Virus record (IMG/VR): IMGVR_UViG_2690316109_000015
Length of the DNA: 20,709 nucleotides
Reading direction: 5' to 3' (one strand)
Source of the DNA: a virus
Lineage: Duplodnaviria > Heunggongvirae > Uroviricota > Caudoviricetes
The notes beneath the pieces are model-generated. The model ran no database searches. It was not told where the DNA came from and saw only the letters and a list, made by a program, of their open reading frames with translations. Positions within the stretch are counted from its first letter, which is position 1. Each line of letters begins with the position of its first letter. Of this stretch, positions 1 to 20,709 are shown in pieces. The position numbers and the translations under genes are program-made.

Positions 1-16
1 GAAGTCGCTGTCGTTC

Positions 17-490
17 TCAAAATCGGTGGAGCTGCATGACAAAGTCATCGGGCATTATCTGAACATAAAACACTATCAATAAGTTGGAGTCATTACCCGT
101 GCCTTGTTCCAGAATCCGCACTTTAATATTGGGATACAGCTCATTAAATTTACCGATTGCCAGCGGTAAAAAATAAAATACTGCGGTCGGAATACACGCT
201 AACGTCACCATACCACGATGATAAGCATTCATATCACGAATATTAAAAAGCGTTTCATCGAATTTCTTTATTAATTCCCGCGCCTCCGGGAGCAACCTTT
301 TTCCTGCTTTTGTTAACGTAACCTTGCGAGTTGTACGCTCAAATAGTTGAATATGTAAATCTTCCTCCATCTTTTTTATTCTTCGCGTTAATGCAGGTTG
401 CGTAATATTGAGTAATTTAGCGGCATTGTTAAATGAACTGGACTCTGCCAGTATGACAAATGCCTTCATACTTGATAATTCATGCTTCAT
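17..490 (-). CDS. ybhD: LysR-family transcriptional regulator, truncated: HTH domain plus start of effector-binding domain only (about 157 aa from ATG at 490)
   Basis: N-terminal HTH typical of LysR family (FNNAAKLLNITQPALTRRIKKMEEDL); frame closes with TGA at 17-19 and both other frames also hit stops within about 20 codons, so no full-length (about 300 aa) LysR protein is encoded. Track ORF starts at an upstream TTG (553); the ATG at 488-490 (MKHELSS) is preferred. Confidence 0.55.
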   Translation of the reverse strand: MKHELSSMKAFVILAESSSFNNAAKLLNITQPALTRRIKKMEEDLHIQLFERTTRKVTLTKAGKRLLPEARELIKKFDETLFNIRDMNAYHRGMVTLACIPTAVFYFLPLAIGKFNELYPNIKVRILEQGTGNDSNLLIVFYVQIMPDDFVMQLHRF

Positions 491-673
491 TATTACTCCG
501 GAAAATGGAAGCGACGATTTTGGGTGGCTGGTCGTTAAAAATTTTAACTGCATTTAGCCAACTTAAATTAATGAAAAAATGTTATTAATCGTTGAGCTAA
601 AGTCATTAGAGATGCTTTGTCCTTAATGTAACCATATCGCAATAAGTTATGTTTTTAAATTGAGGGCATTATT

Positions 674-1726
674 ATGAAAAAAATACCCTGCGTGATGATG
701 CGAGGTGGAACCTCGAGGGGCGCGTTCTTGTTAGCGGAACATTTACCCGAAGATCAAACGCAGCGCGATAAAATATTGATGGCAATTATGGGTTCCGGTA
801 ACGATCTGGAAATTGACGGTATTGGCGGCGGTAATCCGCTGACCAGTAAAGTCGCCATTATTAGCCGTTCCAGCGATCCGCGTGCTGATGTCGATTATCT
901 GTTTGCTCAAGTTATTGTCCATGAGCAACGTGTCGATACCACGCCTAATTGTGGCAATATGCTGTCTGGTGTTGGGGCATTCGCCATTGAAAATGGTTTG
1001 ATTGCAGCGACTTCACCAGTTACCCGCGTACGTATCCGCAACGTCAATACTGGTACGTTCATCGAAGCTGATGTGCAAACGCCAAATGGTGTTGTCGAGT
1101 ACGAGGGTAGCGCCAGAATTGACGGCGTACCGGGTACTGCCGCACCGGTTGCGCTCACTTTCCTGAATGCCGCCGGAACCAAAACCGGAAAAGTCTTCCC
1201 GACTGATAATCAGATTGATTATTTTGACGATGTCCCGGTGACCTGTATCGATATGGCGATGCCAGTCGTCATTATTCCGGCTGAATATCTGGGAAAAACA
1301 GGTTATGAATTACCGGCGGAACTGGATGCCGACAAAGCATTATTAGCACGCATTGAATCTATCCGTCTACAAGCGGGTAAAGCAATGGGCTTAGGTGATG
1401 TCAGTAATATGGTTATCCCTAAACCTGTGCTTATTTCTCCAGCGCAGAAAGGCGGGGCAATTAATGTACGTTATTTTATGCCGCATTCTTGCCATCGCGC
1501 GCTGGCGATAACCGGTGCTATTGCTATTTCCAGTAGTTGTGCATTGGAAGGCACCGTCACCCGACAAATCGTCCCTTCTGTAGGATACGGCAATATCAAT
1601 ATTGAACACCCCAGTGGTGCGCTCGACGTTCATTTAAGTAATGAAGGTCAGGATGCCACGACGTTACGCGCATCTGTTATTCGGACGACCAGAAAAATAT
1701 TTTCCGGTGAAGTTTATCTTCCCTGA
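674..1726 (+). CDS. ybhH: PrpF/AcnD-accessory family putative isomerase (350 aa)
   Basis: 350-aa ORF, ATG preceded by GAGGG at 7 nt; length and sequence match my recollection of E. coli YbhH; genomic context ybhD-ybhH-ybhI-ybhJ. Confidence 0.8.
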   Translation: MKKIPCVMMRGGTSRGAFLLAEHLPEDQTQRDKILMAIMGSGNDLEIDGIGGGNPLTSKVAIISRSSDPRADVDYLFAQVIVHEQRVDTTPNCGNMLSGVGAFAIENGLIAATSPVTRVRIRNVNTGTFIEADVQTPNGVVEYEGSARIDGVPGTAAPVALTFLNAAGTKTGKVFPTDNQIDYFDDVPVTCIDMAMPVVIIPAEYLGKTGYELPAELDADKALLARIESIRLQAGKAMGLGDVSNMVIPKPVLISPAQKGGAINVRYFMPHSCHRALAITGAIAISSSCALEGTVTRQIVPSVGYGNINIEHPSGALDVHLSNEGQDATTLRASVIRTTRKIFSGEVYLP

Positions 1727-1801
1727 AAAAATTCGTTGTCAGGATAAGGACAATCAATAAAGGACTTCTGTATGAGTCATACAGAAAGAACAGGATTTTA
1801 A

Positions 1802-3235
1802 ATGAATAAGAAATCGTTATGGAAGCTAATTCTGATATTAGCGATCCCATGTATTATTGGTTTTATGCCAGCTCCGGCAGGATTAAGCGAACTGGCGTGG
1901 GTGCTTTTTGGTATTTACCTGGCGGCCATTGTGGGTCTGGTTATCAAGCCTTTCCCGGAACCTGTCGTACTGTTAATTGCCGTTGCTGCCTCAATGGTGG
2001 TGGTCGGTAACTTATCCGACGGTGCGTTTAAGACCACCGCCGTATTAAGCGGTTACTCTTCAGGTACTACCTGGCTGGTGTTCTCGGCGTTTACCTTAAG
2101 CGCCGCATTTGTGACCACCGGTTTAGGTAAACGTATTGCCTATCTGCTGATTGGTAAAATCGGTAACACCACGCTGGGTCTGGGTTACGTTACGGTATTC
2201 CTCGATCTGGTACTGGCTCCGGCAACACCGTCTAACACCGCGCGTGCGGGCGGCATTGTGTTACCGATCATCAACAGCGTGGCGGTGGCTTTGGGGTCCG
2301 AACCGGAAAAAAGTCCGCGTCGTGTCGGACATTACCTGATGATGTCCATTTACATGGTCACCAAAACCACCAGCTATATGTTCTTTACCGCAATGGCGGG
2401 GAACATTCTGGCGCTGAAAATGATCAACGACATTCTGCACCTGCAAATTAGCTGGGGTGGATGGGCGCTGGCCGCCGGATTGCCGGGCATCATTATGCTG
2501 CTGGTCACCCCGCTGGTAATTTACACCATGTATCCACCAGAAATTAAAAAGGTGGATAACAAAACCATCGCTAAAGCGGGCCTTGCCGAACTGGGACCGA
2601 TGAAAATCCGCGAAAAAATGCTGCTCGGTGTCTTTGTGCTGGCGCTACTGGGCTGGATTTTCAGTAAGTCTCTGGGGGTTGATGAATCCACTGTGGCAAT
2701 CGTTGTTATGGCGACCATGCTGCTGCTGGGTATCGTTACCTGGGAAGACGTGGTTAAAAATAAAGGCGGCTGGAATACCTTAATCTGGTACGGCGGTATT
2801 ATCGGATTAAGCTCCTTATTATCGAAAGTTAAATTCTTCGAATGGTTAGCTGAAGTCTTTAAAAATAACCTGGCATTTGATGGTCACGGTAACGCTGCTT
2901 TCTTCGTTATTATTTTCCTCAGCATTATCGTGCGTTATTTCTTCGCTTCCGGTAGTGCCTATATCGTTGCTATGTTACCGGTATTTGCCATGCTGGCGAA
3001 CGTCTCCGGCGCACCGTTAATGTTAACCGCGCTGGCACTGTTGTTCTCCAACTCCTATGGCGGCATGGTTACTCACTATGGCGGCGCGGCAGGTCCGGTC
3101 ATCTTTGGCGTGGGTTATAACGATATTAAATCCTGGTGGTTGGTCGGTGCGGTACTGACGATATTAACCTTCCTGGTGCATATCACCCTCGGCGTGTGGT
3201 GGTGGAATATGCTGATCGGCTGGAACATGCTGTAA
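1802..3235 (+). CDS. ybhI: DASS-family (divalent anion:Na+ symporter-like) inner membrane transporter (477 aa)
   Basis: 477-aa ORF, strongly hydrophobic with many predicted TM segments and Gly/Ala-rich helices; matches recollection of YbhI; AGGA upstream of ATG. Confidence 0.8.
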   Translation: MNKKSLWKLILILAIPCIIGFMPAPAGLSELAWVLFGIYLAAIVGLVIKPFPEPVVLLIAVAASMVVVGNLSDGAFKTTAVLSGYSSGTTWLVFSAFTLSAAFVTTGLGKRIAYLLIGKIGNTTLGLGYVTVFLDLVLAPATPSNTARAGGIVLPIINSVAVALGSEPEKSPRRVGHYLMMSIYMVTKTTSYMFFTAMAGNILALKMINDILHLQISWGGWALAAGLPGIIMLLVTPLVIYTMYPPEIKKVDNKTIAKAGLAELGPMKIREKMLLGVFVLALLGWIFSKSLGVDESTVAIVVMATMLLLGIVTWEDVVKNKGGWNTLIWYGGIIGLSSLLSKVKFFEWLAEVFKNNLAFDGHGNAAFFVIIFLSIIVRYFFASGSAYIVAMLPVFAMLANVSGAPLMLTALALLFSNSYGGMVTHYGGAAGPVIFGVGYNDIKSWWLVGAVLTILTFLVHITLGVWWWNMLIGWNML

Positions 3236-3249
3236 ATATTCTCGTCATA

Positions 3250-3346
3250 CTTCAAGTTGCATGTGCTGCGTCTGCGTTCGCTCACCCCAGTCACTTACTT
3301 ATGTAAGCTCCTGGGGATTCACTCGCTTGTCGCCTTCCTGCAACTC
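3250..3346. repeat. ERIC/IRU-like enterobacterial repetitive intergenic element
   Basis: Contains cgctcaccccagtcacttacttatgtaagctcctggggattcac, the reverse complement of the ERIC core as I recall it (AAGTAAGTGACTGGGGTGAGCG), flanked by inverted gttgca/tgcaac ends. Confidence 0.6.
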
Positions 3347-3417
3347 AAATTATTTAGAGTATATCCATTTATTATCTTTCTGCGCACTTCACGGTGCGCA
3401 GATATCTGGAGCATTTG

Positions 3418-5679
3418 ATGATCAAGTTATCTGACAAAGGCGTGTTTCTCGCCAGTAATAACGAAATAATTGCTGAAGAACATTTCACCGGCGAAATTAA
3501 AAAAGAAGAAGCCAAAAAAGGCACTATTGCCTGGTCTATTCTCTCTTCGCATAATACGTCCGGAAATATGGATAAACTTAAAATTAAGTTTGATTCATTA
3601 GCCTCTCACGATATTACCTTTGTTGGTATTGTACAGACCGCTAAAGCGTCCGGTATGGAACGTTTCCCGCTGCCGTATGTGCTGACCAACTGCCATAACT
3701 CACTCTGCGCCGTCGGCGGCACCATTAACGGTGATGACCATGTTTTTGGTTTATCGGCAGCTCAGCGTTATGGCGGTATTTTTGTGCCTCCGCATATTGC
3801 GGTCATCCATCAATATATGCGTGAGATGATGGCAGGCGGCGGCAAAATGATCCTCGGGTCAGACAGCCACACCCGTTACGGTGCATTAGGGACAATGGCA
3901 GTCGGTGAGGGCGGTGGTGAGTTGGTAAAACAGCTGCTTAATGACACCTGGGATATCGACTATCCGGGAGTTGTTGCGGTGCATCTGACCGGAAAACCAG
4001 CGCCGTATGTGGGGCCGCAGGATGTGGCGCTGGCTATCATTGGCGCGGTGTTCAAAAACGGTTACGTCAAAAACAAAGTCATGGAGTTCGTTGGACCGGG
4101 CGTTAGCGCGCTCTCTACCGATTTCCGTAACAGCGTTGACGTGATGACCACGGAAACCACCTGTTTAAGCTCCGTCTGGCAAACTGATGAAGAAGTGCAT
4201 AACTGGCTGGCGCTGCACGGTCGCGGCCAGGATTACTGCCAGCTTAACCCTCAACCGATGGCGTACTACGATGGCTGCATCAGCGTTGATTTAAGCGCCA
4301 TCAAACCAATGATTGCGCTGCCGTTCCACCCGAGCAACGTGTATGAAATCGACACACTGAACCAGAACCTGACCGACATTCTGCGTGAGATTGAAATTGA
4401 GTCCGAACGCGTGGCGCACGGTAAAGCCAAACTCTCGCTGCTGGATAAAGTGGAAAATGGTCGCCTGAAAGTGCAGCAGGGGATTATCGCGGGCTGTTCT
4501 GGCGGTAACTACGAAAACGTCATCGCGGCGGCGAATGCACTGCGCGGTCAATCCTGTGGCAATGACACCTTCTCGCTGGCAGTTTACCCGTCATCACAGC
4601 CGGTGTTTATGGATCTCGCCAAAAAAGGTGTGGTAGCAGATTTGATTGGCGCAGGCGCAATCATCAGAACCGCGTTCTGCGGCCCATGCTTTGGCGCGGG
4701 CGATACGCCAATCAACAACGGTTTGAGTATTCGCCACACCACGCGTAACTTCCCGAACCGCGAAGGCTCTAAGCCAGCTAATGGGCAGATGTCAGCGGTG
4801 GCGTTGATGGACGCTCGTTCTATCGCTGCGACTGCGGCAAACGGTGGCTATTTAACCTCTGCCAGCGAACTTGATTGCTGGGACAACGTGCCGGAGTACG
4901 CCTTCGATGTAACGCCGTATAAAAACCGTGTTTATCAGGGCTTTGTGAAAGGGGCAACTCAGCAACCGCTGATTTACGGACCGAACATTAAAGACTGGCC
5001 GGAATTGGGTGCGCTGACTGACAATATCGTCCTGAAAGTGTGCTCGAAGATCCTCGACGAAGTGACCACCACCGACGAACTGATTCCTTCCGGTGAAACC
5101 TCTTCTTATCGTTCAAATCCGATTGGTCTGGCGGAGTTTACCCTGTCACGCCGCGATCCCGGTTATGTTGGCAGAAGTAAAGCGACTGCTGAGCTGGAAA
5201 ATCAGCGTCTGGCGGGGAATGTCAGCGAGCTGACAGAGGTGTTTGCGCGCATTAAGCAGATTGCTGGTCAGGAGCATATTGATCCGCTGCAAACTGAAAT
5301 TGGCAGCATGGTATATGCGGTGAAACCAGGCGATGGTTCTGCGCGTGAACAGGCGGCGAGCTGCCAGCGTGTGATTGGCGGTCTGGCGAATATTGCCGAA
5401 GAGTACGCGACTAAACGCTACCGTTCTAACGTCATCAACTGGGGGATGTTACCGCTGCAGATGGCGGAAGTGCCAACCTTTGAAGTGGGGGATTACATTT
5501 ACATCCCTGGCATTAAAGCGGCGCTGGATAATCCGGGTACGACGTTTAAAGGTTATGTGATCCATGAAGATGCGCCGGTAACGGAAATTACGCTCTATAT
5601 GGAAAGTCTGACTGCTGAAGAGCGCGAGATTATCAAGGCGGGTAGTTTGATTAACTTCAATAAAAACCGTCAGATGTAA
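3418..5679 (+). CDS. ybhJ: Aconitase-family protein (putative hydratase/dehydratase), 753 aa from ATG at 3418
   Basis: Aconitase-type motifs [14 protein letters not shown] and [10 protein letters not shown] (Cys ligands); the track ORF begins at GTG 3394, but ATG 3418 has GGAG at 6-nt spacing and gives 753 aa. Confidence 0.8.
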
Positions 5680-5695
5680 AAAGCGCCATGTGAAT

Positions 5696-5898
<203 letters not shown>

Positions 5899-5912
5899 AT
5901 AGTTAATTGCTC

Positions 5913-7196
5913 TTACTTCTTCGCCTCTGCAACCACTTTACTACCCACGCCGCGGTTATTGTATTCCCACATGCGGTTGTAGTTAGTGTCATTCAGATTG
6001 CGCTGTATTTCGTCGTTATCATCTACGCTGCCGGTATTACCCGCAAACGGACGATTAGAGATCACCGCATCGGCCCACGGTTTAGCCGTGTTAAAACCTT
6101 CGTTGATGGCGCTATCACGGATCACCACCTGACCGTTGGTATTGGCATCAACATCCAGCGAGCGGCCCAGTTGCGCCACGCCATCACCGGAAGCATTGAA
6201 ACGGCTGTTTACAGCGAGGAAACCGTAGTAAATGTTGGACAGCGTTGCCGGTGCAAACACATACGCTTCTTGCTGAGTACGTGAGTTCACCACGCGGAAT
6301 TCGGTGTTATCGAACACCACTGCGCCGCGACCAGAAACGATATCCACATCCCCTTCAATGTAGCTGTTGGTCACCAGCGTACGCGGCTGACGATTCGTTT
6401 CCAGACGGTTCTGCACACCGCTGTTGGTGACAAAGAAGGTGTTCTGACGACCGAGAATGTTCACGTTGTTAATCTGTACCTGGTCACCATCAGTACGCAG
6501 TGCCACCGCCGGATGGTTACCCGCATCTACGCTATCGCCCAGCGTGTTTTCGATGGTCAGGTTTTGCAGTTGCAGGCCATTGTTTTGTGACCAGAAGACC
6601 GCTGAACAGAGAACACCGATACTGTTGCTGCGTTTGCTCTGGCAGCTATCGTACATATACCACGCTGGTTTACCTGGCATATATTTGCCGCGCGGGTTGA
6701 CGTCGTGACGCCAGTCGGCAGGGCTCATGCCCCCATCAAGGGAAAGCCCAATCTTCACATCAATCGGTTTTTCACCTGTACCGTACAGAGTAATTCCACC
6801 CGGAGCGGCAGGAACATATACCGTTCCCTGATACTCACCTGGCATCACGGCAATATACTGGCGCTTGTTGGTACGCTTGATAATTGCCGCATCTACCGCC
6901 GCCTGAATCGTGGTATGCGTTACACCTTGAGTACCCGCCGGGCCGACAACAAAGTCAGGTTGCGCAGGCAGGGTAATCGGGGAAGGATTCCACGCTGCAG
7001 CACCTGGTGTCAGGGATGCAAAATAGTGTTGAGCATCGAAATTCTGCGCTTCTTTTGCCGACAGAATCGGGCGAGAAGAGGTACCAGGCGCGGTTTGATC
7101 AGAAGGACGTTGATCGGGTGGTGTTGAGCTACAGGCGGTCAGCGTCACGCCAAAAGCCAATGCCAGCGCCAGACGGGAAACTGAAAATGTGTTCAC
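5913..7196 (-). CDS. ybhC: Outer-membrane lipoprotein, pectinesterase-like / acyl-CoA thioesterase family (427 aa)
   Basis: GTG start with GGAG at 6 nt; signal peptide with lipobox LTAC|SS; gene immediately precedes the lambda attB position as in E. coli. Confidence 0.8.
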   Translation of the reverse strand: MNTFSVSRLALALAFGVTLTACSSTPPDQRPSDQTAPGTSSRPILSAKEAQNFDAQHYFASLTPGAAAWNPSPITLPAQPDFVVGPAGTQGVTHTTIQAAVDAAIIKRTNKRQYIAVMPGEYQGTVYVPAAPGGITLYGTGEKPIDVKIGLSLDGGMSPADWRHDVNPRGKYMPGKPAWYMYDSCQSKRSNSIGVLCSAVFWSQNNGLQLQNLTIENTLGDSVDAGNHPAVALRTDGDQVQINNVNILGRQNTFFVTNSGVQNRLETNRQPRTLVTNSYIEGDVDIVSGRGAVVFDNTEFRVVNSRTQQEAYVFAPATLSNIYYGFLAVNSRFNASGDGVAQLGRSLDVDANTNGQVVIRDSAINEGFNTAKPWADAVISNRPFAGNTGSVDDNDEIQRNLNDTNYNRMWEYNNRGVGSKVVAEAKK

Positions 7197-7229
7197 AGGT
7201 TGCTCCGGGCTATGAAATAGAAAAATGAA

Positions 7230-7330
7230 TCCGTTGAAGCCTGCTTTTTTATACTAAGTTGGCATTATAAAAAAGCATTGCTTATCAATTTGTTGCAACG
7301 AACAGGTCACTATCAGTCAAAATAAAATCA
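7230..7330. other. attL junction: host B arm, 15-bp lambda core (7243-7257) and P' arm with Int arm-type sites
   Basis: Exact core GCTTTTTTATACTAA at 7243-7257, followed by gttggcattataaaaaagcattgcttatcaatttgttgcaacgaacaggtcactatcagtcaaaataaaatcatt (lambda P' arm as I recall it); int starts right after. Confidence 0.9.
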
Positions 7331-8401
7331 TTATTTGATTTCAATTTTGTCCCACTCCCTGCCTCTGTCATCACGATACTGTGATGCCATGGTGTCCGAC
7401 TTATGCCCGAGAAGATGTTGAGCAAATTTATCGCTTATCTGCTTCTCATAGAGTCTTGCAGACAAACTGCGCAACTCGTGAAAGGTTGGCGGATCCCCTT
7501 CGAAGGAGAGACCTGATGCTTTTCGTGCGCGCATAAAATACCTTGATACTGTGCCGGATGAAAGCGGTTCACGACGAGTAGATGCAATTATGGTTTCTCC
7601 GCCAAGAATCTTTTTGCATTTATCAAGTGTTTCCTTCATTGATATCCCGAGAGCATCAACATGCAATGTTGTTGGGATGGCAATTTTTACGCCTGTTTTG
7701 CTTTGCTCGACATAAAGATATCCATCTACGATATCAGACCACTTCATTTCGCATAAATCACCAACTCGCTGCCCGGTAACAACAGCCAGTTCCATTGCAA
7801 GTCTGAGCCAACATGGTGATGATTCTGCTGCTTGATAAATTTTCAGGTATTCGTCAGCCGTAAGTCTTGATCTCCTTACCTCTGATTTTGCAGCGCGAGT
7901 GGCTGCGACCGGGTTTGTTGTTATATGGCCTTCAGCTATAGCCTCTCGGAATGCATCGCTCAGTGTTGATCTGATTAACTTGGCTGATGCCGCCTTGCCC
8001 TCGTCTATGTATCCATTGAGCATTGCCGCAATTTCTTTTGTGGTGATGTCTTCAAGTGGAGCATCAGGCAGACCCCTCCTTATTGCTTTAATTTTGCTCA
8101 TGTAATTTATGAGTGTCTTCTGCTTGATTCCTCTGCTGGCCAGGATTTTTTCGTAGCGATCAAGCCATGAATGTAACGTAACGGAATTATCACTGTTGAT
8201 TCTCGCTGTCAGAGGCTTGTGTTTGTGTCCTGAAAATAACTCAATGTTGGCCTGTATGGCTTCAGTGATTGCGATTCGCCTGTCTCTGCCTAATCCAAAC
8301 TCTTTACCCGTCCTTGGGTCCCTGTAGCAGTAATATCCATTGTTTCTTATATAAAGGTTAGGGGGTAAATCCCGGCGCTCATGACTTCGCCTTCTTCCCA
8401 T
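7331..8401 (-). CDS. int: Tyrosine integrase, lambda Int (356 aa)
   Basis: 356 aa; sequence recognised as essentially lambda Int (MGRRRSHERRDLPPNLYIRNNGYYCYRDPRTGKEF... HELRSLSARLYEKQ... LLGHKSD...); adjacent to attL. Confidence 0.95.
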   Translation of the reverse strand: MGRRRSHERRDLPPNLYIRNNGYYCYRDPRTGKEFGLGRDRRIAITEAIQANIELFSGHKHKPLTARINSDNSVTLHSWLDRYEKILASRGIKQKTLINYMSKIKAIRRGLPDAPLEDITTKEIAAMLNGYIDEGKAASAKLIRSTLSDAFREAIAEGHITTNPVAATRAAKSEVRRSRLTADEYLKIYQAAESSPCWLRLAMELAVVTGQRVGDLCEMKWSDIVDGYLYVEQSKTGVKIAIPTTLHVDALGISMKETLDKCKKILGGETIIASTRREPLSSGTVSRYFMRARKASGLSFEGDPPTFHELRSLSARLYEKQISDKFAQHLLGHKSDTMASQYRDDRGREWDKIEIK

Positions 8402-8597
8402 TTCTGATCCTCTTCAAAAGGCTACCTGTTACTGGTCGATTTAAGTCAACCTTTACCGCTGATTCGTGGAACAGATACTCTCTTCCATCCTTAACCGGAG
8501 GAGGGAATATCCTGCACTCGCGTACCCATCGACGAACTGTTTCAAGGCTTCTTGGGCGTCGCTGGCGTGCGTTCCACTCCTGAAGTGTCAAGTACAT
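8379..8597 (-). CDS. xis: Excisionase, lambda Xis (72 aa)
   Basis: 72 aa MYLTLQEWNARQRRPRSLETVRRWVRECRIFPPPVKDGREYLFHESAVKVDLNRP...; overlaps int start as in lambda. Confidence 0.95.
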   Translation of the reverse strand: MYLTLQEWNARQRRPRSLETVRRWVRECRIFPPPVKDGREYLFHESAVKVDLNRPVTGSLLKRIRNGKKAKS

Positions 8598-8621
8598 CGC
8601 AAAGTCTCCGCAATTACACGC

Positions 8622-8644
8622 AAGAAAAAACCGCCATCAGGCGG
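8622..8644 (-). terminator. Putative rho-independent terminator-like hairpin upstream of xis
   Basis: Minus strand reads CCGCC-tgat-GGCGG followed by TTTTTTCTT; the stop codon of the 55-aa ORF lies inside the stem. Confidence 0.35.
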
Positions 8645-8804
8645 CTTGGTGTTCTTTCAGTTCTTCAATTCGAATATTGGTTACGTCTGCATGTGCTATC
8701 TGCGCCCACAGCATCCAGTGGTCATAGCAGTCGCTGATGTTCTCGGCTTCGATAACTCTGTTGAATGGTTCTCCATTCCATTCACCTGTGACTCGGAAGT
8801 GCAT
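8637..8804 (-). CDS. Small hypothetical protein (55 aa) of the lambda b region, immediately upstream of xis
   Basis: ATG at 8804 with GGAG at 7-nt spacing; translates to MHFRVTGEWNGEPFNRVIEAENISDCYDHWMLWAQIAHADVTNIRIEELKEHQAA; below the 61-aa track cutoff, found by manual translation. Confidence 0.5.
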   Translation of the reverse strand: MHFRVTGEWNGEPFNRVIEAENISDCYDHWMLWAQIAHADVTNIRIEELKEHQAA

Positions 8805-9118
8805 TTATCATCTCCATAAAACAAAACCCGCCGTAGCGAGTTCAGATAAAAGAAATCCTCGTCAGTGCGAGGATGCTGTTCATTGCTGCTATACACTTTT
8901 TTGCTCTCAACGTAAGCGGTAGCCCATTCTGTTGGGTTGGTGCAGTTGCTTTTAGGAAATGCTATTTACCCCTTAAATTTCGGCTGAAAGAGCTAAAATC
9001 CATGCAAAAAATTTACGCAATTTTGTGTATTATTGTGCAGTAAGTAATGAGCTATTTTCTGCGCAAAAAATGGATGGTAAATTTGTCCGGGTCAGGAAAA
9101 ATTTTATGGGCGCTAAAC

Positions 9119-9649
9119 ATGAAAAAAGATTCGTATCCTTATTTGATTTGCATGACAGTTTCAGGGCTGATCTTTATTTTCCTTTTCTTCTGGTGGCGGG
9201 CAGATATCTACAGGGTCACGTTTCTTAATCAGAGTATATCCCACTATTACATTCTGTTTAGCATGGGAATAGCTTTTCTGTTATCTCTGTTTTGGGTTAA
9301 GAAGGGGATAGTAAAACAAAGAGGCTGGAAGAGTCTGTCAGCATACCTTAAGGTTTATGCAGGGATGTGCATATTTGCTGGATTTTTTCTGATTATACCC
9401 CTTACGACACTAACTTATTTTTTGCCTGGAGAGACATCGTCTTATGTTGCACCGTATCGGTATACTTCCGGTAGTTCAAAAAGTTGTTCTGGAGCTGAGG
9501 TGGATGACCCCGATCTACATGAGAATATTCGCATTTGCTATCCGTATGGCAATTATGAGTACGATAATATTATCTATGTTGAAAAGAAAATTAATATATT
9601 AGGTGCGGTAGTGACATATGCACAGACCGCGCGTGATGATACTGAATGA
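9119..9649 (+). CDS. Small integral membrane protein (about 176 aa from MKK start; 200 aa if started at ATG 9047), moron-like cargo in b region
   Basis: Three hydrophobic helices (YPYLICMTVSGLIFIFLFFWW; ISHYYILFSMGIAFLLSLFWV; LKVYAGMCIFAGFFLIIPLTTLTYFL) plus a Cys-containing soluble C-terminal tail; AT-rich; opposite orientation to the flanking leftward operon; no strong SD for any candidate start. Confidence 0.5.
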   Translation: MKKDSYPYLICMTVSGLIFIFLFFWWRADIYRVTFLNQSISHYYILFSMGIAFLLSLFWVKKGIVKQRGWKSLSAYLKVYAGMCIFAGFFLIIPLTTLTYFLPGETSSYVAPYRYTSGSSKSCSGAEVDDPDLHENIRICYPYGNYEYDNIIYVEKKINILGAVVTYAQTARDDTE

Positions 9650-9683
9650 TATAGTATATAGCGGGCAAGTTTTAGTTAATTTA

Positions 9684-9721
9684 TCGAGGTAATATAATTT
9701 ACCTCGACTCGTTTGTTCTGG
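9684..9721 (+). terminator. Hairpin (9-bp perfect stem, 6-nt loop) downstream of the membrane-protein ORF
   Basis: tcgaggtaa-tataat-ttacctcga at 9684-9707 followed by ctcgtttgttctgg; lies 35 nt after the stop at 9647-9649. Confidence 0.4.
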
Positions 9722-9859
9722 TATTAATATTTCGCTTTACGACCGATTTTTATCTGATGATATCATGCGGTTTTCATATACTGACTTACTGTCTTTTCTC
9801 CGTTAGCGATTTTCTCCTGCTCAGCGATGATTTTATCTTTGGCTTCTAGTTAATTTCGC

Positions 9860-10081
9860 TCACTTCGAACCTCTCTGTTTACTGATAAGCTCCAGCTCCT
9901 CCTGGCAACTTGCACAAGTCCGACAACCCTGAACGACCAGGCGTCTTCGTTCATCTATCGGATCGCCACACTCACAACAATGAGTGGCAGATATAGCCTG
10001 GTGGTTCAGGCGGCGCATTTTTATTGCTGTGTTGCGCTGTAATTCTTCAATTTCTGATGCTGAATCAATGATGTCTGCCAT
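9860..10081 (-). CDS. TraR/DksA-family C4 zinc-finger protein (73 aa), lambda Orf73-like
   Basis: Cys pairs CCECGDPI ... CRTCASC typical of TraR/DksA C4 zinc fingers; position between b region and orf61/63/60a as in lambda. Confidence 0.75.
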   Translation of the reverse strand: MADIIDSASEIEELQRNTAIKMRRLNHQAISATHCCECGDPIDERRRLVVQGCRTCASCQEELELISKQRGSK

Positions 10082-10179
10082 CTTCCATTAATCCCTGAAT
10101 TGTTGGTTAATACGCTTGAGGGTGAATGCGAATAATAAAAAAGGAGCCTGTAGCTCCCTGATGATTTTGCTTTTCATGT

Positions 10180-10491
10180 TCATCGTTCCTTAAAGACGCC
10201 GTTTAACATGCCGATTGCCAGGCTTAAATGAGTCGGTGTGAATCCCATCAGCGTTACCGTTTCGCGGTGCTTCTTCAGTACGCTACGGCAAATGTCATCG
10301 ACGTTTTTATCCGGAAACTGCTGTCTGGCTTTTTTGATTTCAGAATTAGCCTGACGGGCAATGCTGCGAAGGGCGTTTTCCTGCTGAGGTGTCATTGAAC
10401 AAGTCCCATGTCGGCAAGCATAAGCACACAGAATATGAAGCCCGCTGCCAGAAAAATGCATTCCGTGGTTGTCATACCTGGTCTCTCTCAT
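10180..10491 (-). CDS. Hypothetical protein, lambda orf61-region (start uncertain; alternative ATG at 10395 gives 71 aa)
   Basis: ORF with ATG at 10489-10491; C-terminal part MTPQQENALRSIARQANSEIKKARQQFPDKNVDD... looks protein-like, N-terminal part less so. Confidence 0.4.
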   Translation of the reverse strand: MRETRYDNHGMHFSGSGLHILCAYACRHGTCSMTPQQENALRSIARQANSEIKKARQQFPDKNVDDICRSVLKKHRETVTLMGFTPTHLSLAIGMLNGVFKER

Positions 10492-10663
10492 CTGCTTCTG
10501 CTTTCGCCACCATCATTTCCAGCTTTTGTGAAAGGGATGCGGCTAACGTATGAAATTCTTCGTCTGTTTCTACTGGTATTGGCACAAACCTGACTCCAAT
10601 TTGAGCGAGGCTATGTGCCATCTCGATACTCGTTCTTAACTCAACGGGAGATGCTTTGTGCAT
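10472..10663 (-). CDS. Hypothetical protein, lambda orf63-like (63 aa)
   Basis: ATG at 10661-10663; sits in the conserved position upstream of exo in the leftward operon. Confidence 0.55.
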   Translation of the reverse strand: MHKASPVELRTSIEMAHSLAQIGVRFVPIPVETDEEFHTLAASLSQKLEMMVAKAEADERDQV

Positions 10664-10818
10664 ACAGCTCCCCGTTTATTATTTATCTCCTCAGCCAGCC
10701 GCTGTGCTTTCAGGGGATTTCGGATAACAGAAAGGCCGGGAAATACCCAGCCTCGCTTCGTAACGGAGTAGACGAAAGTGATCGTGCCTACGCGGATATT
10801 ATCGTGAGGATGTTTCAT
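10636..10818 (-). CDS. Hypothetical protein, lambda orf60a-like (60 aa from second ATG)
   Basis: ATG at 10816-10818 has GGGGAG at 8-nt spacing; the first ATG (10824) has SD too close; overlaps the exo stop. Confidence 0.5.
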
Positions 10819-11495
10819 CGCCATTGCTCCCCAAATACAAAACCAATTTCAGCCAGTGCCTCGTCCATTTTTTCGATGAACTCCGGCACCATCTCGTCAA
10901 AACTCGCTATATACTTTTCATTCCGCTCAATCACGACATAATGCAGGCCTTCACGCTTCATGCGCGGGTCATAGTTGGCAAAGTACCAGGCATCTTTTCG
11001 CGTCACCCACATGCTGTACTGCACCTGGGCCATGTAAGCCGATTTTATTGCCTCGAAACCACCGAGCCGGAATTTCATGAAATCCCGGGAGGTAAACGGG
11101 CATTTCAGTTCAAGGCCGTTGCCGTCACTGCATAAACCATCGGGAGAGCAGGCGGTGCGCATATTTTCGTCGCGATAGATGATCGGGGATTCAGTAATAT
11201 TCACGCCGGAAGTGAATTCAAACAGGGTTCTGGCGTCGTTCTCGTACTGTTTTCCCCAGGCCAGCGCCTTAGCATTAACTTCCGGAGCCACACCGGTGCA
11301 AACCTCAGCCAGCAGGGTGTGGAAGTAGGACATTTTCATGTCAGGCCACTTCTTTCCTGAGCGGGGCTTTGCTATCACGTTGTGAACTTCTGAAGCGGTG
11401 ATGACGCCGAGCCGTAATTTGTGCCATGCATCATCCCCCTGTTCGACAGCTCTCACGTCGATCCCGGTACGCTGCAGGATAATGTCCGGTGTCAT
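10815..11495 (-). CDS. exo: Lambda Red exonuclease Exo (226 aa)
   Basis: 226 aa, [62 protein letters not shown]...; recognised as lambda Exo; start overlaps the bet stop. Confidence 0.95.
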
Positions 11496-12277
11496 GCTGC
11501 CACCTTCTGCTCAGTGGCTTTCTGTTTCAGGAATCCAAGAGCTTTCACTGCTTCGGCCTGTGTCAGTTCTGACGATGCGCGAATGTCGCGGCGAAATATC
11601 TGGGAACAGAGCGGCAATAAGTCGTCATCCCATGTTTTATCCAGGGCGATCAGCAGAGTGTTAATCTCCTGCATGGTTTCATCGTTAACCGGAGTGATGT
11701 CGCGTTCCGGCTGACGTTCTGCAGTGTATGCGGTATTTTCGACAATGCGCTCGGCTTCATCCTTGTCATAGATACCAGCAAATCCGAAGGCGAGACGGGC
11801 ACACTGAATCATGGCTTTATGCCGTAACATCCGTTTGGGATGCGACTGCCACGGCCCCGTGATTTCTCTGCCTTCGCGAGTTTTGAATGGTTCGCGGCGG
11901 CATTCATCCATCCATTCGGTAACGCAGATCGGATGATTACGGTCCTTGCGGTAAATCCGGCATGTACAGGATTCATTGTCCTGCTCAAAGTCCATGCCAT
12001 CAAACTGCTGGTTTTCATTGATGATGCGGGACCAGCCATCAACGCCCACCACCGGAACGATGCCGTTCTGCTTATCAGGGAAGGCGTAAATTTCTTTCGT
12101 CCACGGATTAAGGCCGTACTGGTTGGCGACGATCAACAATGCGATGAACTGCGCATCGCTGGCATCACCTTTAAATGCCGTCTGGCGAAGAGTGGTGATC
12201 AGTTCCTGTGGGTCGACAGAATCCATGCCGACACGTTCAGCCAGCTTCCCAGCCAGCGTTGCGAGTGCTGTACTCAT
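11492..12277 (-). CDS. bet: Lambda Red single-strand annealing protein Beta (261 aa)
   Basis: 261 aa, [66 protein letters not shown]...; recognised as lambda Bet. Confidence 0.95.
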
Positions 12278-12282
12278 CCGTT

Positions 12283-12579
12283 TTATACCTCTGAATCAAT
12301 ATCAACCTGGTGGTGAGCAATGGTTTCAACCATGTACCGGATGTGTTCTGCCATGCGCTCCTGAAACTCAACATCGTCATCAAACGCACGGGTAATGGCT
12401 TTTTTGCTGGCCCCGTGGCGTTGCAAATGATCGATGCATAGCGATTCAAACAGGTGCTGGGGCAGACCTTTTTCCATGTCGTCTGCCAGTTCTGCCTCTT
12501 TCTCTTCACGGGCGATCTGCTGGTAGTGACGCGCCCAGCTCTGAGCCTCAAGACGATCCTGAATGTAATAAGCGTTCAT
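12283..12579 (-). CDS. gam: Lambda Gam, RecBCD inhibitor, short (GamS-type, 98 aa) form
   Basis: [60 protein letters not shown]...; AGGAG 6 nt upstream of ATG at 12579. Confidence 0.9.
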
Positions 12580-12655
12580 GGCTGAACTCCTGAAAATGGC
12601 TGTGAAAATATCGCCCGCGAAATGCCAGGCTGATTAGGAAAACAGGAAAGGGGGG

Positions 12656-12862
12656 TTAGTGATTCAGGCCGTTACCGCGTCCGTCGAGAAAAACTTCTAC
12701 GAGCAAATCACGGGTATAAGTGCGCTCGATGCCGCGATGCAGATAAAGCCGTCCGCGTAAATTAGCTGATGCAGTCCAGGTACCATCTTTGTGTTTGACC
12801 AGCATTCCTGGCATGACCGCGCCGCGATTAACGGTCTGTGTTCCGTAATGTTGATGAACCAT
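12656..12862 (-). CDS. Small protein (68 aa) in the kil position upstream of gam
   Basis: ATG at 12860-12862 with AGGAG at 5-nt spacing; MVHQHYGTQTVNRGAVMPGMLVKHKDGTWTASANLRGRLYLHRGIERTYTRDLLVEVFLDGRGNGLNH; assignment is by position only. Confidence 0.4.
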   Translation of the reverse strand: MVHQHYGTQTVNRGAVMPGMLVKHKDGTWTASANLRGRLYLHRGIERTYTRDLLVEVFLDGRGNGLNH

Positions 12863-13129
12863 AAAAACTCCTGCCCGTAAGCTGGGCTGCTGAACATATA
12901 GAGACTTCTGCGCGTATTCAGGCGGTGGATGGCCGCCGGTTGTCATAACTAAGCCGCCTCGTTGAAGCGACTGAGGTATGAAATGTTGAGTTAATTTCAG
13001 CTGGTCACACCGACGTTCACGCGTCCGTTTCACCCCTCGCACTCCCCGAAGCCTGCTGAAATTCAAACTGCGGATCTAAGCGGTCATCGCAACGGTGAAT
13101 CAGGTGGTTGCCGTATCGTTGTGTTGTTG

Positions 13130-13190
13130 CGATATGGTGATAATAGCTATTGCTATTGGTGATATCAATACTTATTGCTATTGACTGATG
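13130..13190 (-). promoter_or_regulatory. Candidate leftward early promoter (pL-like) with two operator dyads (oL)
   Basis: Minus-strand -35 TTGATA (plus-strand 13163-13168), 17-bp spacer, -10 TATTAT (13140-13145). Two 16-bp dyads AATAGC-N4-GCTATT at 13142-13157 and (one mismatch) 13167-13182; the same motif recurs at oR. Confidence 0.5.
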
Positions 13191-13308
13191 TGTTTTGATA
13201 TTAAATGTTTGATAGCAAAAAGAATTAATTTTGTGACTTGCATCGCATAGCGATAACTGAAGCAGGGATGTGGTGGTTTTTTGAGCGGTGTGTGATGAGG
13301 GGAGGGGA

Positions 13309-13336
13309 CAAAAGAAAACCCGGCACGGTGGCCGGG
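13309..13336 (-). terminator. Rho-independent terminator ending the repressor/cargo operon (tImm-like)
   Basis: Minus strand CCCGGC-caccgt-GCCGGG followed by TTTTCTTTTG, starting 26 nt after the TAG stop (13363-13365) of the 268-aa gene. Confidence 0.65.
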
Positions 13337-13362
13337 TTATTAATTAAATTAGTCAGTTTTTT

Positions 13363-14169
13363 CTACTGTAACATAGAGGCAGCATTCAGCATCTTTTCGT
13401 AATATGAACGCATGTCTTCTTTGCTATATGCGTTGATAAGATTATCAGCGTGTTTTTCCAGTAGATTTAGCTGCTGTTTTGCTGACTTTTCTTGTGCTGT
13501 CGTTTCAGCGGCAAAAATTACAAATGAATCAATATTTGAATTGTATAATTCGTAGGCTTTAGTAATTGTTAAAACACTTATCGCAGCTTCACCCATTTGT
13601 TTTTTTATATTTTCAGAACGAAAATCTAATGTTTCTGTAAGATGGTATTTGCCATTTTTTAACAAAAAATCTGCAACTAACCCTTCTTCATTACTAATTG
13701 GATAATTAGCTACGATTTTATGTTGGGAAAGATCTTCAAAATACTTACTGAAAATTCCATGTTGTATAAAGGTGGATTTTAATTCAGAAAAAACCTTTTT
13801 TTTCAACTGTTTATGTGGCTGTTTTTGTGGGTTTACTAACCGATTCATTAGATCAGTAACTTTAGCTTCGTAATCTTCGTTGGCTTGAAGAGTGAACATG
13901 CCAAATGACGATAACGATAATGCTCCCTTAAAAAGACAAGGAAGAAGTTCAGCATTGTTGATTTTTTGTGACAAATCAAAAAGCGAGGTCGAAAGATCCT
14001 CTAAGTAATCTAAGGTAAGATCTTTGTCAATCGCTTTAAGTTTTGAAACTGAATTGAGCATACGTACGTCTATGTCAGAGTCATGGTAAACGATCAAACC
14101 AACGTTAATCGTTTCACCTTTCTCTAAGTTCGGTGTAACTCTGATTAAGCTGTATTTGAAAGTTTTCAA
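13363..14169 (-). CDS. Hypothetical protein (268 aa), second gene of the rex-position cargo operon; no recognisable catalytic motif
   Basis: TTG start whose first two bases overlap the upstream TGA stop (TCTTGAAAA), GGAG 8 nt upstream; AT-rich; N-terminus MKTFKYSLIRVTPNLEKGETINVGLIVYHDSD; C-terminal third predicted helical. Confidence 0.7.
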   Translation of the reverse strand: MKTFKYSLIRVTPNLEKGETINVGLIVYHDSDIDVRMLNSVSKLKAIDKDLTLDYLEDLSTSLFDLSQKINNAELLPCLFKGALSLSSFGMFTLQANEDYEAKVTDLMNRLVNPQKQPHKQLKKKVFSELKSTFIQHGIFSKYFEDLSQHKIVANYPISNEEGLVADFLLKNGKYHLTETLDFRSENIKKQMGEAAISVLTITKAYELYNSNIDSFVIFAAETTAQEKSAKQQLNLLEKHADNLINAYSKEDMRSYYEKMLNAASMLQ

Positions 14170-15014
14170 GATGTTATCTCCAGTCTTATGGCATTTAGCC
14201 TATCGATTCGCTCCTCGCTGTCCCACCACTTCAAAAAATACTCCTTATGCATTGGTGGCATCCATGCTTCAGGCATAGAGTTAAGTATATCAGATATAGC
14301 CTCAACTCCAATTTTTTCAATTTTGTCAAGGACAGATAATGCGCACTTTCTCAGATCATCAGTGTCGCCAATGAATTGTTTAGCAATCGTCCAGTTTGTT
14401 GTTGTACTGGAGTCTGTTGGTAGTATATGAGGGGTATTTCGTGGCCAGCCTATAACAAAAGAGCTTAGACTAAAATCGAATGTTTTAACTATAACATTGC
14501 CTCGGGTGTTTTCCATGTATAAGTAGTTGTTGAGGTGTCTGTCAATGTTATATACAAACTGATCAAATGCATAAATTGCCCAGAGTTGCTTCTTTAAGGA
14601 TTCAGAAGCATTTGAGAGCAAATTTATCCATTGAGGACTATTGAGACCAGATTTCCAGGCTGAAAACTCTATGCGAGAGCCAAAAACATACTCCCCATTA
14701 GCAATACACTTGAGAATTTTGCACACAGGTGTAGCGATGCCGCATTTTTCAGCTAAATTTGTGCAAAACCATTCCGCTGCCGGTACTTGAGTTGGGTTTT
14801 GTACAGGAAAAGGTGGGGTGGAGCGCATGCTTTTAACTGCATATTCCATTTCATCAGTGGCAATAGCGAAACCAGAAAGGTGTGCTGTGCCTAAGCTTGA
14901 AGGTGTATATTCATGAAATTCTAATTCAAACAAACTTCCTTGCTCTGGTTTCACTTCATCAGTGTTTGACTCTTGTTCTTTCGTCATCAACTTTTTTCCC
15001 CAAATCGAAGACAT
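14166..15014 (-). CDS. Kinase-like protein (282 aa) with HipA/PI3K-type catalytic-loop signature; first gene of the rex-position cargo operon
   Basis: ATG at 15014 with AGAGG at 5-nt spacing, 46 nt downstream of the cI-like stop; motif NIDRHLNN (D-R-H-x-x-N) followed about 20 residues later by KTFDFS (DFG-like); AT-rich. Confidence 0.7.
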   Translation of the reverse strand: MSSIWGKKLMTKEQESNTDEVKPEQGSLFELEFHEYTPSSLGTAHLSGFAIATDEMEYAVKSMRSTPPFPVQNPTQVPAAEWFCTNLAEKCGIATPVCKILKCIANGEYVFGSRIEFSAWKSGLNSPQWINLLSNASESLKKQLWAIYAFDQFVYNIDRHLNNYLYMENTRGNVIVKTFDFSLSSFVIGWPRNTPHILPTDSSTTTNWTIAKQFIGDTDDLRKCALSVLDKIEKIGVEAISDILNSMPEAWMPPMHKEYFLKWWDSEERIDRLNAIRLEITS

Positions 15015-15060
15015 GCGGACCTCTTAAATTTGAACAACATCATAATGATTAGCTAATCCG

Positions 15061-15753
15061 CTACCCATGCTTCCTATACGTCTGCGGCATGCTCCCAATA
15101 ACCTTACCGAAGATGAACACCCGGTTCATCTCGTCTTTCTCGATCGGGTCCCACGGTGAGTAGCTCTTGTTATCAGAGATAACCAGCAGCTTATCCTTCA
15201 TCATTTGCAGACGCTTTACATGGGCTGTGTCGTCGTACAGAAACGCATAGATACCATCACCGTCGAAAGATTTAACCGTGATATCAACGAACAGCAGATC
15301 ACCTGGTTCGATCGTTCCTGACATGCTGTCACCACGCACGTTAATGATGCGGATATTTTCCGCCTTCCTGCCATCGAACATGTGACGAGCATCGTCAAAC
15401 GAGTACTCAACCGAGCGTAGAACTTCTACAAACTCACGGTTGATTACACCCGGCCCGGCACTGACTTCTATATCAAGAACGTCAATTTTGAAGTATTTGG
15501 AATGGCTGACAGCAGGCTTCCCTGATTGTTGACCGTCATTTCTCATCGGGCCTATGCCTGATGAGAGCCATTCTGTTCGAACACCCAATGCATTAGCTAT
15601 TTCAACAATTTTTGTTGAGCCGCGCGCGTTGCCGCTTGTCAGTCTCCAGATTGTGGGTTGAGCTACGCCAGACGCCTTTGCAAGAGCGCCTTGAGACATT
15701 CCAGATTGTTCCATCGCTAGGTTTAAGCGATCAGCAAGAGTTTCTTTTTTCAT
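15061..15753 (-). CDS. CI-like prophage repressor: N-terminal XRE-type HTH, C-terminal S24 (LexA-like) autopeptidase; about 230 aa from ATG 15753
   Basis: HTH MSQGALAKASGVAQPTIWRL; S24 catalytic Ser in VRGDSMSGTIEPGDLLFVD and Lys in AHVKRL; candidate Ala-Gly cleavage site (SAGPG). The track ORF starts at TTG 15789; ATG 15753 has no SD and abuts the -10 element, suggesting a leaderless transcript as for lambda cI from pRM. Not lambda cI. Confidence 0.85.
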   Translation of the reverse strand: MKKETLADRLNLAMEQSGMSQGALAKASGVAQPTIWRLTSGNARGSTKIVEIANALGVRTEWLSSGIGPMRNDGQQSGKPAVSHSKYFKIDVLDIEVSAGPGVINREFVEVLRSVEYSFDDARHMFDGRKAENIRIINVRGDSMSGTIEPGDLLFVDITVKSFDGDGIYAFLYDDTAHVKRLQMMKDKLLVISDNKSYSPWDPIEKDEMNRVFIFGKVIGSMPQTYRKHG

Positions 15754-15863
15754 AAGTTTTAATTTATACGCTTGCGTATTGATGGTCAAAACACGTTTTG
15801 CTATTGCTTGGATTAATACGCATTGCTATTATTCATTCATTGCAATACCAATAGGAATTGATA
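15754..15863. promoter_or_regulatory. Immunity switch region: divergent pRM-like and pR-like promoters with operator dyads (oR)
   Basis: Minus strand: -35 TTGACC (plus 15784-15789), then TATAAA/TAAATT ending about 7 nt before the cI-like ATG. Plus strand: -35 TTGCTT (15804-15809), 17-bp spacer, -10 TATTAT (15827-15832). Dyads: ATACGCTTGCGTAT (15766-15779) and AATACGCATTGCTATT (15815-15830). Confidence 0.55.
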
Positions 15864-16091
15864 ATGACAAATCAAACCATTCAACTCGCAATCAGTATTA
15901 CAGGTAGTCAAAAACGACTGGCAGATCTATGCGGTGTAGCCCAACCCACTGTTTGGCGTTGGCTACACGGTGGCGGAATTGATGCCCGCTATGTAATGAA
16001 AATTGTCTCAGCCACTGGTGGAAAGATTAAACCAGCAGATATTCGTCCCGACCTCGCACCATTGTTTAACGCGAGTAATTCTGCCGCCTAA
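15864..16091 (+). CDS. Cro-like small HTH regulator (75 aa from ATG 15864)
   Basis: Position immediately rightward of the repressor; HTH-like segment QKRLADLCGVAQPTVWRWLHGG; AGGA at 7-nt spacing. The track ORF begins at TTG 15858. Confidence 0.7.
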   Translation: MTNQTIQLAISITGSQKRLADLCGVAQPTVWRWLHGGGIDARYVMKIVSATGGKIKPADIRPDLAPLFNASNSAA

Positions 16092-16115
16092 ACTGCGGCG
16101 TTAACTGATAAGGCA

Positions 16116-16661
16116 ATGACTATGCAACCACTTACATACCAACAGACTAGCGGATTTATCCCGACTGCGGTGATAAATCGTTCTCAAATAAAACAGGTGC
16201 CAGGCCACGAAAAAATCCGTGATGCCATCCGCGCCTGGTCGGCTGTAGATAATCAGGATGTCGTTGCCGCACTCATTGTGAATGAGTATCGAGCACAGGG
16301 CGGCGGCACTATCGATTTTTCTGATGATGTCAGTCGTGCACGCCAGAAGCTGTTCCGCTTTCTCGATAACAAATTCGATTCTGAAAAATACCGAAATAAC
16401 GTGCGTGAACTGACTCCAGCAATTCTGGCAGTACTACCGCTGAAATATCGCGGCCACCTGGTTGAGCAGGATAGCTTCATGGCTCGGCTGGCTGAAATGG
16501 AAAAGGAACTCAGTGAGGCAAAACAGGCTGTCATTCTCAACGCACCACGCCACCAGAAACTGAAGGAGATGAGTGAAGGCATTGTGTCGATGTTTCGTGT
16601 GGACCCGGATTTGGCTGGTCCACTGATGGCGATGGTCACCACCATGCTGGGGGCAATATGA
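16116..16661 (+). CDS. CII-position regulator, YdaT-like (181 aa)
   Basis: Occupies the cII position between cro-like and O; segments EYRAQGGG and LTPAILAVLP resemble what I recall of Rac-prophage YdaT. Confidence 0.5.
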   Translation: MTMQPLTYQQTSGFIPTAVINRSQIKQVPGHEKIRDAIRAWSAVDNQDVVAALIVNEYRAQGGGTIDFSDDVSRARQKLFRFLDNKFDSEKYRNNVRELTPAILAVLPLKYRGHLVEQDSFMARLAEMEKELSEAKQAVILNAPRHQKLKEMSEGIVSMFRVDPDLAGPLMAMVTTMLGAI

Positions 16662-16747
16662 CAGGTTCAGAAATGGCGAAAGCCGGTCTGCGCGAACAGA
16701 ACCGACTTTCAGGTGCAAATCGTAACACACTCATTGCGGGAGGAATT

Positions 16748-17677
16748 ATGGCAAACACTGCTGAGATATTCAATTTTCCAGTGCCGGATGTGGCACAAAA
16801 GGAGCCGCGCGTGGCAGATCTCGATGATGGTTATACGCGCATTGCAAATGAGTTGCTGGAAGCTGTGATGCTGGCCGGATTAACACAGCACCAGCTTCTG
16901 GTCTTCCTGGCTGTCATGCGCAAAACATATGGCTTTAATAAAAAACTGGATTGGGTGAGCAACGAGCAACTTTCCGAATTGACCGGGATATTGCCGCACA
17001 AGTGTTCTGCTGCAAAAAGCGTTCTGGTAAAGCGTGGGATTCTTATTCAGAGCGGGCGGAATATCGGCATTAATAATGTGGTCAGTGAATGGTCAACATT
17101 ACCCGAATCAGGTAAGAAAAATAAAGTTTACCTGAAAGAGGTAAATTTACCTGAATCAGGTAAGAAAAGTTTACCCAAATCAGGTAAAGGCGTTTACCCG
17201 AATCAGGTAAACACAAAAGACAAACTAACAAAAGACAATATAAAACCTTTTTCGTCCGAGAATTCTGGCGAATCCTCTGACCAACCAGAAAACGATCTTC
17301 CTGTGGAGAAACCAGATGCTGCAATTCAGAGCGGCAGCAGGTGGGGGACAGCAGAAGACCTGACCGCCGCAGAGTGGATGTTTGACATGGTGAAGACCAT
17401 CGCGCCATCAGCCAGAAAACCGAATTTTGCAGGGTGGGCTAACGATATCCGCCTGATGCGTGAACGTGACGGACGTAACCACCGCGACATGTGCATGCTG
17501 TTCCGCTGGGCATGCCAGGACAACTTTTGGTCTGGTAACGTGCTGAGCCCGGCCAAACTTCGCGACAAGTGGACCCAACTCGAAATCAACCGTAACAAAC
17601 AACAGGCTGGCGTGACAGCCGGAAAACCAAAACTCGACCTGACAAACACAGACTGGATTTACGGGGTGGATCTATGA
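16748..17677 (+). CDS. O: Replication initiator O, hybrid: non-lambda N-terminal (origin-binding) half, lambda-like C-terminal half (309 aa from ATG 16748)
   Basis: Start MANTAEIFNF...VADLDDGY parallels lambda O MTNTAKILNF...VADLDDGY; GGAGG upstream; C-terminal part (SSENSGESSDQPEND ... LDLTNTDWIYGVDL) recognised as lambda O; iterons lie inside the gene. An in-frame upstream ATG at 16658 overlaps the previous stop (ATGA). Confidence 0.85.
   Translation: MANTAEIFNFPVPDVAQKEPRVADLDDGYTRIANELLEAVMLAGLTQHQLLVFLAVMRKTYGFNKKLDWVSNEQLSELTGILPHKCSAAKSVLVKRGILIQSGRNIGINNVVSEWSTLPESGKKNKVYLKEVNLPESGKKSLPKSGKGVYPNQVNTKDKLTKDNIKPFSSENSGESSDQPENDLPVEKPDAAIQSGSRWGTAEDLTAAEWMFDMVKTIAPSARKPNFAGWANDIRLMRERDGRNHRDMCMLFRWACQDNFWSGNVLSPAKLRDKWTQLEINRNKQQAGVTAGKPKLDLTNTDWIYGVDL
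17098..17210. repeat. Replication origin iterons: five copies of an 18-bp dyad TTTACC(C/T)(G/A)AATCAGGTAA, followed by an AT-rich stretch
   Basis: Copies at about 17099-17115, 17127-17144 (degenerate), 17146-17163, 17170-17187 and 17193-17210, each with TTACC/GGTAA dyad symmetry; AT-rich 17211-17255. Same architecture as lambda ori inside O but a different iteron sequence. Confidence 0.75.
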
Positions 17678-18375
17678 AAAACATCGCCGCACAGATGATT
17701 AACTTTGACCGTGAGCAGATGCGTCGGATCGCCAACAACATGCCGGAACAGTACGACGAAAAGCCGCAGGTACAGCAGGTAGCGCAGATCATCAACGGTG
17801 TATTCAGCCAGTTGCTGGCAACTTTCCCTGCGAGCCTGGCTAACCGTGACCAGAACGAACTGAACGAAATCCGCCGCCAGTGGGTTCTGGCTTTCCGGGA
17901 AAACGGGATCACCACAATGGAACAGGTTAACGCAGGAATGCGCGTAGCCCGTCGGCAGAATCGACCATTTCTGCCATCACCTGGGCAGTTTGTTGCATGG
18001 TGCCGGGAAGAAGCATCCGTTATCGCCGGACTGCCAAACGTCAGCGAGCTGGTTGATATGGTTTACGAGTATTGCCGGAAGCGCGGGCTGTATCCGGATG
18101 CAGAGTCTTATCCGTGGAAATCAAACGCGCACTACTGGCTGGTTACCAACCTGTATCAGAACATGCGGGCCAATGCGTTGACTGACGCGGAATTACGGCG
18201 CAAGGCTGCCGATGAACTGTCCTGTATGACCGCACGAATTAACCGTGGTGAGGCTATACCTGAACCAGTAAAACAACTTCCTGTCATGGGCGGTAGACCA
18301 CTTAACCGGGCTCAGGCTCTGGCGAAGATCGCAGAAATCAAAGCTAAGTTCGGACTGAAAGGAGCCAGTGTATGA
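17674..18375 (+). CDS. P: Replication protein P (DnaB helicase loader), lambda P (233 aa)
   Basis: 233 aa MKNIAAQMINFDREQMRRIANNMPEQYDEKPQVQQVAQIINGVFSQLLATFPASLANRDQNE...; recognised as lambda P; ATGA overlap with the O stop. Confidence 0.95.
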   Translation: MKNIAAQMINFDREQMRRIANNMPEQYDEKPQVQQVAQIINGVFSQLLATFPASLANRDQNELNEIRRQWVLAFRENGITTMEQVNAGMRVARRQNRPFLPSPGQFVAWCREEASVIAGLPNVSELVDMVYEYCRKRGLYPDAESYPWKSNAHYWLVTNLYQNMRANALTDAELRRKAADELSCMTARINRGEAIPEPVKQLPVMGGRPLNRAQALAKIAEIKAKFGLKGASV

Positions 18376-18665
18376 CAGGCAAAGAGGCAATTCTTCACTA
18401 CCTGAAAACGCACCGGACTTTCTGCGCGCCGGATGTAGCTGCGGCAACAGGCGTGACTGTAACCAGCATCAATCAGGCAGCAGCCAAAATGGCACGGGCA
18501 GGAATCCTGGTCGTTGATGGCAAGGTCTGGCGAACGGTGTATTACCGGTTCGCTACCAGGGAGGAGCGGGAAGGAAAAGTGAGCACGAACCTGATTTTCA
18601 AGGAGTGTCGCCAGAGTGCCGTGATGAAACGGGTATTGATGTTTTGGGGGAGGGTAGGGGTATAA
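18372..18665 (+). CDS. ren: Ren-like protein (97 aa)
   Basis: MTGKEAILHYLKTHRTFCAPDVAAATGVTVTSINQAAAKMARAGILVVDGKVWRTVYYRFATREEREGK...; close to lambda Ren as I recall it; ATGA overlap with the P stop. Confidence 0.85.
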   Translation: MTGKEAILHYLKTHRTFCAPDVAAATGVTVTSINQAAAKMARAGILVVDGKVWRTVYYRFATREEREGKVSTNLIFKECRQSAVMKRVLMFWGRVGV

Positions 18666-18953
18666 GCGAAACGTTATGAGTGTGTGGGTATTCGTGCCAT
18701 TGCGATGTGGTAGAGAGTGCTGAGGGCGTCATGGTTGTGTTGCGAAGACTACGTTGCACTTGAGCAGGATCTTGCAGAATTTGAGCGCGAGTTCCGTGTT
18801 GCTGATGCGACTATACCCTCGATGTAGAGGAACTTAATTAGCTGATTGTAATTCAATATGCCTACTAAGGCCGGTTGGGTATGAACTAGTAAAGGCTGCA
18901 AAATCCTATAGAGTGTTAACGCAACCAAAAACGTTAAGCACGGAGAAAAAAAC

Positions 18954-19706
18954 ATGGATCCTAAATTACTGTATGCCACGTTTAAACGAAATGACGCACC
19001 AGCTTGGCGCTGCCCGAACTGTATGAATGAAACACTGGAGATTGTCGCTGATAGTTTTGTAGAAACTGATTCAAGCGCAACAACTCAGTTTAGAGATGAA
19101 GTATGGTTTGATGAGGAAATGTCGGGAGGAGTATTCAGTTGCGTGCTGCGCTGTACCCGCCAAGCCTGCCAGGAGAAGGTTGCTTTGTCTGGGCAGGTTG
19201 TTGCTGTAGAATGCTTCAATGACGAAATGACGGAGCGTTGGTATGTTTCTGGTTTCCGTCCTAAGTATTTCTATCCACCACTTCCTCTATTCCTGTTTCC
19301 TGAAAAGTGCCCTGAAGATATAGCTGATCTCTTGGCGGAAGTATCAGCTCTGATCCCCTCGCACCCAGCTTCAGCGGTGAACACCATGAGAACCATACTG
19401 GAGATGATGCTTGATAGTCTTGATGTACCAAGAGAGAAAACAGTTAAAGGCAAGATAATACGTCTTTCTACGCATGAAAGAATCACATATTATTCAGATA
19501 AACTGGGACCAAATAAAGATGCATTCATGGCGTTAAAGTGGTTGGGGAATCACGGCAGTCATGGAGGGATTAAAGTCACAAGGTCCTCTATTAATGATGC
19601 CTGCATTCTCATTGGTCATTTGATTGACTTCTTATTCTTAGAAAGCCCGGATGTAACTATTCATATTGAACGGATAAACAACGTGTATGCACCCAAAAAG
19701 GAGTAA
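18954..19706 (+). CDS. Hypothetical protein (250 aa): N-terminal Cys4 zinc-ribbon-like region plus C-terminal HEPN/DUF4145-like segment with non-canonical motif
   Basis: GGAG at 8-nt spacing; Cys pairs WRCPNC ... CVLRCTRQAC; C-terminal LKWLGNHGSHGG aligns with the RNNLFHG motif of the downstream 160-aa protein but lacks the Arg; lower GC than flanks by eye. Confidence 0.65.
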   Translation: MDPKLLYATFKRNDAPAWRCPNCMNETLEIVADSFVETDSSATTQFRDEVWFDEEMSGGVFSCVLRCTRQACQEKVALSGQVVAVECFNDEMTERWYVSGFRPKYFYPPLPLFLFPEKCPEDIADLLAEVSALIPSHPASAVNTMRTILEMMLDSLDVPREKTVKGKIIRLSTHERITYYSDKLGPNKDAFMALKWLGNHGSHGGIKVTRSSINDACILIGHLIDFLFLESPDVTIHIERINNVYAPKKE

Positions 19707-19717
19707 AACGTAACGCC

Positions 19718-19966
19718 ATGTCGAAGCAGAATATTGCCGCTAAAACACAAGAAGAGCGCGAGAAGGTTAACGTTGACCTTGCTGTCTCCTGAGTTACCTA
19801 CAAAGAGCGCCTTAATATACCGGTTATTGCCGAAGCGGTGATGCGTGAGCAGCCTGAGCATTTGCGGGACTATTTTTTGGAGCGGCCACGACATTACCGC
19901 GAGCAGAGCATCGCGCTGCCCAAGGCATCCACTCCTCGACATCTTAAGCAGGAAGGTGAAAAATGA
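19718..19966 (+). other. Small reading frame (82 codons) interrupted by one in-frame TGA (19790-19792), ending in an ATGA overlap with the next gene
   Basis: MSKQNIAAKTQEEREKVNVDLAVS[61 protein letters not shown]; its TGA stop (19964-19966) overlaps the ATG (19963-19965) of the 160-aa gene; no good SD at 19718; internal ATG at 19841. Confidence 0.3.
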
Positions 19967-20445
19967 TAAGTGCAGAAGGACTGCAGCGGTTACTTAATTT
20001 ATCGGAGCCTCCATCTGATGAACTGATTGATGTTTATCTTCAATTCTGCATGATTTTTCCTAGGGTCGAGCAAAGTTTTTTTGGTGGCTTTGCTAAGGGG
20101 GAAGACAGTTTAAATTATGCGCGAACGTTACTTGACGCCGGGATAAAGGTGCCCAACGAACTTTTTCACGATTTTAAGCAGAGATACATTTTGAACGGGG
20201 ATGCGCAGGAAAGACTTGACGCCCTCTGTGTCGGTCGAGAGAGAGATAGGCGGGGAATAGTTAATGGACTTCAAAATGACGCAGCAACAGATCTAAACAC
20301 CATGTCTACAGTATTAAAGATAGTTATAAGGATAAGAAATAACCTTTTCCACGGAAATAAAGAAGCTTATCTTTTTGTTGATTCTCAAGAGCAAGCGCAA
20401 CTATTGAGGTGGTGCGTGAGATTTCTCCAAGGATTATTAAATTAA
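19963..20445 (+). CDS. HEPN-like protein (160 aa) with canonical R-x4-H motif (putative RNase-type toxin/abortive-infection effector)
   Basis: Motif [11 protein letters not shown] (R-N-N-L-F-H = Rx4H) near the C-terminus in a predicted helical context; non-lambda cargo replacing nin-region genes. Confidence 0.6.
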
Positions 20446-20709
20446 TCTACCTTTGATTTTCCATAATCAACCAGCAATAATAATGTCACCGGAGCCTGAA
20501 CAACATCGGTGACTTCTGCGCTAAACGGGGACGTTTATGCGCACATACAATCTAAACTCTCTTTTGCTGTCACAGATGCAGAAATGCACCTGCGATTTTT
20601 TGCATCCAGCGTTTGACCTCTGCGTAACCGGCTCATTTAAACCGTCTGGTCTGTTTCCTCCGGCTCTACAAAAATAATGTCCATCATTTTTAATGGACAC
20701 TATCGTATG

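Follow-up and report, generated by a model that had tools for sequence, protein, structure and literature searches.

The stretch of viral DNA analysed here (the window, 20,709 nucleotides) holds a lambda-like prophage in which accessory genes have been replaced by AT-rich DNA carrying a single gene for a predicted inner-membrane protein. This gene and its non-coding flanks recur in a hotspot of P2-like prophages, which supports the view that they form a mobile, self-regulated cargo cassette (a moron). We regard the anatomy of the segment and its cassette character as very probable. Because the cassette occupies cargo or defence hotspots of two unrelated prophage types, its product is a candidate blocker of competing phages. 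The complete explanation, which joins the cassette anatomy to an exclusion function, is in our judgement plausible though somewhat short of probable.

The borders of the segment follow from two blastn matches to phage lambda. Window positions 7243-8874 correspond to lambda 27724-29355 (98%) and positions 9848-12398 to lambda 30380-32931 (97.8%), so the segment without lambda homology extends from 8875 to 9847 (973 bp). It takes the place of lambda 29356-30379, which comprises ea8.5 and most of ea22. A preliminary description of this DNA had located the switch from lambda-like to unrelated sequence at 8880-9850, which is nearly exact, and the AT-richness that it reported is borne out by a GC content of 0.36-0.40 across 8850-9900 (0.39 for the gene alone) against 0.45-0.53 in the flanks. 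Its placement of the segment in the "b region" was mistaken, since in lambda that region lies across att from the segment, between the tail-fibre genes and attP. The segment instead lies between xis/orf55 and the TraR-like gene/exo, an interval termed the exo-xis region (PMC7093339, PMC4195576). The prophage is of the lambda/434 type and is integrated at att-lambda beside ybhC. Its features around the substitution are:

8637..8804, minus strand: left flank, homolog of lambda orf55 (phrog_676; ORF list and PHROGs)
8824..8874, minus strand: tandem pair of terminator-like hairpins (leftward strand) at the left substitution junction (z = -3.8)
8875..9847, strand not applicable: AT-rich segment without lambda homology (blastn against lambda, composition, identity to phages 434 and mEp332)
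8982..9739, plus strand: mobile cassette core with upstream region, gene and hairpin region (blastn of the window against the P2-type locus L017, RefSeq annotation of L039)
9013..9039, plus strand: three direct repeats with a 10-bp period, TTACGCA (9013), TTGTGTA (9023) and TTGTGCA (9033)
9054..9071, plus strand: imperfect palindrome ATTTTCTGCGCAAAAAAT, conserved in lambda-type and P2-type contexts
9075..9083, plus strand: extended -10-like element TGgTAAATT (homolog alignment; TGaTAAATT in Salmonella)
9119..9649, plus strand: corrected coding sequence, 176 aa (homolog alignment, upstream stops, dN/dS, AF2)
9684..9707, plus strand: perfect 9-bp stem (arms 9684-9692/9699-9707) with a 6-nt loop, then CTCGTTTGTT
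9740..9859, minus strand: remnant of an ead/Ea22-like gene, (V)SEIN-stop, then ...LEAKDKIIAEQEKIANGEKTVSQYMKTA-stop in another frame
9860..10081, minus strand: right flank, TraR/DksA-type zinc-finger gene, where lambda homology resumes

The only long ORF of the segment, 9047-9649, is on the plus strand and is a real gene, in agreement with the preliminary description. It opposes the surrounding leftward operon, as had also been described: int, xis, orf55, the TraR-like gene, exo and bet are all on the minus strand. The 200-aa gene model given at that time was wrong. In the homolog alignment all proteins open with MKK(D/Y)SYP at the position of ATG 9119, and at each homolog locus an in-frame stop precedes this position by 3-12 codons; the start is therefore ATG 9119 and the protein has 176 aa. 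Published starts differ (TTG 9083 in the CPT annotation, ATG 9047 in RefSeq), and the comparative evidence favours ATG 9119. The gene is under purifying selection, with dN/dS against its homologs of 0.09-0.17 overall and lowest values, 0.07-0.10, in the C-terminal domain. For a chance ORF in AT-rich junk left by illegitimate recombination one could cite the poor Shine-Dalgarno sequence at 9119, the three start codons chosen by different annotations and analyses, and the lack of a database family covering the protein. That reading is effectively refuted by the dN/dS of about 0.1, by homologs of 169-180 aa that reach down to 33% identity and keep invariant cysteines and motifs, and by a confident AF2 model (pLDDT 86.9 for the whole protein). 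A 56-aa ORF at 8873-9043, listed in phage 434 as a "putative membrane protein", we consider spurious; most of it falls outside the shared cassette, and it is unconserved.

Upstream of the gene, the three direct repeats stand at -106 to -80 relative to ATG 9119. Their pattern matches once in the window, where 0.03 matches are expected, and they are kept at equal distance upstream of P2-type homologs (L004-L006, L017 and L039). They are a possible regulator-binding site, and the phage 434 record labels them as a consensus "CII binding site". The palindrome at 9054-9071 lies across the -35 position of the putative promoter and may serve as an operator. The promoter itself would be TGgTAAATT at 9075-9083, which is situated downstream of the RefSeq start codon at 9047; both the TGnTAAATT element and the repeats upstream of it are conserved across lambda-type and P2-type contexts. 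Because this element was read from the alignment and was missed by a sigma-70 consensus scan, which detected no promoter upstream of the gene, we infer its role only provisionally. The 5' leader (9045-9125) folds no better than chance (z = 0.2), and an Rfam scan of 8500-10200 returned no RNA family.

Downstream of the gene, the perfect 9-bp hairpin of the preliminary description is present. The surrounding 76 nt (9650-9725) fold at -17.6 kcal/mol (z = -2.6), and the hairpin resembles a terminator, though one with a weak T run. The two hairpins of the leftward strand span 8874-8855 (tL4 in the old 434 record M60848) and 8843-8824.

The core of the segment, 8982-9739, is common to E. coli P2-like prophages at 76% DNA identity, where it occupies the gpQ-gpA hotspot. 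The shared unit extends from about 137 bp before the gene to about 90 bp beyond it, and an extra 44-bp match to the P2-type locus is found at 9806-9849. On the side of the ead/Ea22-like remnant the P2-type cassette adjoins a frameshifted Ea22-like pseudogene. All homologs with 55-78% identity (from E. coli, Salmonella and Klebsiella) are in the P2 gpQ-gpA locus. Homolog loci with this location, between the portal gene Q and the replication gene A, are L004-L006, L017-L023 and L039; the window copy is lambdoid, not P2-like, and lies elsewhere. The gpQ-gpA locus is an experimentally established anti-phage hotspot that holds old and tin (PMC9122126); the homologs share their locus with this cargo. 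The P2-type protein WP_000711113 is "hypothetical" in the hotspot table of that study (Rousset et al. 2022), and the literature, including this table, yielded no record of its having been assayed for activity. Non-defence cargo, namely ParM/StbA partition genes and Ea22-like genes, is also held in the P2 hotspot, and the neighbours of the homologs there matched no PADLOC model.

Compared with morons (Juhala/Hendrix; HK97 gp15, lambda bor, lom), the segment is likewise foreign DNA between conserved syntenic genes, with flanks that are 98% lambda around a stretch unrelated to ea8.5-ea22. It has the same deviant base composition, a terminator-like hairpin of its own and a patchy presence in relatives, and it is common to unrelated phages together with its flanks. 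It differs in that it replaces accessory genes rather than being cleanly inserted between adjacent ones, and in that its promoter is putative. The autonomous moron of the preliminary description thus stands as regards a foreign unit on the opposite strand that is under purifying selection and shares its flanks with P2-like prophages; its autonomy is less secure, given the outcome of the consensus scan.

The segment is 98.5% identical to positions 27013-28113 of phage 434 (OL657226) and 99.7% identical to mEp332. Among GenBank phage records the carriers are only 434, mEp332 and 2B8, and 915 of 5426 complete E. coli genomes (~17%) contain the segment, O157:H7 EDL933 and O104:H4 included. The same gene is annotated in phage 434 as CPT_434_36, "putative membrane protein" (OL657226), in part as "ORF-22+" in M60848, and in RefSeq as WP_000120064/WP_000120056 (E. 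coli 55989, O104:H4, O157:H7 CP-933K). These 434 and RefSeq copies are 98.5-99.8% identical to the window at the DNA level and have the same slot between orf55 and the TraR-like gene. The prophage of the window differs from 434 in being without the ORF114 segment of that phage. A literature search by accession, phage name and topic returned no functional study and no expression or phenotype data.

Hydropathy and the AF2 model agree on three hydrophobic helices (residues 5-29, 38-61 and 70-101), which upholds what had been described from the sequence. The Cys-containing C-terminal tail of the same description is in the model a folded domain: residues 102-171, about 70 aa, form a five-strand beta-barrel (pLDDT 90.5) with the invariant cysteines C123 and C140, and a disulfide between these two probably locks the barrel. 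The predicted topology has a cytoplasmic N-terminus, three transmembrane helices, a short periplasmic loop and a periplasmic C-terminal barrel. An N-in/C-out orientation fits the K/R-rich loop 62-69 and the acidic C-domain. Conservation is highest on the predicted periplasmic face, with column identities of 0.82 for the loop (residues 30-37, IYRxTFLN) and 0.74 for the C-domain against 0.47-0.61 for the helices.

A profile search, which the preliminary description had named as a check, found no established family for this protein. With the 200-aa protein, the 176-aa protein and all 21 family members as queries, scans of Pfam, NCBIfam and PADLOC stayed within noise, and the PADLOC-DB 2.0 HMMs had no match at E <= 1; the protein is likewise without similarity to Old or Tin. 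In PHROGs the sole match was phrog_1416, a family without assigned function that covers only the C-terminal 88 aa, an extent that probably goes back to truncated gene models. The PHROGs families annotated as exclusion (Imm, Sp, SieA, SieB, Cor etc.) were not matched, and hhalign of P22 SieA with the window protein gave a probability of 0.2% (E 0.31). At the level of structure, the HMM profile reached only E >= 0.49 against PDB sequences and Foldseek found nothing in BFVD at E <= 0.001. DUF1093 and small OB- or cold-shock-like beta-barrels (PDB 3npp, 2k5q, 2ytv) are among the closest systems, with no informative fold match. We also considered an NfeD-like protein and rejected it: none of the 21 family members has a Pfam NfeD match and no context contains an SPFH neighbour. 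The resemblance to NfeD-like proteins, with their transmembrane helices and C-terminal OB-fold, is presumably architectural only.

Among 1.84 billion proteins the homologs amount to only 61 representatives, and the family is confined to Enterobacterales. Those with 33-55% identity are single genes at non-phage loci. Seven species of Enterobacter have a conserved LysR|gene|HAMP-GGDEF locus, and others occur in Cedecea, Pseudescherichia, Citrobacter, Klebsiella and Serratia and on Pantoea megaplasmids. Such distant single-gene homologs outside phages are unusual for a dedicated anti-phage gene. A marginal deep-HMM match to a 3074-aa protein (E 6e-6) was dropped, since its Pfam matches are all sub-threshold repeats.

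We propose that 8875-9847 forms a self-contained accessory unit (a moron as Hendrix used the term) in the exo-xis region, bringing its own upstream control region and downstream hairpin. It has very probably passed whole between lambdoid and P2-like temperate phages, into variable cargo loci of both. The gene would be expressed independently of the leftward early operon, and its product would act at the periplasmic face of the inner membrane, where barrel and loop may bind either a component of the incoming phage or a host factor used for entry. Competing phages would thereby be kept from bringing their genomes into the cell and the lysogen would be protected, in the way of T4 Imm/Sp, HK97 gp15 and P22 SieA. 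The window protein resembles these in being a small inner-membrane protein from a single prophage gene with a predicted periplasmic domain; it differs in its combination of three transmembrane helices with a putative disulfide-containing beta-barrel and in its chromosomal non-phage homologs. We offer this envelope-acting superinfection exclusion as our favoured reading of the function, though a tentative one and less likely than not. A bolder extension, which we consider rather unlikely, is that the family constitutes a new class of single-gene, periplasm-acting phage-entry blockers, concealed until now in phage 434, traded between lambdoid and P2-like phages as a unit of promoter, gene and terminator, and domesticated in Enterobacter and its relatives, in which a disulfide-locked barrel on a three-helix anchor would intercept a phage component or a host inner-membrane entry factor.

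The preliminary description had named superinfection exclusion and abortive infection as frequent roles of small prophage membrane proteins; for the window protein either role is conjectural. With the more distant members of the family occupying fixed chromosomal positions outside phages in Enterobacter and other genera, an anti-phage role cannot be taken for granted, and these homologs fit a general envelope function just as well. The protein might then be a factor of the host envelope or physiology (membrane homeostasis, stress tolerance, niche fitness), captured from an Enterobacterales chromosome as lysogenic-conversion cargo like lambda bor and lom. The stand-alone position of the distant members, strong purifying selection everywhere and the lack of any match to a defence model speak for this, as against two observations: the closest copies (55-100% identity) are all phage-borne, in loci rich in inter-phage competition genes (PMC9122126), and no conserved partner or operon points to a pathway. 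On balance we consider this alternative doubtful, though a real contender. The scattered single-gene distribution in Enterobacterales would also suit orphan immunity to a toxin that attacks the envelope, for instance a bacteriocin that forms pores or acts in the periplasm, or an effector of CDI or T6SS. With several membrane passes and a periplasmic domain that putatively contains a disulfide, this small inner-membrane protein presumably resembles colicin-type immunity proteins. However, the contexts examined contain no adjacent toxin gene, nor does the protein share sequence, or fold to a significant degree, with known immunity proteins, which leaves this reading improbable. An even smaller likelihood attaches to an effector or toxin of abortive infection, one that would disrupt the membrane and kill the cell under infection. 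Defence systems often use transmembrane proteins as suicide effectors (PMC9122126), and a YafO-type toxin gene adjoins the homolog at one P2-like locus of Salmonella. However, this is a single gene without a conserved sensor partner, its conservation lies on the predicted periplasmic face and not in the helices, and 17% of E. coli genomes carry it stably, while Enterobacter has it as a chromosomal gene.

The position of the gene raises one further alternative, a modulator of the lysis-lysogeny decision of the exo-xis type (compare ea8.5, ea22, orf60a, orf61 and orf63), turned on by a CII-like activator while lysogeny is established. The gene has the exact slot of lambda ea8.5/ea22, between orf55/xis and the TraR-like gene, with an Ea22-like remnant flanking the cassette, and the products of ea8.5 and ea22 influence lysogeny (PMC7093339, PMC4195576). 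The repeats at 9023-9036 can be read as TTGT-N6-TTGT, in keeping with the CII label in the 434 record. Characterised CII sites, however, carry TTGC, not TTGT, and the repeats are equally conserved in P2-like prophages, whereas we know of no lambda CII in P2-like phages. The window gene is moreover antisense to the early operon, has chromosomal homologs outside phages and is not homologous to Ea8.5 or Ea22: tblastn with the two lambda proteins against the segment gave only fragments with E >= 0.05, in the minus-strand remnant, and the lambda products are soluble and cytoplasmic whereas this is a membrane protein. We therefore give such a modulator little credence.

The gene is present in phage 434, a founding model phage, and in about one of every six E. 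coli sequenced, among them the O157:H7 and O104:H4 outbreak lineages. It was thus already known from 434, where it has long been present, yet it has been without a family assignment, a structural relative or a recorded phenotype; what is new is that gene and flanking non-coding DNA are shared with P2-like prophages. If the proposed phage exclusion is true, it would represent a new membrane-level mechanism and explain part of the prophage-conferred resistance of pathogenic E. coli. If there is no exclusion, the chromosomal Enterobacter orthologs would point to an envelope function. The 176-aa model meanwhile corrects both the RefSeq and the 434 annotation.

Two of the distant homologs have sugar-transporter genes as neighbours: the Serratia homolog follows ptsG, and that of Klebsiella sp. 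R390 is divergent from a bgl-type EIIBCA. HK97 DNA entry depends on PtsG. Phage DNA entry can more generally depend on PTS transporters, and DicB blocks lambda via ManYZ (PMC6832061). We attribute the proximity to chance, the Enterobacter, Cedecea, Pseudescherichia, Citrobacter and Pantoea loci having no neighbour of this type.

The left end of the window carries the E. coli chromosomal genes ybhH, ybhI, ybhJ and ybhC, matching strain MS 145-7 among others, and passes into a lambdoid prophage at ybhC (attL). Alignment by blastn pairs lambda 27724-29355 with window 7243-8874 and lambda 30380-32931 with window 9848-12398, both at ~98% identity. The intervening 973 bp (8875-9847) have no lambda counterpart and replace 1024 bp of lambda DNA containing ea8.5 and most of ea22. 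GC content is 0.36-0.40 inside this substitution versus 0.45-0.53 outside. These edges and the GC drop agree with the preliminary description, which had placed an AT-rich, non-lambda segment at 8880-9850. Its assignment to the b region has to be corrected: the substitution lies in the exo-xis region, the subject of work by the Wegrzyn and Donaldson groups (PMC7093339, PMC4195576), and the b region is on the other side of att. As had also been described, the substitution contains a single long ORF (9047-9649, plus strand), oriented opposite to the following prophage genes:

7331-8401, minus strand, int
8379-8597, minus strand, xis
8637-8804, minus strand, orf55
9860-10081, minus strand, TraR/DksA zinc-finger gene
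10815-11495, minus strand, exo
11492-12277, minus strand, bet

The locus itself is already known as a hypothetical membrane protein of a classic phage, and its existence is not new. Over window 8800-9900, identity is 98.5% with phage 434 (OL657226), 99.7% with mEp332 and 98.6% with phage 2B8; no other member of the GenBank phage set carries the gene. It is CPT_434_36, 'putative membrane protein', in the 434 record; the 1990s record M60848, in which the hairpin at window 8855-8874 is annotated as terminator tL4, stops within the gene and names the partial frame 'ORF-22+'. The 437-bp segment with ORF114 that separates xis from orf55 in 434 (2389-2826 of the 434 locus) is absent from the window's prophage (8625-8630). 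This prophage is therefore a mosaic, lambda-like at xis-orf55 and 434-like at the substitution. Among complete E. coli genomes, 915 of 5426 carry the gene, always on the chromosome and always annotated 'hypothetical protein'; carriers include 55989, O104:H4, E24377A and O157:H7 EDL933 (prophage CP-933K at ybhC). The 434 genome announcement remarks only that its morons differ from those of lambda (PMC9119081), and our literature search found no paper mentioning the protein accessions.

The RefSeq annotation starts the gene at ATG 9047 (200 aa) and the 434 annotation at TTG 9083. All 20 homologs (42-78% identity) begin with MKK(D/Y)SYP, which corresponds to ATG 9119 in the window, and nine homolog loci have an in-frame stop 3-12 codons upstream of that ATG. 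By this comparison the protein is 176 aa long (9119-9649), and both annotations appear to over-extend the gene. The dN/dS ratio of 0.09-0.17 (Nei-Gojobori, against the E. coli P2-type and Salmonella homologs), lowest in the C-terminal domain (0.07-0.10), excludes a chance ORF and identifies 9119-9649 as a real gene. Downstream, the perfect 9-bp hairpin of the preliminary description is present (9684-9692/9699-9707); it was flagged as terminator-like by our scan, and the 76 nt around it exceed 197 of 200 shuffled sequences in folding stability.

The family is tiny and orphan. The membrane protein has no match in Pfam, NCBIfam or PADLOC, and its single PHROGs match, phrog_1416 (function unknown), covers just the final 88 residues. 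With the differing RefSeq and 434 starts, this makes public gene calls inconsistent across the family. Searched as a profile against 1.84 billion cluster representatives, the family gave only 61 hits at E <= 0.001; most of the complete proteins have this ~170-aa architecture, and the shorter hits look like fragments. P22 SieA was compared as a candidate relative and is unrelated. A 100%-identical copy on a 3.5-kb contig of a 'Candidatus Nanosynbacter' metagenome-assembled genome (JARKOR010000073.1) almost certainly reflects a bin contaminated with E. coli or prophage DNA.

The genomic settings of the relatives are the most telling of these results. The closest relatives outside 434 are proteins of P2-like prophages from E. 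coli (78% identity), Salmonella (71% and 59%) and Klebsiella (55%). In each case the gene sits between portal gene Q and replication gene A, pointing the same way as Q and convergently to A. Rousset et al. (PMC9122126) defined this interval as a hotspot of anti-phage systems and validated it. Their supplementary table of the hotspot lists the E. coli P2-type protein WP_000711113 ten times, as 'hypothetical', beside StbA and Plasmid_stab_B genes; we found no record in the literature of its being assayed. The P2-type allele occurs in ~77 further E. coli genomes. In Klebsiella P2-like prophages, the hotspot (L021-L023, 2281-5623, minus strand) also holds two proteins, one of 790 aa with an AAA_16 domain and one of 279 aa, possibly an uncharacterised defence pair; neither matches any PADLOC model.

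Similarity between the two prophage types extends beyond the ORF. At the DNA level, the E. coli P2-type locus matches window 8982-9739 (76% identity) and again 9806-9849, together spanning nearly all of the substitution. The upstream block contains:

9013-9039, plus strand, three 7-bp direct repeats (TTACGCA, TTGTGTA, TTGTGCA) with a 10-bp period
9054-9071, plus strand, palindrome TTTTCTGCGCAAAAAA
9075-9083, plus strand, extended -10-like element TGnTAAATT

All three elements are kept in the E. coli and closest Salmonella P2-type loci, with the repeats equidistant from the ATG. The repeat pattern TTGTG-N5-TTGTGCA, found once in the window against 0.03 expected, always lies 80-96 nt upstream of the start codon in lambda-type and P2-type prophages (window 9013-9039, plus strand; 5895-5921 in the P2-like loci L004-L006; 5895-5911 and 4532-4548 in the E. 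coli P2-type loci L017 and L039). The 434 annotation assigns 9023-9036 to a CII site by consensus. Since the repeats persist in P2-like phages, we read them as a putative control element of the cassette's own, not a lambda-specific site. On its right side the cassette adjoins ead/Ea22-like sequence in both settings: a short gene remnant in the window (9740-9859, minus strand) and a frameshifted pseudogene in the P2-type locus (L039 5271-5641). This shared junction indicates block transfer between phage types, and exchange between lambdoid and P2-like phages may thus rely on homology within Ea22-like genes.

Homologs further removed (33-55% identity) occur as single genes with ordinary chromosomal DNA around them. 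The gene order LysR, homolog, HAMP-GGDEF is conserved in seven Enterobacter species, and others occur in Cedecea, Pseudescherichia, Citrobacter, Klebsiella sp. R390, Serratia and on large Pantoea plasmids. The Serratia marcescens homolog lies directly 3' of ptsG and that of Klebsiella sp. R390 is transcribed divergently from a bgl-type PTS EIIBCA gene (loci L025 3333-5510; L009 3882-6543); other genera with homologs show no PTS neighbour. Some lambdoid phages are reported to depend on PTS permeases to bring in their DNA, PtsG in the case of HK97. For lambda the permease reported is ManYZ (PMC6832061).

Hydropathy gives three hydrophobic segments, and AlphaFold2 run with the family alignment models helices at 5-29, 38-61 and 70-101, as expected from the three helices first noticed, together with a three-residue strand (34-36) and five strands within 105-171 (whole-protein pLDDT 86.9; 90.5 for the C-terminal 77 residues modelled separately). 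Lys and Arg are abundant in the loop that follows helix 2 and at the start of helix 3, whereas the C-terminal domain has a net acidic composition. By the positive-inside rule, the N-terminus and loop 62-69 are thus predicted to be cytoplasmic, and loop 30-37 and the C-terminal barrel periplasmic. C123 and C140, both in the barrel, are invariant across the 21-sequence alignment, which fits a putative periplasmic disulfide. Conservation peaks in the parts predicted to be periplasmic (loop 30-37, 0.82; barrel, 0.74; compare 0.47-0.61 in the helices), which points to a functional surface that would face the periplasm.

The anatomy of the cassette fits a moron, given its foreign composition, orientation against the early-left operon, hairpin after the gene and mobility with non-coding flanks. 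The moron-like layout of the preliminary description holds in these respects; the cassette's putative promoter was not found by a simple sigma-70 scan upstream of the gene and is therefore deduced from conservation only. Because the gene is carried in cargo hotspots of two unrelated lineages of temperate phage, stands as a single gene and encodes a conserved, predicted periplasmic face, we tentatively favour a role at the envelope in competition between phages, the simplest form of which would be to block genome entry. Almost as likely is a general role in the envelope or in fitness, considering that the chromosomal orthologs are vertically conserved in Enterobacter and that the protein has no similarity to known exclusion or defence proteins. 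We consider a modulator of the lysogeny decision improbable, an orphan immunity protein equally so, and an abortive-infection effector more improbable still. New here are a gene model with a corrected start, a prediction of topology and fold, the recognition of the small orphan family, and a whole cassette common to lambdoid and P2-like prophages with distant chromosomal relatives. As phage cargo or moron it would not surprise a specialist, and it makes a good, cheap experimental target.

Other accessory genes are present in the window:

13363-14169, minus strand, DUF3037 protein (E 1.6e-9)
14166-15014, minus strand, HipA-like kinase (PF20613, E 1e-6)
15061-15789, cI-like S24 repressor, with the two preceding genes directly downstream
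18954-19706, plus strand, DUF4145 protein, after the replication genes in nin-region position

The HipA-like and DUF3037 genes (13363-15014) occupy the position of lambda's rexAB. Their region gives weak PADLOC matches to the candidate systems PDC-M66A/B and PDC-M03A, and they are likely a lysogen-expressed defence or toxin pair. DUF4145 is also found among the P2-hotspot cargo in the Rousset table.

Follow-up and report, generated by a model that had tools for sequence, protein, structure and literature searches.

The early-left operon of this prophage appears to begin with a leader that is not translated. The leader (13133-12863 on the minus strand of the window, i.e. the whole stretch of 20,709 nucleotides analyzed here) lies between a pL-like promoter and kil, which is the sole gene between pL and gam and is an ordinary KilR homolog. 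The best explanation of the region as a whole, to which we assign a probability of about 0.72, is that the prophage lacks N, that a KilR-type kil is the only gene of the interval, that the arginine-rich frame upstream of kil is open by chance, and that the leader carries a conserved RNA cassette. The first ~145 nt of the leader would be lineage-specific, with no sign of coding or structure. The following ~125 nt would form the cassette, which consists of a hairpin that pairs an AUG (hairpin 1), a second hairpin, a linker and a hairpin on the side of the Shine-Dalgarno sequence. The prophage is of the 4A7/Bievrevirus type, an N-less lambdoid with a YdaS/YdaT-type right-hand immunity region; in the annotation of its relatives a Q-like late antiterminator is present and N is absent. 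Lambdoid phages lacking N are already known, and this prophage belongs among them.

The pL-like sigma-70 promoter is located at 13140..13168 (minus strand). Its -35 element, TTGATA (13168-13163), and its -10 element, TATTAT (13145-13140), are separated by a 17 nt spacer. With 10 of 12 matches, it was the top promoter-like site in the promoter scan of 8300-16200, and the transcript probably starts near 13133. The promoter is overlapped by a ATTGCTAT-type operator motif in the form of direct and inverted repeats, and the motif is also found on the pR side. The operator-like repeats across pL are AATAGCTATTGCTATTG (13142-13158) and AATACTTATTGCTATTG (13167-13183); their motif TTGCTATTGC recurs on the pR side at 15798-15807. 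A strong terminator just upstream of pL (13338-13317) closes the repressor-side operon. Among relatives with different immunity haplotypes, the homology switches exactly at pL, 270-360 nt upstream of kil.

The promoter is about 270 nt upstream of kil and about 555 nt upstream of gam; measured from the -10 element, the distance is about 278 nt to the kil ATG (12862) and about 561 nt to the gam ATG (12579). The earlier note on this DNA had given the interval from pL to gam as about 470 bp. The interval is indeed compact, but 470 bp reaches from pL only as far as the small ORF's stop codon, and the gam ATG is ~561 nt away. The same note found no N, cIII, ral or sieB between pL and gam, and in agreement with this no homolog of any of the four was detectable in the interval with Pfam, NCBIfam and PHROGs. 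Gam, a host-nuclease inhibitor (12283..12579, minus strand; PF06064 Gam, 3.4e-65), starts the gam-bet-exo recombination module and is followed by bet (11492-12277) and exo (10815-11495).

Kil (12656..12862, minus strand) opens the pL operon as its first gene and encodes a 68-aa protein of the Rac-type KilR family; the codons run from 12862 to 12659 and the stop codon is at 12658-12656. The gene is preceded by the Shine-Dalgarno sequence AGGAG, 5 nt upstream of the ATG. A 68-aa ORF led by a Shine-Dalgarno sequence in the kil position had thus been recognized correctly, although it does not strictly abut gam, since it ends 76 nt before it. Residues 1-68 of the product align with positions 13-80 of 83 in phrog_294, 'Kil protein for bacterial septation inhibition' (1.3e-37), and with positions 1-70 of 73 in NF008465, 'FtsZ inhibitor protein' (1.8e-17, 63.1 bits). 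The curated NCBI cut-off for NF008465 is 92 bits; because the score falls short of it, the protein is a relative and not an equivalog. A Kil of 207 nt is annotated at this ORF in the 4A7 and HK225 records. Compared with HK225, kil has 9, 7 and 35 nucleotide differences at the first, second and third codon positions, and 59 of 69 aligned protein positions (68 residues plus the stop) are identical. All Kil homologs, Rac KilR included, begin at an equivalent methionine. Kil is thus under purifying selection and has a conserved start codon.

KilR inhibits cell division through FtsZ (PMC5793797, PMC12482147). The 68-aa ORF can be assigned to the same family of FtsZ inhibitors, and inhibition of division by its product is what membership in the family would predict. 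Its alignment with Rac KilR (E. coli K-12 b1352) starts at the first residue and contains the common motifs HxxGT, PG and SA. The resemblance extends to the setting: both genes are the first toxic gene of leftward early transcription, both have a long untranslated leader, and YdaS/YdaT-type immunity genes are nearby in both cases. The leaders themselves, however, have no detectable sequence similarity. The Rac leader holds KilS, an sRNA bound by Hfq that has a terminator of its own. Kil is followed by gam-bet-exo in the window, whereas ydaE-racC-recET follow kilR in Rac. The KilS/kilR 5' untranslated region was considered as a homolog of the leader, but the one match was marginal (E = 0.14), on the opposite strand, and was judged to be due to chance.

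Upstream of the small ORF and in frame with it, the earlier note had seen an open arginine-rich frame and proposed that a divergent N-like antiterminator could be encoded there. The frame exists as described. It starts with TTG at 13066, is 136 aa long when read through the 68-aa ORF, and contains RLRGVRGVKRTRERR. Neither an ATG nor a properly spaced Shine-Dalgarno sequence opens its upstream 68 codons (12863..13066, minus strand), the sole in-frame ATG upstream of 12862 being at 12946; the GGGGA/GAGG motifs of the candidate starts are only 0-2 nt upstream of them. As an antiterminator the product would be either a separate protein with a GTG or TTG start or an N-terminal extension of Kil, and it would bind a nut-like hairpin of the leader. 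The 136 open codons include KRTRERR, which we take to resemble TRRRERR of lambda N, and a 5-bp hairpin (hairpin 2, see below) is found downstream of the arginine-rich stretch.

Alignment with relatives, which had been suggested as a check, argues against a gene because the arginine-rich frame is not kept open. In a set of 64 unique relatives, L003 has lost 1 nt at 13063, L007 has gained 1 nt at 13037, and L014, L021, L031 and L052 carry a 5-nt insertion, TCAAC, at about 12995; in 17 of the 64 sequences a C-to-T change at 12973 creates an in-frame TAG. The Kil protein of the relatives with a broken frame is nevertheless 100% identical. The variable sites of the upstream frame are distributed over the codon positions as 11/8/8, i.e. 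without the bias that is seen in kil (9/7/35) and with no sign of coding constraint. The peptide left by the TAG allele is at most about 31 aa long and has no NusA- or RNA polymerase-binding parts. Lambda N requires both of these parts. In phages Turner and PhiR30_1, tblastn matches the frame in two separate pieces. Immediately before kil, the 128 nt at 12863-12990, which is the part of the frame covered by the PGAP check, are unannotated in every record that was listed from the 2322 matching E. coli genomes.

A profile search, the other check proposed for the 136-aa frame, gave no N-like match. Residues 1-68 of the frame did not match the N families PF11438, PF25694 and phrog_271 at E values up to 10, whereas the positive control, lambda N, was detected by PF11438 (2.5e-26) and phrog_271 (9e-24). 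Taken alone, this is weak evidence because N proteins are highly diverse and phi80 N, too, matches no annotated N family. The sole family match of the upstream frame is a marginal one to phrog_25330 (E = 0.024). The likeness to lambda N/nut, phi80 N and P22 gp24 amounts to the position, which is the first transcribed segment past pL, and to the combination of an arginine-rich stretch in one frame with a 5-bp GC hairpin downstream. The window has no constrained gene at this position, no match to an N family, no convincing boxA and no terminator before the recombination genes that would have to be overcome. Furthermore, the arginine-rich stretch is confined to the lineage, whereas the hairpins downstream of it are common to phages equipped with an N or put of their own; in phi80 the common cassette follows N and tL1A and is not at nutL. 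The N-like reading is therefore largely refuted by the comparative data and is, in our estimate, hardly credible. On comparative grounds the arginine-rich frame is best described as a chance open frame across non-coding RNA and not a gene, and the N-like protein as an artifact of reading this RNA in codons.

The 5' part of the leader (12987..13133, minus strand), in which the TTG frame has its arginine-rich segment, is non-coding and has no detectable structure. Only 16 records of closely related E. coli phages, among them 4A7, Perceval and the PhiR phages, contain it; their copies are 95-99% identical, which is too little variation for a covariation test. Its first ~35 nt vary with the immunity type. 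Prediction of the RNA structure had been recommended for the leader; the predicted fold of the lineage-specific part is not superior to that of shuffled sequence (z = +0.34, 124 of 200 shuffles folding at least as well), and it is the hairpins of the cassette that do fold. Rfam, searched in E-value mode over 12000-17000, gave nothing in the leader or the cassette. No convincing nut site was found in the leader, in line with the earlier failure to see a clear boxA or boxB. A boxA-like CGCUCUU(U)A is absent from it, the nearest sequence being CGCUUAGA at ~13081 (5/8 match by eye), and the strong hairpins belong to the cassette, which is also found in phages with nutL elsewhere.

A cis-acting RNA of the put type was considered next. 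Put RNAs suppress, in cis, the terminators that follow them, by way of the beta' zinc-binding domain. HK022 (putL/putR) and HK639 (putL-like RNA) resemble the window in having N-less lambdoid early operons, and their cis RNA directly follows pL. A covariance model of HK022/HK639-type put (R1, 25 put-like sequences, 18 bp) was run on both strands of the window with filters off. The best match (7.2 bits, E = 1.1) was inside cI at 15657-15701, and there was nothing in 12863-13135. The put core, GAACGGCGCG..AAACCAUGCGUCGG..GGCGGG..CGGCAAU directly downstream of the promoter, is not present in the window, and blastn-short of put against the window gave only chance 9-11-mers. The sequence in the put position of the window is thus unrelated to put, and antitermination by a cis-acting RNA independent of N, the second proposal of the earlier note, gained no support in its known form. 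The note was nevertheless right that the region might hold an RNA element, since a conserved structured cassette is present (see below).

A bolder version of this proposal is that the 5' leader (13133-12987), with or without the cassette, is a new put-like antiterminator that allows read-through of distal terminators to xis and int. Like putL, the leader starts at the promoter, and the sequences L097 and L100 carry a put-like RNA exactly there, about 20 nt before the cassette. The 110 nt at 13099-12990 are 95-99% identical across different immunity types, although such close relatives are expected to be highly identical even without selection. Targets exist as well: terminator-like sites are enriched overall (18 found, 8.7 +/- 3.3 expected), and distal ones are located at 10159-10141, 8843-8824 and 8647-8628. 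Besides the silent put model and the unremarkable fold, two observations weigh against this reading. The leader tolerates natural 1-nt and 5-nt indels, and the cassette elsewhere follows a terminator, which is the wrong side for antitermination at that terminator. A new put-like element is consequently the less likely interpretation, and we consider it very unlikely.

Several other features of the leader were examined and dismissed. The sequence TGCGAGGGG, which is common to the leader and the HK639 putL annotation, is a chance 9-mer (E = 7.3) outside the put core. An apparent U-A to C-G covariation at 13049/13028 is haplotype linkage and not a helix because the adjacent bases cannot pair. A -10-like hexamer, AACGAT, at about +17 is of a kind frequent by chance and is in the non-conserved part of the leader, and the rut-like excess of C over G in the leader is not convincing.

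An antitermination device might in fact be superfluous for the recombination genes. The terminator scan found no terminator-like site between pL and kil. Before the 3' end of exo (10815) there are only two candidates, a hairpin of 5 bp (12630-12613), which is weak, and one of 6 bp within bet (12159-12141). A hairpin with a weak tail (10754-10732) lies past exo, and the first strong terminator is at 10159-10141. Since there is no terminator between pL and kil and only weak ones precede the 3' end of exo, kil-gam-bet-exo probably need no antitermination. RNA polymerase would arrive at these genes unaided, and the N step would have been dispensed with rather than replaced. A read-through device for the distal operon is conceivable because the terminator-like hairpins at 10159-10141, 8843-8824 and 8647-8628 stand before xis/int. 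We presume the 270-nt untranslated leader to be free of Rho-dependent termination; the transcript ends given here are likewise predicted. Of 5426 complete E. coli genomes, 2322 carry the leader of kil. A very common type of E. coli prophage thus appears to run kil-gam-bet-exo without any early antitermination, and this layout bears on how tightly lysogens silence a toxic division inhibitor.

The conserved non-coding RNA cassette occupies ~125 nt (12986-12863, minus strand) and overlaps the 3' portion of the frame proposed as N-like. A covariance model of the cassette (R2) found a single copy in the window, which scores 91.6 bits in the sense orientation; the antisense strand gives 22.7 bits. 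Hairpin 1 (12943..12981, minus strand) has 16 bp: the UCAUA/UAUGA pairing, 2 bp, and a 9-bp upper stem, AGUCGCUUC/GAGGCGGCU, closed by the loop AAC. The AUG at 12946-12944 is base-paired within it. The hairpin is more stable than any of 200 shuffled sequences (z = -3.98). Among 37 distinct sequences, 97% of the cells of the hairpin 1 helix are paired (97.6% for the whole two-helix structure), compared with 30-50% for slid partners. Seven pairs of the helix have changed on both sides, giving 79 such cells versus 23 +/- 3.5 in shuffles (0/500) and at most 20 in slid controls. The G-U pairs are consistent only with the pL-sense strand. In the sequence L248, CAUA/UAUG is replaced by GAUA/UAUC, so that pairing is kept and the start codon is lost.

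Hairpin 2 (12921..12937, minus strand) is made of the 5-bp stem GGCGG/CCGCC and the 7-nt loop CCAUCCA. It occurs once in the window (expected, 0.04) and matches exactly, at 12937-12921, the family pattern GGCGG/CYAUCCA/CCGCC, located 3-6 nt past the AUG. Hairpin 2 gives no covariation because it is nearly invariant; hairpins 1 and 2 jointly have a fold z of -4.43. The exact core of hairpin 2 is found in prophages of Citrobacter, Enterobacter, Scandinavium and Huaxiibacter. Elsewhere, its spacing from the AUG shifts by 1-3 nt, which retains the stem and the loop but alters the peptide that could be read from the AUG, e.g. to MKLAAIHRP (CobraSix), MRRRPSTA (L215) or MNGGYPPL (S9-5). The linker, or block B (12887..12913, minus strand; GCGCAGAAGUCU...GUUCAGCAG), aligns across the cassette variants. 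Since it is read in all three frames among the phages (..ISAEVLY, ..AQKSLY, ..HKRRSLV), its conservation is at the nucleotide and not the peptide level. The last element (12868..12887, minus strand) comprises hairpin 3, GCCC/AGCUUAC/GGGC (12887-12873), and the kil Shine-Dalgarno sequence AGGAG (12872-12868). Hairpin 3 is a tentative element taken from the minimum-free-energy fold; the segment exists in three sequence variants, each of which is a short hairpin beside the Shine-Dalgarno sequence of the next gene.

The genes that flank the cassette are highly diverse. Phages of Escherichia, Salmonella, Klebsiella, Enterobacter and Citrobacter carry it, whether they are N-type, put-type or N-less, and its place is where the immediate-early genes give way to the delayed-early ones. 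Many put-carrying phages have the cassette of the window downstream. The cassette is directly 3' of the first terminator of the pL operon in phi80, where the whole of it comes just after N and tL1A, in HK639, in HK225 and in many prophages. A 63-nt part is 97% identical to HK225, compared with only about 75% for kil. Outside the lineage of the window, a canonical terminator is found directly upstream of the cassette in 71 of 79 contexts; within the lineage, it is found in 0 of 26. The window, with no intrinsic terminator immediately before CAUACC, is therefore a variant arrangement.

Lambda, too, has the 5' part of this architecture (a terminator, CATACC and hairpin 1), in the gap between ea10 and cIII, and HK022 has a homolog of it. 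The order in lambda is the terminator GCCGCCUGAGUGCGGUUUU, CAUACC, a hairpin with the loop UUCAC..GAG that pairs CAUA with UAUG, and the ribosome-binding site of the next gene. This region is presumably within the interval of the tL2 terminator cluster (location after Luk and Szybalski 1983). Neither lambda nor HK022 has hairpin 2 or the linker, and in both the hairpin 1 homolog retains a U-run, GCGUUUUUCGUU. The two phages score 14.5 and 21.1 bits with R2, respectively, as opposed to 91.6 for the window, in which the cassette is present and the preceding terminator is missing. PreS, an sRNA of lambda located at tL2a between ral and ea10 (bioRxiv 10.1101/2024.10.31.621285), is a separate element and was rejected as a counterpart because it is not at the ea10-cIII hairpin. 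A placement of tL2a at 33494 was contradicted and dropped. Weak Rfam matches to isrJ, isrK, Trp_leader and OrzO-P, including those at the phi80, HK639 and CobraSix loci, all come from terminator hairpins. Rfam 15 does not contain the cassette, and no paper with the sequence of hairpin 2 or the peptide MTTGGHPPP was found in the searchable literature.

In the N-dependent phi80, in put-carrying phages like HK639 and in HK225, the cassette is placed immediately between the first pL terminator and the first delayed-early gene. The lineage of the window is missing the early gene block together with the terminator, so that pL reads directly into the cassette. The cassette is a poor candidate for an antiterminator because its usual place is after a terminator and not before it. 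Supported by covariation, it marks the boundary past the first terminator in many lambdoid pL operons, and its 5' part is also found in lambda, before cIII. In the least certain part of our explanation, the cassette would be a cis-acting element of the mRNA that is recognized as RNA, perhaps related to the tandem hairpins of lambdoid tL terminator clusters, with a U-tract that has decayed in most phages. Against this stands that the invariant motifs CAUACC, UUCA..GAG and ACAACC and the invariant loop of hairpin 2 exceed what a decayed terminator needs and imply a specific partner. The cassette might act on pausing, on processing or stability, or on ribosome loading before the first delayed-early gene, and it would not be a peptide-coding upstream ORF. 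We offer, as a tentative possibility, that it is an undescribed cis-regulatory RNA motif of lambdoid early-left operons, recognized by a host factor, that controls transcripts past the first terminator. If it is a regulatory RNA, the cassette adds a testable and widely shared level at which early genes are controlled in the phage family that has been studied best.

The cassette could instead be a transcription attenuator, made up of back-up terminators, pause sites or a Rho-dependent stop, which silences kil and the other delayed-early genes unless the polymerase is modified or transcription is very active. In lambda and HK022 the hairpin 1 homolog and its U-run are right behind another terminator, as in a tandem, and the depositors of HK639 annotated hairpin 2 and the U-run downstream as a terminator. 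In phi80, the Rho-dependent tL1B is annotated about 120 nt further on, and kilR of Rac is silenced by Rho/NusG (PMC5793797). C prevails over G in 12993-12953 (C/G ratio 1.3-1.7), but a strong rut-like composition was not seen. The tails of hairpin 1, UAGUUAUG, and hairpin 2, UGAAUACG, are unusable as a U-tract in the window, and the terminator scan calls neither hairpin an intrinsic terminator. Moreover, a terminator has no need of conserved loops and a conserved linker, and an efficient stop in an N-less phage would block the entire recombination module. An attenuator is thus doubtful, though not far-fetched.

Translational control through an upstream ORF has been considered as well. The ORF would start at the AUG at 12946 (MTTGGHPPP...), which is masked by hairpin 1. 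Once the hairpin is opened, translation would proceed through hairpin 2, possibly with a stall at Pro-Pro-Pro, and would load or unmask the first delayed-early gene. A prophage precedent is the IsrK-orf45-anrP locus of Gifsy-1, where a terminator is followed by a structured leader that masks the start of a short ORF, with translational coupling and RNA control of the read-through transcripts (PMC4825925). The AUG and its CAU partner are invariant in 37 of 37 aligned cassettes, with a GAG motif 12 nt upstream; most copies share the same first nine codons, and the 3-nt deletion in S9-5 preserves the frame. On the other hand, L248 has AUC in place of AUG, with a compensating C-to-G change in the partner, and spacing shifts of 1-2 nt in CobraSix and L215 change the peptide wholly while the hairpin and loop are kept. 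The tail of the ORF varies from 16 to 226 codons, the linker is read in all three frames, and in lambda the reading frame opened by the AUG closes after 3 codons. The spacing of 12 nt between GAG and AUG is long, both hairpins would occlude initiation, and in L129, whose kil is the same, the ORF is out of frame. At the IsrK locus the upstream ORF is indispensable, whereas some copies of the cassette do without the peptide and even without the AUG. Nor is isrK a homolog: its locus is in the late region, it has no homology to the cassette, and the terminator by itself accounts for the Rfam isrK score of 17.6 bits. It was kept as a mechanistic analog. Control through an upstream ORF is, on balance, unlikely, and we favor an element that acts as RNA.

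Some translation may occur from the AUG at 12946, which in the window is in frame with kil, so that the fusion of the upstream ORF to kil would yield a product of 96 aa. This product was rejected as an isoform of Kil because the in-frame fusion is lineage-specific and is lost in L129, L147 and L096.

The window contains a lambdoid prophage with its early-left operon on the minus strand. Read leftward from the immunity region, the order is a cI-like S24 repressor gene (15061-15789), two accessory genes (14166-15014 and 13363-14169), a strong minus-strand terminator (13338-13317), pL, kil, gam (12283-12579), bet and exo, with xis and int further along. The rightward side carries a YdaS-type Cro, a YdaT-type 'cII-like' protein, O and P. 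The nearest sequenced relatives, the E. coli phages 4A7 (Bievrevirus), Lambda_4C10, Perceval, Turner and the PhiR series, are 90-96% identical across 12580-13360. The rex position, between the cI-like repressor and pL (13363-15014, minus strand), is occupied by a HipA-like kinase (PF20613/PF07804) and a DUF3037 protein, which have weak PADLOC matches to the candidate defence system PDC-M66 (component B, 2.6e-8; component A, 1.6e-3); in 4A7 this slot holds another pair, a hypothetical protein and an ASCH-domain protein. The region studied here is an N-less pL leader followed by a KilR gene, and is ordinary among lambdoid mosaics. Its one interesting feature is an unnamed, covariation-supported RNA cassette, which is widespread in lambdoid phages and has its 5' part also in lambda.

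The top sigma-70-like site of the region, TTGATA-17-TATTAT, is at 13168-13140. Repeats of a ATTGCTAT-type operator motif overlap this pL-like promoter, and the motif is found again at the pR side. The immunity haplotypes of 80 related contigs swap exactly 270-360 nt upstream of the small ORF, a switch point that places the common transcript start near 13133. The earlier note described a compact interval of about 470 bp between pL and gam, devoid of N, cIII, ral and sieB. The interval is indeed compact and none of these genes is detectable by profile searches, but the 470 bp end at the stop codon of the small ORF; gam begins 76 nt beyond.

As its position had suggested, the small ORF (68 aa, 12862-12656, minus strand, with AGGAG five bases upstream of the ATG) is kil of the Rac type, judged by its homologues. 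Its profile matches are phrog_294 ('Kil protein for bacterial septation inhibition'; 1.3e-37) and, over its full length, NCBIfam NF008465 ('FtsZ inhibitor protein', KilR family; 1.8e-17), the latter with a score below the family's curated cut-off; they support KilR membership. The same 207-nt gene is annotated in 4A7 and HK225. Differences from the HK225 allele (75% identical) fall 9/7/35 at codon positions 1/2/3, and the equivalent methionine starts the homologues of phi80, HK639, CobraSix, S9-5, KO-TP1 and Rac. Kil is the first gene after pL. A poly-C length polymorphism is found directly past its stop codon (12655) in most relatives.

The 136-aa frame that opens with TTG at 13066 and includes the arginine-rich stretch RLRGVRGVKRTRERR is present as described in the earlier note, where a divergent N-like antiterminator was proposed. 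The decisive evidence on this frame is comparative. The 273 nt upstream of kil were compared among 80 viral contigs with an identical Kil protein (64 unique sequences); this upstream part lies outside the selection criterion and therefore offers a fair test of coding. The frame is interrupted by a 1-nt deletion (13063), a 1-nt insertion (13037) and a 5-nt insertion, TCAAC, near 12995 (comparison sequences L014, L021, L031 and L052), 17 of the 64 have an in-frame TAG from a C-to-T change at 12973, and the 27 variable sites are distributed 11/8/8 by codon position. The TCAAC polymorphism is a tandem duplication just upstream of the cassette. Turner and PhiR30_1, both isolated phages, give tblastn matches to the frame that come in two pieces. 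The candidate TTG/GTG starts have purine-rich motifs just 0-2 nt away. PGAP annotates nothing across the 128 nt upstream of kil in any listed record, and this 128-nt stretch is found in 2322 of 5426 complete E. coli genomes. The first 68 residues match no N-like family in Pfam, NCBIfam or PHROGs; lambda N, the positive control, was readily detected by the same searches, and the negative is weak on its own because the named families also miss phi80 N. The N-like proposal was rejected on the indels, the in-frame TAG, the codon-position distribution and the lack of an N profile match. By this comparison the arginine-rich frame is not a gene, and the leader is non-coding.

The alternative in the earlier note was antitermination by a cis-acting RNA. 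A put-like role of the lineage-specific leader (13133-12987), between pL and the cassette, is improbable, its position being the sole point in favour. HK022 putL and the annotated HK639 putL-like RNA were located for comparison, put-like sequences were gathered from viral contigs by their core, AAACCATGCGTCGG, and 25 of them were aligned into a covariance model. With filters off, the best match in the whole window (7.2 bits, E = 1.1) is inside the repressor gene and there is none in the leader, whose fold is no better than that of shuffled sequence (z = +0.34). Both results speak against a put-like role and leave the cis-acting proposal unsupported. Rfam has no match in the leader. The annotated HK639 putL-like antiterminator RNA (L083, 1344-1469) has no Rfam 15 match even at E <=5, so that put RNAs seemingly lack an Rfam family. 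No boxA-like sequence is convincing, in agreement with the earlier failure to find a clear boxA/boxB nut site, and rut-like composition is not strong in the leader. The annotations of relatives include a Q-like late antiterminator and no N.

The terminator scan found no terminator-like site from pL to kil. Its only scored candidates before the 3' end of exo (10815) are a weak hairpin of 5 bp between kil and gam (12630-12613) and one of 6 bp within bet (12159-12141). These are followed by a weak-tailed hairpin (10754-10732) and the first strong terminator candidate (10159-10141, minus strand). The latter and two other good terminator-like hairpins of the distal early-left operon (8843-8824 and 8647-8628, minus strand) precede a DksA-like gene, xis and int. 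No known antitermination device is present, and the features that define N-type and put-type antitermination were looked for and not found. The economical reading, which we infer from a sequence in which Rho-dependent termination and actual transcript ends are not visible, is that kil and the recombination genes would be reached without early antitermination. The window's lineage would lack the early gene block with its terminator, so that antitermination would not be needed up to exo. On the other arm, 24 nt separate the end of cro from the YdaT-type 'cII-like' gene (16116-16661, plus strand), which overlaps the O-like replication gene (16658-17677, plus strand) by 4 nt. With this packing the early-right operon has no space for a site of the nutR/putR type or a terminator of the tR1 type, which seems consistent with a phage devoid of early antitermination on either arm.

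The cassette (12986-12863) is a conserved RNA structure, normally found right after the first pL terminator. Its 63-nt block at 12983-12920 is 97% identical to HK225, compared to about 75% for the adjoining kil, and a pattern scan of viral contigs found 198 instances with 82 distinct cores. Comparison of the variants revealed hairpin 1 (12981-12943, minus strand), the upper stem of which varies freely with both sides in step: CAGUCGC/GCGGCUU, CAGCAAC/GUUGCUU, GAGUCAU/GUGGCUC, GGCAGA/UCUGCC, AAACGGG/CCUGUUU and AGCUCA/UGAGCU. Over the two-helix structure of hairpins 1 and 2, pairing holds in 97.6% of cells (37 distinct sequences), compared to 30-50% with the partners slid. Two-sided changes affect seven pairs and 79 cells, compared to 23 +/- 3.5 in shuffles, none of 500 reaching the observed value. 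The G-U pairs are compatible with the pL-sense strand only. Hairpin 2 (12937-12921, minus strand; GGCGG/CCAUCCA/CCGCC) is almost invariant and is followed by a conserved linker (12913-12887, minus strand) and a small hairpin, which adjoins the Shine-Dalgarno sequence of whatever gene comes next. In the window, fold z-scores are -4.0 for hairpin 1 and -4.4 for both hairpins, and a covariance model of the two finds one copy (91.6 bits). The cassette has no Rfam family, and no paper containing its sequence was found.

The start of the block in phi80 coincides with the final bases of the annotated tL1A terminator, just past N; in HK639 the block comes right after a terminator, with the annotated putL-like RNA about 1.1 kb upstream. 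It is also present in Enterobacter, Klebsiella and Salmonella phages, and the exact core occurs in representative genomes of Citrobacter, Enterobacter, Scandinavium and Huaxiibacter. The survey covered 105 distinct contexts, 79 outside the window's lineage and 26 within. A canonical intrinsic terminator ends within a few bases of CAUACC in 71 of the 79; three more have an imperfect terminator, and two have a put-like RNA directly before the cassette. The terminator is absent upstream of the cassette in all 26 contexts of the window's lineage. The flanking genes are very diverse, and the first gene after the cassette is one of at least a dozen unrelated ones, so that the cassette is not specific to kil. 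In comparison sequences L097 (6176-6300) and L100 (8421-8542) the cassette lies about 20 nt beyond a put-like RNA, and neither a gene nor a terminator intervenes; this is the layout of the window, where an unrelated 145-nt leader stands in for put.

The CAU at the base of hairpin 1 pairs with an AUG (12946) that could be read as MTTGGHPPP..., and in the window's lineage this frame continues into kil to give 96 aa. A coupling device built on an upstream ORF, like IsrK-orf45 (PMC4825925), is the explanation for the cassette that we rank third of three. Across phages the tail past codon nine is 16 to 226 codons long, and the conserved linker falls in each of the three frames in one phage or another. 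In CobraSix and L215 the spacing from the AUG to hairpin 2 is shifted by 1-2 nt; the peptides are unrelated, and the hairpin and loop are kept. L248 has GAUA/UAUC for CAUA/UAUG, losing the start codon and preserving the pairing, and lambda has a stop three codons after the AUG. The variable tail, the frame shifts, L248 and the lambda stop all argue that the RNA rather than a peptide is conserved.

Weaker relatives of hairpin 1 were found by the model with filters off in HK022 (21.1 bits) and lambda (14.5 bits). The lambda ea10-cIII spacer reads terminator (GCCGCCUGAGUGCGGUUUU), ACCG, CAUACC, hairpin, U-run and cIII ribosome-binding site, and this hairpin has the same UUCAC..GAG loop as hairpin 1. 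HK022-type phages have a corresponding hairpin directly 3' of a terminator-like U-run, before the cIII homologue. The terminator, CATACC and hairpin 1-like element are at 2476-2545 of lambda sequence L310 (about 33475-33545 in the record, NC_001416) and at 4441-4494 of HK022 (L086). These elements directly upstream of cIII are homologues of the cassette's first half. The hairpin of lambda and HK022 still resembles a second, tandem terminator; most other phages, including the window, have stem-extending bases in place of the U-run. An attenuator is our second choice. Ranked first is a relative of the terminator cluster that would now act on pausing, processing or ribosome loading. The cassette would act in cis on the transcript, and the invariance of its loops implies a partner shared by enterobacterial hosts.

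PreS, located at tL2a in lambda, is distinct from the cassette. The Rac kilR leader (KilS sRNA, Rho/NusG silencing) follows a similar logic, but its sequence is unrelated to the window's leader. The phi80 cassette part ACAACCGG..hairpin..CCATTNAAA is marginally similar (E = 0.14) to a Rac site upstream of kilR, on the strand opposite KilS (L309, E. coli K-12 Rac, 1982-2011, plus strand), and this similarity is probably due to chance.

Follow-up and report, generated by a model that had tools for sequence, protein, structure and literature searches.

The window analyzed, a stretch of 20,709 nucleotides, contains at positions 13130–15863 a control locus with a cI repressor gene (15061–15753, minus strand), bordered by a divergently transcribed cro gene (15864–16091, plus strand). 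Downstream of cro, a gene of the YdaT family occupies the cII position (16122–16661, plus strand; Pfam YdaT_toxin, 99 bits; PHROG 163, CII-like) and is followed by the replication genes O and P (Phage_rep_O, Phage_lambda_P). On the other side, the pL operon opens with the FtsZ-inhibitor gene kil (12656–12862, minus strand; PHROG 294 Kil; NCBIfam FtsZ inhibitor, E 1.8e-17; also annotated in RefSeq). The interval from pL to kil contains no N gene, and the 270-nt kil leader showed no significant fold (z −0.58).

The CI protein (230 aa) carries HTH_3 and Peptidase_S24 domains (Pfam; PHROG 4 and 6201). Matches in the PDB relate its N-terminal domain to the 434 repressor and its C-terminal domain to UmuD. 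The recognition helix, GVAQPTIWRL, spans residues 29–38 of the N-terminal HTH, and the S24 autopeptidase domain displays the cleavage site Ala99-Gly100 and the Ser143/Lys180 dyad. Concerning Cro, this protein of 75 aa belongs to the YdaS/Cro family (Pfam YdaS_toxin, 54.6 bits; PHROG 35) and matches the structure of Xfaso1 Cro in the PDB. Its recognition helix is GVAQPTVWRW, the string GVAQPT(I/V)WR being common to both proteins, and an alignment of Cro with the N-terminal domain of CI over 48 aa gives 40% identity (E 7e-9).

Behind cI, on the same strand, there are two cargo genes and a terminator. The first gene (14166–15014, minus strand; PGAP start at 14987) encodes a divergent kinase of the HipA family, with a score of 28.6–28.7 bits for Pfam HipA_2 (cut-off 27) and weak matches to PADLOC PDC-M03A and PDC-M66A; its homologues carry PF07804 and PF20613, and residues K52, D149, N154 and D171 are invariant across 17 homologues. 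The second (13363–14169, minus strand; 268 aa), whose start overlaps the stop of the kinase gene by 4 nt, encodes a DUF3037 protein (Pfam, 38.5 bits; PHROG 5137; PADLOC PDC-M66B, E 2.6e-8), which may act as the antitoxin or the partner of the kinase. The GC content of the pair is low (31–38%). An intrinsic terminator (13317–13338, minus strand), with an 8-bp stem containing 6 GC pairs followed by TTCTTTTGTC, ends the cI-cargo operon and is analogous to tIMM of lambda. The pair is a predicted defence module of the HipAD/PDC-M66 class at the position of lambda rexAB: like HipAD, DS-6 and PADLOC PDC-M66, it consists of two overlapping genes, one for a kinase of the HipA_2 type and one for a DUF3037 protein, although the kinase is barely above the Pfam cut-off, the DUF3037 match is limited to the first 64 residues, and a domain search did not detect DUF1829. 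HipA/HipD of PhiR5_1 have the same location behind cI, but PhiR5_1 HipA is only about 21% identical to the kinase of the window and the similarity of HipD is barely detectable. Validated relatives with a HipA kinase and a DUF3037 protein are anti-phage in a kinase-dependent manner, and deletion of their DUF3037 gene is toxic (PMC13092281, PMC12548924).

Three promoter-like elements are present. The pL-like promoter (13140–13168, minus strand; TTGATA-17-TATTAT, predicted start near 13133) matched the consensus scan at 10/12 positions, and its hexamers are conserved in relatives. The pRM-like promoter (15761–15789, minus strand; TTGACC-17-TAAATT) was also called by the scan. The pR-like promoter (15804–15832, plus strand; TTGCTT at 15804–15809, a spacer of 17 and TATTAT at 15827–15832, predicted start near 15839) was read directly, as its weak −35, matching at 3/6 positions, left it under the threshold of the scan; relatives have kept its TTGC and TATTAT. 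As a preliminary description of this DNA had pointed out, pL and pR share the same −10, TATTAT, overlapped in each case by an operator (oL1 and oR1, see below). For the oR region, conservation was followed in eight non-redundant relatives from six enterobacterial genera, giving nine aligned sequences, in all of which both pRM hexamers are invariant.

The start of cI deserves separate consideration. The ATG of the gene (15753) is 7 nt downstream of the pRM −10 and lacks a preceding purine-rich Shine-Dalgarno, in agreement with the earlier remark that the ATG sits right after the −10 and has no such sequence; in the nine sequences the length of this gap is constant while its sequence varies. The short gap and the missing Shine-Dalgarno make it plausible that the cI mRNA is leaderless. 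Judging from the position of the promoter and from homology, we infer that this ATG, which PGAP also calls, is the start. It is unlikely that cI is instead translated from the in-frame TTG at 15789, or from a longer, leadered lysogenic transcript. The 12-codon extension that a TTG start would give is uninterrupted in the window, as in the relatives inspected by eye, and the GenBank records of PhiR30_1 and BTP1 annotate cI in this way, but two other phage records use the ATG. Moreover, the TTG forms the first three bases of the invariant −35, TTGACC, of the sole good leftward promoter in oR, so that a pRM transcript cannot contain it; it is not preceded by a Shine-Dalgarno, and the part of the protein homologous to the 434 repressor starts at residues 6–8 counting from the ATG. 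Conservation in the 36 nt before the ATG follows operator and promoter, and the variation clusters in the 7 nt adjoining the ATG, not at third-codon positions. In BTP1, a homologous Salmonella prophage, cI and bstA form one operon with a single start site, expressed at a high level in lysogeny (PMC7067206); the N-terminal domain of its CI is 88% identical to that of the window and its oR is the same.

Five strong 16-bp sites accompany the promoters. Two are at oL: oL1 (13142–13157, AATAGCTATTGCTATT), at −24 to −9 of pL and overlapping its −10, and oL2 (13167–13182, AATACTTATTGCTATT), at −49 to −34, with a 2-bp overlap with the −35 and a start 25 bp from that of oL1. The other three are at oR: oR1 (15815–15830, AATACGCATTGCTATT), at −24 to −9 of pR and overlapping its −10; oR2 (15790–15805, AACACGTTTTGCTATT), which overlaps the −35 of pR (−49 to −34) and abuts that of pRM (−52 to −37); and oR3 (15765–15780, TATACGCTTGCGTATT), located between the pRM −35 and −10 (−27 to −12). 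The starts of the oR sites at 15765, 15790 and 15815 keep an exact 25-bp phasing, the same spacing as between oL1 and oL2, and the positions of O1 and O2 are identical with respect to pL and pR.

The preliminary description had listed oL1, oL2 and oR1 as three near-identical dyads, and all of them are found where it placed them; the term dyad is strictly deserved by oL1, the sole perfect 6+4+6 repeat, while the arms of the other sites show only 4/6 complementarity, their common feature being AATA(C/G)...(C/G)TATT. It had also described a separate perfect palindrome, ATACGCTTGCGTAT (15766–15779). Its place is right, but the 6-bp arms flank a TT that is not self-complementary, giving an interrupted 6+2+6 inverted repeat, and when widened by one base per side it becomes oR3, a member of the same 16-bp family. 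Thus, oR is made of three family members instead of one dyad plus a palindrome, although the logic proposed for the switch holds. Its inventory was incomplete, leaving out oR2, the conserved variant sites dealt with below, the two cargo genes and the terminator.

The clustering of these sites is far from random expectation. The form AATA(G/C)N-N4-GCTATT proposed earlier (AATASNNNNNGCTATT) has four exact matches, one site being counted on both strands, versus 0.03 expected from shuffles. The relaxed form AATAS-N6-STATT, with up to one mismatch, has seven matches versus 2.15 expected, and none of the shuffles reached seven. When the window was scanned with a position weight matrix (PWM) built from its five sites, scores above 16 were confined to oL and oR.

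The sites are only partly symmetric, and strict binding of a dimer to a dyad is assumed in what follows. It is quite improbable that the recognized unit is, instead, the asymmetric repeat TTGCTATT, bound head-to-tail or by monomers. This right half recurs at four of the five sites, in one orientation along the same strand; AATAC is favoured in left halves and AATAG in right halves, and only oL1 is a perfect dyad. Against this, oR3 lacks GCTATT, is nearly symmetric (TATACG/CGTATT) and is nevertheless the most invariant site; both orientations of the oL sites are found in relatives; the outer AATA...TATT is symmetric at all sites; and the CI N-terminal domain is an HTH of the 434 type, a class that binds dyads as dimers.

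Besides the strong sites, the region contains degenerate and variant ones. At a third oL position (13187–13202, GATGTGTTTTGATATT) only the right half-site is retained and the PWM score is below threshold in the window, while a good operator is present there in relatives from Klebsiella, Kluyvera and Raoultella (oL alignment; PWM matches in loci L003, L006 and L009). As this position is degenerate, looping between oL3 and oR3 in the style of lambda may not apply to the window. Further upstream of pL there is a conserved block (13208–13232, −99 to −75), with 19/25 invariant columns versus 7/53 in adjacent DNA, which contains the variant site GATAGCAAAAAGAATT (13211–13226); an ATAS-N6-GAATT sequence occurs at this block in every same-immunity locus. 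A core resembling the IHF consensus (TATCAAACATTTA, 13201–13213, minus strand) overlaps its left edge, and the block could serve as an IHF site or else as a weak operator with an auxiliary role (oL3). A second variant site, AATACCAATAGGAATT (15844–15859), is located at +5 to +20 of pR, overlaps the cro Shine-Dalgarno AGGA and scores 16.8 on the minus strand. Its CAATAC and GGAATT are kept in 8/9 sequences, while the leader around it diverges, and ATAS-N6-GAATT at this position is restricted to same-immunity loci. It may be a fourth, weak operator.

Conservation across relatives is concentrated on the operators. At oR, 44/48 operator columns are invariant versus 12/46 in the other intergenic DNA (Fisher, 4e-11), and at oL, 22/32 versus 30/123 (5e-6). 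All 16 positions of oR3 are invariant in the nine aligned sequences, BTP1 alone differing by one base, and oL1 is conserved in all same-immunity loci. In Kluyvera, Citrobacter and Raoultella loci, PWM matches of at least 13 occur solely beside cI and at oL, 2–3 kb off; with a lower threshold, the top-scoring sites of the Salmonella and Klebsiella phage loci are likewise at oR and oL.

Natural domain swaps provide a different kind of evidence. The CI of PhiR5_1 is 100% identical to that of the window over residues 83–230, in the C-terminal domain, but its N-terminal helix is different; in the K. grimontii CI the C-terminal domain is related and the N-terminal helix again differs. Both loci have the CI helix SQAAIQKI, the Cro helix SQQAVYKW and operators of the ACAACC/GGTTGT type. 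Since both helices and the operators differ while the C-terminal domain stays, the operators are tied to the DNA-binding domain of CI. This covariation supports the earlier proposal that the sites set heteroimmunity specificity, matching what would be expected of such a determinant. That the motifs belong to promoters, bind a host factor or serve Cro alone, recurring through shared promoter architecture, deserves hardly any credence: the sites do overlap −10 and −35 hexamers that are themselves conserved, with TATTAT common to pL and pR, but the whole 16-mers are conserved beyond the hexamers while the inter-site spacers diverge freely, oR3 is outside the hexamers save for a 2-bp overlap with the pRM −10, and the motif is wholly different once the CI and Cro recognition helices differ, even with an identical C-terminal domain.

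Compared to lambda, gene order and orientation are the same. As in lambda, oR has three sites and separates the divergent pRM and pR, the −10 and −35 of the lytic promoters are covered by O1 and O2, one site abuts the pRM −35 and another is within pRM, and oL is about 2.6 kb away. Also in common are a −10 directly ahead of the cI ATG, an autocleaving S24 repressor, and a cargo operon behind cI with a terminal terminator; the pRM transcript of lambda is leaderless. The integrase of the window is also of lambda type, beside ybhC-like host genes. On the other hand, the operator sequence is unrelated (the lambda consensus has no match within 3 mismatches), the sites are of 16 bp with strict 25-bp phasing, the third oL site is degenerate, and the two conserved GAATT-variant sites are without counterpart in the lambda paradigm. 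A YdaT-family protein is in the cII position, N is lacking and kil is first in the pL operon. Cro and the N-terminal domain of CI are homologous, with a common recognition helix, while lambda Cro has a different fold.

The 434 repressor is the best match of solved structure to the CI N-terminal domain (E ~2e-5, residues 6–67). In 434, repressor and Cro are also homologous, with similar recognition helices, and the operators likewise combine a variable centre with conserved outer bases (ACAA-N6-TTGT, compared with AATAS-N6-STATT in the window). However, the N-terminal domains are only about 35% identical, the helices differ (QPTIWR in the window, QQSIEQ in 434), and so do the half-sites and site lengths (16 bp versus 14 bp). 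Among the classically studied repressors compared by sequence, HK022 CI is the closest, with 40% identity overall and much higher identity in the C-terminal oligomerization and cleavage domain; Cro is related too. Its N-terminal domain is a different one (LKVTPKAISKWFNG), its oR measures about 79 bp versus 110 bp in the window, and its TGAAC-N5-GTTCA dyads are absent from the control regions of the window.

The same immunity type is carried by the P22-like Salmonella phages BTP1, ST104, SE1 and ST160 and by the coliphages PhiR30_1, 4A7, D2 and Perceval. Their CI N-terminal domains are 88–100% identical to that of the window, and the oR1-3 layout and the oL sites are the same. They have a variable slot behind cI (BstA, ParA-like and others), with cargo different from that of the window, and, in contrast to the window with its kil and YdaT-like gene, the Salmonella phages encode an antiterminator resembling N and a CII of lambda type. 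No description of the operators was found in the accessible literature on these phages.

By analogy with lambda, 434 and HK022, a working scheme for binding, order of site occupancy, cooperativity, pRM activation, exact transcription starts and cleavage can be drawn. A CI dimer would recognize the AATA(C/G)N-N4-N(C/G)TATT sites, and pairs of dimers on oL1-oL2 and oR1-oR2, 25 bp apart, would lie over the −10 and −35 hexamers at pL and pR, shutting off the leftward early operon kil-gam-bet-exo and the rightward cro, cII-like gene, O and P. Abutting the pRM −35, CI at oR2 probably activates pRM, and at high concentration CI at oR3, between the −35 and −10, probably represses it. If pRM starts at the cI AUG or 1 nt before it, the lysogenic mRNA would be leaderless; it would run through the HipA-like kinase and DUF3037 genes to the terminator at 13317–13338, as the lambda cI-rexAB transcript runs to tIMM. 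Cro, with the same recognition helix, would bind the same sites and turn pRM off in lytic growth, and RecA-stimulated cleavage of CI at Ala99-Gly100 would lead to prophage induction.

The anatomy, domain content, conservation and covariation documented here make it very probable that the interval 13130–15863 constitutes the immC-like immunity region of a lambdoid prophage of E. coli. The HTH and S24 domains of CI, the divergent cro and the conserved operators bear out the earlier view of an oR/oL logic like that of lambda with another specificity. The switch is real and well conserved, an ordinary variant of the lambda textbook design that is present in 719/5426 complete E. coli genomes. It represents an immunity type already known in kind, whose operators differ in specificity from those of lambda.

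The switch region contains a cI gene on the minus strand (15061-15753; 230 aa, with HTH_3 and Peptidase_S24 domains) and a cro gene on the plus strand (15864-16091; 75 aa, YdaS/Cro family), the latter being followed on the same strand by a YdaT-type gene in the cII position and then by O and P (16122-16661 onward). RefSeq PGAP makes identical start calls for these genes. A preliminary description had listed three dyads, distributed between oL and oR (the predicted CI operators at pL and at pR plus pRM), and a "perfect palindrome" at 15766-15779. All four elements were recognized at these places when the sequence was read, but the last one is in fact an interrupted inverted repeat (6+2+6). Extended by one base on each side, it becomes TATACGCTTGCGTATT at 15765-15780, which a relaxed scan placed in the same 16-bp family as the dyads, and the scan also uncovered a further family site that had been overlooked, AACACGTTTTGCTATT at 15790-15805. 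The dyad initially ascribed to oR stands, while the notion of a separate palindrome gives way to three family sites starting at 15765 (oR3), 15790 (oR2) and 15815 (oR1). Their spacing is exactly 25 bp, the same as between the oL sites at 13142 (oL1) and 13167 (oL2).

The divergent genes are separated by 110 bp, where both promoters are present and overlapped by the three sites. The consensus scan found pRM (TTGACC-17-TAAATT) and also the leftward early promoter pL (TTGATA-17-TATTAT); pR (TTGCTT-17-TATTAT), with its weak -35, was read from the sequence. The -10 hexamer is TATTAT at both pL and pR, as originally proposed. With the usual start positions assumed, site 1 covers -24 to -9 and site 2 covers -49 to -34 at pL and pR alike, so oL1 and oL2 form over pL a second cluster of the same specificity and geometry. 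Relative to pRM, oR2 covers -52 to -37, abutting the -35, and oR3 covers -27 to -12, inside the promoter. A third oL site is degenerate in the window and present in relatives. The distance between oL and oR is about 2.6 kb. In lambda, the operators and promoters occupy closely matching positions.

The strict operator pattern AATASNNNNNGCTATT gave 4 exact matches, with oL1 counted on both strands, versus 0.03 expected from dinucleotide shuffles, and AATAS-N6-STATT with one mismatch allowed gave 7 versus 2.15. The exact 3.1-kb arrangement occurs in 24 complete E. coli genomes, and the cI 5′ end plus oR, at no less than 90% identity, in 719 of 5426, O157:H7 included. The N-terminal domain of CI is 100% identical in coliphages PhiR30_1, 4A7, D2 and Perceval, 88% identical in the Salmonella P22-like phages BTP1, ST104, SE1 and ST160, and 87% identical in Klebsiella phages. 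A single scan across species-representative genomes contributed further loci, from three Kluyvera species and from Citrobacter and Raoultella. When 10-12-kb loci of these three genera were scanned with a position weight matrix built solely from the five sites of the window, scores of at least 13 were confined to positions beside cI and to another cluster 2-3 kb off. A chance origin of the operator motifs is ruled out by the shuffles together with the independent loci.

In an alignment of eight non-redundant oR sequences, invariant columns amounted to 44/48 in the operators versus 12/46 in the other intergenic positions (Fisher, 4e-11), with free variation in the 9 bp that separate oR2 from oR1 and in the pR leader; for oL, the figures were 22/32 versus 30/123 (5e-6). 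The oR of BTP1 differs at three positions from those of ST104, SE1 and Salfasec13b, and one of these differences turns CGTATT into AGTATT in the right half of its oR3, the only change in an otherwise invariant half. Spontaneous induction of BTP1 is known to be very high (PMC5322425); the coincidence with the oR3 change is mentioned as a lead only.

Concerning the two regulators, the N-terminal helix-turn-helix of CI (residues 13-63) matches Pfam HTH_3 with 28.3 bits (cut-off 23), its best match among solved structures in the PDB being the 434 repressor. The C-terminal Peptidase_S24 domain scores 67.2 bits, aligns to UmuD, and contains the autopeptidase residues: Ala99-Gly100 in SAGPG (98-102), Ser143 in GDSMS and Lys180 in HVKRL. 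CI has the domains of a CI/LexA-type phage repressor, and its RecA-stimulated self-cleavage, with induction as the outcome, is predicted. The N-terminal domain of CI is 40% identical to Cro over 48 residues, and GVAQPT(I/V)WR is common to both. Since they are homologous and have a common recognition helix, CI and Cro are predicted to read the same sites. The 434 repressor and Cro behave in this way. Judging from the shared helix and the site geometry, CI and Cro would bind these operators, with cooperative occupancy and both activation and repression of pRM.

The assignment to already described specificities was considered. The 17-bp lambda operators, TATCACCGCCAGTGGTA, were not matched within 3 mismatches in the consensus scan, which discards a switch of lambda specificity. 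A direct repeat that resembles a lambda operator half-site, TGGTGATA (reverse complement of TATCACCA), occurs twice on the transcribed strand just downstream of the -10 and -35 of pL (13135-13142 and 13157-13164). It was dismissed as a probable coincidence, its second copy lacking conservation among relatives. HK022 has a CI that is 40% identical to that of the window, the relationship lying mainly in the C-terminal domain, and its operators are TGAAC-N5-GTTCA; no such sequence was found by the consensus scan in the control regions of the window, and HK022 specificity was also rejected. An exact lone dyad of the HK022 type, TGAACACCCGGTTCA, occurs at 15114-15128 as a hairpin with 8-bp arms within the 3′ end of cI. 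This copy is found only in E. coli variants of the CI C-terminal domain and is probably due to chance or coding constraint.

PhiR5_1, with a CI 82% identical to that of the window, was considered as a candidate for the same immunity. It was rejected because all the identity is in the C-terminal domain, 100% from residue 83 to the end. The N-terminal helix of its CI is SQAAIQKI versus AQPTIWRL in the window, the helix of its Cro is SQQAVYKW versus AQPTVWRW, and its oR contains sites of the ACAACC/GGTTGT type and lacks the AATAC/GCTATT motif. PhiR5_1 is thus the key covariation control. A K. grimontii prophage has the same alternative helices and operators as PhiR5_1, with a CI C-terminal domain related to that of the window. 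Taken together, the comparisons with PhiR5_1, K. grimontii and HK022 indicate that the operator sequence tracks the DNA-binding module. The heteroimmunity reading of the preliminary description is supported by this covariation. Its view of a lambda-like oR/oL switch of different specificity, with divergent pRM and pR, a matching pL and non-lambda operators, is also supported. The data support the region being a heteroimmune member of the lambda/434/HK022 switch class.

Another type of site deserves consideration. Two hybrid 16-mers of the form ATA(C/G)C-N5-GAATT combine one canonical half (ATAC/ATAGC) with one fixed variant half, GAATT (AATTC replacing AATAC). One of them, at 15844-15859, spans +5 to +20 of the transcript from pR and overlies the ribosome-binding site of cro; the other, at 13211-13226, lies upstream of oL2 at -78 to -93 of pL. 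Of the nine same-immunity loci, seven contain exactly these two copies of ATAS-N6-GAATT and no others, and the Salmonella phages Salfasec13b and BTP1 contain just one. The pattern is absent from the three other-immunity loci checked; the window itself has two further matches, both within AT-rich cargo genes. Both GAATT sites are conserved while their flanks diverge. The hybrids might be a second class of conserved sites, absent from the lambda paradigm and acting as weak auxiliary operators, an interpretation that is regarded as tentative and rather doubtful. If it were true, they could possibly form a roadblock to cro expression or lock it, or stabilize an oL-oR loop as a matched pair, and the switch would be extended from 3+3 to 4+3 sites. 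The oL copy overlaps a core that resembles the IHF consensus, TATCAAACATTTA (minus strand), next to an A/T-rich tract; core and tract lie in a block (13201-13232, -68 to -99 of pL) where 19 of 25 columns are invariant across genera. The pL promoter of lambda also has an upstream IHF site. The oL copy may act either as a weak operator or in IHF binding.

The start of cI was as first described: the ATG comes right after the -10 of pRM, with TAAATT ending 7 nt before it, and no Shine-Dalgarno sequence is present. The 7-nt gap had a fixed length and a variable sequence, again with no Shine-Dalgarno, in 9/9 aligned sequences. The upstream in-frame TTG taken as the cI start in some GenBank records coincides with the first three bases of the invariant -35 hexamer of pRM, and it is therefore absent from any pRM transcript. 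It seems likely that the cI mRNA is leaderless or has a 1-nt leader. For BTP1, an operon made up of cI and the bstA gene that follows it, with a single start site and high expression in lysogeny, has been reported (PMC7067206).

On the pL side, kil is the first gene leftward of oL, and no N-like antiterminator gene was found leftward of oL, with none between pL and kil. The leader from pL to kil, of about 270 nt (12863-13133), gave no indication of a put- or nut-like structure, its fold being no better than those of shuffles (z -0.58). On the other side, cro is separated from the cII-like gene by only 30 nt, leaving no room for a nutR/tR1 unit. Rfam, run on the whole window at the gathering threshold, returned only a host naRNA4/REP element (5774-5844), without a match in the switch. 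The left third of the window (1-8401) contains host genes (PrpF-like, sulfate/citrate symporter, aconitase-family and a pectinesterase-like gene read as ybhC) and, after them, a lambda-type integrase gene (7331-8401, minus strand), which points to integration at the lambda attB locus or close to it.

Between cI and oL, the minus strand carries two cargo genes (13363-15014) that overlap by 4 nt, with a GC content of 31-41% versus about 50% in the flanks, and there is also an intrinsic terminator (13317-13338). The first product, a HipA-family kinase, is barely above the Pfam threshold for HipA_2 (28.6 bits versus a cut-off of 27), and its homologues have HipA_C (PF07804) plus HipA_2 (PF20613). 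Its catalytic loop is intact, with K52, D142, N147, D149, N154 and D171 invariant in the homologues. The partner matches DUF3037 in its N-terminal part only (38.5 bits versus 22.6) and gave a weak PADLOC match to PDC-M66B (E 2.6e-8). The corresponding slot of PhiR5_1 is occupied by a pair annotated as HipA/HipD, which shares only about 21% identity with that of the window. Brenes and Laub are said to have introduced, in 2025, the names HipAD and PhiR phages. By homology, the pair is a putative member of the HipAD/DS-6/PDC-M66 defence class, and its position is a moron slot of the rexAB type. The biology is familiar, and the occupant here is a divergent one. Pairs of HipA and DUF3037 proteins have been validated as anti-phage systems resembling toxin-antitoxin modules, DS-6 or HipAD (PMC13092281), and also as the effector pair of the Retron-Sda1 operon (PMC12548924); phage protection, and a toxic effect of the kinase when its partner is missing, were shown only for distant relatives (PMC13092281, PMC12548924).

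Literature searches found no published description of the operators, or of their motif, for the BTP1/ST104-type immunity. It appears that this is a widespread immunity type, annotated as cI/cro in many records, without a published operator map. About 13% of complete E. coli genomes, those of O157:H7 included, carry it, and it is shared by BTP1, a prophage of Salmonella ST313 with an unusually high, so far unexplained, rate of spontaneous induction. The operator map does not alter what is understood about the working of these switches, and its value is practical rather than conceptual: it provides targets for footprinting and reporters, allows heteroimmunity groups to be predicted from sequence, and points to pRM as the promoter driving any defence cargo behind cI.

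Follow-up and report, generated by a model that had tools for sequence, protein, structure and literature searches.

HipA-like kinases paired with a DUF3037 protein are the closest described systems to the locus presented here. One such pair, DS-6, renamed HipAD, is a validated anti-phage system whose defence is lost in a DS-6A D139A mutant (PMC13092281). Protection by DS-6 against Bas1 amounted to 4–5 logs. HipAD consists of a HipA toxin and a HipD antitoxin, and has been described in phage PhiR5_1 and in E. coli ECOR strains (DeWeirdt et al. 2026). In the Retron-Sda1 operon, a HipA kinase and DUF3037 pair acts as a stand-alone defence; deletion of the kinase abolished defence, while deletion of the DUF3037 gene was toxic (PMC12548924). 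The HipA-like plus DUF3037 architecture also corresponds to the PADLOC candidate system PDC-M66, and our literature text searches on HipAD, HipD and GevT gave nothing further. HipAD has reportedly been attributed to Brenes and Laub (2025) as well.

We analyzed a pair of genes, A and B, found behind the repressor gene in a 20,709-nucleotide stretch of viral DNA (the window). The pair likely belongs, as a divergent form, to the HipA-like kinase and DUF3037 anti-phage systems, and it is carried as AT-rich cargo in the post-repressor slot.

Organization of the locus and its transcription signals

On the minus strand of the window, a cI-type repressor gene is followed by gene A (282 aa), gene B (268 aa), a terminator and the oL/pL region. 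The repressor (15061–15753, minus strand) contains HTH_3 and Peptidase_S24 domains and matches phrog_4 (E = 9e-70). PGAP places its ATG start at 15753, and the mechanical open reading frame (15061–15789, minus strand) reaches a TTG at 15789. An intergenic gap of 46 nt (15015–15060, minus strand) separates it from gene A (14166–15014, minus strand) and carries a Shine-Dalgarno-like AAGAGG, 5 nt ahead of the gene A ATG (15014). A second ATG at 14987, which is the PGAP choice, would give a product of 273 aa. Gene B (13363–14169, minus strand) begins at a TTG that overlaps the TGA stop of gene A as TTGA (4 nt). Translation of the two genes is coupled, and they are adjacent in every relative examined. 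An earlier note on this DNA had described the gap, the two same-strand genes of these lengths and their overlapping stop and start, and all of these were recovered.

The GC content of the module is 37.0% (40.2% for A and 33.6% for B) versus 47.1% in the remaining prophage, and GC3 is 0.36 for A and 0.30 for B versus 0.52–0.61 for cI, bet and exo. These values bear out the AT-richness that the note had judged without computing it, and the low GC of the pair suggests acquired cargo. Rfam and tRNA scans of the module gave no match.

The transcription unit cI-A-B is closed by an intrinsic terminator (13317–13338, minus strand), read from 13338 to 13317 as a hairpin with an 8-bp stem including 6 GC pairs, then the T-run TTCTTTTGTC. 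It folds with an energy of −16.2 kcal/mol (z = −2.6 versus shuffles), and it is the hairpin that the note had described before pL/oL. The terminator is conserved in sister phages and marks the boundary of the cargo. The flank beyond it (13225–13316) is 84–93% identical in 16 phage records irrespective of their cargo and forms the right-hand edge of the slot. Further on are the oL operator repeats and a pL-like promoter (13140–13183, minus strand). This promoter, running from 13168 to 13140, consists of TTGATA and TATTAT spaced by 17 nt and matches 10 of the 12 consensus positions. The motif AAnAnnnnTTGCTATT is common to the oL repeats (13142–13183) and to oR (15790–15830), where the repeats AACACGTTTTGCTATT and AATACGCATTGCTATT are spaced 25 nt apart. 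The first recognizable gene of the leftward pL operon is kil (12656–12862, minus strand, PGAP coordinates; phrog_294, PRK11354), and the module is therefore flanked by the immunity gene on one side and the early-left operon on the other.

A putative pRM-like promoter (15761–15789, minus strand) combines TTGACC and TAAATT over a 17-nt spacer and matches 9 of the 12 consensus positions. Only 7 nt separate the end of its −10 element from the cI ATG, which would leave the cI transcript with almost no leader. Terminator prediction on the minus strand from cI to the end of B found none, and neither a promoter nor a terminator was predicted in the 46-nt gap. This geometry suggests that A and B would be co-transcribed with cI. 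A promoter-like site within gene A (14515 to 14488), reminiscent of lambda pLIT, was given no weight because the scan gives 5 such sites, versus 8.2 in shuffled sequence.

The kinase encoded by gene A

The earlier note had recognized neither protein as part of any named system, a view that the domain and structure searches overturn. The Pfam scan assigned gene B to DUF3037 and gene A to HipA_2 (28.7 bits for a cut-off of 27), and gene A also matches phrog_3162 (E = 1.7e-66). In the AlphaFold2 model of A (pLDDT 86.9, pTM 0.83), whose residues 1–28 are predicted to be disordered, the top Foldseek matches were CtkA (E = 6e-8), HipA, HipT and the Legionella HipT. NCBIfam had no model for A or B, and a PDB sequence search with the gene A family profile returned nothing. 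Residues D158, H160, N163 and D180 align with D309, H311, N314 and D332 of HipA. Across 26 homologues with identities as low as 32%, these four residues and K61 do not vary. By sequence and model, gene A thus presents a HipA-type kinase fold with an intact and invariant catalytic set. It is a short HipA-family (HipA_2) Ser/Thr kinase, predicted to act as a toxin or an effector.

Pairwise BLASTP of A and B to DS-6A and DS-6B was nearly uninformative, so profiles were needed. Against HipA of HipAD, BLASTP gave about 21% identity over a local match of 117 residues (E = 0.015). With the gene A family profile, hhalign aligned DS-6A over 172 columns with a probability of 96.8% (E = 2e-10) and placed D158 on DS-6A D139, the catalytic aspartate needed for DS-6 defence. 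The window pair resembles HipAD in its gene order, a short HipA_2-type kinase preceding a DUF3037 protein of about 270 aa, and in the 4-nt stop/start overlap, which is also present in DS-6. However, DS-6A reaches 257.9 bits against Pfam HipA_2, far above the score of window A. Similarly, gene A matches the PDC-M66A model weakly (E = 0.0016, 15.7 bits, 41 residues), PDC-M03A being slightly better, whereas the scores of DS-6 against the PDC-M66 models are 53 and 57 bits.

We compared the pair with three other kinds of system. With HipBA and HipBST it shares the kinase fold, the D-x-H-x-x-N motif with a downstream Mg-binding Asp, and the principle of pairing a toxin with a neutralizing partner. 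Unlike these systems, it has neither a HipB-type HTH antitoxin nor HipS. Gene order differs too, with the partner downstream of the kinase here and hipB upstream of hipA; in the window, the gene upstream of the kinase is the phage repressor, and the partner has no HTH family match. Gene A, with 282 aa, also has no counterpart of the large N-terminal domain found in the 440-aa HipA. The alignment covers HipA residues 198–337 only, and the Foldseek TM-scores normalized to HipA length are 0.30–0.36.

The resemblance to lambda RexAB is one of position: two genes downstream of cI and upstream of oL/pL, ended by a terminator and probably expressed in the lysogen. Scans of A and B in Pfam, PHROGs, NCBIfam and PADLOC found no Rex family. 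RexB is a multi-pass membrane protein; no transmembrane segment was found in A or B, whose top 19-residue hydropathy values are 1.07 and 1.27 versus a threshold of about 1.6. Membership of RexAB, and likewise of the Stk type of prophage 933W, was rejected as neither gave a family match in Pfam, PHROGs, NCBIfam or PADLOC.

In prophage 933W, the Stk kinase is encoded in the repressor-adjacent slot, and gene A has the same position and intact catalytic residues. It could accordingly be read as a direct exclusion kinase, as Stk is reported to be, activated by a protein of the superinfecting phage and phosphorylating phage or host proteins rather than being a constitutively restrained toxin, with B as an adaptor. 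We consider this very improbable. Gene A belongs to the HipA family and the Pfam scan found no eukaryote-type Pkinase family in it; a strictly conserved partner gene with overlapping frames is typical of a neutralizing partner; and loss of the partner is toxic in the Sda1 system.

The partner protein and the cargo slot

Gene B encodes a predicted antitoxin or sensor made of two domains, DUF3037 at about residues 1–115 (38.5 bits for a cut-off of 22.6) and a restriction-endonuclease-like alpha/beta domain at about residues 125–268. The two-domain logic is shared with PDC-M66 and with the Retron-Sda1 pair, the latter being the source of the model in which the kinase is a toxin and the DUF3037 protein its neutralizer. 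The PDC-M66B model matches residues 1–190 of B (E = 2.6e-8, 31.7 bits). BLASTP to DS-6B aligned just 22 residues. In profile–profile comparison, the N-terminal 134 columns of B match the HipD family with a probability of 96.3%.

The remainder of the protein differs. HipD's C-terminal half is reported as DUF1829-like, whereas that of B is unrelated to it by profile: hhalign of the two family alignments of the C-terminal halves, in local, low-mact and global modes, gave a probability of 0.6%. Neither C-terminal half had a Pfam match even at E = 10, and the PDB sequence search with the gene B family profile returned only noise (NleH, E = 0.36). The two partners also differ in charge, B having a mildly acidic pI of 6.1 and HipD a basic one of 8.9. 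With an unrelated C-terminal half and a different pI, the role of the partner may differ from that of HipD. The B-type proteins form a family of their own, with at least 211 clusters at 50% identity.

The note had suggested that the system may be undescribed. This is largely not so, as the HipA-like and DUF3037 combination is that of PDC-M66 and of the validated DS-6/HipAD; the locus represents a known kind of system and not a new kind. What is new, on sequence comparison, is the subtype, with a kinase about 21% identical to HipA of HipAD and a partner whose C-terminal half has no detectable similarity to HipD. A further reading, which we consider less likely than not, is that of a separate subtype whose DUF3037 “handle”, the part holding the kinase, has been joined to a restriction-endonuclease-like module unrelated to that of HipD. 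The same C-terminal domain could also make B the effector: as a nuclease or a nucleic-acid sensor, switched on or off through phosphorylation by A, it would stop the phage by DNA or RNA cleavage. This appears quite improbable to us.

The surroundings of the pair are those of HipAD. Phage PhiR5_1 carries HipA and HipD, 100% identical to DS-6A and DS-6B, between cI and the conserved terminator, which is followed by oL and kil as in the window. In related phages this slot holds interchangeable cargo, including the toxin–antitoxin defence pairs HipA/HipD and GevT/GevA, so annotated by their depositors; in 6 other relatives, GevTA or a different cargo lies between cI and the terminator. The limits of the slot are cI on one side and the conserved terminator on the other, and in sister phages it contains other toxin–antitoxin or defence cargo, which agrees with the rexAB-equivalent position that the note had assigned to it.

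A distant homologous pair (29–30% identity) likewise lies directly behind an S24 repressor. In all other loci examined (L008, L010, L016, L017, and L018), the kinase gene precedes its partner and the two abut or overlap. Most of these loci lie within prophages or near mobile-element genes. Some homologous pairs are found away from immunity regions, at a prophage tail-fibre end, beside an integrase and beside an IS element. A 541-aa kinase–partner “fusion” (P0308) was rejected as Rosetta-stone evidence and counted as adjacency only, since its central part looks like sequence translated out of frame. P0022 is a decayed, frameshifted copy. In the phage collection, megablast and tblastn with B found no sequenced phage with the module; only a 43-bp terminator flank matched.

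The pair is present in 24 of 5426 complete E. coli genomes. This low count, together with a toxin–antitoxin-like architecture of overlapping genes with a HipA-family toxin, would also suit a system of plain toxin–antitoxin or addiction type, or one that modulates the lysis–lysogeny decision, stabilizing the prophage or tuning its induction and giving no protection against other phages. Its location in the immunity operon is in line with this idea, as an effect of lambda RexA on the CI switch has been reported (work cited in PMC12894663). We regard such a role as unlikely. Both homologous systems that have been tested, DS-6 and the Retron-Sda1 pair, defended against phages, and sister phages carry defence-type cargo in the slot. 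Moreover, the homologous pairs found outside immunity regions fit poorly with a function specific to the cI switch.

Proposed mechanism and meaning of the locus

Taken from its sequence, the pair is probably a lysogen-expressed, toxin–antitoxin-like abortive-infection system. Of the earlier proposal that it is a defence or exclusion module expressed in the lysogen, the defence part is supported by homology and context, and expression in the lysogen is what we infer. In lambda, rexAB is read together with cI from pRM in the lysogen. By the same route, A and B would be read through from the pRM-like promoter along with cI, and the DUF3037 half of B would bind and restrain kinase A. Infection by another phage would then release or activate A, which may phosphorylate an essential host target or a phage protein. 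The typical target of HipA-family toxins is an aminoacyl-tRNA synthetase. Phosphorylation by A would lead to growth arrest, and the infection would be aborted. Which phage cue is sensed would most likely be decided by the distinct C-terminal domain of B.

If the separate subtype considered above is real, DUF3037 would be a modular adaptor through which a single kinase toxin is connected to sensor or effector domains that can be exchanged, and this subtype would sense a phage cue other than that of HipAD or add a nucleic-acid-directed activity. The window pair and HipAD share the kinase and the DUF3037 half and occupy the same slot, and they differ in the remainder of the partner. They therefore constitute a natural domain-swap pair, which could separate the part that holds the kinase from the part that senses the phage. 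The locus is a further example on record of what the repressor-adjacent cargo hotspot in lambda-like prophages of E. coli can contain. With it, a defence family whose validation dates only from 2025–2026 gains a second and strongly diverged type.

The A-B pair in the immunity operon

The window carries an E. coli lambda-like prophage whose insertion adjoins ybhC, with the gene order ybhD-H-I-J-C, int, xis, exo, bet, gam, kil, module, cI, cro, a YdaT-type cII analogue, O, P and ren. The repressor ORF (15061–15789, minus strand) encodes HTH_3 and Peptidase_S24 domains; PGAP places its start at the ATG at 15753, and a pRM-like promoter (15789–15761, minus strand) ends 7 nt ahead of this codon. 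After a 46-nt gap containing AAGAGG, gene A (14166–15014, minus strand) encodes 282 aa, or 273 aa from the second ATG used by PGAP. Gene B (13363–14169, minus strand) encodes 268 aa from a TTG start, which overlaps the TGA stop of A as TTGA. The two genes are translationally coupled.

No minus-strand terminator was predicted from cI to the end of B. Beyond B lies an intrinsic terminator (13338–13317, minus strand; 8-bp stem with 6 GC pairs, T-run, −16.2 kcal/mol, z = −2.6), then a pL-like promoter (13168→13140, minus strand, 10/12 positions matched), beside which operator repeats share the motif AAnAnnnnTTGCTATT with the oR repeats at 15790–15830. The GC content is 37.0% in the module and 47.1% in the remaining prophage, and GC3 stands at 0.52–0.61 in cI, bet and exo but at 0.36 in A and 0.30 in B. 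A-B is low-GC cargo in the immunity operon, with the conserved terminator as its boundary. Every element that the earlier note had observed is present at its coordinates: the two same-strand genes behind the repressor, their stop/start overlap and the hairpin with T-run ahead of pL/oL. The AT-richness that it had judged by eye was borne out by computation.

Inside A, positions 14488–14515 (minus strand) resemble a promoter with an extended −10 (TGGAAA, 16 nt, TATAGT), which could drive B alone; in lambda, pLIT drives rexB. However, the resemblance may be due to chance, because shuffled sequence yields more sites of this kind than the promoter scan found here.

A HipA-like kinase and its DUF3037 partner

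The family search that the earlier note had proposed assigned A to HipA_2 and B to DUF3037 in Pfam. For A, the pass is narrow (28.7 bits, gathering threshold 27); A also matches phrog_3162. AlphaFold2 models it with confidence (pLDDT 86.9, pTM 0.83), residues 1–28 being predicted as disordered with either start. The structure search, also proposed in that note, returned HipA-family kinases first, with H. pylori CtkA on top (E = 6e-8), then E. coli and Shewanella HipA, HipT, Legionella HipT and type II PI4-kinases. Across 26 aligned homologues, the most distant at 32% identity, K61, D158, R159, H160, N163 and D180 are invariant, and profile alignment places D158, H160, N163 and D180 on D309, H311, N314 and D332 of E. 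coli HipA, the catalytic and Mg-binding residues of that kinase. Because of the fold match, the invariant residues and this alignment, A is very probably an active, short HipA-type kinase. It seems to us very unlikely that A acts in the manner of Stk, as a direct exclusion kinase for which B would be the adaptor.

In B, the DUF3037 domain (38.5 bits) is N-terminal; the protein also matches phrog_5137 and PADLOC PDC-M66B and is modeled as two domains (pLDDT 85.5, pTM 0.54). Its conserved positions are H150, D/E167, K171, H176, E179 and D182, but no canonical PD-(D/E)xK motif could be read. We consider it quite unlikely that B is a nuclease effector under kinase control. When 1.84 billion representatives were searched with the profile of the window-type partner, 788 clusters were retrieved at E ≤ 0.001, or 211 with the cut-off at 1e-30; almost all are full-length proteins of 265–300 aa. 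Judged by these profiles, the window-type partner constitutes a separate family.

Two experimental reports on such pairs were reached by full-text search for DUF3037. DeWeirdt, Mahoney and Laub validated DS-6, in which DS-6A is a HipA-related kinase and DS-6B a DUF3037 + DUF1829 protein predicted to contact DNA; defense was lost in a catalytic mutant, and the supplement gives both sequences, the D139A mutant and 4–5 logs of protection against Bas1 (PMC13092281). The same report states that Brenes and Laub (2025) independently discovered DS-6 and renamed it HipAD. In the Retron-Sda1 study, a HipA-like + DUF3037 pair labeled PDC-M66 by PADLOC gave stand-alone defense, which was abolished by deletion of the kinase, while deletion of the DUF3037 gene was toxic (PMC12548924). 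A purely addictive or switch-modulating role for A-B appears unlikely.

The window's pair is distant from HipAD. Pairwise, A and DS-6A share 21% identity over 117 residues (E = 0.015), and B shows only a 22-residue N-terminal match to DS-6B. Family profiles align A with DS-6A over 172 columns (probability 96.8%, E = 2e-10; D158 on D139) and the 134 N-terminal columns of B with the HipD family (probability 96.3%, E = 2e-9). In contrast, the C-terminal halves of B and HipD reach a probability of 0.6% in all profile-alignment modes tried, and neither half has a Pfam match. DS-6A scores 257.9 bits against HipA_2 where A scores 28.7, DS-6 scores 53 and 57 bits against PDC-M66A and PDC-M66B where the window's pair scores 15.7 and 31.7, and B is mildly acidic (computed pI 6.1) whereas HipD is basic (8.9). 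What is new here, from these comparisons, is a strongly diverged subtype whose partner appears to have had its C-terminal domain replaced. Our literature search, which did not cover Brenes and Laub 2025, found no report testing this subtype.

Mobility of the pair and variable cargo in the slot

The order kinase-partner, overlapping or abutting, was found in every relative examined. Relatives lie near an nSTAND3/Mrr gene in a Vibrio prophage, beside an IS1595 element on a distant metagenomic contig (partner aligned to B over its full length, probability 99.9%), at the tail-fibre end of another prophage, and next to dus in an integrase-adjacent islet. In a distantly related prophage, an S24 repressor once more immediately precedes the pair (29% identical to A, probability 100%; 30% to B), which lies opposite YdaS, O and IstB-type replication genes. 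Across these settings, the pair is both conserved and mobile. Two apparent kinase-partner fusions were set aside: in P0022 (Klebsiella, 326 aa), which looks like a decaying copy, the catalytic loop carries R159C and the partner tail is scrambled, and the linker of P0308 (541 aa, high-GC organism) looks out-of-frame, as a frameshift or an error of gene calling would leave it. Neither serves well as Rosetta-stone evidence.

Among 5426 complete E. coli genomes, 24 carry the 1761-bp query at full length with at least 99.5% identity; the prophages concerned occupy at least two integration sites (ybhC and ynfG). The ynfG-site prophage of NZ_CP062876.1 (L001) encodes cI, A and B proteins identical (same WP accessions) to those beside ybhC in the window, while the neighboring nin-region cargo differs. 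On this sequence comparison, the block of immunity genes and module is one that moves between prophage backbones.

Against sequenced phages, only the 43-bp terminator flank of the query matches. In PhiR5_1 (PV340545.1), the cI-kil interval holds a depositor-annotated "HipA toxin" and "HipD antitoxin" that are 100% identical to DS-6A and DS-6B; PhiR47_2 and Lambda_4C10 carry GevT/GevA, which matches PADLOC PDC-M11, and PhiR68_2, PhiR30_1, PhiR70_1 and PhiR26_1 carry other small cargo. A three-way DNA alignment showed that kil, leader and terminator are conserved, that operators vary with immunity type, and that similarity stops exactly at the terminator. Given this differing cargo and the end of similarity, the rexAB-equivalent slot is a cargo hotspot in this phage group, and a HipA-kinase + DUF3037 system is a documented occupant. 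The earlier note's suggestion that the pair may be undescribed is therefore unsupported, because the architecture and even the position are already published (DS-6/HipAD, PDC-M66, PhiR5_1).

Neighboring features and proposed function

At the cII position, 16116–16661 (plus strand) encodes a YdaT_toxin-domain protein (99 bits); sister-phage depositors call the gene there cII. Because of this domain, the immunity region belongs, by sequence, to the Rac-like YdaS/YdaT type rather than to that of lambda with its cII. The interval from the pL-like promoter to kil (12863–13140, minus strand) contains no N-like gene and gave no Rfam match. The leader there, about 270 nt, is highly conserved among sister phages, and a mechanical ORF (12656–13066) extends kil upstream; an early-left antitermination mechanism is not evident in this phage group. 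The start of the nin region is another site of accessory or defense-type cargo in lambda-like phages. Here, just past P and ren, 18954–19706 (plus strand) encodes a 250-aa DUF4145-domain protein (Pfam E = 2e-11), at whose position L001, with the same immunity region, has a DUF4041 protein. At about 19718–19966 (plus strand), PGAP annotates, in a near-identical genome record, a phage-borne homologue of the DNA polymerase III theta subunit as a pseudogene interrupted by an internal stop. The chromosomal ybhJ-ybhC spacer contains an Rfam naRNA4 (5774–5844, plus strand, 60.7 bits), a REP-derived nucleoid-associated RNA unrelated to the prophage.

The defense or exclusion role that the earlier note had proposed for the pair gains from the HipA and DUF3037 homologies and from the slot context, which are consistent with it. 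In the lysogen, A and B would be transcribed from the pRM-like promoter, and A would be neutralized by B through the shared DUF3037 half. Infection would release or activate the kinase, whose substrate may be a phage protein or an essential factor of the host. Which cue the pair answers to most likely depends on B's divergent C-terminal domain. We consider it probable that A-B works in this way, as a lysogen-transcribed kinase restrained by its partner that would abort infection.

Follow-up and report, generated by a model that had tools for sequence, protein, structure and literature searches.

A HipA-like kinase and DUF3037 gene pair in a lambdoid prophage immunity region is a divergent allele of DS-6

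The window analysed here is a whole stretch of viral DNA of 20,709 nucleotides (IMG/VR record IMGVR_UViG_2690316109_000015), and it carries, in a lambdoid prophage immunity region, a gene for a HipA-like atypical kinase followed by a gene for a DUF3037 protein; this pair is a divergent allele of the two-gene system DS-6 in the identical slot. We establish here the open reading frame of the kinase, its motifs, their conservation and its kinase fold, together with the pairing of the two genes, the operon anatomy, the homology to DS-6 and the allelic swap with it. By analogy with DS-6, which we take to be the same system as HipAD and as the PADLOC candidate PDC-M66, the best explanation would be that an active HipA-superfamily kinase acts as the toxic effector of a toxin-antitoxin-like anti-phage pair with the DUF3037 protein, and we give this reading a probability of roughly 0.7. 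The name 'HipAD' reportedly comes from Brenes and Laub, writing in Cell Host Microbe in 2025. A preliminary description of the window, made from its letters, had proposed an atypical short kinase that could serve as a growth-arrest effector; that interpretation is supported overall, and the gene can now be named as a divergent member of the known DS-6/HipAD two-gene system.

RESULTS

Conserved catalytic residues of the kinase

The 282-aa kinase ORF of the preliminary description is present as described and lies on the minus strand, which had been left unstated (Table 1). Its start codon is ATG, with AAGAGG just 5' as a Shine-Dalgarno sequence. In the identical E. coli copy, PGAP places the start at M10, giving a protein of 273 aa, and the PGAP/RefSeq label is 'hypothetical protein'.

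The D-R-H-x-x-N signature and the DFG-like motif reported about 20 residues later were located in FVYNIDRHLNNYLYME and VIVKTFDFSLSS as D158-R-H-L-N-N163 and D180-F-S182, with a spacing of 22 residues between the two aspartates. Among 20,000 composition-preserving shuffles of the protein, 1.3% contained D.H..N and 0.065% contained D.H..N with D-[FILMVY]-[GSA] 12-30 residues further on. Conservation was counted in 50 non-redundant homologues with identity down to 26%. Residues K61, E81, D151, N156, D158, R159, N163 and D180 are kept in all 50, and H160 and S182 are each kept in 45, with glycine at the S182 position in the other five. As judged from this alignment, the D-R-H-x-x-N and D-F-S motifs are under selection. 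The invariance of K61, within YAVK, and of E81 supersedes the earlier view, in which no motif was recognised in the N-terminal 150 residues.

Table 1. Features of the kinase-DUF3037 locus (positions in the window)
Feature	Position	Strand	Basis or remark
HipA-like (HipA_2/PI4K-II-type) atypical kinase CDS, 282 aa	14166..15014	-	proposed toxin/effector
K61 codon (YAVK), candidate ATP-binding lysine, third N-lobe strand	14832..14834	-	50/50; aligns with DS-6A K42
E81 codon, candidate alpha-C glutamate	14772..14774	-	50/50; aligns with DS-6A E55
Catalytic loop D158-R-H-L-N-N163	14526..14543	-	conservation; aligned to HipA D309-G-H-A-K-N314 and DS-6A D139
D180-F-S182, DFG-equivalent metal-binding motif	14469..14477	-	after strand 174-178; aligns with DS-6A D164
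DUF3037 partner CDS, 268 aa	13363..14169	-	N-terminal DUF3037 and C-terminal restriction-endonuclease-like domain; proposed antitoxin/sensor
Exchangeable cassette, 1,720 bp, low GC	13345..15064	-	blastn against DS-6-carrying prophages
cI-like prophage repressor (HTH_3 + Peptidase_S24)	15061..15753	-	Pfam, PHROG phrog_4, PGAP coordinates; proposed first operon gene
Intrinsic-terminator-like hairpin AACCCGGC-caccgt-GCCGGGTT, then TTCTTTTG	13317..13338	-	terminator scan
Putative OL operator cluster, CAATAGCAAT-type repeats	13134..13196	.	repeat and promoter match
Putative OR operator cluster	15782..15863	.	between cI and divergent cro-like gene; repeat D1, inverted repeats I9 and I18

Family and fold of the kinase

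Of the Pfam families, HipA_2 (PF20613) passes its gathering cut-off of 27 with 28.7 bits (E 1e-6), in a match that is partial and marginal (residues 53-179 on profile positions 21-148 of 240), whereas DS-6A matches the same profile over its full length with 257.9 bits. HipA_C stays below its cut-off (25.0 vs 30.5 bits), and HipA_N and Couple_hipA gave no match at E <= 1. NCBIfam returned no meaningful match for either protein of the pair, and none to HipA. A single-sequence search of the PDB with the kinase found nothing at E <= 10; the best matches of a profile search were HipT and a HipA_C protein, non-significant at E about 0.5, with DRHLNN aligned to the catalytic loop of HipT. The PI3_PI4_kinase domain and the accessory helical and C2 domains of PI3K/PI4K lipid kinases were not found in the kinase.

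Because sequence alone could not place the kinase, a fold comparison was needed. The structure model is confident and shows a bilobal, protein-kinase-like order of elements: a strand with the lysine, a helix with the glutamate, two strands, helices, the catalytic loop, two further strands and then DFS with its DFG-like aspartate. Residues 1-26 are disordered and the N-lobe begins at about residue 31, with K61 on strand 57-61 and E81 within helix 74-90; the fold is all-soluble, and the model shows no feature of membrane association. In hhalign, the kinase matched DS-6A with a probability of 96.7% (E 3.8e-10), and K61, E81, D158, N163 and D180 fell in register with K42, E55, D139, the Asn of NVNIL and D164 of DS-6A. 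The alignment with E. coli HipA, which sets DRHLNN on DGHAKN and FDFSLS on FYDIIS, is weak overall and was taken as corroboration only, because its probability is just 5%; D180-F-S is aligned there with F-Y-D332-I-I-S at an offset of one residue. The fold matches corroborate the equivalents of HipA D309, N314 and D332 in the kinase. The kinase fold anticipated from the motifs is thus borne out by the model and by the DS-6A homology, and the two motif aspartates map by alignment onto catalytic positions, D158 onto HipA D309 and DS-6A D139, and D180 onto HipA D332 and DS-6A D164. From the alignments and the topology of the model, we infer that K61, E81, D158, N163 and D180 cluster at the nucleotide cleft. 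Altogether, the results point to a minimal, single-domain HipA-superfamily Ser/Thr-type kinase that is predicted to be active, as the main reading, with its two-gene defence role, supposes.

The DUF3037 partner

The start of the partner gene overlaps the stop of the kinase gene by 4 nt (TTGA) on the same strand, and the pair is kept with this overlap and co-orientation in 67 of 68 related loci from Gamma-, Beta- and Alphaproteobacteria. The partner scores 38.5 bits against Pfam DUF3037, with a cut-off of 22.6. With the PADLOC profiles, the kinase matches PDC-M66A weakly (15.7 bits, E 0.0016) and the partner matches PDC-M66B over residues 1-190 (31.7 bits, E 2.6e-8); the DS-6 proteins themselves score 53.2 and 57.4 bits, respectively. 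A direct alignment of the partner with DS-6B covers only 28 N-terminal columns, with a probability of 45%.

Operon layout

The cI-like repressor gene, which shares the strand of the kinase gene, ends 46 nt before it, and a terminator scan found no minus-strand terminator-like site between the two. A terminator-like hairpin lies 25 nt past the partner stop, just outside the swapped segment described below, and is the proposed end of a cI-kinase-DUF3037 transcript. Downstream of this hairpin, a PL-like promoter overlaps the putative OL cluster on the minus strand (13168 to 13140, TTGATA-17-TATTAT, match 10/12), directed away from the pair; a 49-nt repeat at 13134-13182 is shared with 15782-15830 at 73%. 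Since the slot runs from the cI stop codon to the terminator, upstream of OL/PL, the kinase and its partner are probably expressed in lysogens, on one transcript with the repressor gene.

Both scans, for promoters and for terminators, give consensus matches only. Five promoter-like sites were found in the region against 7.8 expected from shuffles. One such site, with a TG-extended -10, lies inside the kinase gene at 14515 to 14488. Partner-only transcripts could in principle arise from it, like those from lambda P_LIT for rexB; because the promoter-like matches do not exceed the shuffle expectation, we make no claim of an internal promoter.

The upstream HTH gene, a 242-aa ORF, was considered as a HipB-like antitoxin and rejected: it has an S24 peptidase domain, a divergent cro-like gene and OR/OL operator repeats, and it is unchanged between prophages that carry different cassettes.

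Allelic swap with DS-6

Compared with prophages in which the validated DS-6 pair is present, 10500-18500 differs only in the exchangeable cassette. By blastn, window positions 18500..15065 and 13344..10500 are 96-98% identical to prophages L071, L073 and L077, and the same identity holds for L084, in which the right-hand block is slightly shorter (13344..10661). In all four, the cassette is replaced by 1,727 bp with DS-6A and DS-6B. The swap is bounded by the cI stop codon on one side and by the terminator on the other, and GC within the cassette is 0.30-0.42 compared to about 0.52 in the flanks.

Distribution

The kinase ORF is intact, at >=99% DNA identity, in 24 of 5,426 complete E. coli genomes, and DS-6 is commoner, occurring in 284 of the same set. 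The kinase family comprises 624 representative clusters. Searches of 50,697 deposited phage genomes with megablast and tblastn found no homologues, and because of this absence all knowledge of the family comes from prophage-derived sequence. Outside prophages, homologous pairs occur on a plasmid of Pararhizobium and, with no recognisable lambdoid genes within the flanks examined, on chromosomal contigs from Beta- and Alphaproteobacteria. The RefSeq accessions of the window proteins are not among the DefensePredictor table rows listed, and Kaur et al. 2020 do not mention HipA.

DISCUSSION

In the model that we favour, the kinase and DUF3037 genes would be cargo in the rexAB position of a lambdoid prophage immunity region. 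In a resting lysogen, the DUF3037 protein would keep the kinase inactive, and infection by another phage would release or activate it. With K61 and E81 positioning ATP, D158 as the catalytic base, and N163 and D180 binding Mg, the kinase would phosphorylate a target that is essential to the host, or possibly one of the phage; this may lead to growth arrest, so that the infection is aborted. Defence, its dependence on the kinase and toxicity in the absence of the partner are carried over by analogy from papers on distant homologues. DS-6, described with DefensePredictor, is a two-gene anti-phage system validated in E. coli, and the kinase residue D139 is required, as seen with D139A (PMC13092281). 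In the Retron-Sda1 operon, deletion of the HipA-like gene abolishes defence and deletion of the DUF3037 gene is toxic (PMC12548924).

The same genes might instead form a plain addiction module, a toxin-antitoxin system that stabilises the prophage through post-segregational killing or punishes loss of the immunity region and does not exclude phages. Overlapping genes, a toxic kinase with a neutralising partner in a homologue, a location on a mobile element and the existence of pairs on the plasmid and chromosomal contigs mentioned above all agree with such logic. We nevertheless consider it improbable as the whole account: two homologous systems protect against phages when cloned away from any prophage, and the slot is the classical rex/exclusion position with swapped alternative alleles, a pattern typical of defence cargo. 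Defence and addiction can also coexist and are not mutually exclusive. Another arrangement would invert the roles, such that the C-terminal restriction-endonuclease-like domain of the partner cuts DNA as the real effector, while the kinase, as sensor or regulator, activates it through phosphorylation. The nuclease-like fold is compatible with a more active role for the partner; as a full inversion of roles, we regard the arrangement as quite improbable.

The kinase could also phosphorylate something other than protein, such as a lipid, sugar, nucleotide or other small molecule, in the manner of PI4K-II or a Fam20B-type xylosylkinase, for example modifying a cell-envelope component to block superinfection. 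This is very unlikely, given that HipA_2 and HipA_C, whose characterised members are protein Ser/Thr kinases, are the only families detected by sequence, that the homology to DS-6A is significant, that the best PDB profile matches, although non-significant, are HipT and a HipA_C protein, and that the model is all-soluble and has no membrane-association feature. As for a pseudokinase remnant that is decayed or non-catalytic and now functionless, to which the 'hypothetical protein' label and the marginal scores against curated kinase profiles might point, this reading is effectively refuted as judged by sequence conservation, because the full catalytic set is invariant in the 50 homologues, even at the lowest identities; the ORF is also intact in the 24 E. 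coli genomes, the family is large in clusters and the model is confident.

The active-kinase reading supplies a functional label for a RefSeq 'hypothetical protein' of E. coli prophages and for a family of several hundred sequence clusters. The rex position in near-identical lambdoid prophages hosts two highly diverged versions of the kinase/DUF3037 pair, and this natural allele pair offers a handle on the trigger and target specificity of HipA-type defence kinases, as well as on the role of a DUF3037 protein with a nuclease-like domain. A more far-reaching version, possible but rather unlikely in our estimate, is that the window-type and DS-6-type pairs are functionally distinct alleles under diversifying selection at one locus, with a different trigger and/or substrate, that in the clade of the window pair the conserved C-terminal restriction-endonuclease-like domain of the partner is an active DNA sensor or nuclease, and that the target is not one of the aminoacyl-tRNA synthetases attacked by HipA and HipT. 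If true, nucleic-acid recognition would be coupled to the freeing of a kinase whose DRHxxN loop is of HipA/PI3K type.

Comparison with known systems

Among the other kinases compared, CtkA (JHP0940) of Helicobacter pylori, PI4K type II and CotH share 11-16% identity with the window kinase, with no significant sequence match. Their biology is also different, CtkA being secreted and pro-inflammatory, PI4K type II a lipid kinase and CotH a kinase of the spore coat, and none has a DUF3037 partner. HipA differs in its length of 440 aa and its N-terminal HipA domain, which the 282-aa window kinase lacks, and the position homologous to the HipA P-loop S-x-A-G-A-Q-E-K, with Ser150, is G42-T-A-H-L in the window kinase. 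In HipBA and HipBST, the antitoxin is HipB, an upstream HTH protein, or HipS, whereas the proposed antitoxin of the window is the downstream DUF3037 protein; according to the text of the papers, HipA targets GltX and HipT targets TrpS.

The lambda RexA/RexB genes occupy the same slot as the window pair, downstream of cI in the immunity region, with a terminator before OL/PL. They are likewise low-GC cargo, presumably with the same expression logic, which fits the proposed exclusion function in lysogens, but the proteins are unrelated to the kinase and DUF3037 families. Rex is thought to act through a membrane ion channel and not a kinase.

The Retron-Sda1 pair has, by its published description, the same HipA-like kinase/DUF3037 architecture as the window pair, although it lies inside a type III retron operon and the C-terminus of its DUF3037 protein resembles a retron DNA-binding protein, unlike that of the window (PMC12548924).

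The closest system is DS-6, which shares with the window the gene order, a HipA_2-type kinase gene and then a DUF3037 gene that overlaps it by 4 nt in the same orientation, as well as the same slot in the same lambdoid prophage backbone and an equivalent catalytic aspartate (D158/D139). The window proteins also hit the PDC-M66A and PDC-M66B profiles, weakly for A and in both cases with lower scores than DS-6 itself. The kinases are nonetheless only about 24% identical: DS-6A has D-R-T and a 6-residue insertion before the Asn where the window kinase has a contiguous D-R-H-x-x-N, it has D-H-N in place of D-F-S, and, unlike the DS-6 kinase, the window kinase bears no kinase name in PGAP. Altogether, the window pair is a real and largely ordinary addition to an already known system and not a new kind of system.

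Catalytic residues and predicted fold of the kinase

The 282-aa ORF of the preliminary description is present on the minus strand, and the D-R-H-x-x-N signature and DFG-like motif about 20 residues on that had been noticed in it correspond to D158-R-H-L-N-N163 and D180-F-S182, with a spacing of 22 residues. Of 20,000 composition-preserving shuffles, 0.065% contained D.H..N followed 12-30 residues later by D-hydrophobic-G/S/A. Among 50 non-redundant homologues, with identity down to 26%, D158, R159, N163, and D180 were invariant, as were K61 (in Y-A-V-K), E81, D151, and N156, while H160 and S182 were kept in 45. No motif had been recognized previously in the N-terminal 150 residues; however, the N-terminal half has K61 and E81, the Lys/Glu pair of the kinase N-lobe. 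Five homologues (loci L009 and L064-L067) carry H160N together with S182G, D-R-N...D-F-G replacing D-R-H...D-F-S, a coupled substitution that links the DFG-like motif with the catalytic loop.

In the identical copy from Escherichia coli O157:H16, the PGAP start is M10 (discrepancy over window 14988-15014, minus strand), giving a 273-aa "hypothetical protein" (WP_224142735.1); the upstream ATG at 15014 has a Shine-Dalgarno sequence, AAGAGG, and the alignment with homologues of 280-282 aa begins at residue 1. With either start codon, disorder is predicted for residues 1-26.

Sequence methods alone place the kinase only marginally. Pfam HipA_2 was narrowly passed (28.7 bits; cut-off, 27), HipA_C scored 25.0 bits, under its cut-off of 30.5, an NCBIfam search gave no meaningful match, and phmmer matched none of the PDB chains. 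A profile search of the PDB returned only non-significant HipT and HipA_C chains, yet these aligned at the catalytic loop. When the kinase was aligned by hhalign with E. coli HipA, DRHLNN fell on D309-G-H-A-K-N314 and FDFSLS, with an offset of one residue, on F-Y-D332-I-I-S, in an alignment that is weak as a whole (probability, 5%). Structure prediction, the other check proposed for the fold, gave a model whose elements follow the order of a protein-kinase-like fold, as judged by what is established for canonical protein kinases, with K61, E81, the loop, and D180-F-S in sequence. Altogether, the analysis supports the earlier view of an atypical, short HipA/PI3K-type kinase, with PI3K/PI4K membership not borne out by sequence. 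The protein has the catalytic set of the HipA superfamily and differs from canonical HipA in its HipA_C score below the cut-off, the absence of an N-terminal HipA domain, and the absence of HipB from the locus.

Features of the window and of the modeled kinase
Feature	Position	Strand	Remarks
Kinase CDS, 282 aa	14166..15014	minus	ATG preceded by AAGAGG
Model strands	kinase residues 31-38, 48-52, 57-61		last one bears K61
Model helix	kinase residues 74-90		bears E81; followed by two more strands, then helices
Model loop	kinase residues N156...N163
Model strands	kinase residues 164-168, 174-178		D180-F-S next
Promoter-like site in kinase gene	14488-14515	minus	TGGAAA-16-TATAGT, TG-extended -10
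Partner, 268-aa ORF	13363..14169	minus	start overlaps kinase stop by 4 nt (TTGA)
cI-like repressor	46 nt upstream of kinase	minus, same as kinase	HTH_3 + Peptidase_S24
Strong terminator-like hairpin	13338 to 13317		25 nt after partner stop
CAATAGCAAT-type repeat cluster	beyond terminator hairpin		common to cI-cro intergenic region, 49 nt, 73%
200-aa ORF	9047-9649	+	between integrase and exo
DUF4145 protein, 250 aa	18954-19706	+	Pfam 44.2 bits, phrog_1305; just after ren, nin region
160-aa protein	19963-20445	+	phrog_27260, function unassigned; after DUF4145 protein

A proposed kinase/DUF3037 operon at the position of rexAB

The partner matches Pfam DUF3037 (38.5 bits) and PADLOC PDC-M66B (31.7 bits, E 2.6e-8, residues 1-190), and the kinase matches PDC-M03A (26.5 bits) and PDC-M66A (15.7 bits). 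In lambda the layout is cI-rexA-rexB-t_imm-OL/PL; the window pair holds the position matching rexAB, in the order cI-kinase-DUF3037-terminator-OL/PL-like. A consensus scan found no terminator-like site between the repressor and the kinase, and the repeats beyond the hairpin overlap a 10/12 promoter match pointing away, to kil-gam-bet-exo. The place of the pair is within the immunity region, where its transcription can start only at the repressor's promoters or at one of its own; we infer that the pair is co-transcribed with the repressor. The promoter-like site inside the kinase gene could yield transcripts of the partner alone, as lambda P_LIT does for rexB; the number of promoter-like matches in the region was not above shuffle expectation in the consensus scan. 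The exchangeable segment holding both genes is a low-GC island (0.30-0.42 versus about 0.52 in the flanks). A 326-aa database protein, P0022, matches the kinase over 77% of its length at 89% identity and has DUF3037 as well (26% of the partner); it probably arose when the two overlapping genes were joined by a frameshift or in gene calling, and not as a natural fusion.

Pairing was surveyed with one genome per species (21 loci) and in IMG/VR (47 loci). At 67 of the 68 loci, a full-length homologue of the window DUF3037 protein lies directly after the kinase on the same strand, usually with the same 4-nt overlap; the sole locus without the pair, L023, was a weak match and was judged spurious. 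The pairing is kept at 26-33% kinase identity in Gallionellaceae, Marinobacterium, Acetobacteraceae, Rhodoferax, Variovorax, and others, and on a Pararhizobium plasmid, and the lambdoid arrangement is repeated on many viral contigs, often with an unrelated repressor. The kinase family is modest in size, with 624 clusters at E <= 1e-3 and 149 at E <= 1e-30 in a search of 1.84 billion representatives (clusters at 50% identity); most members among the matches listed have about 240-280 aa. Neither megablast nor tblastn found a kinase homologue in 50,697 deposited phage genomes, and the strong PHROG matches (phrog_3162 and phrog_5137) presumably come from prophage-derived members.

Exchange with the DS-6 pair and prophage context

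IMG/VR holds 47 contigs with the window type and 45 with the type of defense system DS-6, whose kinase and DUF3037 protein are DS-6A and DS-6B; DS-6B adjoins DS-6A in 44 of the latter, and the context is lambdoid in 43. Several of these contigs encode a cI almost identical to that of the window (529-535 bits) and also carry its cro, ydaT, O, P, kil, gam, bet, and exo genes. By blastn, window positions 18500..15065 and 13344..10500 are 96-98% identical to them; in place of the 1,720 bp at 13345-15064, these contigs have 1,727 bp that encode DS-6A and DS-6B, with one break-point at the cI stop codon and the other immediately ahead of the terminator hairpin. Because the DS-6 pair fills the identical slot in these flanks, the window pair and this experimentally validated defense system are allelic alternatives. 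The DS-6 allele is present in 284 of 5,426 complete E. coli genomes (PGAP name, "HipA family kinase"), and the window allele, unnamed by PGAP, in 24. The most useful by-products of the analysis are this clean swap of alleles in the rex-like slot and, for the DUF3037 partner, a nuclease-like fold.

At the left of the window (1-8401), chromosomal genes (LysR regulator, PrpF, symporter, aconitase-like protein, and pectinesterase) are followed by a lambda-type integrase, which together with the lambda-like layout marks the region as a lambdoid prophage; since it has this integrase and adjoins ybhC-like chromosomal genes, it is at or near attλ. In E. coli O157:H16 (L001), the prophage with the identical cassette has another integrase and is integrated at ynfG, so the window-type cassette moves between backbones. 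The two backbones are mosaic, and the immunity and cassette region is common to both. The 200-aa ORF appears from its sequence to be hydrophobic and multi-pass, had no Pfam match, and matches phrog_1416 (function unassigned) over its C-terminal 88 residues; it may be a further lysogen-expressed accessory gene. The site after ren appears to be a second place of variable cargo, as L001 has a different gene there, one for a DUF4041 protein and in the opposite orientation. It may hold an undescribed defense pair in the window; PADLOC gave no match for the DUF4145 or the 160-aa protein. The latter has R-N-N-L-F-H, readable as an Rx4H HEPN-like motif.

Proposed mechanism and comparison with known systems

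We favor, at a probability of roughly 0.7, a mechanism in which a partner-restrained kinase acts by abortive infection. In the lysogen, the pair would be expressed along with the repressor, the kinase being held inactive by the DUF3037 protein; upon infection by another phage, the kinase would be released or activated and would phosphorylate an essential target, with K61/E81 serving ATP, D158 as the catalytic base, and N163/D180 for Mg, leading to growth arrest and an aborted infection. Motifs, conservation, fold, pairing, anatomy, DS-6 homology, and the allele swap come from this analysis; defense, its need for the kinase, and the toxicity seen when the partner is missing are taken from papers on distant homologues. 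The kinase, earlier proposed as the growth-arrest effector of the operon, is probably its toxic effector.

A pure addiction module is an unlikely alternative account of the pair, and we consider it slightly less likely still that the partner is the true effector and the kinase its regulator, a division of roles countered by the toxicity reported on deleting DUF3037. It is quite improbable that the substrate is not a protein, as for PI4K-II, and we give almost no credence to a dead pseudokinase, which the conservation contradicts.

HipA-like kinases with DUF3037 proteins are already a recognized system, PADLOC candidate PDC-M66, and the name HipAD is reportedly that of Brenes and Laub (2025). 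DS-6 is a validated DefensePredictor system, for which the authors report independent discovery and renaming as HipAD; its defense was abolished by mutating the predicted catalytic residue (D139A per the strain table), and AlphaFold3 predicted binding of the kinase to the DUF3037 protein and of the DUF3037 protein to DNA (PMC13092281). The Retron-Sda1 operon includes a similar pair; there, kinase deletion abolishes defense and deletion of the DUF3037 gene is toxic (PMC12548924). DS-6A, taken from the supplement of PMC13092281, is a core HipA_2 member (257.9 bits) and is homologous to the window kinase family by hhalign (probability, 96.7%; E 3.8e-10), although identity to the window kinase is only about 24%; D139, K42, E55, and D164 align with D158, K61, E81, and D180, respectively. 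Direct alignment of DS-6B with the window partner is limited to the first 28 residues. The system itself is already known and validated in E. coli prophages. The window pair shows the defining architecture of PDC-M66/DS-6/HipAD, but its profile scores are weak; it is a divergent, rarer, unannotated allele of the known kinase/DUF3037 system.

Follow-up and report, generated by a model that had tools for sequence, protein, structure and literature searches.

The ren-nin gap of a lambdoid E. coli prophage: two probably independent defence candidates separated by an apparently decayed theta gene

We analysed the cargo located between ren and nin in an att-lambda lambdoid E. coli prophage, represented by a window of 20,709 nucleotides (the whole stretch of DNA under study). 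The best explanation, to which we assign a probability of roughly 0.6, is that this gap holds three unrelated items and not one module: two independent single-gene defence candidates, ORF-A and ORF-B, which are neighbours by chance in this prophage lineage, and a theta gene that appears to have decayed. ORF-A is, on this reading, a stand-alone zinc-ribbon and DUF4145/HEPN protein that is built like RAZR and distantly related to it. The region is laid out as follows.

18372-18665, forward strand: ren-like gene of 97 aa, after O and P (phrog_142, 'Ren-like exclusion protein', E = 1.3e-41)
18666-18953, forward strand: spacer of 288 bp from ren to ORF-A (composition profile)
18954-19706, forward strand: ORF-A, 250 aa (PF13643; phrog_1305)
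19718-19966, forward strand: broken theta/Hot-like gene (translation; NF008207; phrog_1105; RefSeq 'internal stop')
19963-20445, forward strand: ORF-B, 160 aa, all-alpha (phrog_27260, E = 5e-93)
20449-20624, forward strand: conserved lambdoid pre-nin segment (82-91% identity in phages 82, HK639, CobraSix and others)
20614-20709, forward strand: end of an IS66-family element (95-98% identity to IS66 tnpA-adjacent sequence in many E. coli genomes)

The ren-like gene is the final conserved gene of the replication region ahead of the cargo and follows profile matches to O (PF04492, E = 2e-35) and P (PF06992, E = 1e-61). Within the spacer between ren and ORF-A, the GC content falls from about 0.54 to about 0.44. 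RefSeq relatives annotate no gene in this spacer, and a consensus scan of its 288 bp found no strong or convincing promoter-like site for ORF-A and ORF-B. Scanning the cargo for Rfam families and for repeats yielded no RNA element and no meaningful repeat. The pre-nin segment contains a terminator-like hairpin (20577-20594) with a T-run behind it and is succeeded by ybcN/ninB in relatives; in this strain the IS66-family element breaks the prophage just ahead of ybcN, and homology to related prophages ends at 20624. When the cargo was compared with 50,697 phage records, a match was obtained only for the last ~176 bases (20449-20624). The preliminary description had placed non-lambda cargo, with its open reading frames and motifs, after ren. 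Our analysis confirms both the foreign character of the cargo and these positions, which come directly behind O, P and ren.

The rex position of the same prophage is occupied by a HipA-like kinase paired with a DUF3037 protein. Together with the ren-nin gap, this pair suggests that the prophage may have several defence cargo sites.

ORF-A had been interpreted as possibly an inactive HEPN paralogue that pairs with an active ORF-B in a heterodimeric toxin or defence module, and the N-x3-H-G string present in both proteins had been taken to suggest related domains. This lineage and 47 of 5426 complete E. coli genomes have the two genes side by side on one strand, and a second, mosaic locus (L039) repeats the order of ORF-A (94%), theta and an ORF-B-family gene. 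However, an hhalign comparison of the two family profiles gives a probability of only 0.2%, and the genes are found apart: no ORF-A lies near the ORF-B orthologues of Klebsiella and Salmonella prophages, and P2-like prophages and plasmids carry ORF-A homologues without ORF-B. Theta lies between the two genes and is, instead of ORF-A, the recurrent neighbour of ORF-B in lambdoid prophages. Furthermore, the supposedly inactive partner has a conserved K-x7-H motif, with R-x7-H in a relative, and is thus not decayed. We consider the heterodimeric pair extremely improbable. Since the profile probability, the ORF-B orthologues lacking ORF-A and the recurrence of theta all argue for independence, ORF-A and ORF-B have to be treated separately.

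The ORF list and a profile search revealed no antitoxin-like or MNT open reading frame beside either gene. Our findings also differ from a type II toxin-antitoxin arrangement (e.g., HEPN-MNT), as the sole recurrent neighbour of ORF-B is theta, which is often broken, and ORF-A homologues stand alone. What remains of the proposed toxin or defence module is its function, since defence is the best reading for both genes, whereas the single paired module has to be abandoned.

At its N-terminus ORF-A has a Cys4 zinc ribbon, which a conserved Pro-rich linker connects to a C-terminal DUF4145 (HEPN-clan) domain; the landmarks are as follows.

19011-19169, forward strand: zinc-ribbon knuckles C20-P-x-C23 ... 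C67-x4-C72 (invariant cysteines in alignments)
19347-19601, forward strand: DUF4145 domain, residues 132-216 (Pfam envelope)
19536-19562, forward strand: putative catalytic motif K195-W-L-G-N-H-G-S-H203 (alignment conservation)

Two alignments of homologues (A2 and A5) show all four cysteines (C20, C23, C67 and C72) to be invariant, in agreement with the zinc-ribbon-like N-terminus noted earlier. The profile check proposed for HEPN and DUF4145 was positive for ORF-A: PF13643 matches with 44.2 bits (cutoff 23.1; E = 2e-11) over profile positions 5-83 of 88 and is present in 16 of the 16 homologues that cover the domain. ORF-A also matches phrog_1305 (E = 1.7e-44), a family that PHROGs labels 'DNA binding protein', a name without experimental basis. 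Searches of PDB sequences with ORF-A, ORF-B and both family profiles returned nothing relevant, and the matches did not include the RAZR entries 9Y9C and 9Y6U.

DUF4145 (PF13643) sits in HEPN clan CL0291, and about 80% of the family has an Arg...His catalytic pair (PMC3710099). ORF-A is without this pair; its H203 is invariant, and the Arg position is occupied by a lysine. The motif falls in the stretch LKWLGNHGSHGG (residues 194-205), where K195, G198, N199, S202 and H203 are invariant in 14 homologues. Lys195 is found in all close homologues, and Arg occurs at this position only in a distant homologue (locus L083). Given the conservation of K-x7-H and the presence of R-x7-H in this relative, the motif is not an inactivated copy, and the earlier term 'degenerate' does not apply: the Lys-for-Arg exchange is fixed across the subfamily. 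Judged from these alignments, K-x7-H appears to be a subfamily-wide variant at the RAZR-type catalytic Arg position.

RAZR (ring-activated zinc-finger RNase, Nature 2026; PMC13017515) is the PD-T7-4 system found by Vassallo et al. in 2022 (PMC9519451). It combines a zinc ribbon with DUF4145, has the catalytic residues R146/H154 and causes abortive infection via RNA cleavage (PMC13017515); it is activated by ring-shaped phage proteins, forms higher-order oligomers and cleaves single-stranded RNA. The PADLOC profile for PD-T7-4 does not match ORF-A even at E <= 10, and no other PADLOC profile does so. SEN8 gp49, which is 33% identical to ORF-A, matches the PD-T7-4 profile with E = 4.3e-5 at profile positions 54-197, i.e., in the linker and HEPN region. 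Among the phage genomes searched, the P2-like phage SEN8 is the only one with an ORF-A homologue, and gp49 is situated in the P2 gap between gpA and portal, which is known as a hotspot for defence genes (PMC9519451). A homologue with 70% identity adjoins a complete Septu system (PtuA, E = 3e-148; PtuB, E = 1.5e-92). Full-length homologues are present on 116 plasmids, and both there and in P2-like prophages ORF-A homologues stand alone.

By analogy with RAZR, the zinc-ribbon domain of ORF-A would recognise a protein of the infecting phage, binding of this protein would turn on the HEPN domains of an ORF-A oligomer, and the activated domains would cut cellular RNA and halt translation. An active ORF-A would mean that zinc-ribbon HEPN sensors of the RAZR type can function with Lys where the canonical Arg is expected. 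In that case it would also represent a second widespread RAZR-like subfamily, found in prophages and on the 116 plasmids, whose sensor domain differs and whose phage triggers probably differ as well.

The item between ORF-A and ORF-B had been described as a short coupled frame. This frame has a GTG start, spans 19838-19966 (42 aa) and overlaps the start of ORF-B in an ATGA; it is not a separate gene, being the 3' part of the theta gene at 19718-19966, which is interrupted at the following position.

19790-19792, forward strand: theta codon 25, an in-frame TGA (Gly in intact homologues)

An intact theta frame of ~76-84 aa is consequently absent here. With the stop read as Gly, the product scores 95.4 bits against NF008207 (cutoff 97) and matches phrog_1105 with E = 6e-32, and RefSeq relatives annotate the gene as a pseudogene with an internal stop. 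From its sequence, we take the middle item to be a decayed copy of the phage theta/Hot gene, which encodes the DNA polymerase III theta subunit. Selenocysteine insertion or programmed read-through at the TGA was considered and found no support, as homologues have Gly at this position and other lineages break theta elsewhere.

In 16 lambdoid lineages an ORF-B-family gene directly follows theta; ORF-B identity in these ranges from 100% down to 24% and theta identity from 53% to 81%, and the 4-bp ATGA overlap is also present in the Klebsiella and Salmonella orthologues. This arrangement could reflect a two-gene unit in which theta serves as an antitoxin, adaptor or sensor that links a HEPN-like effector to replisome subunit epsilon; where the phage theta is lost, host HolE could compensate. 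However, theta is broken in about 10 of the 16 lineages, this one included, and ORF-B there is mostly intact. Theta also occurs without ORF-B in phages HK639, RothD, ST846-OXA48phi9.2 and P1, ORF-B is absent from the phage records by tblastn, and outside Enterobacteria the family has different neighbours. Overlapping stop and start codons are, moreover, usual among nin-region genes. We therefore consider the two-gene unit very unlikely; theta as an antitoxin in particular is given a low probability since it is often a pseudogene beside an intact ORF-B. In its strongest form, the proposal would make theta (Hot) and ORF-B a functional unit of lambdoid prophages in which a new family of HEPN-like effectors is controlled or targeted by a replisome-subunit mimic; we regard this as highly improbable. 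Theta or host HolE could then, for example, keep ORF-B inactive until the epsilon-theta complex is disturbed by phage replication, and ORF-B would be a defence effector that responds to the condition of the replisome.

In our preferred reading, ORF-B acts independently of both neighbours. Its conserved stretch with R-x4-H covers residues 122-131 and overlaps the following motif.

20329-20361, forward strand: ORF-B motif R123-I-R125-N-N-L-F-H130-G-N-K133 (alignment of 149)

Across 149 ORF-B relatives, R123, R125, N127, H130 and K133 do not vary, and N126 is conserved in at least 90%; with such conservation in both families, neither this motif nor that of ORF-A is a chance string. The 160-aa protein thus has the R-x4-H attributed to it earlier, and R125-N-N-L-F-H130 has the HEPN Rx4-6H form with a polar residue after the Arg. 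According to the published criterion, the Rx4-6H motif of HEPN domains is situated at the end of a core helix and the start of the next loop, and a conserved acidic residue is present in an N-terminal helix. The AF2 model of ORF-B (pLDDT 94.6; a run from 9 close homologues only gave pLDDT 45.8 and was discarded) contains nine helices, of which helix 110-130 ends at H130; a turn (131-132) and the helices 133-138 and 141-159 come next. In this model, the placement of the motif matches the published position, and E36 in an N-terminal helix (19-39) is invariant or nearly so. ORF-B has a dN/dS of 0.10-0.15, and some prophages have only a broken copy, with nonsense changes in L013 and L014, a frameshift in L017 and a further case in L045.

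Profile evidence for ORF-B is of mixed outcome. ORF-B itself has no match in Pfam, NCBIfam or PADLOC; of 71 relatives, six have weak matches to HEPN families (HEPN_RiboL-PSP and DUF3644, two each; DUF4209; SWT1_3rd), the two HEPN_RiboL-PSP matches reaching a Pfam E of 1e-4. PADLOC gave three weak matches, to CARF_HEPN and Csx1/Csm6, and a second sample of 148 family members has no HEPN match in Pfam. It is the motif, its place in the model and these weak matches that support the assignment to HEPN proteins.

ORF-B might instead not be a nuclease, and its Arg/Asn/His/Lys cluster might bind a ligand or partner as part of a novel helical fold with a non-HEPN function. Foldseek searches of the model against PDB and BFVD found nothing, and the confidently predicted fold has no convincing structural relative; this, the missing profile-level match of ORF-B itself and the 148 further members would fit such a function. 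On the other hand, RNxxxHG is a typical HEPN signature located at the canonical helix end in the model, and the weak matches recur on HEPN families in three independent resources. We therefore consider a non-nuclease function unlikely. ORF-B is, in view of its motif, gene context and a published machine-learning prediction, most likely a homodimeric HEPN-like RNase that would act in phage exclusion.

The prediction stems from DefensePredictor, a machine-learning screen whose Table S10 already lists the ORF-B cluster (WP_000622057.1) as a predicted defence gene with a mean log-odds of 12.9 (cutoff 4); the best remote match given there is PD-T4-2_B (RiboL-PSP-HEPN) with a probability of 59.5. 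The ORF-B family has 174 representatives and 966 clusters, spans alpha-, beta- and gamma-proteobacteria and is without a Pfam model. In other bacteria its members have conflict-type neighbours, such as ImmA/HTH with Prok-E2/ThiF/JAB and AAA_21 with T5orf172, as well as a ResIII helicase and a resolvase with a kinase; outside Enterobacteria the neighbours are quite different. A tblastn search with ORF-B gave no matches in 50,697 phage records and hits on only four plasmids, all rhizobial. ORF-B thus opens a large unnamed family with an invariant, catalytic-looking motif that a published defence predictor ranks high.

One or both genes might also serve the lytic cycle of the phage and not the protection of the lysogen, for example in host takeover, anti-defence or nucleic-acid processing from pR. 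They lie within the early operon, between ren and the terminator-like pre-nin segment, the spacer ahead of them has no strong promoter-like site, and the PHROGs label of the ORF-A family would suit such a role. Since ORF-A and ORF-B are inside the early lytic pR operon and have no convincing promoter of their own, their expression in the lysogen is only putative. Nevertheless, neither gene is found in sequenced lambdoid phages (ORF-B in none of the records, ORF-A only in P2-like SEN8, within a defence hotspot), both families are frequent on plasmids or chromosomal islands that have no connection with the lytic development of lambdoid phages, the low GC content marks the segment as foreign cargo, and the PHROGs name is not backed by experiment. 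A lytic function is thus decidedly unlikely, and defence remains our preferred reading of both genes.

The known systems closest to the three items can be compared as follows. Over 82 residues, the theta gene shares 68% identity with P1 Hot; it differs from P1 Hot and E. coli HolE in its TGA at codon 25, such that at most fragments are made. ORF-B resembles RiboL-PSP-HEPN (PD-T4-2_B) and small stand-alone HEPN effectors in being small and all-alpha, in its RNxxxHG at a helix end and conserved N-terminal Glu, and in its occurrence in mobile-element or defence-island settings. The likeness to RiboL-PSP-HEPN is, however, marginal, with an HHblits probability of 59.5 over 29% of the protein, and ORF-B has the additional invariant residues R123 and K133 and a nine-helix fold.

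For ORF-A, one point of comparison is DS-38, an E. coli single-gene defence system with zinc finger and HEPN domain that was validated in the DefensePredictor study and described there as aligning with PD-T7-4 in the HEPN domain only. The two were compared by description and length: DS-38 is WP_001313577.1, with a gene of 1101 nt and 366 aa compared with the 250 aa of ORF-A, and identity of the two was rejected for this reason. The portions of the DefensePredictor tables searched contain no entry for ORF-A accessions, to which we attach little weight. The closer parallel is RAZR/PD-T7-4: ORF-A likewise joins an N-terminal Cys4 zinc ribbon, through a conserved linker, to a C-terminal DUF4145 HEPN domain in a single protein, it resides on mobile elements, and the spacing from basic residue to His is 8 in both (K195/H203 and R146/H154). 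It differs in its length (250 aa versus the 211-position PD-T7-4 model), in the longer zinc-ribbon domain of its subfamily, with knuckles 43 residues apart in ORF-A, and in the conserved Lys at the catalytic position where RAZR has Arg.

The host genes of the window (encoding a LysR regulator, PrpF, a symporter, an aconitase-family protein and a pectinesterase-like protein) are followed by a lambda-type integrase, which indicates a prophage at att-lambda. Beyond the integrase lie a CI-like repressor gene, a Cro-like gene and a YdaT-domain gene, then O (PF04492), P (PF06992) and a ren-like gene, from which a 288-bp spacer leads to ORF-A:

18372-18665, ren-like gene, directly before the cargo
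18954-19706 (+), ORF-A, 250 aa
19718-19966 (+), DNA polymerase III theta/P1 Hot-like gene; its short final frame ends in an ATGA overlap
19963-20445 (+), ORF-B, 160 aa

The GC content falls from about 0.54 across O/P/ren to 0.42-0.46 in the cargo segment. A search of 50,697 phage records gave matches to the final ∼176 bases (20449-20624) alone, and the preliminary description of a non-lambda cargo after ren is therefore correct. Of 5426 complete E. coli genomes, 47 (IAI1 is one example) contain this 1959-bp segment at 99.5-99.9% identity, followed 3' by ybcN, ninE, ybcO, rusA and quuD. The early pR operon encompasses the cargo, and a conserved terminator-like segment follows downstream. Since a sequence scan revealed no convincing promoter belonging to the cargo itself, its expression in the lysogen is only putative.

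The window closes with one end of an IS66-family element (20614-20709), inserted just before the ybcN position of related prophages; homology to them ends at 20624. At the rexAB position of lambda, just beyond the CI-like repressor, a HipA-like kinase gene (14166-15014, PF20613) overlaps that of a DUF3037 protein (13363-14169; the pair spans 13363-15014, minus strand). This pair resembles DS-6/HipAD, a validated defence system consisting of a HipA-family kinase and a DUF3037/DUF1829 protein; in IAI1, DUF4411 and ImmA/IrrE genes occupy the same slot. In identical relatives, RefSeq assigns a YdaT toxin domain to the gene at the cII position (16116-16661). In the host DNA, an Rfam naRNA4 match (nucleoid-associated noncoding RNA 4; 5774-5844), scoring just above the gathering score, is situated between the aconitase-family and pectinesterase-like genes.

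The short coupled frame previously placed between ORF-A and ORF-B is not a separate gene, but the 3' part of a dead theta gene. Translated from ATG 19718, the theta frame reads [32 protein letters not shown]...EGEK. When the stop is replaced by Gly, the residue at the TGA position in intact theta orthologues, the product scores 95.4 bits against NCBIfam NF008207 (DNA polymerase III subunit theta) and hits phrog_1105 at E 6e-32. Its identity to P1 Hot is 68%. In RefSeq the gene bears a pseudogene label, with an internal stop noted. The TGA (19790-19792) is common to all close E. coli relatives read (loci L001, L002 and L008-L014). Prophage theta/Hot genes beside ORF-B-family genes are broken repeatedly (L015-L017, L019, L043, L045, L046, L055, L058 and L060), by stops, frameshifts or deletions that differ by lineage.

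Theta is the recurrent neighbour of ORF-B: the order theta, ORF-B-family gene, ybcN/ninB occurs in 16 lambdoid lineages, across which ORF-B identity ranges from 100% down to 24%. This order could reflect a functional unit with a theta-linked mechanism, but theta is broken in about 10 of the 16 lineages, at differing positions, and ORF-B is itself disrupted in four loci (L013 and L014, 6001-6480, by the same nonsense codon at K45; L017 and L045 by frameshift or internal stop). Moreover, phages HK639, RothD, ST846-OXA48phi9.2 and P1 have other small genes downstream of theta, and outside Enterobacteria the ORF-B family has other neighbours. We regard a theta-linked mechanism as improbable. The disrupted copies also indicate that ORF-B is not maintained in every prophage.

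ORF-B, with its motif confirmed at residues 122-131, has no match in Pfam, NCBIfam or PADLOC, and the sole named family to which it is assigned, phrog_27260, has an unknown function. Whereas a word-index search yielded just 8 close clusters, 174 relatives emerged when 1.84 billion representatives were scanned in full with HMMER, and almost all of them measure 155-180 aa. A profile search gave 966 clusters, every one labelled "hypothetical"; named matches include Ensifer, Loktanella, Cupriavidus and Bradyrhizobium, besides the Enterobacteriaceae from the word-index search. R123, R125, N127, H130 and K133 are unvarying in 149 relatives, and E36, R74, Y75, N126 and G131 nearly so. A dN/dS of 0.10-0.15 against the Klebsiella and Salmonella orthologues identifies a real gene under purifying selection. 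In Bradyrhizobium (L061-L065, 3740-4582), a 193-aa family member lies 3' of a 72-aa HTH_73 protein at a chromosomal site flanked by UDG and thiC, a toxin-antitoxin-like layout that was not observed at the enterobacterial loci.

The AlphaFold2 model of ORF-B (pLDDT 94.6, pTM 0.91; 71-sequence alignment) has nine helices; helix 110-130 bears the motif at its C-terminus and is followed by a turn. In HEPN domains, helix 3 ends in Rx4-6H, and a conserved acidic residue is present in an N-terminal helix; the predicted motif position agrees with this helix-end site. Foldseek returned nothing from the PDB or BFVD, and HEPN membership is not confirmed by fold searches with the model. Weak Pfam matches among the 71 relatives are to HEPN_RiboL-PSP (two), DUF3644 (two), DUF4209 and SWT1_3rd, and weak PADLOC matches of the family are to CARF_HEPN and Csx1/Csm6; a further 148 members, sampled separately, yielded no HEPN match. 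Independently of these searches, the cluster of the IAI1 copy, WP_000622057.1, is listed in DefensePredictor Table S10 as a "predicted novel defense gene" (mean log-odds 12.9, cutoff 4), with PD-T4-2_B, a RiboL-PSP-HEPN protein, as best HHblits match (probability 59.5, 29% of the protein). The family has been flagged by computation and is otherwise uncharacterised. Members elsewhere occur in conflict-type neighbourhoods. We put the probability that ORF-B belongs to HEPN at roughly 0.7 and favour a defence role slightly less strongly; by analogy, it may act as other HEPN proteins do.

The preliminary description had tentatively paired an inactive HEPN protein (ORF-A) with an active one (ORF-B). 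Both proteins are HEPN-type defence candidates, ORF-A a firm one and ORF-B a plausible one, but the pairing does not hold: hhalign gives a probability of 0.2% between the family profiles, and each gene occurs without the other. ORF-B orthologues in Klebsiella and Salmonella prophages (76-78% identity) have no ORF-A, and ORF-A homologues without ORF-B are found in phage SEN8, in a P2-like prophage and on plasmids. The genes are independent. A second prophage type (L039/L079) combines ORF-A (94%), an intact theta allele (67%) and an ORF-B-family allele (30%), a mix in L039 that indicates mosaic exchange within the ren-nin gap.

In ORF-A, the motif described earlier was found at residues 194-205, within a DUF4145 domain (residues 132-216; Pfam, 44.2 bits, cutoff 23.1); the whole protein is assigned to phrog_1305. 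DUF4145 belongs to the HEPN clan, and its zinc-ribbon fusions were already listed by Anantharaman et al. 2013 (PMC3710099). Alignments of the homologues show C20, C23, C67, C72, R146, E150 and the string G198-N199-x-G201-S202-H203 to be unvarying. K195 is constant throughout the close family, and its column holds Arg (AIRWLGNHGSH) in L083, the homologue furthest removed (28% identity to ORF-A; alignment A5).

Gene context supports a defence role for ORF-A. The SEN8 gp49 gene is bordered by gpA/dinI on one side and the end of the genome on the other, in the gpA-to-portal gap of P2 described as a defence hotspot by Vassallo et al. (PMC9519451). A 70% identical homologue adjoins a complete Septu system (PtuA, E 3e-148; PtuB, E 1.5e-92) in a P2-like prophage (L081, 5004-6831), and full-length homologues stand alone on 116 plasmids.

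The closest characterised system is RAZR (formerly PD-T7-4), which combines an N-terminal Cys4 zinc ribbon with a C-terminal DUF4145 HEPN RNase, has catalytic residues R146 and H154, and is switched on by ring-shaped phage proteins such as portals, whereupon RNA cleavage leads to abortive infection (PMC13017515). The spacing of 8 between these residues equals that of K195 and H203 in ORF-A, whereas the ORF-A subfamily differs in its longer zinc ribbon region and in having Lys in place of Arg. SEN8 gp49, from a P2-like phage and 33% identical to ORF-A, matches the PADLOC PD-T7-4 profile (E 4.3e-5) over positions 54-197 of 211, the linker and HEPN region, but ORF-A does not match it even at E<=10, which makes ORF-A a distant relative in a subfamily of its own. 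DS-38, a validated zinc finger and HEPN system, is a separate protein of 366 aa. ORF-A is a predicted new variant of the RAZR kind, and by analogy with RAZR it would act through a similar mechanism.

Follow-up and report, generated by a model that had tools for sequence, protein, structure and literature searches.

A probable theta-subunit (hot/holE) pseudogene with an internal stop codon upstream of a 160-residue R-x4-H protein gene in a lambdoid prophage

The locus and its prophage setting

The window, by which we mean the whole stretch of 20,709 nucleotides analysed here (IMG/VR record IMGVR_UViG_2690316109_000015, a virus of the Caudoviricetes), is a lambdoid prophage that carries O-like, P-like and ren-like genes, a gene for a DUF4145 protein, a frame related to the theta subunit of DNA polymerase III and a gene for a 160-residue protein. 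Judged by ORF sizes and by the annotation of Escherichia coli D9, the prophage adjoins ybhC. The theta frame lies on the plus strand at positions 19718–19966, in the slot usual for theta genes of lambdoid phages, after P/ren and before ninB/ybcN-ninE. It opens with an ATG at 19718–19720, 13 nt from a Shine-Dalgarno-like AAGGAG, is interrupted at codon 25 by an in-frame TGA (19790–19792, plus strand), and closes with a second TGA at 19964–19966; its length of 82 codons includes the internal stop, and the terminal stop is extra. On one side of the interruption there remains an N-terminal theta ORF that, read directly from the sequence, has 24 codons (MSKQNIAAKTQEEREKVNVDLAVS, followed by the stop; 19718–19792, plus strand), and on the other a C-terminal theta segment (19838–19966, plus strand) that counts 42 codons from a GTG at 19838 or 41 from an ATG at 19841, both of which are in the frame. 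The terminal TGA shares letters with the ATG at 19963–19965 of the 160-residue ORF (aaaATGAtaa), forming a stop-start overlap at 19963–19966 (plus strand), and the gene that begins there is intact and runs to 20445 on the plus strand. The positions of the start codon, of both stops and of the internal ATG, as well as the overlap itself, had been given in an earlier note on this DNA and proved exact.

The neighbourhood of the theta frame has a composite appearance. The P-like gene is followed by a 97-aa ORF (18372–18665, plus strand) for a Ren-like exclusion/winged-helix protein (PHROG 142, E = 1e-41), which differs by 10% between the window and E. coli NGF1, against at most 0.4% for the neighbouring spacer and DUF4145 gene, a jump in divergence that points to a mosaic recombination boundary. 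The DUF4145 protein itself (250 aa; 18954–19706, plus strand; PHROG 1305) has N-terminal Cys pairs and occupies a ren-to-theta slot of variable content. In the A35/OkiPb loci this slot holds a phosphoribosyltransferase-like and NADAR pair that RefSeq annotates as anti-phage (positions 1–1280 of L005 and L006; L numbers are our labels for the loci compared), and in Enterobacter a 633-aa NACHT protein is encoded after the 160-residue gene (L021, 5120–7021). The surroundings of the slot resemble a hot spot of accessory or defence functions in these prophages. The last ~85 bases of the window, from about 20625 to 20709, are unlike all related prophage loci; in over 2500 genomes of E. coli they match the ends of IS66-like elements, beside tnpA. 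The prophage is thus disrupted by an IS66-family insertion about 180 nt downstream of the 160-residue gene. The same exo-to-ybcN module with the theta pseudogene is found in prophages that occupy different attachment sites, by ybhC in the window and in D9 (L001, 1308–2713) and at tRNA-Thr beside proA in 14EC001 (L029, 9290–22396), and IS3-family elements truncate it in both D9 and 14EC001.

A broken member of the theta/HOT family

When codon 25 is filled, the conceptual translation of the frame gives one continuous match, spanning the stop, to the Pfam family DNA_pol3_theta (PF06440; score 101.2 bits where the cut-off is 34.6; E = 2.6e-29; covering 2–68 of the 70 profile positions), which places the frame far above chance. 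It also matches PHROG 1105, "DNA polymerase III theta subunit" (E = 6e-32). A PDB search returned P1 HOT and E. coli theta and no other solved structures: the best match was to P1 HOT (1SE7 and 2IDO, the latter a complex with epsilon186; E = 2.2e-31), E. coli theta 1DU2 was matched at E = 2.5e-18, and the further theta structures 2AE9, 2AXD, 2XY8 and 5M1S were matched as well. The NCBIfam model of chromosomal theta, NF008207, scores 95.4 bits, just short of its 97-bit subfamily threshold, which assigns the frame to the phage HOT-like branch and not to the chromosomal gene. By these sequence comparisons the frame, with its stop filled, would specify a full-length theta/HOT homologue; as it stands, the TGA at codon 25 breaks the uninterrupted ORF that a three-helix theta takes.

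Public annotation already lists this very locus as a pseudogene of theta that is interrupted by a stop. At the identical locus RefSeq gives "DNA polymerase III subunit theta", marked pseudo with the remark "internal stop", and on the NGF1 copy the remark is "frameshifted; internal stop". Theta (HolE) is a non-catalytic subunit of DNA polymerase III. Small and dispensable, it stabilises the proofreading subunit epsilon (DnaQ), which HOT likewise binds and stabilises; deletion of holE is viable, and HOT can substitute for theta (PMC2528190).

A megablast search with positions 19600–20100 against the phage collection gave no match, and tblastn was required to bring out the phage relatives. The hot gene of P1, phage-borne and of the same family (PF06440), is 68% identical to the window's frame over all 82 residues (tblastn), but it is intact, has a late promoter and lies in a different genomic context, whereas the window's copy is broken and sits in the lambdoid nin region. 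The theta proteins of HK639 (gp60; Escherichia), CobraSix (gp65; Enterobacter) and RothD (Klebsiella) are 73–76% identical to the frame and are encoded in the same slot, from P/ren-like to ninB/ybcN-ninE. In these three phages theta is intact and is followed by other small genes, whereas the window's theta is broken and is followed by the 160-residue gene, a member of phrog_27260. E. coli theta is a more distant match that shares with the frame the fold family and the conserved core motifs (KVNVDLA..GV.(Y/F)...).

A nonsense codon at an invariant glycine

The residue lost to the internal stop is a glycine found in all 119 of the closest database homologues (100% conservation). At the aligned position HK639 and RothD have GGC; the codon is GGA in CobraSix, GGT in P1 hot and GGA in Enterobacter relatives, and it is GGA or GGC in the intact copies of Enterobacter, Klebsiella and Salmonella described below; GGA becomes TGA by a single G-to-T transversion. 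By megablast, 56 complete E. coli genomes carry the locus. A census that used the 81 bp around the stop as query counted 52 complete E. coli genomes, of which 34 are identical to it and 18 are of the NGF1 type, with two mismatches at 19795/19796. The TGA was read directly in all four sampled E. coli genomes (D9, 14EC001, A11 and NGF1) and in ten of ten metagenome contigs (L011–L020); for the 18 NGF1-type genomes it was checked in the NGF1 copy, and all 52 genomes are consistent with TGA.

Alignment with related prophages, which the earlier note had proposed as a check on whether the TGA is conserved, has a clear outcome: the stop is kept only in an E. coli allele that is at least 96% identical, and all diverged homologues carry GGN, which marks it as a lineage-specific nonsense mutation and not a recoding site. 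The nearest genuine proteins after this allele are about 80–82% identical, and the GTDB species representatives, scanned for the exact pattern with NNN in place of the stop, contained no match. One catalogued protein of 83 residues (P0001, 96% identical) was considered as an intact allele and rejected: it has Trp at both TGAs, in the manner of a code-4 gene call, the DNA of its contigs still has TGA, and no table 11 translation gives it. From this distribution the nonsense mutation is real, has a single origin and is fixed in the E. coli allele.

Theta and the 160-residue gene in other genera

Intact 82-residue theta genes that overlap a 160-residue gene by 4 nt are present in Enterobacter cloacae (L021/L022), Klebsiella aerogenes (L023/L024) and Salmonella enterica Braenderup (L025/L026). 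The 160-residue proteins of these cassettes are 76–79% identical to that of the window, the two-gene order is the same, and so is the junction gaaggtgaaaaATGA, which is borne by L021 (4001–4728), L023 (2771–3483), L025 (2756–3483), L027 (2756–3483) and L028 (2760–3483). The window also shares the theta C terminus ...KQEGEK that is specific to the cassette of theta and the 160-residue gene; it differs in that theta is intact in the three genera, with GGA or GGC at codon 25, and has TGA in the window. A close 160-residue homologue directly follows theta in every locus examined, that is, in the four 160-residue clusters looked up and in the theta-anchored E. cloacae locus. The association does not extend further: 160-residue relatives at 41% and 34% identity (L030 and L031–L033) have no adjacent theta, and theta, with 542 family hits against only 8 clusters at 90% identity for the close 160-residue family, occurs mostly without the 160-residue gene. 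Beside a broken theta the 160-residue ORF is intact in the window, D9, 14EC001 and OkiPb. In some other E. coli lineages the 160-residue gene is itself knocked out, by stops in place of K45 and K133 in A11 (L003, 1864–2346) and of E93 in the NGF1 type (L004, 1863–2345), and decay extends to the whole cassette in these cryptic prophages.

From these gene neighbourhoods, the linkage of theta with the 160-residue gene is best read as the shared descent of one mosaic module, and would not reflect an obligate partnership. It is improbable, by our estimate, that the pair forms a functional cassette, or that traces of a full-length Gly25Trp theta are still made through misreading of UGA. A functional cassette might, for example, serve accessory or defence purposes, the R-x4-H protein encoded by the 160-residue gene working together with a phage theta docked on epsilon, or being kept in check by that theta. 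Were this true, the repeated loss of theta (twice in E. coli, and again in Enterobacter mori and L028) would mean selection to uncouple the two genes. Shared descent is the better fit, because the distant relatives of the 160-residue protein are not encoded beside theta.

Probable decay rather than recoding

Sequence features beyond the stop codon itself bear on whether the frame still serves a theta. Among the 49 alignment columns with a conservation of 90% or more, the window's theta departs from the family at six (D15E, A23V, G25 to stop, A27T, D72T and Y75H) and keeps the other 43, compared with a family mean of 1.15 departures; only one of the 119 homologues reaches six. It is also off-consensus at Trp/Phe4, where it has Q, and at Leu/Val57, where it has P. 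The NGF1-type allele of 18 genomes has an extra 1-nt deletion at 19908, and between the window and NGF1 theta diverges by 3.6% against 0.13% for the adjacent DUF4145 gene. The theta changes within the lineage amount to about five non-synonymous and three synonymous substitutions and one frameshift, too few to prove neutrality, and pairwise dN/dS between genera is uninformative for the E. coli branch, dS being saturated.

Beside the same 160-residue gene, theta has been lost independently in several relatives. The theta of Enterobacter mori has a stop at codon 63 (dN 0.06 and dS 0 relative to E. cloacae); that of L028, a contig of Enterobacter quasiroggenkampii, is frameshifted and heavily substituted; and A35/OkiPb carry a different theta remnant that is without its 5' end, has a 55-nt internal deletion and is joined to the same 3' end. 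Truncated theta sequences recur in phage genomes as well, SEN34 matching residues 1–49 only and D6 residues 1–32 only (tblastn), and separate PHROGs exist for theta fragments; loss of this accessory gene is therefore commonplace.

The earlier note had listed readthrough or recoding of the stop among its readings. By this account, leaky or programmed reading of the UGA as Trp or selenocysteine would still yield a functional full-length theta, and it could draw on the frame's being open and theta-like beyond the stop in the window-type allele, on the stable keeping of the TGA in 52 genomes, and on the near-cognate reading of UGA by tRNA-Trp, which takes place at a low level in E. coli. The confinement of the TGA to one near-identical allele among homologues with GGN speaks against it, as does the sequence that follows: the 3' flank forms no stable hairpin (minimum free energy -10.4 kcal/mol, compared with a mean of -12.3 for shuffled sequences; z = +0.72), a search of positions 19600–20100 against Rfam, with E values up to 10, gave no match, and TGAG, with G as the next base, is not known as a leaky context. 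Trp or selenocysteine in place of the invariant glycine would probably harm the fold, and the frame downstream is shifted in 18 genomes and has further changes at conserved positions. We therefore give readthrough very little credence; as read from the sequences, the evidence points to decay of theta over recoding.

The junction and the start of the 160-residue gene

The Shine-Dalgarno sequence of the 160-residue gene, GGAAGGTG, lies within the last theta codons (19951–19958, plus strand). It ends 4 nt before the ATG at 19963 and pairs with the 3' end of 16S rRNA at -12.4 kcal/mol, a value more extreme than the 5th percentile of the window's 414 ATGs, whose median is -3.85. A scan of positions 18300–20709 for promoters and terminators gave counts no higher than those of shuffled sequences. 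All cassettes, from four genera, share one and the same junction gaaggtgaaaaATGA whether theta is intact or broken, and the ATGA overlap persists where the theta frame has been destroyed, in NGF1, A35/OkiPb and L028. The overlap is therefore ancestral, inherited from the intact cassette. Judging by the strength and placement of its Shine-Dalgarno sequence, the 160-residue gene can probably initiate by itself. Contrary to what the earlier note had argued from the ATGA, an inherited junction together with a strong Shine-Dalgarno sequence of the gene's own leaves the overlap no argument for present translation of the distal part of the frame, and the conservation of the 3' end of the dead theta is explained by the ribosome-binding site that it carries.

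These observations also bear on a second proposal of the earlier note, a 41-residue peptide started at the ATG at 19841, or, in our wider form, one of 42 residues from the GTG at 19838, which would couple translation into the 160-residue gene through the ATGA. Both start codons exist in frame and the frame does end in ATGA, but neither codon has a Shine-Dalgarno sequence: anti-Shine-Dalgarno pairing amounts to -5.3 kcal/mol at zero spacing for the ATG and to -3.5 for the GTG, near the window median. The ATG is simply Met42 of theta, within a conserved stretch and at a position where 65% of the homologues have Met. The downstream gene has a strong Shine-Dalgarno sequence of its own behind an ancestral overlap, and OkiPb keeps an intact 160-residue gene though deletions disrupt the segment that would encode the peptide. 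Coupling of this kind is accordingly hard to credit.

The 160-residue protein

The protein encoded downstream of theta belongs to phrog_27260 (E = 4.6e-93), a cluster with no function assigned in PHROG, and it matched no family in Pfam, NCBIfam or PADLOC; neither PADLOC nor NCBIfam offers a model for the two proteins that flank theta. A profile search collected 174 remote relatives, mostly of 155–180 aa. Across 89 aligned relatives E36, R74, R123, R125, N127, H130 and K133 are invariant, and R125-N-N-L-F-H130 forms an R-x4-H motif of the R-x4-6-H type that characterises HEPN domains. The AlphaFold model built from the alignment of 89 relatives is all-alpha (pLDDT 94.6) and has no significant structural match in PDB or BFVD. 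HEPN_RiboL-PSP was matched weakly by just two of the 89 relatives, and an hhalign comparison of the family with the neighbouring DUF4145 protein gave no relation. That the 160-residue protein is HEPN-like is plausible but unproven.

The earlier note had envisaged a recently inactivated small partner gene, for example an antitoxin. The inactivated gene stands; the antitoxin does not, the small gene being theta of the hot/holE type by Pfam and PDB. The broader form of that idea, in which the small gene is the antitoxin or partner of a HEPN-like 160-residue toxin within a toxin-antitoxin or defence module, accords with a small upstream gene that overlaps its neighbour by 4 nt, with the invariant R-x4-H motif, with the close 160-residue homologue directly after theta in every locus examined, and with defence-type neighbours (the phosphoribosyltransferase-like and NADAR pair, and the NACHT protein). 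Yet the small gene is itself a genuine theta/HOT homologue, and its family is far wider than that of the 160-residue protein (542 hits against 8 clusters), and the 41% and 34% relatives of the latter are not beside theta. Membership of HEPN is, as said, unproven. Moreover, the 160-residue gene is intact in the window, D9, 14EC001 and OkiPb, where theta is broken, and a toxin deprived of its antitoxin should not be tolerated, which makes a toxin-antitoxin relationship highly improbable on the present comparisons.

Interpretation

A sequencing or assembly error in the record, also raised in the earlier note, may be set aside as having a negligible chance, since independent complete genomes, of numerous hosts and countries, share the same base, as do ten metagenome contigs from different studies. 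We conclude, with a probability of roughly nine in ten, that the frame at 19718–19966 is a pseudogenised prophage homologue of hot/holE from which no functional theta is made. A single G-to-T transversion would have turned the GGA codon of the invariant Gly25 into TGA, so that initiation at the ATG at 19718 would yield a product of 24 residues at most, deprived of two of the three helices of theta. The mutation would have arisen once, in an E. coli lambdoid module, and spread with this module among mostly defective prophages, while the host's own holE would cover the theta function. As far as the sequences of the prophages indicate, the dead allele has either spread by recombination among defective prophages or persisted in them. 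Its retention would be due largely to its last ~15 nt, where the Shine-Dalgarno sequence of the 160-residue gene lies, and to its stop, which overlaps the start of that gene; the remnant of theta would persist by serving its neighbour as 5' leader and ribosome-binding region.

Taken by itself, the frame is an ordinary pseudogene in a decaying lambdoid prophage, labelled as such by the NCBI pipeline in about 50 E. coli genomes. Protein catalogues can nevertheless list such pseudogenes as falsely intact, when short metagenome contigs are called with TGA read as Trp, and entries of the P0001 type are a trap when the conservation of a stop is judged from protein databases. The 160-residue R-x4-H protein is the only element of the locus with some discovery potential. 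For the organisation of such modules, the pseudogene illustrates that an ATGA stop-start overlap can be left over from an ancestral pair of genes and does not in itself show that translation takes place today, and that the 3' end of a dead gene can survive as the ribosome-binding site of the gene that follows it.
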